A stretch of DNA of 24,000 nucleotides from Niastella koreensis GR20-10. GTDB taxonomy: Bacteria; Bacteroidota; Bacteroidia; Chitinophagales; Chitinophagaceae. The stretch lies in assembly GCF_000246855.1 (NCBI RefSeq), contig NC_016609.1, positions 4,824,744 through 4,848,743 of the forward strand. Direction: 5' to 3'. Positions 1-24,000 of the stretch are shown here, one piece after another (positions within the stretch are counted from its first letter, which is position 1; each line of letters starts with the position of its first letter). A program made the translations under genes and the position numbers. The notes beneath the pieces were generated by a model that ran no database searches, was not told where the DNA came from, and saw only the letters and a list, made by a program, of their open reading frames with translations.

Positions 1-1257
1 GTGCATTGTGATAAACAGTAGCCCCTCCGGAAAGATCGTGGTTAGTTTCATCTTTACCCGGTATAGGTCCGTTATAATCATCAAACTGGCCTTTCAGGCT
101 TACAAACGCCTCGGTCGTCGGCGTTAGGTTCAAAGTAACGTTACTCAGTATGGAATAGCTTTGAAGCTTGATATTATTGTTAAACCCGTTCAGTGAATTT
201 TTCCGCACATTCCCATTATCAAGATTATAACTCATGGCCAGGTAGTACTTTGCTTTATCACCACCGCCGCTGATGTTCACATTCGCCCGTTGGTTGATAG
301 TCACGGGCTTGATAAGCTCGTTGATCCAGTTGTTGTTGGGATATAATAAAGGGTCGTCGTTCCTGGCAGTATGATCAATTTTGGTTTGCGAATATAAAAC
401 CGCGCCCAAAGGATTCCTTGTCAATACCGCTTCGTTGGCAAGGTTCATGTATGAAATATTGTCGGCAAGCGCCAGGTTCTTTGTATTGGAGGAAAAAGAA
501 TTTTCAGCCCGCACGTTGAATCTCATTTTACCCGACTGACCAATTTTGGTGGTAACAAGTATTACGCCGTTGGCGCCGCGTGCACCATACACTGCGGTAG
601 CCGTTGCATCTTTCAGAACAGAAAATCCCGAGATGTTATCGGGCTGCAGCCTGGCCAGGTCTGTCGTCGACGATTCAATTCCGTCGATTAATATCAGCGG
701 GTTTACTTTCCCCGCGCCAAACGTGCCCAGGCCCCTGATAAAAAAGGAGGCATTATCATTGCCGGGCTCTCCTGTGGTCTGGAAGGAAATCAAGCCGGGA
801 ATTTTACCGGCCAGCATGGTAGTAAGATTGCTCGTGGGCCCTTTGATCTCCTTCACATCGATGGATGTAACAGAACTTACGAGCGTGGTTTTTCGCTGGG
901 TGCCATAGCCCACCACAATAACATCACCCAACTTATTGTCTTTGGCCTTCATCAAAACACTAATTGAACTGTTACCCTGTATTTCTATTTCCTGGGTTTC
1001 GAACCCCGTGGCCGAAACGATCAATGTGCCGTTGGCCGGGGCTTTTATGAGAAAGTTGCCTTTTTCATCCGCAATGACGGACCTTTTCGGATTGCTCTTG
1101 AGTGTAACAGTGGCAGAAGAAATGGCGGAAGAATCAGAACGGACTTTGCCTTTTACAGATATTTCATTCTCCTGTCCGTAGAGCCCGGCAGAAATAACGG
1201 AGAGTGAACAAATAATGAAAATAGATAGTGCATGTTTGATCAATAACATTTTTTTCA
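1..1257 (-). CDS. SusC/RagA-type TonB-dependent outer-membrane receptor, N-terminal ~420 codons, partial (runs off left edge), with an apparent 1-nt frameshift inside the signal-peptide region
   Basis: From my own reverse-complement translation; the ORF track omits it. ATG at 1257-1255 gives MKKMLLIKHALSIFIICSL, a signal-peptide-like start, but that frame stops at 1155-1153. From ~1190 down to position 2 a different frame is open. It reads VISAGLYGQENEISVKGKVRSDSSAISSATVTLKSNPKRSVIADEKGNFLIKAPANGTLIVSATGFETQEIEIQGNSSISVLMKAKDNKLGDVIVVGYGTQRKTTLVSSVTSIDVKEIKGPTSNLTTMLAGKIPGLISFQTTGEPGNDNASFFIRGLGTFGAGKVNPLILIDGIE...ATAVYGARGANGVILVTTK. That is a carboxypeptidase-regulatory-like domain followed by the TonB-box/plug region typical of SusC. 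The + strand ORFs 546-1433 are its antisense shadows. Confidence 0.85.
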
Positions 1258-1727
1258 TACGCAATTTTTTGGTTTGGTGTTCTCTTTCGGATACCGGACT
1301 ATCATGCAAAATCGTGGTTGCATTTACAATGAGTATAAAAGAAAGCTTTACCACGGCCCCAGGCATAGCAGGACTACAGTTGACTTTTTTATTTATTATA
1401 ACCGGTATTTCGTTTATGGAAGCCGGGCGGTAATAAAGTCCCGTAAAATGTGAGTGAATGAAAGAGGGGCCGGAGCCCGCGGGTCAGGCGTTTGCAATCG
1501 TAATCGTTGTCTCATTTAGCAGATTTTTATGTAACCAGGATTCCTTTGTTAAAATAATGACAAAACCCTGGCGCCTTTTATATCTGGCGTACCAATATTT
1601 CAACAAAACGTACCAGCACCGGTTGGGATGGAACATAACACGGTCCAAAAAAAATGCTTTGGTTTTATTTTTTAAGGCATCAAATACATTATTTTAGTCA
1701 TATCGTTAAAAAGTGTAAATTTCACAA

Positions 1728-4700
1728 TTGCCATTCTTTAAATACCTATGCATCTTCTTGCTTGCAACGACTATGGCGGGCTTACTGCATGCCAGCCCTC
1801 ATTATTTCAGACATCTTGAGGTGGAAAATGGGCTGTCGAATAACAGCATTACCTGCAGTTTGCAGGACCACCTGGGTTTTATGTGGTTCGGTACCAAAGA
1901 CGGACTGAACCGCTATGACGGGTATTCTTTTAAAGTATTCAAAAAGATAGAAGGAAATAAAAAAGCGATCGGAAGCAATTTTATTCATTGCCTGTACGAA
2001 GACAAACAGGGAATACTATGGATTGGAACAGAGGGAGGGCTGTTCAGGTACTCTTCTCTTACCGAAGAATTTTCCTTTGTGGCCGCTACCACCAACCTGT
2101 TTATCGATAAGATTGATGAAGATGTAAGAGGCAATATCTGGCTGCTGTCATACTATAAGCTTTGCAGGTATGACAGGAGCACGGAAAAAATTAAACAATA
2201 TGACCCGGAGACTTACTTTACGGCGACTACCTTTTGCAACAGTCCTGATGGCTCCTTCTGGGTAGGCACCTCCCGGGGACTGCTGGAAAAATATGACTTT
2301 GCCACCGATAGGTTCTCGGGGTTTAATTTATTCAGTCATTCCGCGCCGTCTACCCGTCTTTGGGTGGAATGCTTATATATAACATCAGACGGGCATTTTA
2401 TTGCAGGAACCTCCGACAATAAAATCAAAGTATTCGATCCGGTTCATTATACCTATACTGACATTGCTTTGAGTGGCGATGAGCATGCAAATTTATTCAT
2501 TAAGAACTTCGTAGAGACCGCAAAAGGAGAATGGTGGTTTGGGACAAGCTCGGGCCTGTTTATTTATGACAGGAGAAATCAGTCGGTTCAGCAAATCAAA
2601 AAAGACTATAACAACCCTTATTCCATTAACGATAATTCCATCACTTCCATGTGCCGCGATAATGAGGGTGGCATATGGATTGGTACCTACTATGGTGGTA
2701 TCAACTACTTCGCCAACCAAATCGTATTCACAAAATATTTCCCCCAACGGGGCCAAAATTCATTGAGCGGCAACGTTGTGGGAGATATCAGGCAGGACCG
2801 CTACGGAAACCTGTGGATTGGCACCGAAGATGAAGGGCTGAATATGTTCGACCCTGCCACCGGCAGGTTCACTCATTTTGAAGCAGATGGCAAAGAAGGC
2901 AGCATCTCCTATTTTGAAATACACGGACTCCTGATGGTCGGAGACGAATTATGGATTGGGACCTACGAGCATGGCATTGACATCATGGATATTCGTACCA
3001 GGAAAGTCACCAGACGTTTTATAGCATGGAGAGACGGTTTTACGCATAATTATATTTATAACATTTACCAGGACAAAGCGGGGGAAATTTATATCTGTAC
3101 CGCCAGCGGTGCATATATCTTTAACAAGGGAAAAAACAATTTCAGCGTCCTGGACGGCATTCCCCCGTTTTGGTGCACATCTATCATTGCAGACCGGAAA
3201 AACCGGCTGTGGGTTTCAACATTCGGGTATGGTATATACCTGCGAAGCAAATATGGCGGTAAAACAGATCGCCTTTGCTATGATGAAAAAGATCCCACCA
3301 GTCTTATCAGCAACCGGGTAACTTCGATATACGAGGCCAGCAACGGCACTATCTGGGTGGCCACCGAATCCGGATTGTGCAAATGGAATGAAAAGGAGGG
3401 TAACTTTACGCGCTTTGGCATGGCAAACGGCTTCCCAAGCGATTTTATTTTATCCATCCTGGAAGATGCGGAAAAGAATCTATGGCTCAGCACTACCAAA
3501 GGCCTTGTAAGATTTCATCCTTCGACGGGAAAGGTGGAAGTGTTTACCACCTCAAACGGGTTAATCAGCGATCAGTTCAACTATCATTCAGCCTTTAAAG
3601 CTCCCGATGGTTCCATGTATTTCGGCAGCACCAAAGGGCTGGTTAGCTTTCACCCCAGCCATTTTGAGCAAAGCACATTTACACCACCGATCTACCTGAC
3701 CAATTTCCAGGTAAACGGTCAGGAAATATTCCCTGATGACCCCGATTCGCTTTTGAAGCAATCCATTTTGTACACAAAGGAAATTACGCTCCGGCACAAC
3801 CAGTCTATTTTTAATATAGACTTTGCGGCGCCGAATTATTCGGCGCCGAAGATGGTAGAATATGCCTACCAGATGCAGGGCCTCACCAATAACTGGATCT
3901 ATCTGAAGGACAGCCGGCGGGCAAGCTTTACTGAGCTGGCTGCCGGAAGCTATGTATTCTGCGTAAAAGCCTTCACCAACAATGGATGGAGCAAGGAAAC
4001 AAAATTGCTTATAACGATATTGCCGCCGTGGTGGCAGAGCCGCACAGCGTACAGCCTGTATGCCGTTCTTTTCGTTTTACTGATCTTTGTTTTGGTGCGT
4101 TACTATCATCGCCGGGTAAATGAAAAAAACAAAAGAAATTTCGAGCTCCTGAGAATCGAAAAAGAAAAAGAGGTGCTTGAAATGGAACTGAAGAATGAAA
4201 AAATTCTGTTACAGGCTAAAATTGATTTTTTTACCAATGTCGCCCATGAAATAAGGACGCCGTTGACATTGATTAAAGTGCCGCTAAAAAAGGTCATCAG
4301 GAAATTGGGATTCAACGCCGAGATTGGCAATAGCTTACAAATAATGGAACGGAATACCGACCGGCTCATAGAGCTGAGCGGCCAGCTATTGGACTTCAGG
4401 CAAACGGAACTGAAGAATGTTCAATTGTATTTCGAACGAAAGGAAATCAATCAATTAATAGCCGAAGCCTGTTCGGGGTTTACCACTTTGGCGGAGCAAA
4501 ACAACATATCTTTTCAAATGGAGATTCCTCAGGAGCCCTTGTTTGCCTGTATAGATGTGGATGCTTTTCATAAGATCATATATAATCTTTTCAGCAATGC
4601 GGTTAAATATGCCCACACCAGCGTTTGCATTAGCCTGCTGCCGTATTATAACAGCAACGACAGCTTCACGCTTAAAGTCAAAAATGACGGAAATATCATA

Positions 4701-4934
4701 CCTTACGAGTTAAAGGAAAATATTTTCAAACCGTTCTTCCGTATCCGGCAAACAGAAAACCAAACCGGTACGGGAATCGGGCTTGCGTTAGCCCTTTCAT
4801 TGGCCGATTTACATGGCGGCAGCCTGGTGCTCGATACGCCGGAGAACAATATGAACGTATTCACATTTACCATGCCGGTTAATGACGGGTTATGTGAAGA
4901 TAATTCCATAAAGAATATTACTGCTGCGGATTAA
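1728..4934 (+). CDS. Sensor histidine kinase with periplasmic two-component-regulator propeller repeats and a Y_Y_Y-like region (HTCS-type sensor without the receiver)
   Basis: 1068-aa ORF with a hydrophobic N-terminus (YLCIFLLATTMAGLLHA). It has more than 10 propeller-type repeats (MWFGTKDGL, LWIGTEGGL, FWVGTSRGL, WWFGTSSGL, IWIGTYYGG, LWIGTEDEGL, LWVSTFGYG, IWVATESGL, LWLSTTKGL). A TM helix follows (AYSLYAVLFVLLIFVLVRYY), then a coiled coil, H-box FFTNVAHEIRTPLTLI, N-box NLFSNAVKYA and G-boxes VKNDG / GTGIGLALA. The start is TTG at 1728; the only in-frame ATG (1773) would remove the signal/TM segment, so the start is uncertain. Confidence 0.92.
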   Translation: MPFFKYLCIFLLATTMAGLLHASPHYFRHLEVENGLSNNSITCSLQDHLGFMWFGTKDGLNRYDGYSFKVFKKIEGNKKAIGSNFIHCLYEDKQGILWIGTEGGLFRYSSLTEEFSFVAATTNLFIDKIDEDVRGNIWLLSYYKLCRYDRSTEKIKQYDPETYFTATTFCNSPDGSFWVGTSRGLLEKYDFATDRFSGFNLFSHSAPSTRLWVECLYITSDGHFIAGTSDNKIKVFDPVHYTYTDIALSGDEHANLFIKNFVETAKGEWWFGTSSGLFIYDRRNQSVQQIKKDYNNPYSINDNSITSMCRDNEGGIWIGTYYGGINYFANQIVFTKYFPQRGQNSLSGNVVGDIRQDRYGNLWIGTEDEGLNMFDPATGRFTHFEADGKEGSISYFEIHGLLMVGDELWIGTYEHGIDIMDIRTRKVTRRFIAWRDGFTHNYIYNIYQDKAGEIYICTASGAYIFNKGKNNFSVLDGIPPFWCTSIIADRKNRLWVSTFGYGIYLRSKYGGKTDRLCYDEKDPTSLISNRVTSIYEASNGTIWVATESGLCKWNEKEGNFTRFGMANGFPSDFILSILEDAEKNLWLSTTKGLVRFHPSTGKVEVFTTSNGLISDQFNYHSAFKAPDGSMYFGSTKGLVSFHPSHFEQSTFTPPIYLTNFQVNGQEIFPDDPDSLLKQSILYTKEITLRHNQSIFNIDFAAPNYSAPKMVEYAYQMQGLTNNWIYLKDSRRASFTELAAGSYVFCVKAFTNNGWSKETKLLITILPPWWQSRTAYSLYAVLFVLLIFVLVRYYHRRVNEKNKRNFELLRIEKEKEVLEMELKNEKILLQAKIDFFTNVAHEIRTPLTLIKVPLKKVIRKLGFNAEIGNSLQIMERNTDRLIELSGQLLDFRQTELKNVQLYFERKEINQLIAEACSGFTTLAEQNNISFQMEIPQEPLFACIDVDAFHKIIYNLFSNAVKYAHTSVCISLLPYYNSNDSFTLKVKNDGNIIPYELKENIFKPFFRIRQTENQTGTGIGLALALSLADLHGGSLVLDTPENNMNVFTFTMPVNDGLCEDNSIKNITAAD

Positions 4935-4943
4935 ATCTCACAT

Positions 4944-5714
4944 ATGAAACGGAAAATACTGCTGGTAGAAGATAATCCGGAGATGCTGGAGGTGATTACC
5001 GACGAGCTAAGCGAGCATTACCAGGTACAGGCTGCCAGGGACGGCATTCAGGCAATCAAAGTTCTTAAGAACGAATCCGTAGACCTGGTAATTACCGATA
5101 TCATGATGCCTTTTATGGATGGGTTTGAGCTTTGTAAGACTATTAAATCGGATGTGGAATTCAGCCATGTTCCTGTTATCTTATTAACAGCAAAAAACAC
5201 CCTGCAATCGAAAATAGAAGGGCTGGGATTAGGAGCAGATGCCTACATTGAAAAGCCTTTTGATCCCGAGCTGTTGCTGGCACAAATTGCCAACCTGCTG
5301 GACAACCGTAGAAAGCTCAAGCAGCATTTTGCGCACTCCCCTATTGCCAAGCTGAATTCGATGGCCTATACGCATTCCGATGAATTTTTCCTGGAAAAAC
5401 TGGATGCGACGATTCAAAATAACATCGATGATACCGACCTGGATGTGGACAAGCTCGCCCGTTTGATGAATCTCGGCCGCACCAGCCTGTTTCGCAAGAT
5501 CAAATCACTTACCGATCTGACACCCAATGAGCTTGTAAACATTACCCGGCTTAAAAAAGCCGCCGAATTATTAGCCAGCGATGATCTCCTGATCTATGAG
5601 GTTTCGGTTATGGTCGGTTACCGTTCACAAACCAATTTTGGCCGGAATTTTTTTAAAACAGTTCGGCATGAGTCCCAAAGACTTTCAAAAGAGCAAACGA
5701 GGGGGGAAGGCTGA
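4944..5714 (+). CDS. Response regulator with AraC-type HTH output; the C-terminal ~20 aa appear frameshifted
   Basis: REC domain: MKRKILLVEDNPEM, DLVITDIMMPFMDG, LLTAK, IEKPF. HTH_AraC domain: VDKLARLMNLGRTSLFRKIKSLT...VGYRSQTNF. The ORF tail ...GRNFFKTVRHESQRLSKEQTRGEG is not AraC-like. After the T7 run at 5648-5654, the adjacent frame reads LKQFGMSPKDFQKSKRGGKAENK* (stop at 5722-5724), which is the canonical AraC C-terminus. Confidence 0.9.
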   Translation: MKRKILLVEDNPEMLEVITDELSEHYQVQAARDGIQAIKVLKNESVDLVITDIMMPFMDGFELCKTIKSDVEFSHVPVILLTAKNTLQSKIEGLGLGADAYIEKPFDPELLLAQIANLLDNRRKLKQHFAHSPIAKLNSMAYTHSDEFFLEKLDATIQNNIDDTDLDVDKLARLMNLGRTSLFRKIKSLTDLTPNELVNITRLKKAAELLASDDLLIYEVSVMVGYRSQTNFGRNFFKTVRHESQRLSKEQTRGEG

Positions 5715-5778
5715 GAATAAATAGTTTGTTAATTTCACATAATCCCTCCCCGGCAACCTTTTTCACCTACTTCAATTT

Positions 5779-5809
5779 CGGGAAATATCTACAATTCAAC
5801 GGGAAATAT
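5779..5809. promoter_or_regulatory. Direct repeat CGGGAAATAT x2 with 21-bp periodicity; candidate AraC-type operator upstream of the redox cluster
   Basis: An exact 10-mer occurs at 5779-5788 and 5800-5809. Both copies are preceded by TTCAA and followed by (C/A)(T/G)ACA. The site lies about 105 nt upstream of the start at 5916. Function is inferred only. Confidence 0.3.
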
Positions 5810-5915
5810 AGACATCCTTTCTGGCCATAACTCAAATTACTTTTGTGATACAGGAATTCTTACCTCCAATTTATCTGGACGCACAAAGACGTTCATCCTA
5901 TATAAAAATTATTAA

Positions 5916-6455
5916 ATGAGCGATCAATTTGAGGTTCTCAAAAGAGAAAATGTATCGACAAAAAACCAACAGGTGTTTGACCAGATCAAAAGCTTACTGG
6001 GTGCTGTCCCTAATCTCTATTCAACACTGGCCTATTCTGAAAATGCGCTTGAGGCATACTTCAGGTTGGAAACCAGTCCAAATTCTTTAAGTGCAAGAGA
6101 AGTAGCAATAGTGAACCTGGTAGTTAGTGAAATAAATAATTGTATGTATAGCCTGAGCGTGTTTACGATGATTGCCAAACAATCCGGTTTCACGGAAGAA
6201 CAAACCATTGAGATAAGATCTGGCTGCGCTTCGTTTGACACCCAACTGGATGCATTGATAAAATTGACAAGGGAACTTTCCCGTAAGAAAAATATAGAAA
6301 CCCAACAGTTGTTGGACGCTTTTTATATGGCCGGTTATACCAAAGAAAACTTAATGGACATCATCATTCTAATTGGCGATAGAACAATAAGCAATTTGCT
6401 GCATACAGTTACCAGGGTTCCGATCGAATTCCCCCTGGCAAAAACGATTGATTAA
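5916..6455 (+). CDS. Carboxymuconolactone decarboxylase / AhpD-like family protein (paralogue 1; CxxS variant of the CxxC motif)
   Basis: 179 aa. The AhpD-core-like segment is SAREVAIVNLVVSEINNCMYSLSVFTMIAK. It aligns colinearly with the paralogue at 8841-9380, including shared SASFD..L.AL.KL and AGYTKE.L.D blocks. Confidence 0.8.
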   Translation: MSDQFEVLKRENVSTKNQQVFDQIKSLLGAVPNLYSTLAYSENALEAYFRLETSPNSLSAREVAIVNLVVSEINNCMYSLSVFTMIAKQSGFTEEQTIEIRSGCASFDTQLDALIKLTRELSRKKNIETQQLLDAFYMAGYTKENLMDIIILIGDRTISNLLHTVTRVPIEFPLAKTID

Positions 6456-6514
6456 GTTCCTATAAGATTGGCATCAATAAATTGTATACGTAATTATACT
6501 CAATAAATTCAAAA

Positions 6515-7186
6515 ATGAAAAGTTCGATTACCATCAAATTCAGGTCCCTGGCTGTTGTCATATCATTGGCATGCACAACAGGATTGGTTCAGGCACAGGA
6601 TAATGCTCAGCCTGTTGATACGAAACAGCTATCTTATATTAGTCCGCAAAAACCAGAAGACATCAGTCCATTACTCAACGGGGAGAAGATCCCTACGGGG
6701 TTGCTGCCTGATGTTTCGGGAAAGATCTTTGACCTGAACAAGGCAGTGTCTGAAAAACCAACCGTATTGATCATTTATCGTGGTGGCTGGTGTCCTTATT
6801 GTTCCAAACAGCTTTCAGGCTTGCGGCAAGCGGCGCCAGAACTGGAAAAGCTGGGTTATCAATTGATCGCTGTTAGTACGGATGCCCCGGAAGGGCTTAT
6901 GCAATCTGTAACAAAAGAAAAAATAAGTTTCACCCTGCTATCTGACGCAGACCTTAGCTTCTCCAAACAGTTTGGATTAGCTTACAAAGCGCCAATGGGA
7001 TATTGGGAAATGCTGTTAAAATCCACACATGGAAAAGACGTCGATTTGTTACTTCCCGTACCATCTGTATTTATACTGAACAAAAAAGGCGCAATACAAT
7101 TCGAATATATCAATCCTGATTTCAAACAACGGCTGAACCCGGATCTTTTAAAAACCGTAGCGGCCAGTATCATAAAAGAACTTTAA
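6515..7186 (+). CDS. Secreted AhpC/TSA-family peroxiredoxin-like (PRX_like2-type) thiol-disulfide oxidoreductase
   Basis: 223 aa with a signal peptide (SLAVVISLACTTGLVQAQ). It has a thioredoxin-fold motif, VLIIYRGGWCPYCSKQL, followed by LIAVSTD and FTLLSDADL, which are typical of this family. Confidence 0.85.
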   Translation: MKSSITIKFRSLAVVISLACTTGLVQAQDNAQPVDTKQLSYISPQKPEDISPLLNGEKIPTGLLPDVSGKIFDLNKAVSEKPTVLIIYRGGWCPYCSKQLSGLRQAAPELEKLGYQLIAVSTDAPEGLMQSVTKEKISFTLLSDADLSFSKQFGLAYKAPMGYWEMLLKSTHGKDVDLLLPVPSVFILNKKGAIQFEYINPDFKQRLNPDLLKTVAASIIKEL

Positions 7187-7197
7187 ACTAAAAAATC

Positions 7198-7668
7198 ATG
7201 TCTGAAGCCATGAGCAGCAAAATATTTTTAGTTATTAGCCTGATTGGGTTTACAATTGGATTACGCGTGGTCGTTGCACACGCTAAAGAAAAGCAAAACG
7301 TGAAGCAGGCTGAGAAGAAAATATCATTTGTTAATGGCAAATGGAAGGATGTAGCAGCGCTGGCAAAGAAAAAAGGCAAATATATTTTTGTGGATGCATA
7401 TACTGCCTGGTGTGCTCCATGCCGTCAACTCAAAAATGTTACATTCAAAGACAGGGAGGCCGCGGCGTTTTACAATGGAAACTTTATCAGTTATACGGTT
7501 GACATGGAAAAAGGCGAAGGTGTAGAATTAGCTGAAAAATGGGATGTTACGGCGTATCCTACATTGTTATTCTTTACACCTGAAGGTAAAATGGTTATGA
7601 CACAGGTTGGATACGTGAATGGAAAGCAATTGATTGAATTTGGCAAGCAAGCACTTGAAAAACTCTAA
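7198..7668 (+). CDS. Membrane-anchored or secreted thioredoxin-fold protein (WCAPC active site)
   Basis: 156 aa with an N-terminal hydrophobic segment (IFLVISLIGFTIGLRVVVA). Motifs are FVDAYTAWCAPCRQL and the cis-Pro region VTAYPTLLFF. Confidence 0.85.
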   Translation: MSEAMSSKIFLVISLIGFTIGLRVVVAHAKEKQNVKQAEKKISFVNGKWKDVAALAKKKGKYIFVDAYTAWCAPCRQLKNVTFKDREAAAFYNGNFISYTVDMEKGEGVELAEKWDVTAYPTLLFFTPEGKMVMTQVGYVNGKQLIEFGKQALEKL

Positions 7669-7678
7669 AAATAATATC

Positions 7679-7972
7679 ATGGAAACAATTTCGTTATTGG
7701 TCAGGCTTGAAGCAAAGCCAGGCAAAGAACAACAAGTAGCCAATTTCATAAAAGGCGCGCTGTCTTTGGCACAGCAGGAACAAAAAACCATCCGATGGTA
7801 TGCTTTGCAGATAGGACCTGCTACTTTTGGGATCTTCGATACGTTTGAAACTGAAGAAGGCAGGGATGCCCATCTTGGCGGTGAAATTGCAAAAGCGCTG
7901 ATGGCAAATGCGCCTGATTTACTGGCGAAAGCTCCGGAAATCGAAAAAGTGGCCATCCTGGCCTATAAGTAA
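7679..7972 (+). CDS. ABM (antibiotic-biosynthesis-monooxygenase-like, ferredoxin-fold) domain protein
   Basis: I prefer the ATG at 7679 (METISLLVRLEAKPGKEQQVANFIKGAL...) because the track start at 7634 overlaps the preceding gene. The protein would be 97 aa. The pattern V.L..KPGK....F......A..E..T..W.A is ABM-like. Confidence 0.7.
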   Translation: METISLLVRLEAKPGKEQQVANFIKGALSLAQQEQKTIRWYALQIGPATFGIFDTFETEEGRDAHLGGEIAKALMANAPDLLAKAPEIEKVAILAYK

Positions 7973-7977
7973 TCAAC

Positions 7978-8817
7978 ATGATAAGGGAGTATAACGATAA
8001 TGCGACATCGGCACGCTTTATCATGCACAGCGGCAATAAAATGTTTTCGGGTAAGGGGCTGAACAAACCGGCGCCTTACCCAATCAATACCTTCGTGTAT
8101 AATAAAGAGGCAGCCCAGGAAGTGGTTATCGACGAAATTGCCTATACGATGCCCGGAGGCTGCATCCTGCCGCTTGTTTCCAATCAGCATTTTATATTCG
8201 AGCACCCGGAATCCTTAATTGCCTGGCAGTTTAACCGGGAATTCTATTGTATTGTTGATCATGACGCAGAAGTAGGTTGTGTTGGTTTTCTGTTCTATGG
8301 AATACAGCACCCGATGTTCATTAAGTTGAACAAAGATGAAAGTGAAGAAATGTCACACCTGGAAAAAGTATTTTCAAATGAGCTATTGCTGAAAGATAAT
8401 TTCCAGGGAGAAATGCTTCGTACACTGTTGAAAAGGGTGATTATAAAAATCACCCGATTGGCCAAGTTCCAGAGCAAAGACTACCAACAATATCCCGTTG
8501 AAAAAATGGATCTCATAAGAAGCTTTTCTTTATTACTGGAAGGAAATTTCAAACAACAACACGAGGTGAGGTTTTATGCGGGAGCGCTTAACAAATCTCC
8601 CAAAACCCTCAGTAACGTTTTTGCACTGTTGAAACAGCCAGCCCCTTCAATCCTCATCCGGAACAGGATTGTGCTGGAAGCCAAACGTTACCTGCATTAT
8701 ACCGAAAAGTCAGCGAAGGAAATAGCTTATGAACTGGGTTTTGAAAGTCCGGCGCATTTTAGCAGGTTTTTCAAGATGTACGCCGGGACAAACATCTCTG
8801 AGTTTCGCAGTCAGTAA
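7978..8817 (+). CDS. AraC-family transcriptional regulator
   Basis: 279 aa. The C-terminal double HTH reads FYAGALNKSPKTLSNVF...LEAKRYLHYTEKSAKEIAYELGFESPAHFSRFFKMYAGTNISEFR. It sits in the middle of the redox gene cluster. Confidence 0.9.
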   Translation: MIREYNDNATSARFIMHSGNKMFSGKGLNKPAPYPINTFVYNKEAAQEVVIDEIAYTMPGGCILPLVSNQHFIFEHPESLIAWQFNREFYCIVDHDAEVGCVGFLFYGIQHPMFIKLNKDESEEMSHLEKVFSNELLLKDNFQGEMLRTLLKRVIIKITRLAKFQSKDYQQYPVEKMDLIRSFSLLLEGNFKQQHEVRFYAGALNKSPKTLSNVFALLKQPAPSILIRNRIVLEAKRYLHYTEKSAKEIAYELGFESPAHFSRFFKMYAGTNISEFRSQ

Positions 8818-8840
8818 GTAAGCCGTTAAATACAGTCAAG

Positions 8841-9380
8841 ATGGTAACGATAAATAGTTTTCCCAACGAAGCCGGATTAAATAAAAAGAACAAAAGTTAC
8901 CTGGAGTATTTCAATAAGAGGCTTGGTCGAACGCCCAACCTGTTAGTGACTATGATGCATTCAGACCAGGCACTGAGCACCTACTATACTTTTCATAGCC
9001 GAAAAACCTCCTTGTCAAAAAGGGAAATTGAGGCAATAACCCTCACCGTATCGCAGCATAATGGCGCAATGTACTGCCTGAGTGCACATACAATGATTGC
9101 AAAACTGAATGGTTTCAGCGACGAAAATATACTGGAATTGCGCAGGGCATCAGCTTCGTTTGACAGCAAACTGGAGGCTTTGGTAAAACTTGCGGTTTAT
9201 TTGGCAAGACATACGAATTCTATCGATAATAGCCTGCTTGACAATTTCTTTGCAGCGGGATATACAAAAGAGCATTTGATAGATATGCTTCAGGTGATAG
9301 GCGATACCGTTATTACAAATATTACAGGCAGGGTATTCCAGATCCCAATAGATTACCCCCCTGCGAAAGAGCTCTGGTAA
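8841..9380 (+). CDS. Carboxymuconolactone decarboxylase / AhpD-like family protein (paralogue 2; AxxC...H variant)
   Basis: 179 aa. The core segment is SKREIEAITLTVSQHNGAMYCLSAHTMIAK. It has the same length as, and is colinear with, the protein at 5916-6455. Confidence 0.8.
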   Translation: MVTINSFPNEAGLNKKNKSYLEYFNKRLGRTPNLLVTMMHSDQALSTYYTFHSRKTSLSKREIEAITLTVSQHNGAMYCLSAHTMIAKLNGFSDENILELRRASASFDSKLEALVKLAVYLARHTNSIDNSLLDNFFAAGYTKEHLIDMLQVIGDTVITNITGRVFQIPIDYPPAKELW

Positions 9381-9634
9381 AAAAACATTTAATGGAAAGA
9401 CCTCATTCCATTCCGTCTGTTGTCCACGAAGTACTTTTAGTATCACAACTACTTGGAATAGAAAACCCTATAATAAATCTCAGTAAAATCTCCTCAAAAT
9501 AACGCTGTGATACTTTTGTTAGGCTTGTGAAACTCCTTTGGGATATTATCTGTGTTTCTTTGTCCTGTCAGCACGGACGAATCAAACAGTTAAAATCAGA
9601 AAACACTCATTTATTTATCCAAATAATTTTAATC

Positions 9635-10102
9635 ATGAAAAAAGCGGCGGCCATTTTAGTCCTTTTTGTCTCTACTCTCTCAGGGCTTCGGGCACAACAA
9701 GCTTCTGTACGTGTAAAACAATACAATATTGATAAATCGGGCCTGGCCATAGCAGGTTATGATCCCGTAGCCTACTTCATCGACAATAAAGCCCTTGAAG
9801 GCAGCAAAGATATTACAACGGTGTATCAAGGGATTACTTATCGCTTCGCTTCGGTAGGCAATAGGAATGTGTTTAAGGCCAACCCCTTAAAATACGAACC
9901 ACAATATGGAGGCTGGTGCGCCTATGCAATGGGCGCAAAAGGCGAAAAGGTAGAAGTGGATCCGGAAACATTTAAAATCGTTGATGGCAAATTGTTTTTG
10001 TTCTATAATAAATATTTCAACAATACACTCAAAATCTGGAACAAGGATGAAGCCCATCTTAAAACCAGTGCAGATCAAAGCTGGACAAAATTTATTCAAT
10101 AG
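9635..10102 (+). CDS. YHS-domain protein with signal peptide
   Basis: I prefer the ATG at 9635 (MKKAAAILVLFVSTLSGLRAQQ). Motifs are LAIAGYDPVAYF, YRFASVGNRNVFKANPLKYEPQYGGWCAYAM and DGKLFLFYN, which are typical of the YHS-domain family. The Cys in GGWCAY is an ordinary Cys codon. Confidence 0.8.
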   Translation: MKKAAAILVLFVSTLSGLRAQQASVRVKQYNIDKSGLAIAGYDPVAYFIDNKALEGSKDITTVYQGITYRFASVGNRNVFKANPLKYEPQYGGWCAYAMGAKGEKVEVDPETFKIVDGKLFLFYNKYFNNTLKIWNKDEAHLKTSADQSWTKFIQ

Positions 10103-10201
10103 TTTTTGCCCCGGAGGGCAAAGCTATCAAAGGCTATGACGCAATGGCTTTTTTCTTCCACTTCACTATAAAAATCCCTTTTACCCCAACAATCTATCAG
10201 C

Positions 10202-10612
10202 ATGACTAAAAGACAACAACGTTTGATTACCTGGATATTCCGGGTTATAGCAGCACTTATTATGTTGCAGACATTATTTTTCAAGTTTACAGCCGCTCCC
10301 GAGTCGGTATATATTTTTTCCAAACTGGGTATGGAACCCTGGGGGCGCATAGGCATCGGAGTACTGGAGCTGGTCGCTTCAATACTCATTCTTATCCCCC
10401 GGACAATCGCCTTTGGCGCCCTGCTGGGCCTGGGATTGATGAGCGGAGCCATTTTTTTTCATCTTACCCGATTGGGCATCGTAGTACAAAATGATGCCGG
10501 TGAGTTATTCATATATGCCTTGCTGGTTTTTATCAGTTGCCTGATACTGGCAGTTGTTTACAGAGCTCAGCTACCAGGGTTATTCTTCAAAACAAAACAT
10601 GACCACTTATGA
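10202..10612 (+). CDS. DoxX-family small integral membrane protein
   Basis: 136 aa with four hydrophobic segments. A DoxX-like pattern is present (FRVIAALIMLQTLFFKF, GIGVLELVASILILIPRT). The stop overlaps the next start (ATGA at 10609-10612). Confidence 0.75.
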   Translation: MTKRQQRLITWIFRVIAALIMLQTLFFKFTAAPESVYIFSKLGMEPWGRIGIGVLELVASILILIPRTIAFGALLGLGLMSGAIFFHLTRLGIVVQNDAGELFIYALLVFISCLILAVVYRAQLPGLFFKTKHDHL

Positions 10613-11109
10613 TAGCGCAAATAACCCAACCAGTAACATCGCTCCTGAGTCAACTGCAGACCCTGCTGGAAATGCTCACAGACGACCAGTACAGTGAAAA
10701 AGTACCTTTACTTTCCAATGCTTCCCTTGGACAGCATGTACGGCATATTATTGAGTTCTTTCTGGAACTGGAGAATGGCTATGCTACCGGAACTGTCAAT
10801 TACGATGGGCGCAAACGGGATTTTGCAATAGAGACCAGGCGCAGCGCTGCCCTTGATGCGATACAGGTTGTTACTATGAATTTAAAAAAAGAAAACAAAC
10901 AGTTGATGCTGACAGCAGATTTTGGAAGCGACGCCCTCTGCCAGGTTCTTACCAGTTATGAACGGGAGTTGGTGTATAACCTGGAGCATACCATTCATCA
11001 CATGGCGCTTTTAAGAATTGGTGTCAATGCAGTATCTGCCGTTGAATTACCCGACAATTTTGGTGTGGCTATTTCTACCCTTAAATACAGAAAGCTATGT
11101 GCACAGTAA
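10609..11109 (+). CDS. DinB-like (four-helix-bundle, His-triad) superfamily protein
   Basis: 166 aa. It contains LTDDQYSEK...SLGQHVRHIIEFF...NLEHTIHHMALL, that is, conserved His residues spaced as in the DinB/DinB_2 family. It overlaps both neighbours. Confidence 0.65.
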   Translation: MIAQITQPVTSLLSQLQTLLEMLTDDQYSEKVPLLSNASLGQHVRHIIEFFLELENGYATGTVNYDGRKRDFAIETRRSAALDAIQVVTMNLKKENKQLMLTADFGSDALCQVLTSYERELVYNLEHTIHHMALLRIGVNAVSAVELPDNFGVAISTLKYRKLCAQ

Positions 11110-12884
11110 CTTTTATACCTACCTCAAAGGGCATTTACCTTACATCCAACAGGGATGAAAATAAGCACCGCAGCCAGGCTTTACCTCCGGCACAATATAG
11201 CAGCAGTGCAGGCCGGCTCATCTACCCGAAGGATCAGGATGCCTCCGGTAGCTGGATAGGCCTGAAAGAAAACGGGGATGCAGCCGTATTGCTCAACGGC
11301 GCTTTTGATAACCATACACGACAGCCGGCCTATCGTAAAAGCAGGGGCTTGATTTTCCTTGATATTTTTGAGCATTGCAATCCCGGTGAAAGTTTTAGTA
11401 CAATAGACCTAAATTATATAGAACCCTTTACCCTGGTGGTTTACTTCAATAGGCAGCTATGGGAATACCGCTGGGACGGTCACAGGAAACACACGCTTTT
11501 ACTGGATGCAACCAAGCCGCATATCTGGTCTTCTGCTACATTATACGATACTAGTGCCAAACAACAAAGAAAGCGGTGGTTTTTGAAATGGTTTTCATCT
11601 ACCAGCCCCATAGACATATCAAAAGTCATGGGTTTTCATCAGTATGGCGGGCTGGGCGATCTATACAACGGTCTGGTGATAGACAGAGGTAACATGCACA
11701 CCGTCAGCATTACTTCTGTTTTTGGGAATGCTGGCAGCCCCCTGATGAACTACCATGACCTGCAAACGGGTGCAAACGTCTCAACGAAATTTGAACGACC
11801 CGCTTTGCCTTCCAAAGAAAGCGTTTTTCAAAAAGCTTCCTTGTTTGTAAGAAGGGCCCGGATCAAAATAGCTAATTGGGAATTCTGGCCTTTGCACCTG
11901 GTATATGGTCCGCTTTACTTTTATTGGTGCTGGCTAAGCATTCGGGCGCGCTCCCTGTTTTTTTTCAGTGCAGCCAATCCGGGCATACAGTACTCTGGCT
12001 TTGTACATGAGCGCAAAAGTGAAATTTATAAGTTAATCCCTAAGCAATATTACCCGCTAACAAAACTCTGTACGGCAGGCCAGCCCGAGTTAAAGTTAGC
12101 GCAGAACCTGAAAAGAGAAGGATTATTATTTCCAATGATAGCCAAACCTGATGTGGGTGAACGGGGTATACAGGTTAAATTATTGCATTCCCAAGCGGAA
12201 CTTGAGATGTATGCCAGTCGCAGCAAAGTAGATTTTCTGCTCCAACAATTCATTTCCTATAAACAGGAAGTGGGTATTTTCTACTACCGGATCCCTGGCC
12301 AGGACAGGGGATATATCTCCGGTATTGTAGGCAAAGAGTTTCTCACTGTTACCGGTGATGGAAAATCCAGTATAGAGTCACTGGTAAAGGACGAAGATCG
12401 TTTTCTGTTACAGCTATCCGCATTGAGATATACTTATGGCGATTTTCTAAATACGGTATTAGCTGAAGGAGCAGAGTGCGTTCTGGTTCCGTATGGCAGC
12501 CATAGCAGGGGCGCGAAATTTATTGACCTGAGCTACCAGATCACCGAAAAGCTTACCCAGGTAATTGACGGGGTATGCAGGCAGATCCCGGGATTCTATT
12601 ATGGCAGGCTGGATATAAAATTCAATAGCTGGGAAGAGCTGTGTGAAGGAAAAAACTTTTCTATTATTGAACTGAACGGCGCAGGCAGTGAACCTACTCA
12701 TATTTATGATCCTGGGCATTCCCTGTTATATGCCTGGAAAGAGATCTGCCGGCACTGGCATTTGCTTTATAAGATCAGCCGCCTGAATGCCCGGCAAAAA
12801 ACACTTGTGCTAATGAATAGCAGAGAGGGTATAAAAATGATCAGGGACCATCATCGTTATTTAAAAACAATCACACAGGTATGA
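11097..12884 (+). CDS. Fusion protein: NRDE/TANGO2-like domain (N-terminal Met-Cys) + hydrophobic segment + ATP-grasp ligase domain
   Basis: 595 aa. It begins MCTVTFIPTSKGIYLTSNRDE. A hydrophobic stretch, WEFWPLHLVYGPLYFYWCWLSI, lies mid-protein. The C-terminal part is ATP-grasp-like: FPMIAKPDVGERGIQVKLL, EVGIFYYR, YYGRLDIKF, FSIIELNGAGSEPTHIYDP. Confidence 0.75.
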   Translation: MCTVTFIPTSKGIYLTSNRDENKHRSQALPPAQYSSSAGRLIYPKDQDASGSWIGLKENGDAAVLLNGAFDNHTRQPAYRKSRGLIFLDIFEHCNPGESFSTIDLNYIEPFTLVVYFNRQLWEYRWDGHRKHTLLLDATKPHIWSSATLYDTSAKQQRKRWFLKWFSSTSPIDISKVMGFHQYGGLGDLYNGLVIDRGNMHTVSITSVFGNAGSPLMNYHDLQTGANVSTKFERPALPSKESVFQKASLFVRRARIKIANWEFWPLHLVYGPLYFYWCWLSIRARSLFFFSAANPGIQYSGFVHERKSEIYKLIPKQYYPLTKLCTAGQPELKLAQNLKREGLLFPMIAKPDVGERGIQVKLLHSQAELEMYASRSKVDFLLQQFISYKQEVGIFYYRIPGQDRGYISGIVGKEFLTVTGDGKSSIESLVKDEDRFLLQLSALRYTYGDFLNTVLAEGAECVLVPYGSHSRGAKFIDLSYQITEKLTQVIDGVCRQIPGFYYGRLDIKFNSWEELCEGKNFSIIELNGAGSEPTHIYDPGHSLLYAWKEICRHWHLLYKISRLNARQKTLVLMNSREGIKMIRDHHRYLKTITQV

Positions 12885-13540
12885 AAAGGGAAATAACATT
12901 GATCTGTTGGGCCCTGGTCATCAGCTTTGCAGGTTCGTTACCATTGGGAGTTTTAAATATCAGTGTAGCTGATTATATATTTCATCATGACGTAGCAGGA
13001 GGTATTGGATTTTCGATAGCCGCTATTGGCGTGGAAATGATTTTGGTTCGTATTGCCCTTACTGCGGTTAAAAGGCTTGAAACAATGAAACGTTTTTATC
13101 CTTTGTTTGGCATACTGACCATTACCCTATTAATGGTGTTGGCTTTTAATTCCCTGTTCTCCGCCAATAGCAGCCAGGGGTTCAGACCCTCACCGTTAAC
13201 CACTCTTCCCCCGGAGGTGGCAGGCTTCCTGTTAAGCGTCATGAATCCGTTGCATCTGCCTTTCTGGATAGGCTGGACAGCTGTCTTAAAATCCCGTCAG
13301 CTACTGAATGATCAACCTTCATCCTACAACCGTTTTGTTATCGCCATTGGTATCGGCACGGCGGGCGCTTTTGTATTATACGGTATTGCAGGTCATTACC
13401 TGATTGGACTATTGGGTTCTCAACAAGTTTTATTAAACTATCTGATAGGCATCACCTTACTGGTTACCGCACTACTTCAATTCTATAAGACATTTTGCAG
13501 GCCAGTTATAAGGACAAGATGGCCCCGTTCCCAAATTTAA
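12881..13540 (+). CDS. LysE/RhtB-like multi-pass membrane exporter
   Basis: 219 aa with about 6 hydrophobic helices. A LysE-type motif region is present (GFLLSVMNPLHLPFWIGW). The start overlaps the upstream stop (ATGA at 12881-12884). Confidence 0.65.
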   Translation: MKREITLICWALVISFAGSLPLGVLNISVADYIFHHDVAGGIGFSIAAIGVEMILVRIALTAVKRLETMKRFYPLFGILTITLLMVLAFNSLFSANSSQGFRPSPLTTLPPEVAGFLLSVMNPLHLPFWIGWTAVLKSRQLLNDQPSSYNRFVIAIGIGTAGAFVLYGIAGHYLIGLLGSQQVLLNYLIGITLLVTALLQFYKTFCRPVIRTRWPRSQI

Positions 13541-13873
13541 GCTCACAGCAAATAAGTTAATATATACCTGATTTCCTCTATCAAAGCAAGCCTGGATGCA
13601 CACCTGCCTTTCAGACATTGGTTTATCTTTTATCTTCTTTTCTTTCGGATCTGTTTTTTTGTTTTGCGCCCGGGTAGTTAAAGCAAGCGTAGTCAGAATA
13701 ACTGTGGCGACGATTATCCTGCCGATAAGGCTCAACAGGACTGAGCTGTCCAGTACATTCCCGATGGTTACGATTTCAGACTGGGCCGGGGGTGTATCAT
13801 GGTCTTTTTTGCAGGCGGCCAGCGACAGAACAGCGGCGAGTAACGTAACCGTTTTTAATAAGTTATATTTCAT
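13472..13873 (-). CDS. Small hypothetical lipoprotein with an additional TM segment
   Basis: The N-terminus MKYNLLKTVTLLAAVLSLAAC has a clear lipobox. It is followed by a hydrophobic helix (LLSLIGRIIVATVILTTLALTT) and a Lys-rich tail. The 3' 69 nt overlap the convergent LysE-like gene, which lowers confidence in the exact end. Confidence 0.45.
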   Translation of the reverse strand: MKYNLLKTVTLLAAVLSLAACKKDHDTPPAQSEIVTIGNVLDSSVLLSLIGRIIVATVILTTLALTTRAQNKKTDPKEKKIKDKPMSERQVCIQACFDRGNQVYINLFAVSLNLGTGPSCPYNWPAKCLIELK

Positions 13874-13908
13874 TTGTAGTGTATTTTAACACCACAAAAC
13901 AATAGAAA

Positions 13909-13921
13909 CAGTATCCCACAG
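13909..13921. repeat. Direct repeat CAGTATCCCACAG, copy 1
   Basis: An exact 13-mer that recurs at 14221-14233. Weaker similarity continues for about 20 nt to the right of both copies. Confidence 0.6.
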
Positions 13922-14160
13922 GAGTTGCAGAATTGTAACAAAAGTATCAATATCGGAATGCGGGCCGCTGAATTACCGGGAGCTTAATGATTATAGTTAT
14001 AAGCGGCAATTGAAGGTTGAAGAAAAAGAGTTTTCAATAGTGTGGCATTTCAACAGGTAAACATCTAATAGCCCCCATAAAGGATAATAGTAAAAAAATA
14101 CGGATGAGTAACACGTCCGGGGTCTCTGTTTTTGTGAAAGGTGCTAAAGGAAACAAAAAG

Positions 14161-14197
14161 AGGCTGTATCATACTTTTGATACAGCCTCTAGTTTTT
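14161..14197 (-). terminator. Strong intrinsic terminator hairpin, best for the minus strand, with an A-tract and T-tract on both sides
   Basis: AGGCTGTATC (14161-14170) pairs perfectly with GATACAGCCT (14179-14188) across an 8-nt loop. It is flanked by AAACAAAAAG upstream and CTAGTTTTT downstream. On the minus strand the U-tract follows the stem directly. It would insulate the lipoprotein gene from ppsA read-through. Confidence 0.6.
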
Positions 14198-14220
14198 GCG
14201 GAGAGCGAGGATCTCTTCCT

Positions 14221-14233
14221 CAGTATCCCACAG
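14221..14233. repeat. Direct repeat CAGTATCCCACAG, copy 2
   Basis: Exact copy of 13909-13921. It abuts the tRNA-3'-end-like fragment at 14198-14222. Confidence 0.6.
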
Positions 14234-14266
14234 CTTGTTATCCAATAAATTACAAAGTCAGCCTAA

Positions 14267-14454
14267 ATTCACTCACGAAATCACTCACTTCCATATAAAA
14301 ACTTCATTGCAAATCTTGCCTAAATATAACGAATAATTGAATTCACTAACTTTAGCAGGCTTTCAAGTCTAACAATAATGTATCTTGTCTACAAATTATA
14401 GAAGTTGTATTCTCGCAAAAATTTCTATTATTATCTCGAAATATATCCACTCAC
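14267..14454 (+). repeat. Four same-orientation copies of the decamer A(T/A)(T/C)CACT(C/A)AC
   Basis: ATTCACTCAC at 14267-14276, AATCACTCAC at 14279-14288, ATTCACTAAC at 14341-14350 and ATCCACTCAC at 14445-14454. All lie in non-coding DNA downstream of ppsA. Confidence 0.5.
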
Positions 14455-14763
14455 TGCTAACGTAATCGATGCTTCTTTTCTTTATCATGCCATTGCCCTA
14501 TACAACCGGGTTGTTTATTCAGCAATACCGGCATTTGCCATTTTGCATTTTTTAATGCTGTTCAGATCCTGATCGGATAAAATGAGGGGTAAGTAGACAC
14601 AAACCCCCGATCTCATTCCAAACTAAACAACCAATGAGAAAATTTACATCTTATAATCACTATGGCAGGCTTGCAGTAAATTTTCATGCAGCTAAAAATA
14701 CGAGGCTGGTAGAAACTGGGCCCGTGTTTCAGAGCGTAATCTGAAAAAAACTATGATGATAAA

Positions 14764-16872
14764 TTATAAGAGCGGCAATTCTTTTTCTTTTATCTTTTTC
14801 TCCACCGCATGGATAGCCTTTATTGTTTTGATCACTGAATCAGGTGTGACGGATATAGAATCAATTCCCTCTTCTACCAGAAACTGGGCAAAGTCGGGAT
14901 AATCTGATGGACCCTGACCACAAATGCCAATTTTCACTCCACATTCTTTCGCTGTTTTAATAAGATGAGCAAGCATTCGTTTTACCGTGGGATTGCGCTC
15001 ATCGTATAAATGTGCCACCAATGATGAATCCCTGTCTAATCCCAATGATAATTGGGTGAGATCATTTGAACCAATAGAAAATCCATTTATATGTTCGGCA
15101 AATTCACCTGCCATGATAATATTAGATGGAATTTCTGCCATCAGATACAACTCCAGACCATCTTTGCCCGGCAATAATCCATAATCAGCCATAACTGCTT
15201 TCACTTTCAACAGCTCTTCCACAGTTCTGCAGAACGGTACCATTACCACTACATTCCCCAGTCCCATTTCTTCTCGCACTTTCTTAATGGCTTTGCATTC
15301 CAATTCAAAAGCAGCCTTATAATCATCTGAATAATACCGAGAAGCACCTCGCCATCCAATCATTGGGTTTTCTTCCTGCGGTTCAAAATATTTTCCGCCC
15401 AATAGATTAAAGTATTCGTTTGACTTGAAATCAGAAAACCTCACGATCACTTTATTTGGATAAAAAGCCGATGCAATTTTTGCAATACCAAAAGATAATT
15501 TGGAAATGAAGAAATCTACTTCATCTTCAAAACCAACGATCCTGCTTTGTATAGCTTGGGAGAGTTTCGGATCACTCAAACTTTTATGCTTGAGCAAAGC
15601 CAGCGGGTGTATACCGATATAGTTGTTGATGATAAATTCTTCCCGCACCAAGCCTACCCCTTTATTGGGTATATTGGAAAAACGGAATGCCAGTGAAGGA
15701 GAAGCCACATTTAACGTCAAGGCTGTTCTTATTGCAGGCAGATCACTGATTTTGGTTTGCACCACATCATAGGGCAAACAGCCCTTGTATACAACTCCTG
15801 TTTCACCTTCTGCACAGGAAATGGTCACTTCTTCCCCATCGCTCAAAACAGCAGTTGCATTGCCGCAGCCAACAATGGCTGGTATACCCATTTCCCGGGC
15901 AACAATGGCTGCATGGCAGGTTCTGCCGCCTTTATCAGTAACAATAGCCGATGCTTTTTTCATGATCGGTTCCCAATCAGGATCGGTCATTTCAGTCACC
16001 AACACATCGCCTGCCCTGAAATCCTGTACCTCCGTCATTCCTTTATTCGTGGCGTTCATGAGTTTCACCTTACCGACCCCTACCCTATCACCAACGGCTA
16101 TTCCTTTAACCAGCGCCATGGCACCATGGGGCAACAACACATATTCAATAAGCGTGTCATTATCTTTCCTTGAATGAATTGTTTCGGGCCGTGCCTGAAC
16201 AATAAACAGCTTATTGCTTAAGCCATCTATCGCCCACTCAACATCCATAGGACACCACTTGTTTTTCAGTGCGGAATAGTATTTTTCAATATGCATCACC
16301 CAACGTGACAGTTGTATAATTTTTTCATTATCCAAACAAAATTGCTCTTTCAGATCTATATCTACATCAATGATCTTTACCCTTTCCTCCGGACCATCGC
16401 CATAAACCATCATCCGATCTTTTACGCCAAGCTTTTTCTCAATAACCGCATCATAACCTTCCTTAAGCAATGGCTTGAACACCATAAACTCATCAGGAGA
16501 AACACTGCCCTGTACTACCATTTCGCCCAAACCATAAGAACCATTGATCACCACTACATCTTTAAATCCACTTTCCGTATCAAGTGAAAAAGCAACCCCG
16601 CTTGACCCGAGGTCACTTCTTACCATTTTTTGAATGCACACAGAGAGCCCTACAGCAAAATGATCATACTTAAAAGTTTCCCGGTAAGAAATTGCCCTGT
16701 CTGTAAACAAGGAAGCAAAACAATTACGAACAGCATTTATCAATTCTGCGGCGCCGCTAACATTCAGAAAGGTTTCCTGTTGACCGGCAAAAGAAGCATC
16801 AGGAAGATCTTCTGCAGTGGCTGACGACCGAACCGCTACATCGGTATTTTCCTGACTATACTCTTTTGACAA
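14764..16872 (-). CDS. ppsA: Phosphoenolpyruvate synthase (pyruvate, water dikinase) lacking roughly 90-110 N-terminal residues; possible pseudogene or 5'-degraded gene
   Basis: The 702-aa ORF is colinear with PpsA from the VAVRSSATAEDLPDASFAGQQETFLNV block onward. It contains TDKGGRTCHAAIVAREMGIPA (phospho-His region) and the PEP-utilising C-terminus (GFSIGSNDLTQL). In E. coli PpsA the VRSSATAED block starts near residue 126; here it is at residue 13. The track start is a TTG. The frame stays open upstream only to the TAA at 16936-16938. Confidence 0.9.
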   Translation of the reverse strand: MSKEYSQENTDVAVRSSATAEDLPDASFAGQQETFLNVSGAAELINAVRNCFASLFTDRAISYRETFKYDHFAVGLSVCIQKMVRSDLGSSGVAFSLDTESGFKDVVVINGSYGLGEMVVQGSVSPDEFMVFKPLLKEGYDAVIEKKLGVKDRMMVYGDGPEERVKIIDVDIDLKEQFCLDNEKIIQLSRWVMHIEKYYSALKNKWCPMDVEWAIDGLSNKLFIVQARPETIHSRKDNDTLIEYVLLPHGAMALVKGIAVGDRVGVGKVKLMNATNKGMTEVQDFRAGDVLVTEMTDPDWEPIMKKASAIVTDKGGRTCHAAIVAREMGIPAIVGCGNATAVLSDGEEVTISCAEGETGVVYKGCLPYDVVQTKISDLPAIRTALTLNVASPSLAFRFSNIPNKGVGLVREEFIINNYIGIHPLALLKHKSLSDPKLSQAIQSRIVGFEDEVDFFISKLSFGIAKIASAFYPNKVIVRFSDFKSNEYFNLLGGKYFEPQEENPMIGWRGASRYYSDDYKAAFELECKAIKKVREEMGLGNVVVMVPFCRTVEELLKVKAVMADYGLLPGKDGLELYLMAEIPSNIIMAGEFAEHINGFSIGSNDLTQLSLGLDRDSSLVAHLYDERNPTVKRMLAHLIKTAKECGVKIGICGQGPSDYPDFAQFLVEEGIDSISVTPDSVIKTIKAIHAVEKKIKEKELPLL

Positions 16873-17495
16873 CTCAAAAATACCGTGACAATAAATCGCT
16901 TGCTCAGCCGAACCATGTAAGCACGCTTGGAATTCTTAACTATTCTGAAAACGATGCCGCCTCTAATACAGTTACTTTTAACTATTTACACATAATGTTT
17001 TATACTATCTTATGGCACATCTTCATGTGTTTCATGGCCGGTCTGTACCTTTTAATGCTTCCACGCTTCCGTCTCACTTAACGCCTATTCATAAACTTAA
17101 GACTACAAACACAACCCAAAAACTGCCCGCTGTCCGTTTCGTCCTTCCGCCTCAATATGGTTGCGCTTCATACACCTCCCTCCTGCCAGATCTTGGCGCT
17201 TTTACATTTAGAAACTCTACTACATAACATACCCCTTTTTCGGTTAATTAAATATTTGTAACCTCGCAACGCACTAATGCGGTTTATACCAACTTTTTAC
17301 TTAAAAAATAGTGAAAGCAGGTTCATTCAAATTAATAAATATCCACATATCAACACATTTGTATTCTTTCTATAAAATCCCCAAATGCGCATACAACTGA
17401 TCTTAGTAGTTGTTTCATTGTACAGTTAAAATATTATATTACATCCTTTTAACTATAGGCCTATAGCGCCAATACAACTGTTACCCGCAATTCTA

Positions 17496-18194
17496 ATGAG
17501 CATCTTCTCAATATTCAAAAGACGAAAGAAAGAACCTAACGACATGACACCTGCTGCTATTCTTAGATTGACACAGCTTTACGTTCCAGAGTTTTATCAG
17601 GATAGCAAACACTTCAAAGACAGTAAAGAGTTCTTAGAGCATAATGAGTGGGGACTTGCTCTTGAAAGCCTCGTTGAAATGGCAACCGACAGCGGACACT
17701 ATTTTTCCGAAGCGTTTTGGCTTGAACTCGCAACTTGCGCAGAGAAAATGCAAATGGCAGAACAAGCTGACTACTGCAGGCAGCAAGTAATCAGAAACGA
17801 AAAGGAAGTCGGCTCAAAAACACCGAACGGCTGGACAACTATAAAACTTGATGACACTCACTATGAACATAAAATTGCAGAAGTAGTTGAAGACAAATGG
17901 ACAAATGAACGGCACAAAAAAGATAATCTTGACAAATTGCTGAAACAGGATGGTTTTTATTTAAAGTCATATGGGCGTGCCGGTACTATCTACTATATTG
18001 ACAACGGACGAGTATTAGAAATTAGCTTTGAGATGTCAGGAGTACCGCAGTACGACCTGCTACTTTTCTTTGACAACATTGAGACCTGGAGTATTCCCAA
18101 AGGTGAACCTTTAAATATGAATGATAAAACAAAAATTCGTGAGCAGCTTTTAGAATGGCTGAAAGCTAAACCAATTAAGACGGACCTTGAGTAA
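17496..18194 (+). CDS. Two-module immunity-like protein (MafI-like helical N-domain + small alpha/beta C-domain); no cognate toxin gene adjacent
   Basis: 232 aa. The N-terminal part, KDSKEFLEHNEWGLALESLVEMATDSGHYFSEAFWLELATCAEKM, matches my recollection of the MafI-type immunity signature (EHNE[WY]GLA.E). The C-terminal part, GTIYYIDNGRVLEISFEMSGVPQYDLLLFFDNIETWSIPKGEPLNMNDKTKIREQLLEWL, resembles small immunity modules of polymorphic-toxin loci. The family name was not verified. Confidence 0.55.
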   Translation: MSIFSIFKRRKKEPNDMTPAAILRLTQLYVPEFYQDSKHFKDSKEFLEHNEWGLALESLVEMATDSGHYFSEAFWLELATCAEKMQMAEQADYCRQQVIRNEKEVGSKTPNGWTTIKLDDTHYEHKIAEVVEDKWTNERHKKDNLDKLLKQDGFYLKSYGRAGTIYYIDNGRVLEISFEMSGVPQYDLLLFFDNIETWSIPKGEPLNMNDKTKIREQLLEWLKAKPIKTDLE

Positions 18195-18295
18195 CACAGA
18201 AAAGTATGCAGATAACATGATTTGCCAATATACCGGCTGATAAACAAGTGCTAAACAAAATAATTTTATTTAACTTTTGTAATAAATTTAAGCGA

Positions 18296-18355
18296 ACGGA
18301 ATACTAATGCCGGCACATCGGCAGGCCCTAAACTGTTGGCTGTAATTTAAATTGA
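18296..18355 (+). repeat. Conserved leader element, copy A (block 1 ACGGAATACTAATGCC; block 2 CTGTTGGCTGTAATTTAAAT)
   Basis: It shares two ordered blocks with 19044-19104. Block 1 matches at 14 of 16 positions and block 2 at 16 of 20. It ends directly at the ATG at 18356. Confidence 0.5.
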
Positions 18356-18895
18356 ATGAACGATACTAATAACGGAAATATAAAGTCAAAGAAAACTTTT
18401 GATGGAGTTGAGCTCAAACCATCTAGCAAAAATTGGTTTTTAGTAATTGTATTTACGCCTTTCATTTTGATTTGGTTATTTGTAGAAATCTTTATTGTTC
18501 CAAGTTTTGTGTTAAATATTCAAAACGGTTCTCTGCCATTAATTTGGGTTTGTGGCTGGACAGGTGCCGGAGCATTTGCAATTAGAATGTGGCTATGGCA
18601 TACGATTGGTCAAACCAAAATAGTTATAGAAAATGGTGTCCTGGCAATTCAAAAACAAAACTACATATTTTCAAAACGGAAACAGTTCGAGTTGAACAAA
18701 ATCCAAAATTTGCACATCCAAAATAGAAACATCGAAAAGACACCATATTTTACTCGACGCAATTATCTATTTACAGACAAGACGAAAACCATCTCTTTTG
18801 AGTATGAGCATAAAACAATAAGAGCGGTAGACTGGTTGAATATTGCTGATGCAAATTTCGTTATTCAAATATTGAAACCTAATGTGATCGTGTGA
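18356..18895 (+). CDS. Hypothetical membrane protein: 2 TM helices + C-terminal PH-like/beta-rich domain
   Basis: 179 aa. TM segments are WFLVIVFTPFILIWLFVEIFIV and LIWVCGWTGAGAFAIRMWLW. They are followed by IVIENGVLAIQKQNYIFSKRKQFELNKIQNLHIQ, which resembles bacterial PH (bPH)-type topology. The family was not verified. Confidence 0.6.
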   Translation: MNDTNNGNIKSKKTFDGVELKPSSKNWFLVIVFTPFILIWLFVEIFIVPSFVLNIQNGSLPLIWVCGWTGAGAFAIRMWLWHTIGQTKIVIENGVLAIQKQNYIFSKRKQFELNKIQNLHIQNRNIEKTPYFTRRNYLFTDKTKTISFEYEHKTIRAVDWLNIADANFVIQILKPNVIV

Positions 18896-19043
18896 CAAAA
18901 ACTACGCCCAAATGCAGTTTTGCAATAGGCTGGCAGACGAAAGAGCAATCGGCAACAAATCGCTCCATCAGCGGCAGTTAGCAGTTGGACGTTACAAATT
19001 GAGCTTTAGTTATTATTTTAATGACATCACACCAAACGGCCAG

Positions 19044-19104
19044 ACGGAATTCTAATTCCAAACCTTCAGTAATACATACCTGGACCGTTGGGTGCAAATT
19101 AAAT
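19044..19104 (+). repeat. Conserved leader element, copy B (block 1 ACGGAATTCTAATTCC; block 2 CCGTTGGGTGCAAATTAAAT)
   Basis: See copy A. It ends 13 nt before the ATG at 19118. An extra block-2-like copy, CAGTTGGACGTTACAAATTGAG, lies at 18982-19003. Confidence 0.5.
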
Positions 19105-19117
19105 ATCCCGAACTTTT

Positions 19118-19600
19118 ATGAATACCTTTTCAATTACTACCCGTTTAACAACAAAAGAATATGCAAGAATTATGTTTGTTGGGCTTTACAAGAAGCCTGG
19201 ATTTATACTTGCAACAATTTTAGGACTTTATTTTGCAATAACTGTTATTCTTGACTATTTAAATACAATCGATTGGTATTCTGAGACACCAACTTTTGAA
19301 ATCGCTTGTGGCGCGTTTCTTTTGTTAGCACCGACATTGATTGTGTTTATTGCAGTTAGACAATTTACATCAAACCCAAGTTTTCAAAACGAAATAATTT
19401 ATACGTTTAGCGACAACGGAGTTGCTTGTCAAGGTTTGACATTTAAAAGTGAATTTTTGTGGACACACATTATCAAACAAAAAGAGCTTGGAAAATTTCT
19501 AATTCTGTATCACAACAAAAAATTCGGCAACTTCATTGACAAAACAAAGTTGACAACAGAGCAATTAAATTTTATAAAATCAAAAGTGCGACAGACATAA
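19118..19600 (+). CDS. YcxB-like protein (2 TM + PH-like C-terminal domain)
   Basis: 160 aa. It begins FSITTRLTTKEYARIMF, has two hydrophobic helices, and ends YTFSDNGVACQGLTFKSEFLWTHIIKQKELGKFLILYHNKKFGNFIDKTKLTTEQLNFIKSKV. This matches the YcxB-family pattern as I recall it. Confidence 0.65.
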   Translation: MNTFSITTRLTTKEYARIMFVGLYKKPGFILATILGLYFAITVILDYLNTIDWYSETPTFEIACGAFLLLAPTLIVFIAVRQFTSNPSFQNEIIYTFSDNGVACQGLTFKSEFLWTHIIKQKELGKFLILYHNKKFGNFIDKTKLTTEQLNFIKSKVRQT

Positions 19601-19827
19601 TTCTGCACACAACTCGCATCAAACTAACATGACCGTTCAACGTATTTATGGGCGGCGGCGGAGGGTCAATGGCGGTTATGGAGGAGTCATTATTATTATT
19701 GGAAAATCAACAAGTTAAATGTAAAATAAAAGTAAATAAGAGTAGTCCTACTCTACTAAAAAAGGTGAAAATACCTGTCGCAAATGCCTTTGTAAAACGT
19801 ATCTTTTCAATAACCTAAACCAACTTT

Positions 19828-21012
19828 ATGCGTACAGGTATTCATAACAACAAATTCAGCGTTCATGCAATTTCCGGAACCCATGTAATTACACTTGCAT
19901 TTGATGCCAAAGAAAATTTCACCAATGGATTATTGGGCTTTGCCATTCACCGCACCAAATTTGATAAAAAAGGCAAAGACATATCGGATGGCGGTGATTG
20001 GATGAAGGGCTATAAACCTTTTGAGGAAATTATTGATGACCCGCAACCGAATGTAACTTATCCCACCAACCTTCATCCAATTCAGTCCTTCACCTGGGCC
20101 GATTATGCCGTAGAACCGGAATACAGTTATCAATACAAGGTCCTTCCTGTTTATGGAACACCTAGCAAACTTAAATACGGCGAAGAACTGGTGCTAAAGG
20201 TGCACCCGGAACAGCTGAAGGATAATCTTCATGAAATATATTTTAACAGAGGGGCTGCTGCCAGTCAGGCCTATGCTTGCCGTTTCGATAATTTAAAGCC
20301 CAACGACAAATCACTCACTGATAAAGAAAAACAAGAACGGAAAGATTGGCTTTCAAGAGGATTGTTTGAAGCTGTGGTTGCCTATATCAAACAGGCTAAA
20401 GGTGAAGGATGGGGGCTCAGGGCTGCCTTGTACGAACTTGACCAGATTGACGTGATGAAAACATTCAAAGAAGCGTTGGACAATGGAGCCGATGTTCAGA
20501 TTGTATACGAGGCAAGAACGGGAGAAAAGCAAACCATTGACAACCAGGCAACTTTAAAAAGTGCTGGATTTAAAGTAAACGACAAAGTAATAACCTATGC
20601 CAGAAAAAATACGGATGGCATTCCACATAACAAGTTTATTATATTACTAAAAAACGATAAACCCCTTATGATATGGACCGGCAGTACCAATATTTCCGAA
20701 GGAGGCATTTTTGGTCACTCTAATCTTGGACATTGCATAAAAGATAAAAAGGTAGCAGGTGAATATCTGAAATACTGGAATTTTTTAAAGAACGATCCTT
20801 CGCAGGAAGATTTAAAAGAATTTGTGGATGAAAATTGGCCAACAGTGGATATAAACGCTATGGCACAAGACGAGATGACGGTGATCTTTAGCCCAAGAAA
20901 AGGTAACAAAATACTGGATGCCTATGCCGCCATTTTAGGATCGAGCGAACGTTTGGGAATTATCACATTGCCGTTCAATGTTGATAAGCGTTTTGCCGAT
21001 GTGTTGGAATAA
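19828..21012 (+). CDS. Phospholipase D-superfamily protein, N-terminal part (beta-sandwich-like N-domain + first HKD motif); ends at an in-frame TAA
   Basis: 394 aa. The first HKD-type motif is IPHNKFIILLKNDKPLMIWTGSTNIS. It is in the same reading frame as ORF 21037-21546 (offset 1209 nt, which is 3 x 403). Confidence 0.8.
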   Translation: MRTGIHNNKFSVHAISGTHVITLAFDAKENFTNGLLGFAIHRTKFDKKGKDISDGGDWMKGYKPFEEIIDDPQPNVTYPTNLHPIQSFTWADYAVEPEYSYQYKVLPVYGTPSKLKYGEELVLKVHPEQLKDNLHEIYFNRGAAASQAYACRFDNLKPNDKSLTDKEKQERKDWLSRGLFEAVVAYIKQAKGEGWGLRAALYELDQIDVMKTFKEALDNGADVQIVYEARTGEKQTIDNQATLKSAGFKVNDKVITYARKNTDGIPHNKFIILLKNDKPLMIWTGSTNISEGGIFGHSNLGHCIKDKKVAGEYLKYWNFLKNDPSQEDLKEFVDENWPTVDINAMAQDEMTVIFSPRKGNKILDAYAAILGSSERLGIITLPFNVDKRFADVLE

Positions 21013-21036
21013 GGCTCAAACGCAGTACGCTACGTA

Positions 21037-21546
21037 ATGCTGAATAGCGGAAAAAAACAATCTGCTGCTGCTGAAAAGTTTAACCCTGATCCTGATGTCA
21101 TTGTTGCTCCTGGCGCTAAGTTTGAAGACCAGTGGGGGCAGTGGTTAAATGAAATTCACACTGGGTTGAATGGTTCAAATGTTTTATACATACACACGAA
21201 ATACTTAATTAAAGACCCATTTGGAGAAAAGCCATTAATTATTACAGGATCTGCTAACTTCAGTACTAATTCTACTTCATCGAATGATGAAAATATGGTA
21301 GTAATACCCTGCTCAAATGAGAAAGGTAAAACCAGGATACAGGATATTTACCTTGGAGAGTTTTTCAGACTTTTTGATCATTGGTATTTTAGGTATTTGC
21401 ATAGTATTGATAAAAGCAGCAAAAAAGTGCAGGCTAAAAGAAGGTTTTTAAAGTCAACCTCGTCCGAATGGGTTCCACCCTATTTTCAGGAAGGGAGCGA
21501 TAGGTTTAAAAGAAGGAACAATTTCAGTTTTGGATTTAAGGAATAA
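21037..21546 (+). CDS. Phospholipase D-superfamily protein, C-terminal part (second HKD motif)
   Basis: 169 aa with a canonical HxKx4Dx10GSxN motif, LYIHTKYLIKDPFGEKPLIITGSANFS. The 24 nt between the TAA (21010-21012) and this ATG are open in the same frame (GSNAVRYV). Confidence 0.8.
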   Translation: MLNSGKKQSAAAEKFNPDPDVIVAPGAKFEDQWGQWLNEIHTGLNGSNVLYIHTKYLIKDPFGEKPLIITGSANFSTNSTSSNDENMVVIPCSNEKGKTRIQDIYLGEFFRLFDHWYFRYLHSIDKSSKKVQAKRRFLKSTSSEWVPPYFQEGSDRFKRRNNFSFGFKE

Positions 21547-21783
21547 GTGGGATCCAGGAAATGTTCGTACATAACCATGCTTCTTTAGACTCCCATTGGT
21601 GCAATTCTTAGTTGATGATCTAAATATGGAGTTTATATATCATCTAAACTGAATTTTCATGCTTCAAATGAATGAAAGCTTCATAATATTGACACAGGAG
21701 CTATTGGAAATTCAGGATTTTTACACATACTTTAAATGCTCAAAGCTGAAGGCTTTGATTTTTGAACAATATATTTATTTTTC

Positions 21784-22698
21784 ATGACCCGTACCCTGAT
21801 TTTCGCCGGATTGGCAGCCGTAAGCTTGTTAATACCATCATGCTTTCCAATTGTAGGATTTCCTTCTTCGGGTAAGTCTCTTGTCCTAACCACCGCGAAA
21901 GAACTGGAAATAGTAAAAAGGGAAACTGATAACACAATCATACTTACCGCCAGGAAAGTAAAGGATGATGAAATGAGTCCAAATACCGGCAAAGAAATTA
22001 TTGACAGCTTAAAAGTAATTATAAAGAATGCGGATTCCTTGCTTACTGTTTGCGCGCATCTTAATTCATCAGGTGGTCGTGAAGAAAGGCTCCGTTTTAT
22101 TCAGCTTGCCGGCGCGAGCATTCAAAATGAAAAGAAAAAGTTGAATTGTTTGAACGACCTGTACAACATTTCAACACATTACCAGTTTGAAACCGATACC
22201 TACTTTCCCGCAGGAGGATTTCGTTTTCCTCCTGATAAACTGGATGAAGCCAAAAAGTCGGTCGAACCAATTGTACAGCGCATTATCAAATTTCTTAATA
22301 ATCACCCGGGTCAAAATTTCGTGGCGGTAATCAGATGTTATGGTTTTACTGATGAAACTCCTATTCCTGAATCATTCTGGAATCCACCAGGCCTTGTCGT
22401 CTGCGTAAGACGCACCCAGCCCACCCGCCAGGAGTTGGCCGTTAAGATATCTGAATTACGTGCCAAAGCGCTAGCCATGCTGGTGCATGATCAGATCAAA
22501 TCCTATGAGGAGTTTATTCCGAATCCGAAATTAGTCATCTATGACGTTGACTGGTTGGGTAAAGGGGAAGCATTACCTTATCCCGATATAATAAAAGATT
22601 ATAAACCCGACGATAAACGGCGCAGGCTGGTACAGCTAACCTGGCACCTGCTGCCTGGTTCGTTGTATGTAAATAAATGTACCTGGCTATCAGATTAA
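21784..22698 (+). CDS. Putative lipoprotein with a divergent OmpA-like C-terminal domain
   Basis: 304 aa with signal peptide MTRTLIFAGLAAVSLLIPSC. The C-terminal pattern FETDTYFPAGGFRF...VAVIRCYGFTDETP...ISELRAKALAMLV...WLGKGEALPYP...DDKRRRLVQLTW follows the OmpA_C layout (GxTD, LSxxRA, GxGExxP, NRRVEI-like) but is degenerate. Confidence 0.55.
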   Translation: MTRTLIFAGLAAVSLLIPSCFPIVGFPSSGKSLVLTTAKELEIVKRETDNTIILTARKVKDDEMSPNTGKEIIDSLKVIIKNADSLLTVCAHLNSSGGREERLRFIQLAGASIQNEKKKLNCLNDLYNISTHYQFETDTYFPAGGFRFPPDKLDEAKKSVEPIVQRIIKFLNNHPGQNFVAVIRCYGFTDETPIPESFWNPPGLVVCVRRTQPTRQELAVKISELRAKALAMLVHDQIKSYEEFIPNPKLVIYDVDWLGKGEALPYPDIIKDYKPDDKRRRLVQLTWHLLPGSLYVNKCTWLSD

Positions 22699-22837
22699 TT
22701 AAGTAATAGAATATGTTTCTGGTTTTAGTTGTTGCCTTTTTGACAGTAGTAGGCTTGCTAAAATATTTTCAACCCTGATCGCAATAATTATTTAATTAAC
22801 ATGTTAATACCCCGTCCAAAACCCTTTATAGAAAATT

Positions 22838-23398
22838 ATGAAAAAGTTTTTGTTACTCTGTTTTATTTATGCTATCGGCTTGTCTGCCTGTCAAAAAGGC
22901 AAAGATAGCCTTAGTGACGACACCGTTCAGGCTCCCAATAATACTGATAGCACCAAAACCACCGATAGCACCAAGAACAATGGTGGCACTAAGAATAACT
23001 ATTATGTAACCGCAACTATTAACGGGAAAGATTCAGCATTCATTTTGGCCGATGGAGACACCAGTTCCTCGCTTTCTCCCATAACAGTGTATGGTTATAC
23101 TGATAGTACCAAGAAAAAGTATATCTGGTTTGGTATTAATAAAAAAGCGGTAGGAACCTATAAATGGTCTCAAATGGGCTTCCTTGATTACCCAGCTAAT
23201 TATGGCGTAGATCCTTATATGGATACTGAGGAATCCAATATTGTTATTGTTACTTACATTGACGATAAGGTGGTGGAGGGTACCTTTAGTGGGGTCTGTT
23301 TTAACGATCGATGGGACCCAACTATTTTTCATACTGTCCCTTATACCTACCTGTATTACACCAATGGAAAATTCAGGGCAAGAATAATGAGCAAGTGA
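22838..23398 (+). CDS. Hypothetical lipoprotein with a low-complexity T/S/N-rich linker
   Basis: 186 aa with lipobox MKKFLLLCFIYAIGLSAC. The linker is TDSTKTTDSTKNNGGTKNN, followed by a beta-rich domain that ends YTNGKFRARI. Confidence 0.6.
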   Translation: MKKFLLLCFIYAIGLSACQKGKDSLSDDTVQAPNNTDSTKTTDSTKNNGGTKNNYYVTATINGKDSAFILADGDTSSSLSPITVYGYTDSTKKKYIWFGINKKAVGTYKWSQMGFLDYPANYGVDPYMDTEESNIVIVTYIDDKVVEGTFSGVCFNDRWDPTIFHTVPYTYLYYTNGKFRARIMSK

Positions 23399-23466
23399 TT
23401 AGAAAACTGATAGCGGTTGGTCATTCAATTACTGACGCGATTTCAGATTATCGATAATGCAAAAAA

Positions 23467-23492
23467 AGCCGGGCTATCTGTCCGGCTTTTTT
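23467..23492 (+). terminator. Rho-independent terminator
   Basis: AGCCGG (23467-23472) pairs with CCGGCT (23482-23487) across a 9-nt loop and is followed by a T-run to 23492. It is preceded by A7, so it could act in both directions. It lies about 70 nt after the stop of the 22838-23398 gene. Confidence 0.7.
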
Positions 23493-24000
23493 ACTTTACA
23501 TTATTCAGCCCCCACCATTCGTATCTTCATTGTGGACGCAGGCTGGTAGTGTAACTTTGAAATGCTGCAATATTATCTCACGTTCGCAAGGCTATCAACT
23601 GAAGATTGGATATTTATCAAGCGAGCCTGGACGGTTATTGCGATTGCATCCACAAGCGAATATTATTAGAAGGAATAAGATGGCGCAGTAAATTGCTTTG
23701 TGTTGGAGCCTAGCCTATGTTTAAGTGTCAGACTAATTGGGAATATTCCATTCCATATCAGCCAATTCCAATCCCTTTTGGTAAATAACTTTGGCGTTTA
23801 CAGCATAAGATAACTAGGCCAGGAATCAGCAAAAGGAAGTCGATTTTAATAGAAGTAAGGTGCATGAGTTTCACTATTACAAATGCAGCTCACAGGGTTG
23901 TAATTGTAACCAAAGAACTGCTGAGGTTAACCAGGAGTTTGTATATTTTTTAAAGGACTATACCTTGCAGCCCAATTAGTAGCTCCCTTACTATACCACA

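Follow-up and report, generated by a model that had tools for sequence, protein, structure and literature searches.

Described systems close to the locus analyzed here include the TANGO2/NRDE proteins and the enzymes of bacterial aminolipids. Acid ceramidase, NAAA, bile-salt hydrolase and IAT, all of them lipid-amide hydrolases, are structurally similar to TANGO2, for which fatty-acid derivatives have been put forward as substrates (PMC13044924). The Shewanella homologue HtpA has been reported as a haem-trafficking protein (PMC10470608), although a haem role for TANGO2 homologues is disputed (PMC12782551), and a crystal study of TANGO2 saw only non-specific haem binding (PMC13044924). Among the aminolipids, whose head groups are most diverse in Bacteroidota, ATP is needed to transfer taurine to the carboxyl of ornithine lipid, a step with no assigned gene; no ligase has been named for making the Ser-Gly lipid flavolipin from its precursor, glycine lipid; and Orn-Ser-Gly lipids exist (PMC12971839). 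These biochemical gaps fit an ATP-dependent carboxylate-amine ligase.

The window (the whole 24-kb stretch of DNA that was analyzed) contains four forward-strand open reading frames coding for a DoxX-family protein (10202-10612; 136 aa), a DinB-like protein (10609-11109; 166 aa), an NRDE::ATP-grasp protein (11097-12884; 595 aa), and a LysE-type membrane protein (12881-13540; 219 aa). All four, together with their three overlaps, are at the positions given in an earlier sequence-only reading of this DNA: an ATGA shared by the DoxX and DinB-like genes (10609-10612), a 13-nt overlap, ATGTGCACAGTAA (11097-11109), that joins the DinB-like stop to the NRDE start, Met-Cys-Thr-Val, and a second ATGA between the ligase and LysE-type genes (12881-12884). 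A forward-strand YHS-domain gene (9635-10102; ATG at 9635, stop at 10100-10102) lies upstream, separated from the DoxX ATG at 10202 by 99 nt. Sequence and MFE folding place two hairpins in this gap (10099-10152, forward strand). The first is GC-rich (TTTGCCC-CGGA-GGGCAAA), has no T-tract, and was previously placed at 10105-10122; we place it at about 10104-10121, widening to 10099-10127 in the MFE fold. The second (10129-10152) is weak and is followed by a U-run. The whole 99-nt gap does not fold significantly better than shuffled sequences (z = -1.57), and a terminator scan of it detected no terminator.

The sequence-only reading had called for a synteny comparison, and the families do co-occur in a set of 80 Bacteroidota loci. 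The DinB-like gene is directly upstream of NRDE in 77 of the 80, and the 13-nt junction between them (ATGTGYACAGTAA) is identical in 67 of 71 related loci. Of the 80 loci, 63 have DoxX close by; LysE is downstream of the ligase in 41, and YHS is present in 58, usually immediately upstream of DoxX. The order is common to Chitinophagaceae, Sphingobacteriaceae, Flavobacteriaceae, Cytophagales, and Saprospirales. Because the overlap is so widely kept and the order is maintained across these five lineages, the arrangement is far beyond chance, and the earlier claim of one conserved, tightly coupled unit is borne out; its genes are probably co-transcribed. The frequency of YHS shows that the unit is larger than the four genes first proposed and takes in YHS, which had been considered set off by the 99-nt gap, whereas in relatives the YHS-to-DoxX gaps are mostly 0-40 nt and the genes sometimes overlap. 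NRDE and ligase are fused in the window and in about 23 loci and are adjacent same-frame reading frames in 54, and they therefore seem likely to work together. The ligase is kept without NRDE in three loci (L044, L050, L076), where MCTV has become MRTV.

The NRDE/TANGO2 domain (11097-11801, forward strand; residues 1-235) scores 43.5 bits with Pfam TANGO2 (cut-off 22.6), its fold matches 8sv7 and 9bwa in Foldseek, and a profile aligns NRDE, R25, GGTW and N67 to human TANGO2 (8sv7). Cys2, Arg19-Asp20-Glu21 of the NRDE motif, Arg25 and Asn67 are invariant, Asn18 of the motif is kept in at least 90% of sequences, and the conserved residues align to the catalytic set described for TANGO2 (PMC13044924). 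Pfam, fold and profile alignment agree on a TANGO2-type domain fused to an ATP-grasp ligase, as the sequence-only reading had it. The domain is a predicted cysteine N-terminal-nucleophile (Ntn) amidohydrolase or acyltransferase, with an active site that appears competent (Cys2, R-D-E and N67 invariant). A different role, in which NRDE supplies envelope haem proteins in the manner of HtpA/TANGO2-type haem trafficking, with the other genes as accessories, would be in keeping with the HtpA report and with the DM13 "electron transfer" domain proteins that recur near the loci. We consider it very improbable, since the haem role is disputed and binding in the crystal study was non-specific, the strictly kept Cys-Ntn catalytic set and the ligase fusion argue for an enzyme, and the loci are without cytochrome or haem-biosynthesis genes.

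The ATP-grasp carboxylate-amine ligase domain (11802-12884, forward strand; residues 236-595) reaches only 16-18 bits with Pfam RimK, below the cut-off, and the assignment is confirmed by fold and conserved motifs. In Foldseek the domain matches GshF, Ddl and, at E = 8.5e-10, the G domain of cyanophycin synthetase. There is no variation at K350, D506, E525 and N527, the putative ATP/Mg residues; the fold and the invariance of K350, E525 and N527 suggest a competent active site. Preceding the domain is a family-specific aromatic helix (NWEFWP...Y.P.Y.YW.WLS.RARS.FFF.AANP), whose WEFW...NP motif does not vary in VTT-fused relatives either (see below); hydropathy detects no TM segment in the ligase domain. 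The best sequence-profile matches are to RimK and, for one homologue, TTL, and some sources place homologues in the "tubulin-tyrosine ligase family", all of which would suit a RimK/TTL-like enzyme that adds residues to a protein or peptide C-terminus or side chain, with NRDE trimming them. There is little to recommend such tailing, however: the RimK/TTL matches are all below cut-offs, the loci contain no conserved small substrate reading frame with an acidic C-terminus, the DinB-like protein ends in a non-acidic C-A-Q that is fixed by the overlap with MCTV, and neither membrane-domain fusions nor the aminolipid-gene context is predicted.

With Pfam DinB_2 the DinB-like protein scores 17.1 bits, under the cut-off of 24.8 (a weak match is present in 11 of 16 orthologues), and its membership of the DinB superfamily, claimed earlier, is instead upheld by fold and an invariant His set. 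The AF2 model has a pLDDT of 92, the best Foldseek matches (2f22, 2qe9, 3dka, 3gor, 1rxq) are all DinB/YfiT proteins at a TM of about 0.6, and H43, H46, H127, H130 and H131 are invariant. It is a four-helix-bundle protein, probably a metalloprotein, sharing with the superfamily (BstA, MST, the EgtB N-terminal domain) both the bundle and His residues at the metal-triad positions, but differing in its sub-threshold Pfam scores, an extra β-hairpin, and a distinctive invariant Arg/Glu/Tyr set (R45, E49, Y58, Y65, R68, R70, R119, E120); it has no FGE domain. The DinB fold is generic and implies no thiol cofactor. The LysE-type protein has 5-6 TM helices, no conserved Cys, and conserved residues at G18/P21/G23/N26 and N122/P127/F128/W129/W132. 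The 219-aa protein itself has no direct Pfam LysE match, but PF01810 is found in 29 of 38 homologues, including ones 41-65% identical, and several are named LysE family by NCBI; through these homologues it is a putative LysE/RhtB-type translocator, and the exporter proposed earlier stands to that extent. Characterized LysE proteins export soluble amino acids, which speaks against a lipid cargo. The DoxX call is confirmed above the Pfam DoxX_2 cut-off (34.9 versus 26.3 bits), and hydropathy indicates an integral membrane protein of about four TM helices. The YHS protein matches NCBIfam NF041384, "YHS domain-containing (seleno)protein" (140.8 bits; cut-off 70). Its single invariant Cys, Cys95 in GGWC, is conserved in 85 of 85 orthologues and falls at the Sec/Cys position of the family, and with an N-terminal hydrophobic segment visible by hydropathy the protein is predicted to be periplasmic with a signal peptide.

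A neighbouring envelope-redox cluster (6515-9380, forward strand) encodes a secreted peroxiredoxin (6515-7186), a membrane-anchored thioredoxin (7198-7668), a small protein of 97-112 aa (7634/7679-7972), an AraC regulator (7978-8817), and an AhpD/CMD protein (8841-9380), as identified by Pfam and NCBIfam. This neighbourhood, pointed out in the sequence-only reading, recurs in related loci: AraC and AhpD are seen again in L003, L035, L062 and L074, and in Flavobacterium loci a peroxiredoxin gene immediately precedes YHS. A CxxC thioredoxin lipoprotein is fused to LysE or encoded directly after it in L010/P0145, L018, L024 and L037, and a periplasmic MsrB gene is directly upstream of DinB in L070, L072 and L075. 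The association with the unit is recurrent and does not establish one transcript. These neighbours, and the position of the YHS Cys, favour a soluble, small amide-linked metabolite (a low-molecular-weight thiol or other reductant) made and turned over by the cytoplasmic enzymes of the unit and exported by LysE to the periplasm, where peroxiredoxin, MsrB, the thioredoxin lipoprotein and the single-Cys YHS proteins would draw on it, as do the naming of LysE homologues as amino-acid exporters and the occurrence of the DinB fold in thiol S-transferases and EgtB. The NRDE::ATP-grasp protein would then act like glutathionylspermidine synthetase/amidase (GspSA) with its peroxide-sensitive Cys amidase or, alternatively, within the protect-modify-deprotect logic of EgtA/EgtB/EgtC. 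We regard this as unlikely, although it deserves more weight than the haem and tailing explanations. Nothing thiol-specific emerged: Pfam and NCBIfam profiles gave no Cys-ligase, GSH-synthetase, BshC or MshC-type signature, and a soluble thiol pathway predicts neither the conserved aromatic interfacial helix that replaces the normal N-domain of the ligase nor the DedA/VTT and α/β-hydrolase fusions of relatives inside aminolipid operons (see below). GspSA does combine a Cys amidase at its N-terminus with an ATP-dependent amide ligase at its C-terminus, and is linked to oxidative stress, but its amidase is CHAP rather than NRDE, its synthetase belongs to a different ATP-grasp-like family, it is soluble without membrane partner or DinB, and the NRDE::ATP-grasp protein has no sequence or profile match to it. 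From the self-contained pathway first proposed, the amino-acid conjugate, the ligase/amidase and the membrane mover survive, and the soluble exported thiol is the less likely part.

The ATP-grasp family (2024 clusters at E<=1e-10) includes LysE::grasp, VTT::grasp, Abhydrolase::VTT::grasp and NRDE::Abhydrolase::VTT::grasp fusions; the LysE-type domain is N-terminal in P0335, which also weakly matches SfLAP. Ligases of the VTT-type sister branch are about 40% identical to the one here. Among 90 VTT-type metagenomic loci, which are phylogenetically related such that the counts are not independent events, DinB is present in 51, NRDE in 36, DoxX in 20, and an OlsB, OlsA or OlsF homologue in 46, rising to 22 of the 26 loci flanked by 2.5 kb or more on each side; in 34 of the 46 the Ols gene shares the strand and is no more than about 1.1 kb away. 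These neighbours have OlsB, OlsA and OlsF as best NCBIfam matches, under the equivalog cut-offs. One locus (L088) reads OlsB-OlsA-DinB-x::VTT::grasp on one strand, in another (L081) an OlsF-like gene diverges from DinB and the four-domain fusion, and two (L083, L086) have the order DinB-NRDE-Abh::VTT::grasp. Salinivibrio (Proteobacteria) has an operon of VTT, ATP-grasp, DinB family and NRDE family genes; no Ols neighbour was found in the Azospirillum, Paracoccus, Komagataeibacter or Salinivibrio relatives, nor any olsB, olsA, olsF or glsB homologue within 8 kb in the 80 Bacteroidota loci and this window. These absences speak against a lipid role here, and the lipid link would be carried by homology from the VTT-type branch to the LysE-type locus. 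The VTT domain has the undecaprenyl-phosphate transporter UptA as its best NCBIfam match, which raises the question of a MurT/GatD-like or AsnB-like amidotransferase acting on another membrane-anchored envelope precursor, in which NRDE hydrolyzes an amide donor and passes ammonia or an amine to the ATP-grasp domain, the latter amidates a carboxylate on an undecaprenyl-phosphate-linked or other intermediate, and the DedA/LysE partner flips the carrier lipid. In Ntn amidotransferases, too, the synthetase domain comes after an N-terminal Cys hydrolase, the ligase has weak NCBIfam matches to carbamoyl-phosphate-synthase-like ATP-grasp proteins, and its retention without NRDE in three loci fits a synthetase able to use free amine. 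We nonetheless think this improbable, as NRDE/TANGO2 resembles the PVA/ceramidase/NAAA branch and not class II glutaminases (PMC13044924), and glycan or peptidoglycan genes do not recur around the loci, unlike OlsBA/OlsF.

The locus is the Bacteroidota form of a widespread, uncharacterized envelope module, with a core of the DinB-like protein, NRDE/TANGO2, a dedicated ATP-grasp ligase, a membrane translocator and DoxX; the translocator is LysE-type here, judged by its homologues, and DedA/VTT, often fused to the ligase, in other phyla. The Bacteroidota form adds one or two periplasmic single-Cys YHS proteins. Our preferred explanation, held tentatively and with slightly less than even confidence, is that the module acts on a membrane amino-acid lipid, ligating and editing an amide-linked head group and translocating it, and is co-located here with envelope antioxidant genes. 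Such a lipid is favoured because in relatives the ATP-grasp family is fused to lipid-translocator-like domains and adjoins olsBA/olsF homologues, and we consider head-group editing more likely than a new small thiol. The ligase would be held on the cytoplasmic side of the inner membrane by its conserved aromatic N-terminal helix and its translocator partner. There it would use ATP to couple an amino acid or similar amine to the carboxylate left free in an N-acyl amino-acid lipid, presumably of the glycine, ornithine or lysine type, giving an extended, amide-linked head group that the LysE/VTT partner would carry to the outer leaflet. NRDE, and the α/β-hydrolase in other lineages, may cut or edit amide or ester bonds of the lipid, with the DinB-like protein, in its fixed coupling with NRDE, probably acting alongside; the direction of each reaction is inferred. 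The module here is probably co-regulated with its neighbouring periplasmic antioxidant proteins as part of an envelope stress response. A lipid ligase does not account for how strongly the Bacteroidota loci associate with periplasmic thiol proteins (peroxiredoxin, a thioredoxin lipoprotein adjacent or fused to LysE, MsrB, YHS).

Comparison with known systems shows both likeness and departure. The NRDE domain shares with human TANGO2 and bacterial NRDE proteins such as HtpA an above-threshold PF05742 match, the αββα fold, and Cys2, the NRDE motif and the following Arg and Asn, but here it is fused to, or encoded directly before, an ATP-grasp ligase, translationally coupled to the DinB-like gene, and without haem-related context. 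The LysE/RhtB exporters and Sap (sulfolipid-1-addressing protein, LysE superfamily) are connected by PF01810 in homologues of the window protein rather than by a direct match, and relatives of the window protein are sometimes fused to a thioredoxin lipoprotein. The acyloxyacyl aminolipid synthases OlsBA, OlsF and GlsBA are linked through the OlsB, OlsA or OlsF homologues that are operon neighbours of the VTT-type branch, although the ligase here is not an acyltransferase and the whole 24-kb window has no Ols/Gls gene. The taurine transferase making cerilipin, an activity without a gene, is similar in its ATP-dependent addition to a head-group carboxylate. The overall logic proposed here is that of the MprF-type aminoacyl-phosphatidylglycerol systems, with their fused synthase and flippase domains and separate aminoacyl-PG hydrolase: a cytoplasmic-face enzyme loads an amino acid on a membrane lipid, with a coupled translocator, a dedicated hydrolase and a link to stress. 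The enzyme families are unrelated, MprF being a tRNA-dependent transferase that forms an ester whereas the module has an ATP-grasp enzyme predicted to form an amide, with LysE or DedA/VTT translocators and with DinB-like, NRDE and DoxX partners.

ORF calling places the four genes on the forward strand at 10202-10612 (DoxX), 10609-11109 (DinB-like), 11097-12884 (NRDE::ATP-grasp) and 12881-13540 (LysE-like), and direct reading of the sequence confirms the shared strand and the three overlaps described between them from sequence alone: ATGA at 10609-12, ATGTGCACAGTAA at 11097-11109, and ATGA at 12881-84. The expectation that these families keep company across the Bacteroidota also holds. Scanning one genome per species yielded 80 loci in the Chitinophagaceae, Sphingobacteriaceae, Flavobacteriaceae, Cytophagales and Saprospirales; the DinB-like gene is directly upstream of NRDE in 77 of these by tblastn, and ORF clustering finds DoxX in 63, a YHS gene (often as two tandem copies) in 58, and the LysE-like gene in 41. 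These locus counts, like those for the VTT-type loci below, are not counts of independent evolutionary events.

The sequence-only reading had set the YHS gene (9635-10102) off from the unit by a gap containing a stem-loop. The gap is indeed there, with 99 nt from the YHS stop to the first ATG of the unit, and a GC-rich hairpin directly follows the stop, with a second weak hairpin and its U-run beyond. However, YHS and DoxX are mostly only 0-40 nt apart in related loci, and YHS is therefore best regarded as a member of the unit. The view of the hairpin at 10105-10122 as a terminator parting the two is not supported, as it has no T-tract, the folding of the gap is not significantly stronger than that of shuffled sequence (z = -1.57), and the relatives are tightly spaced; a terminator scan called none in this gap. 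The 13 nt overlap between the DinB-like and NRDE genes (ATGTGYACAGTAA) is present in 67 of 71 loci. NRDE Thr3 (ACA) and Val4 (GTA) hardly vary at their third codon positions across the window (11097-11109) and 67 related loci, which preserves the DinB-like C-terminal Cys-Ala-Gln-stop; selection therefore acts on the two frames together or on the sequence that couples them. At the other end of the unit, a 133-aa reverse-strand ORF (13472-13873) with a lipoprotein-like N-terminus (…LAAC) and no family match is convergent with the LysE-like gene, the final 69 nt of which it overlaps, and there is a strong bidirectional hairpin at 14159-14190.

The DoxX call is secure, with a Pfam DoxX_2 (PF13564) score of 34.9 bits against a gathering cut-off of 26.3 and four hydrophobic segments, as expected for a small protein with about four TM helices. 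For the DinB-like protein the profile evidence falls short, with Pfam DinB_2 and DinB scores of 17.1 and 13.4 bits (cut-offs 24.8 and 23, respectively) and weak DinB_2 matches in 11 of 16 orthologues (best E = 2e-4), but the fold agrees with the call: the AF2 model (pLDDT 92) is a four-helix bundle whose top Foldseek matches are all DinB/YfiT (2f22, 2qe9, 3dka, 3qth, 3gor, 1rxq; TM 0.54-0.62), and H43, H46, H127, H130 and H131 are invariant at metal-triad positions, together with a distinctive invariant Arg/Glu/Tyr set. The 219-aa LysE-like protein has no direct PF01810 match even at E<=10, but the call stands through its relatives; of the 38 homologues recovered, 29 have PF01810, among them some at 41-65% identity, several are named LysE family by NCBI, and the hydropathy agrees with five to six TM helices. 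A DsbD/CcdA-type role as an electron conduit is rejected because there is no conserved Cys. The YHS protein has a signal peptide and one invariant Cys, and scores 140.8 bits with NF041384, 'YHS domain-containing (seleno)protein' (NCBIfam cut-off 70); Cys95, at the Sec/Cys position of that model, is conserved in 85 of 85.

The N-terminal domain of the 595-aa fusion scores 43.5 bits with Pfam TANGO2 (PF05742; cut-off 22.6), residues 1-150 being above threshold, and in the AlphaFold model of the fusion (pLDDT 81) it matches the human TANGO2 structures 8sv7 and 9bwa by Foldseek. Neither alignment shows any variation at C2, R19-D20-E21, R25 or N67, and N18 is present in at least 90% of sequences; R25, N67 and the NRDE motif align with TANGO2 residues in 8sv7. 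The domain thus combines the profile score, the Cys after the initiator Met, the NRDE motif and the αββα fold of the NRDE/TANGO2 cysteine Ntn hydrolases. The crystallographic study of TANGO2 interprets this residue set as a cysteine N-terminal-nucleophile hydrolase active site, like those of isopenicillin-N acyltransferase, bile-salt hydrolase, acid ceramidase and NAAA (PMC13044924). Haem handling is a rival reading of the module, as bacterial TANGO2 homologues have been called haem-trafficking proteins (PMC10470608), but that role is disputed (PMC12782551).

Assignment of the C-terminal domain depends on fold. Pfam RimK scores it at 16.3-17.6 bits (cut-off 21), no ATP-grasp model is above threshold, and a PDB sequence search with the fusion gave marginal matches only, so that a fold search was needed. 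The Foldseek matches are 7wae, 7ta5, 3ln7 and Ddl chains (E = 1e-9 to 1e-7), the modelled domain matching the ATP-grasp domains of cyanophycin synthetase, GshF and D-Ala-D-Ala ligases. K350, D506, E525 and N527 are invariant and are the predicted ATP/Mg-binding residues. An aromatic motif, W-E-F/Y-W...N-P, precedes the ligase core in the window and is invariant in VTT- and LysE-fused relatives, where it directly follows the membrane domain; a classical TM anchor between NRDE and ligase is rejected, the maximum Kyte-Doolittle 19-residue mean being 0.9. We note that P0024 (338 aa, MANWEFWP...; window 11868-12884), the gene call of the protein collection for this locus, covers the ATP-grasp part only and starts at an ATA codon (codon 258) though the window ORF is uninterrupted from 11097.

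NRDE and ligase form a single ORF in the window, Chitinophaga, Puia, Pedobacter, Mucilaginibacter and most Dyadobacter, and are separate ORFs in 54 loci; the split forms are basal in an NJ tree, the rooting of which is unreliable. In 53 of the 54 split loci (among L013-L080, e.g. L062:5404-7149, L036:8001-9770 and L029:8001-9791; equivalent to window 11800-11900) the two ORFs share a frame, usually with just one in-frame stop (most often TAA) and 0-13 codons between them, and 51 of the 54 have the conserved WEYW motif in the frame of the NRDE stop, at 16 different spacings (30-135 nt). The shared frame could reflect repeated sense/stop toggling of a fused gene, selection keeping the frame, or read-through. 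Selenocysteine insertion or programmed read-through is unlikely as a general rule, the stop being TAA in 44 of 53 and several loci having two stops. In Dawidia and Parachryseolinea (L044:8019-9110 and L050:8019-9113), the ligase begins, at its conserved DinB overlap, with MRTV (ATGCGTACAGTA), which is what remains of MCTV: an in-frame deletion has removed the entire NRDE domain, and Arg now stands in place of the nucleophile Cys. A ligase can thus be retained when NRDE is absent in cis.

Exhaustive searching with the ATP-grasp domain recovered 2793 clusters (50% identity) at E<=0.001, 2024 at E<=1e-10 and 1089 at E<=1e-30. Even at E<=1e-10 this is a large family, whose annotations do not go beyond 'NRDE family', 'DinB family', 'D-alanine--D-alanine ligase' or 'hypothetical'. 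Most members are about 350 aa, and the longer ones are LysE::ATP-grasp, VTT(DedA)::ATP-grasp, Abhydrolase::VTT::ATP-grasp and NRDE::Abhydrolase::VTT::ATP-grasp fusions. We collected 90 loci of the VTT-type sister branch, which has a VTT (DedA) membrane domain in place of LysE, often fused to the ligase; 80 of these loci are from a metagenome scan. An α/β-hydrolase is present in 56 of the 90, DinB-like in 51, NRDE in 36 and DoxX in 20. Gene orders around the fusions include DinB-NRDE-Abh::VTT::grasp (L083, L086), DinB followed by the four-domain fusion with an OlsF-like gene in divergent orientation (L081), the single-strand order OlsB-OlsA-DinB-x::VTT::grasp (L088), and the Bacteroidota-like YHS-DoxX-DinB-NRDE-LysE::grasp (L084); an annotated Salinivibrio operon reads VTT, 'D-alanine--D-alanine ligase', DinB family, NRDE family.

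Homologues of the aminolipid synthases OlsB, OlsA or OlsF, whose best NCBIfam matches are to these families at scores below the equivalog cut-offs, accompany 46 of the 90 VTT-type loci whatever the flank length; among loci with 2.5 kb or more on each side the figure is 22 of 26. In 34 of the 46 the Ols gene is on the same strand and within about 1.1 kb of the block. The link to lipids is thus strong for the VTT-type branch. It would extend to the LysE-type locus of the window only by homology, the ligase being about 40% and DinB about 30% identical with the same partner set; no OlsB/OlsA/OlsF/GlsB homologue is present in the window or within the flanks of the 80 Bacteroidota loci, and no Ols neighbours were found for the plasmid and chromid relatives in Azospirillum, Paracoccus and Komagataeibacter. 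On Paracoccus denitrificans PD1222 plasmid 1 (L172, 5920-9646), a stand-alone ligase homologue lies with an α/β-hydrolase and a VTT protein and adjoins a type I methionine aminopeptidase gene, with no DinB, NRDE or Ols gene annotated nearby. Specific homology between the downstream α/β-hydrolase of the Bacteroidota loci (c23) and the fused Abhydrolase domain is rejected, the 23-31% identity being generic only.

Considering sequence, fold, fusion and neighbourhood, on which all functional statements here rest, the most economical reading, and one that we hold tentatively, is an aminolipid head-group module. The ATP-grasp ligase would be active at the membrane surface and take an N-acyl amino-acid lipid as its substrate, acting on the free carboxylate, with LysE or DedA/VTT as putative translocator, and NRDE, elsewhere also the α/β-hydrolase, as a candidate editing or turnover hydrolase; the DinB-like protein would be made in fixed coupling with NRDE, and DoxX would be a conserved membrane partner.

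The best rival, which we consider improbable, is the earlier proposal of a soluble pathway for a small thiol or reductant. It alone explains the peroxiredoxin, MsrB and YHS neighbours and a set of thioredoxin-LysE fusions. AhpD and peroxiredoxin recur beside the Bacteroidota loci, a lipoprotein MsrB is directly upstream of DinB in three, and LysE-like is C-terminally fused to, or directly followed by, a CxxC thioredoxin with a lipoprotein-like signal (L010:9785-10882; P0145, a homologous protein; L018:10470-10922; L024:9691-10113; L037:9779-10213), an arrangement that the lipid hypothesis does not explain. However, the thiol proposal is not borne out at the enzyme level, the four proteins and the scanned neighbours containing no match to thiol-biosynthesis families, including the GSH, BSH, MSH and ergothioneine enzymes (GshA/GshB, BshC, MshC, EgtB with an FGE domain, EgtD), and similarity of fold alone does not distinguish the DinB-like protein from DinB-type thiol S-transferases (BstA/MST). 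Two further rivals, less likely still, are an amidotransferase that acts on another envelope precursor and protein tailing by the ligase. Other recurrent neighbours are DM13, YceI, OMP β-barrel proteins and a 302-aa secreted protein, with an ECF sigma/anti-sigma pair, Crp and AraC as regulators. To the left of the window's peroxiredoxin are a 1068-aa Reg_prop/Y_Y_Y sensor histidine kinase (within 1728-5714), a response regulator (4944-5714) and a second AhpD/CMD paralogue (5916-6455), and the redox cluster thus extends leftwards past the peroxiredoxin. Outside the Bacteroidota set, an AhpC/TSA peroxiredoxin also lies beside the module in the VTT-type loci L083 (6721-7200) and L089 (8077-9076), the latter also having a DoxX_2 gene, and these associations are therefore not confined to the window's lineage. 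Within the aminolipid reading, the tie to periplasmic antioxidant proteins in Bacteroidota (YHS, Prx, Trx, MsrB, DoxX) suggests that membrane remodelling is connected with oxidative stress in the envelope.

The TANGO2 family is mutated in a human metabolic disease, and haem chaperone, acyl-CoA binder and Cys-Ntn hydrolase are competing views of what TANGO2/NRDE proteins do. Here NRDE is repeatedly fused to an ATP-grasp ligase, translationally coupled to DinB-like and embedded in lipid operons, which argues that it is an enzyme of amide or lipid metabolism and makes the module a tractable system in which to find its substrate. The most diverse aminolipid head groups are in the Bacteroidota, and a 2026 review of acyloxyacyl aminolipids (PMC12971839) reports that the enzymes extending them (flavolipin/lipid 654, Orn-Ser-Gly lipids, cerilipin) are not known. 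According to the same review, taurine transfer to the ornithine-lipid carboxyl is ATP-dependent with no known gene, glycine lipid is an intermediate of Ser-Gly flavolipin whose ligase is not named, and Orn-Ser-Gly lipids exist (PMC12971839). Extended-head-group aminolipids matter for stress resistance and host immune signalling, and the module is a concrete candidate for the missing extension. A further proposal, about which we are rather doubtful, is that the ATP-grasp family is the long-missing ATP-dependent head-group ligase of bacterial amino-acid lipids and NRDE/TANGO2 its partner lipid-amide hydrolase. In Bacteroidota the candidate reaction would be conversion of glycine lipid into Ser-Gly flavolipin or into Orn-Ser-Gly lipids; another candidate is the addition of taurine or an amine, for which biochemical evidence dates from the 1970s. 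If true, an enzymatic substrate class would be defined for the TANGO2 family for the first time.

Literature searches on the NRDE/ATP-grasp/DinB and YHS/DoxX combinations found no paper on the operon, and although every component falls in a known superfamily, neither the module nor its connection with aminolipid operons appears to have been described. Glutathionylspermidine synthetase/amidase resembles NRDE::ATP-grasp in logic only, the fusion having no Pfam, NCBIfam or PDB sequence match to a CHAP amidase or GspS-type synthetase. The logic proposed for the module, a synthase, a translocator and a hydrolase acting on a lipid, is known from MprF systems.

Follow-up and report, generated by a model that had tools for sequence, protein, structure and literature searches.

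Structurally, TANGO2 is a Cys-Ntn hydrolase that resembles acid ceramidase, NAAA, BSH and IAT (PMC13044924), and its NRDE region binds the acyl part of C16/C18 acyl-CoA (PMC11867700). The biochemistry of TANGO2 itself is unsettled.

Two further systems bring a Cys-dependent amidase together with an amide ligase. The single chain of E. coli GspSA makes one particular bond with an ATP-dependent amide synthetase and breaks it with a Cys-dependent amidase; the amidase is a CHAP (papain-like) domain and not an Ntn fold, and its synthetase belongs to a distinct family. Ergothioneine metabolism has an amide ligase driven by ATP (EgtA), an enzyme containing a DinB fold (EgtB) and an amidohydrolase of the Cys-Ntn type (EgtC), which takes off the group added by the ligase. 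EgtA, however, is a GCS2 ligase and not an ATP-grasp enzyme, while EgtC is a class-II GATase-type Ntn enzyme and not an NRDE protein.

The window analysed here, 24,000 nucleotides of the Niastella koreensis GR20-10 genome, encodes an NRDE domain and an ATP-grasp ligase in a single 595-aa chain. This product matches Niako_3841 (WP_014220048.1), annotated as 'NRDE family protein', exactly, and is laid out as follows:

11097-12884, + strand: NRDE-ATP-grasp fusion ORF, ATG start, 595 aa, intact
11097..11801, + strand: NRDE/TANGO2 Cys-Ntn domain, residues 1-235 (Pfam PF05742, Foldseek, hhalign)
11802..11870, + strand: variable, indel-rich linker, the fusion junction, residues 236-258 (gap-rich alignment, low pLDDT)
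11871..11972, + strand: conserved aromatic interfacial segment, residues 259-292 (motif W-E-[FY]-W-P ... FFF-x-A-A-N-P)
11973..12884, + strand: ATP-grasp amide ligase catalytic region, residues 293-595 plus stop (Foldseek, profile match, invariant residues)

The coordinates, strand and length given in the first-pass annotation were reproduced exactly, as were all the peptides it quoted: MCTVTFIPTSKGIYLTSNRDE (residues 1-21), ANWEFWPLHLVYGPLYFYWCWLSIRARSLFFF (259-290), FPMIAKPDVGERGIQVKLL (345-363), EVGIFYYR (391-398), GRLDIKF (503-509) and FSIIELNGAGSEPTHIYDP (521-539). It knew of no characterised protein with this architecture, and our literature search on the NRDE plus ATP-grasp fusion likewise found no paper. 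Niako_3841 is best explained as the fused form of two enzymes that most relatives encode in adjacent genes. As a tentative reading by guilt by association, we propose that it acts at the membrane on an N-acyl-amino-acid lipid, whose head group it would remodel, and not on a low-molecular-weight thiol.

As a member of the NRDE/TANGO2 family, the NRDE half is best explained as an amidohydrolase or acyltransferase of the Cys-Ntn type. PF05742 matches residues 1-150 of the 595-aa protein above its cut-off (E = 5.5e-11; 43.5 against 22.6 bits), and Foldseek of the AF2 model returned human TANGO2 (8sv7; E = 2.4e-10, TMt 0.57) as well as IAT (2x1d) and CGH (5x8z), the alpha-beta-beta-alpha Ntn fold being common to this half and to TANGO2/PF05742 (PDB 8sv7/9bwa). 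Alignment to TANGO2 by hhalign (probability 94.8%) pairs Cys2, R19-D20-E21 of the NRDE motif and N67 with TANGO2 Cys2, R26-D27-E28 and N75. Identity to TANGO2 is only ~15-19%, in a sequence alignment confined to the first ~120-150 residues, and where Asn157 of TANGO2 would be expected there seems to be an invariant Ser (S146), placed by eye beyond the extent of hhalign. Unlike TANGO2, this domain shares a polypeptide with an ATP-grasp ligase, and its translation is apparently coupled to that of a DinB-like gene. With isopenicillin-N acyltransferase (2x1d), choloylglycine/bile-salt hydrolases (5x8z), acid ceramidase and NAAA it shares the fold, at ~10% sequence identity, and an N-terminal Cys nucleophile with an Asp/Arg/Asn catalytic constellation (PMC13044924). 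Those enzymes cleave or transfer fatty-acyl or steroid-acyl amides, the chemistry we propose for the NRDE half; they mature by autoproteolysis or signal-peptide removal, whereas here removal of Met1 is all that is needed, after which Cys2 is presumed to be the N-terminal nucleophile.

In our alignment of fused and split NRDE forms, distant ones included, C2, R19, D20, E21, N67, S146 and R158 are strictly invariant. Such a pattern is typical of an active site and makes it quite improbable that the domain binds without catalysis and serves the ATP-grasp enzyme only by delivering or sensing a ligand, in the chaperone role for heme or acyl-CoA that has been proposed for TANGO2 and HtpA. That idea can draw on heme-trafficking claims for bacterial TANGO2 homologues (PMC10470608) and on acyl-CoA binding by TANGO2 reported without demonstrated catalysis (PMC11867700), but the heme role is disputed (PMC12782551), and the heme binding is reported to be nonspecific (PMC13044924).

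The fusion proposed in the first-pass annotation is real and conserved: more than 100 full-length fused homologues occur in Bacteroidota (51-76% identity; coverage 93-100%, nearly all 99-100%), and more than 100 homologues from Chitinophagales, Sphingobacteriales and Dyadobacter, 585-625 aa long, can be aligned over their whole length, junction included. Merging of two genes by a sequencing or assembly indel in the N. koreensis genome, to which one might ascribe that a second assembly annotates only the C-terminal 338 aa (OQP49680.1, from an ATA codon), is effectively refuted by these homologues and by the RefSeq entry for the exact 595-aa protein, and we give it next to no credence. Among 90 Bacteroidota-type ATP-grasp genes the NRDE domain is fused in 27, split in 53 and missing in 10. 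With the halves fused or adjacent in 80 of the 90, the earlier suggestion of an enzyme that makes and breaks a bond on one amide-linked molecule remains plausible. In other Bacteroidota the halves are adjacent, often overlapping genes with small overlaps or gaps between them, as in loci L007 and L008, where NRDE genes (225-250 aa) and ATP-grasp genes (~350 aa) lie side by side; a DinB-NRDE-ATP-grasp trio is also found in a Leptospiraceae genome. Residues 236-258 of the linker correspond to the stop/start region of the split orthologues, and pLDDT falls below 50 at residues 235-240.

A chain that begins with a Cys-nucleophile domain and also contains an ATP-dependent ligase would fit an amidotransferase as well, in which the NRDE half hydrolyses an amide donor (e.g. 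glutamine) to ammonia or an amine and the ATP-grasp half uses this to amidate the activated carboxylate of a lipid head group or soluble acid. Carbamoyl-phosphate synthetase (glutaminase plus ATP-grasp) and AsnB (Ntn glutaminase plus ATP-dependent synthetase) are precedents, and the NRDE domain is dispensable in many of the DedA-type loci described below, as expected if free ammonia or amine can substitute. We nevertheless judge this improbable: neither the Pfam nor the NCBIfam scan placed Niako_3841 in a GATase family at threshold, the closest structures are acyl-amide hydrolases/transferases and TANGO2, with its large amphipathic acyl-binding cavity (PMC13044924, PMC11867700), and the AF2 model of the 595-aa protein (mean pLDDT 86.7; low pTM, 0.59), with its disordered linker, gives no sign of a fixed inter-domain channel.

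Following the linker is the hydrophobic stretch associated with the earlier description of the ligase as membrane-associated. It is not a transmembrane helix, because its Kyte-Doolittle maximum of 0.9 (19-residue window) is below the threshold of 1.6; what stands of that description is a conserved interfacial aromatic element. Twelve of 32 residues are aromatic, and a Wimley-White interfacial score of -11.8 kcal/mol, ~4 SD below the protein mean, makes this the most interface-seeking stretch of Niako_3841. The segment is modelled with pLDDT 83-95, and its motif is kept family-wide, at the N-terminus of stand-alone ATP-grasp homologues and in DedA fusions. On these sequence properties it is predicted to be, probably, a monotopic membrane or lipid-binding element.

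For the C-terminal half, a Ddl/cyanophycin-synthetase-like ATP-grasp ligase is the best explanation. Pfam alone left this assignment weak, as no ATP-grasp model reached threshold for Niako_3841 in the Pfam and NCBIfam scans and RimK (PF08443) scored 16.3 bits (E = 0.0077), under its cut-off of 21. Foldseek of the AF2 model, by comparison, returned, with E values from 1e-9 to 1e-6, the cyanophycin synthetases CphA2 (7ta5) and CphA1, GshF (3ln6/3ln7) and a large number of Ddl structures, and the region has a profile match to 7ta5 (E = 0.0039). Both domain assignments of the first-pass annotation thus hold, one by its PF05742 match and the other by structure. The fold is that of the CphA1/CphA2 G domain, the GshF glutathione-synthetase domain and Ddl, whose Lys, R-x-D and E-x-N nucleotide/Mg/acyl-phosphate motifs recur here, the key residues being K350, E391, R504-x-D506 and E525-x-N527. 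K350, R504-x-D506 and E525-x-N527 are invariant in an alignment of 54 full-length fused homologues; in 47 more distant C-terminal modules K350, R504, D506 and N527 remain invariant and E525 is at least 90% conserved. Judged from these patterns, both halves look catalytically competent. Unlike CphA, GshF and Ddl, the module has the conserved aromatic motif in place of the usual N-terminal region and is repeatedly fused to membrane domains (DedA/VTT, LysE); it has neither the N and M domains of CphA nor a GshA domain. These nearest structural relatives act on soluble peptides or amino acids, an observation that goes against a lipid substrate.

The fusion gene lies in a cassette, (YHS)-DoxX-DinB-like-NRDE-ATP-grasp-(LysE-like), that is kept across Bacteroidota (90 Bacteroidota-type cases). 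Its other members in the window, among them the DoxX and DinB-like neighbours already recognised in the first-pass annotation, are:

9635..10102, + strand: YHS-domain (seleno)protein-family gene, first in the cassette (NCBIfam NF041384, Pfam YHS)
10202..10612, + strand: DoxX_2-family integral membrane protein (Pfam PF13564, E = 1.7e-08, above cut-off)
10609..11109, + strand: DinB/YfiT-fold protein, 166 aa (AF2/Foldseek, 3dka profile match)
12881..13540, + strand: LysE-superfamily-like membrane protein, 219 aa, accessory cassette member (orthologues carry PF01810 LysE)

The YHS protein (NF041384, E = 1.9e-41, 140.8 bits, cut-off 70; Pfam YHS, E = 7.6e-07) has a signal-peptide-like N-terminus, its mechanical ORF beginning at GTG 9527, and its gene lies upstream of the ATP-grasp gene on the same strand in 58 of the 90 cases. 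DoxX_2, with ~4 hydrophobic segments (Kyte-Doolittle), is a same-strand neighbour in 73/90 and lies downstream in 9/59 DedA-type loci. The most conserved partner of the NRDE/ATP-grasp pair is the DinB-like gene, which adjoins in 81/90 Bacteroidota-type cases and 27/36 DedA-type loci. Its stop overlaps the fusion start by 13 nt, an arrangement repeated in 84 of ~100 DinB-NRDE pairs that suggests translationally coupled co-expression. The DinB-like protein is a putative metalloprotein whose model (pLDDT 91.7) resembles DinB/YfiT structures (Foldseek, TM 0.57-0.67), with a profile match to the 'DinB-like' 3dka (E = 0.004) and invariant H43, H46, H127, H130, H131, R45, R68, R70 and R119 in the alignment. 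The LysE-like protein has ~5-6 hydrophobic segments (Kyte-Doolittle), and its start overlaps the fusion stop by 4 nt.

This neighbourhood bears on the earlier proposal of a make/break enzyme, synthetase and amidase in one, for a low-molecular-weight thiol or a conjugate of such a thiol. Spelled out further, this reading would have the DinB-like protein as thiol S-transferase, DoxX as membrane redox partner and LysE as exporter, by mercapturate- or GspSA-like logic. Among the structures similar to the DinB-like model is YfiT (1rxq), followed lower in the list by BstA (5wk0) and mycothiol S-transferase (8f5v); the glutathione-synthetase domain of GshF ranks high among the structural matches of the ligase; and AhpC/TSA, thioredoxin, CMD/AhpD, MsrA/B and ECF sigma genes occur in the window and related loci. 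This redox-stress setting also speaks against a lipid substrate, and a stand-alone paralogue of CoaB, a cysteine ligase, within the operon of seven Sphingobacteriaceae loci fits a thiol or pantothenate-type metabolite at least equally well. The combination of ligase, DinB fold and Cys-Ntn enzyme can be likened to ergothioneine logic, although the FGE-sulfatase domain of EgtB is missing and the cassette contains no methyltransferase. GspSA, cited earlier as precedent, holds as an analogy but not as homology, the Pfam and NCBIfam scans of Niako_3841 having reported neither a CHAP nor a GspS family. A thiol substrate nonetheless seems unlikely to us. Thiol-biosynthesis genes (Glu-Cys ligase, bshA-C) are not conserved in the cassette, most DinB matches are uncharacterised proteins labelled 'metal-dependent hydrolases' with known thiol transferases low in the list (E > 1), and neither the interfacial aromatic element nor the wider context of the ligase, set out next, is explained. 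The thiol proposal draws only on DoxX, DinB and redox neighbours, whereas membrane aminolipids are what the broader gene context suggests.

The same ATP-grasp module shares its chain with DedA/VTT, and usually also with an alpha/beta hydrolase, in Verrucomicrobiota, Acidobacteriota, KSB1 and others. There its gene comes after those for OlsB-like and OlsA-like acyltransferases of aminolipid synthesis, a DinB-like gene and in some cases an NRDE gene. Each of the 79 DedA-type metagenome loci analysed encodes VTT plus ATP-grasp, 54 of them also the alpha/beta hydrolase; across the family the fusions comprise LysE (P0180), VTT/DedA, Abhydrolase+VTT and TANGO2+Abhydrolase+VTT. Where at least 2.5 kb of upstream sequence was available (36 loci), an OlsB/OlsF-like gene was present in 29 and a DinB-like gene in 27. 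The OlsB-like genes match PF13444 and NCBIfam OlsB-related models, and the gene between OlsB-like and DinB-like matches PF01553 (four loci checked) and is OlsA-related (one locus scanned with NCBIfam); OlsF-like genes adjoin the module in L005, L092-094, L150, L170 and one further locus. These neighbours score below NCBIfam equivalog cut-offs, and their amino-acid specificity is not readable from the scores. OlsB/OlsA, OlsF and GlsB/GlsA are enzyme families other than Niako_3841, but the lipids they make have a free carboxylate in the head group, as an ATP-grasp ligase requires of its substrate. It is these DedA/VTT and alpha/beta-hydrolase fusions, and operons headed by OlsB-like and OlsA-like genes, that lead us to favour membrane aminolipids over a thiol. 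An NRDE gene was found in only 10 of the 36 loci; it is thus not obligatory for the ligase, and its low count is a point against the lipid reading.

Within 7 kb of the module, no OlsB/OlsF/GlsB-like gene was found in the 88 loci of the window's own operon type (L001-L088), except in L005, a DedA-type fusion, and none lies in the window itself; the Bacteroidota-type partners (YHS, DM13, YceI, DoxX) are of periplasmic or redox type, which again goes against a lipid. This distribution leaves room for a soluble dipeptide-like or amino-acid-derived metabolite, made by the ATP-grasp half and exported by the LysE-like protein, with the NRDE half as maturation or self-protection amidase and the lipid-gene neighbours of other phyla reflecting a different, paralogous function. 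LysE proteins export amino acids and derivatives, LysE-family neighbours and a LysE fusion exist, and Ddl, GshF and cyanophycin synthetase all join amino acids. We hold such a product to be rather unlikely, however, as Bacteroidota and DedA-type modules are linked by 35-49% identity and the common aromatic N-terminal motif, so that a wholesale switch to another class of substrate is less likely. The LysE-like gene, moreover, is present in only 34 of 85 Bacteroidota-type cases with enough downstream sequence, and TANGO2-family pockets bind long acyl chains (PMC11867700).

In the lipid reading that we tentatively prefer, the substrate would be a membrane N-acyl-amino-acid lipid (aminolipid or lipoamino acid). 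The aromatic segment would dock the ATP-grasp half at the inner-membrane surface, where it could phosphorylate the free head-group carboxylate and couple the resulting acyl-phosphate to an amine, e.g. an amino acid; the head group would thereby grow, for instance from Gly to Gly-Ser and on to Gly-Ser-Orn. Cys2 of the NRDE half, exposed by removal of the initiator Met, might act on an acyl or aminoacyl amide of that lipid by cleavage or transfer, so as to edit it, turn it over or supply acyl groups, and the LysE-like protein, or DedA in other phyla, may carry the product across the membrane. Chitinophaga and Olivibacter make Gly-Ser and Gly-Ser-Orn lipids (PMC8433624), and our homologue search found the fusion in both genera. 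The Ser-ligating gene for flavolipin/L654 is unidentified (PMC12746155), and the gene for the ATP-dependent addition of taurine to the ornithine-lipid carboxylate is unknown (PMC12971839), which makes the NRDE-ATP-grasp family a testable candidate for these steps.

In conclusion, one protein chain of a soil bacterium contains both a relative of TANGO2, a protein linked to human disease, and an ATP-driven enzyme that forms amide bonds. Judging by gene neighbourhoods across many phyla, the pair may edit membrane lipids that contain amino acids, supplying steps for which no genes are known.

The open reading frame at 11097-12884 on the plus strand is intact, encodes 595 aa and contains every peptide quoted in the first-pass annotation. 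Its product is an exact match to Niako_3841 of Niastella koreensis GR20-10 (AEW00135.1 / WP_014220048.1), which is called 'NRDE family protein' in RefSeq and 'ATP-grasp domain-containing protein' in UniRef. That it is a genuine fusion is borne out by its relatives, and the reading as two genes joined by an indel is effectively excluded: homologues align end to end, and the exact 595-aa protein stands in RefSeq (WP_014220048.1). A homology search with the fusion protein gave 1,715 hits, of which the best 120 are nearly all full-length, mostly 585-625 aa, with 51-76% identity and 93-100% coverage (nearly all 99-100%). These best 120 come from genera including Chitinophaga, Puia, Flavitalea, Pedobacter, Mucilaginibacter, Olivibacter and Daejeonella, and the exception to full length among them is a 338-aa Niastella entry. 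OQP49680.1, from another N. koreensis assembly, comprises the C-terminal 338 aa only (100% identical, window 11868-12884, ATA start) and is named 'D-alanine--D-alanine ligase' in UniRef; its shortness probably comes from faulty annotation or from a lesion of the NRDE half peculiar to that strain, and is no argument against the fusion.

The assignment of the N-terminal half to the NRDE family is confirmed by Pfam, with TANGO2/PF05742 matching residues 1-150 (E = 5.5e-11, 43.5 bits against a gathering threshold of 22.6) over profile positions 1-159 of 257 only. C2 directly follows the initiator Met and N18-R19-D20-E21 is present; C2, R19, D20, E21, N67, S146 and R158 do not vary among fused and split homologues, distant split forms included. 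An AlphaFold2 model derived from 54 full-length homologues reaches a mean pLDDT of 86.7, with low confidence only at residues 235-240 (the linker) and 466-470, while a pTM of 0.59 suggests that the two predicted domains have no fixed mutual orientation. Foldseek searches of this model against the PDB divide the protein cleanly into two halves. The N-terminal half matches human TANGO2 (8sv7_B, E = 2.4e-10, TMt 0.57; also 9bwa), as well as isopenicillin-N acyltransferase (2x1d) and choloylglycine hydrolase (5x8z), and in the predicted model it has a four-layer alpha-beta-beta-alpha Ntn fold superposable on TANGO2. An hhalign comparison of the NRDE-domain alignment with human TANGO2 (sequence identical to 8sv7; probability 94.8%) pairs C2 with Cys2, N18-R19-D20-E21 with N25-R26-D27-E28, N67 with Asn75 and R83-G84 with R88-G89, TANGO2 residues proposed as catalytic in a 2026 crystal-structure paper (PMC13044924). 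Judged by residue conservation, the domain is a candidate Cys-Ntn hydrolase, from which Met1 would be removed given the small second residue.

For the C-terminal half, the ATP-grasp fold and motifs named in the first-pass annotation were recovered, while no curated Pfam or NCBIfam model scored above threshold. The best curated ATP-grasp model was RimK (PF08443, 16.3 bits, below 21), NCBIfam matches lay far under their cut-offs, and phmmer against the PDB reached E = 0.08-0.24 at best; because these sequence-only searches were weak or sub-threshold, the assignment needs the fold evidence. Here Foldseek returned cyanophycin synthetases (7ta5, 7txv, 7lgq), the GshF ATP-grasp domain (3ln6, 3ln7) and more than 30 chains of D-Ala-D-Ala ligase (Ddl), at E = 1e-9 to 1e-6 and probability 1.00, and a sequence profile of the ligase family found the cyanophycin synthetase-type CphA2 structure 7ta5 at E = 0.0039. 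No change is seen at K350, E391, R504-x-D506 or E525-x-N527 among the 54 full-length fused homologues. K350, R504, D506 and N527 have equivalents (K96, R250, D252, N273) that are also invariant in an alignment of 47 distant C-terminal modules and in a second one of 12 sequences; the equivalent of E525 (E271) is invariant in the 12 and at least 90% conserved in the 47, and that of E391 is at least 90% conserved in the 47. The 47-sequence alignment was too diverse to seed the genome scan, which was seeded with the 12 sequences. We take these motifs to be the ATP-binding Lys and the Mg/acyl-phosphate R-x-D and E-x-N of Ddl, and the half is predicted to be an ATP-dependent carboxylate-amine ligase. 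With invariant or at least 90% conserved active-site residues in each, both halves look catalytically competent; the rival reading, of an NRDE domain that binds without catalysing, has to be set against this conservation.

Known two-domain systems offer only partial parallels. Glutathionylspermidine synthetase/amidase had been put forward as a precedent, and this did not hold: it joins a CHAP amidase to a GspS synthetase, whereas the amidase half of Niako_3841 has an Ntn fold, and neither a CHAP amidase nor a GspS domain appeared in Pfam/NCBIfam scans at E up to 0.1. In cyanophycin synthetase an ATP-grasp G domain is accompanied by an N domain and a Mur-ligase-like M domain, whereas the similarity of Niako_3841 is to the G domain only, and homologues score at most 45 bits with TIGR02068 against a cut-off of 850. 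An Ntn domain beside a ligase could also be read as an amidotransferase, a rival for which the class-II (Ntn) glutamine amidotransferases would be the model, but no GATase family was reported in the Pfam/NCBIfam scans of Niako_3841. As the first-pass annotation had supposed, no published function for the NRDE-ATP-grasp architecture was found in the searched literature, which yielded no description of it or of a DoxX-DinB-NRDE-ATP-grasp cassette. Searches on NRDE or TANGO2 with ATP-grasp, on YHS domains with DoxX and on COG3332 found nothing, and those on DoxX, DinB and Bacteroidetes gave only papers on the DNA polymerase DinB and one unrelated mention of DoxX. The architecture is present in databases under generic names, and both domains come from known superfamilies.

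Between the two domains lies the stretch that had been described as strongly hydrophobic. It proved to be interfacial in character and to lack transmembrane hydrophobicity: a bitopic or polytopic anchor is rejected, as the highest 19-residue Kyte-Doolittle score in the protein is 0.9 and the usual threshold 1.6. The segment (residues 259-292; 12 of 32 aromatic) is flanked by basic residues at both ends, and Wimley-White interfacial scoring gives -11.8 kcal/mol for residues 263-281 (protein-wide mean +2.4, SD 3.5). In each stand-alone homologue tested the equivalent segment is likewise the top interfacial scorer. The motifs W-E-[FY]-W-P, P, FFF-x-A-A-N-P and G-G-x-x-E-S-K follow in this order family-wide, lying right at the N-terminus in stand-alone proteins and behind the DedA domain where the module is fused to it. 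We infer a monotopic, membrane-interface or lipid-binding element that is part of the enzyme rather than a mere anchor.

Fusion is one of several arrangements of the ligase module. Residues 255-595 matched 2,808 clusters (1,097 with E < 1e-30) in a 1.84-billion-protein representative library clustered at 50% identity. Among the 150 matches listed, most stand alone at 335-365 aa and have the aromatic motif at their start, and their genes have a separate NRDE gene (225-250 aa) immediately upstream, often overlapping. We analyzed 88 loci: one-per-species genomes, all of them Bacteroidota, supplied 80, and exact-protein look-up the other 8, two of which (L005, L006) are of the DedA-fused type. Their 90 ATP-grasp genes are NRDE-fused in 27 cases, preceded by a split NRDE gene in 53 and without NRDE in 10. 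In a neighbor-joining tree of ligase domains most fused forms fall in one broad clade; a single origin of the fusion is not upheld, given some split or NRDE-less forms nested inside it. Two complete fused cassettes occur on different contigs of Puia sp. SMAG_U6188 (L014, L018), and one further locus (L057) holds two ATP-grasp paralogues; such duplication could reflect several ligation steps or specificities per genome.

The gene neighborhood is conserved as well. On the same strand as the 90 ATP-grasp genes, a DinB-like gene accompanies 81, DoxX 73 and YHS 58, and a LysE-like gene 34 of 85. The window holds the full cassette, with start/stop overlaps of 4, 13 and 4 nt in gene order, and a redox-stress island upstream of it (1728-9380).

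Cassette and upstream island in the window
within 1728-9380, Y_Y_Y/Reg_prop histidine kinase with AraC-type response regulator
5916-6455, CMD/AhpD-like gene
6515-7186, AhpC/TSA gene
7198-7668, thioredoxin-like gene
7978-8817, AraC regulator
8841-9380, CMD/AhpD-like gene
9635-10102, plus strand, YHS gene of the cassette
10202-10612, plus strand, DoxX gene of the cassette
10609-11109, plus strand, DinB-like gene of the cassette
11097-12884, plus strand, NRDE-ATP-grasp fusion gene of the cassette
12881-13540, plus strand, LysE-like gene of the cassette

The 13-nt overlap between the DinB-like stop and the NRDE start (11097-11109, ATGTGCACAGTAA) recurs across phyla: of about 100 DinB-NRDE pairs, 84 share it. 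The invariant NRDE start M-C-T-V means that the DinB-like protein ends C-A-Q-stop in the other frame, and the C-termini seen in these pairs are CAQ (59), CAR (9), CVQ (8) and CAP (5). This suggests a conserved translational coupling of the two genes. A promoter and terminator scan of 9300-14000 gave counts at chance level with a tool that does not cover Bacteroidota promoters. The window YHS protein matches NCBIfam 'YHS domain-containing (seleno)protein' (E = 1.9e-41) and would be the Cys form if the Cys of its motif GGWCAYAMG occupies the family's Cys/Sec position; many related loci have two tandem YHS paralogues. On the minus strand, at 14764-16872, lies a PEP-synthase/PPDK-like ORF of 702 aa with a TTG start. 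PPDK_N aligns to it from profile position 92 onward, and no in-frame ORF lies upstream; either it is N-terminally truncated or its start is mis-called.

The first-pass annotation had suggested a make/break enzyme for an amide-linked small molecule that could be a low-molecular-weight thiol or thiol conjugate; this is a less probable rival, and a thiol- or pantothenate-type metabolite is still in play. Related loci carry MsrA/B and ECF sigma/anti-sigma genes, and the redox-stress setting of the window's operon type speaks for such a metabolite. It is further favored by a stand-alone paralogue of CoaB (phosphopantothenate-cysteine ligase) that lies between the YHS and DoxX genes in Sphingobacteriaceae cassettes (Pedobacter and Mucilaginibacter loci L001, L003, at 4397-5113, L004, L013, L023, L059 and L061; PF04127 E = 2e-67, TIGR00521 213 bits against a cut-off of 219.7). 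The paralogue is of note because TANGO2 deficiency has been linked to vitamin B5/CoA. The DinB-like partner has a confident DinB/YfiT fold (model pLDDT 91.7) and an invariant His cluster. The structures closest to it are YfiT and 'metal-dependent hydrolases' of uncharacterised function, with characterised thiol transferases ranking lower; this search resolved its fold and not its function. Within the Bacteroidota-type cassette, genes for DM13 'electron transfer' domains recur in 29 loci (e.g. L034 4678-5190), YceI-like lipid-binding proteins in 17 (e.g. L040 5113-5697), and ECF sigma and zf-HC2 anti-sigma pairs in 25 and 21.

A different setting emerges in other phyla. The ligase module is also found as LysE::ATP-grasp (P0180), VTT/DedA::ATP-grasp, alpha/beta-hydrolase::VTT::ATP-grasp (about 860-900 aa) and TANGO2::alpha/beta-hydrolase::VTT::ATP-grasp (P0218, 1,121 aa). 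With 1,585 hits at E < 1e-20, the hydrolase-DedA-ligase form is a common one; its hosts are found among Verrucomicrobiota/Opitutales, KSB1, Acidobacteriota, Rhodothermales and some Bacteroidota, and its sole annotation is 'alpha/beta fold hydrolase'. In 79 analysable metagenome loci of this DedA type (80 fetched) the genes usually run in the order OlsB-like, OlsA-like, DinB-like, [NRDE], [hydrolase]-DedA-ATP-grasp, [DoxX], and a Leptospiraceae genome shows DinB-NRDE-(DedA-like)ATP-grasp. Where at least 2.5 kb of upstream sequence is available (n = 36), an OlsB/OlsF-like gene is present in 29 loci, DinB-like in 27 and NRDE in 10; this aminolipid acyltransferase neighbor (29/36) is confined to the DedA-fused relatives. 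The ~265-aa partner matches PF13444 and an OlsB-related NCBIfam model (E = 5e-40, under the equivalog cut-off), and the ~255-aa gene between OlsB-like and DinB-like matches PF01553 in the four loci checked and is OlsA-related in the one scanned with NCBIfam (E = 6e-46, below cut-off). Several loci have instead a divergent OlsF-like bifunctional synthase. In L005, a TMEM164-family gene (PF14808, 7436-8209) adjoins the OlsF-like gene beside the 1,121-aa fusion. That NRDE and the alpha/beta hydrolase replace each other in these loci is a weak trend only (Fisher p = 0.054). From these contexts across phyla, DinB-like and ATP-grasp, usually with NRDE and DoxX, form a conserved core, which is joined either by aminolipid acyltransferases and a DedA domain or, in operons like that of the window, by YHS, DM13, YceI and LysE-like proteins.

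OlsB/OlsA-type enzymes make acyloxyacyl amino-acid lipids that keep a free head-group carboxylate, and an ATP-grasp ligase converts a carboxylate to an acyl-phosphate before coupling it to an amine; by this chemistry the lipids would be a fitting substrate. We tentatively propose, at rather less than even confidence and with a wholly inferred substrate, that the fusion protein remodels membrane aminolipids. It would sit at the cytoplasmic membrane surface and act on an N-acyl-amino-acid lipid, with the ligase half extending or capping the head group, the NRDE half cleaving or transferring an acyl or aminoacyl amide, and the LysE-like protein (DedA in other phyla) serving translocation. A rival reading has the same proteins make a soluble, exported peptide-like product. 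A caveat to the aminolipid reading is that no aminolipid gene was found within 7 kb of the window's operon type; a PF13444 or OlsF-like gene is absent from the window and, among the 88 loci, present only in the DedA-type locus L005.

In favor of the aminolipid reading, the NRDE region of TANGO2 binds C16/C18 acyl-CoA by its acyl part (PMC11867700), and the structural relatives of TANGO2 are enzymes of fatty-acyl amide cleavage or transfer (PMC13044924). Two ligations in this chemistry await a gene: that of Ser onto glycine lipid, giving the TLR2-active lipid 654 (flavolipin) of Bacteroidota, for which a published Pfam-domain search found none (PMC12746155), and the ATP-dependent addition of taurine to the ornithine-lipid carboxylate (PMC12971839). 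Because our family lies under every Pfam/NCBIfam ATP-grasp threshold, such a search for the Ser ligase would have missed it. In E. coli as a host, glycine lipid is formed and Gly-Ser lipid is not (PMC12746155). Known producers of flavolipin/L654 include Bacteroides thetaiotaomicron, B. dorei, Porphyromonas gingivalis and Flavobacterium johnsoniae, and Gluconobacter cerinus produces cerilipin. Chitinophaga and Olivibacter, both of which carry the fusion, make Gly-Ser lipid 430 and the Gly-Ser-Orn tripeptide lipid family (PMC8433624). Candidate reactions would add Ser to glycine lipid (flavolipin/L654), Orn to Ser-Gly lipid or taurine to ornithine lipid. That the aromatic-motif family is the missing ATP-dependent peptide-aminolipid head-group ligase, with its obligate-looking NRDE/TANGO2 partner as an N-acyl-amino-acid amidase or acyltransferase, we consider unlikely; if true, the TANGO2 family, the human disease protein included, would gain its first defined class of physiological substrate.

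In conclusion, the DoxX-DinB-NRDE-ATP-grasp cassette is widespread, with at least 2,800 ligase-module clusters at 50% identity, and a putative connection of the TANGO2 family to an unrecognised ATP-grasp family and to aminolipid operons seems to be new and can be tested directly. Two aminolipid steps without a gene, the joining of serine to glycine lipid and of taurine to ornithine lipid, have a candidate in this ATP-grasp family. The biochemistry of the human disease gene TANGO2 is still disputed, its product being seen as a heme chaperone, an acyl-CoA binder or a Cys-Ntn hydrolase, and a bacterial homologue fused or translationally coupled to an amide ligase, with relatives in aminolipid operons, points to a testable substrate class, N-acyl amides of amino acids.
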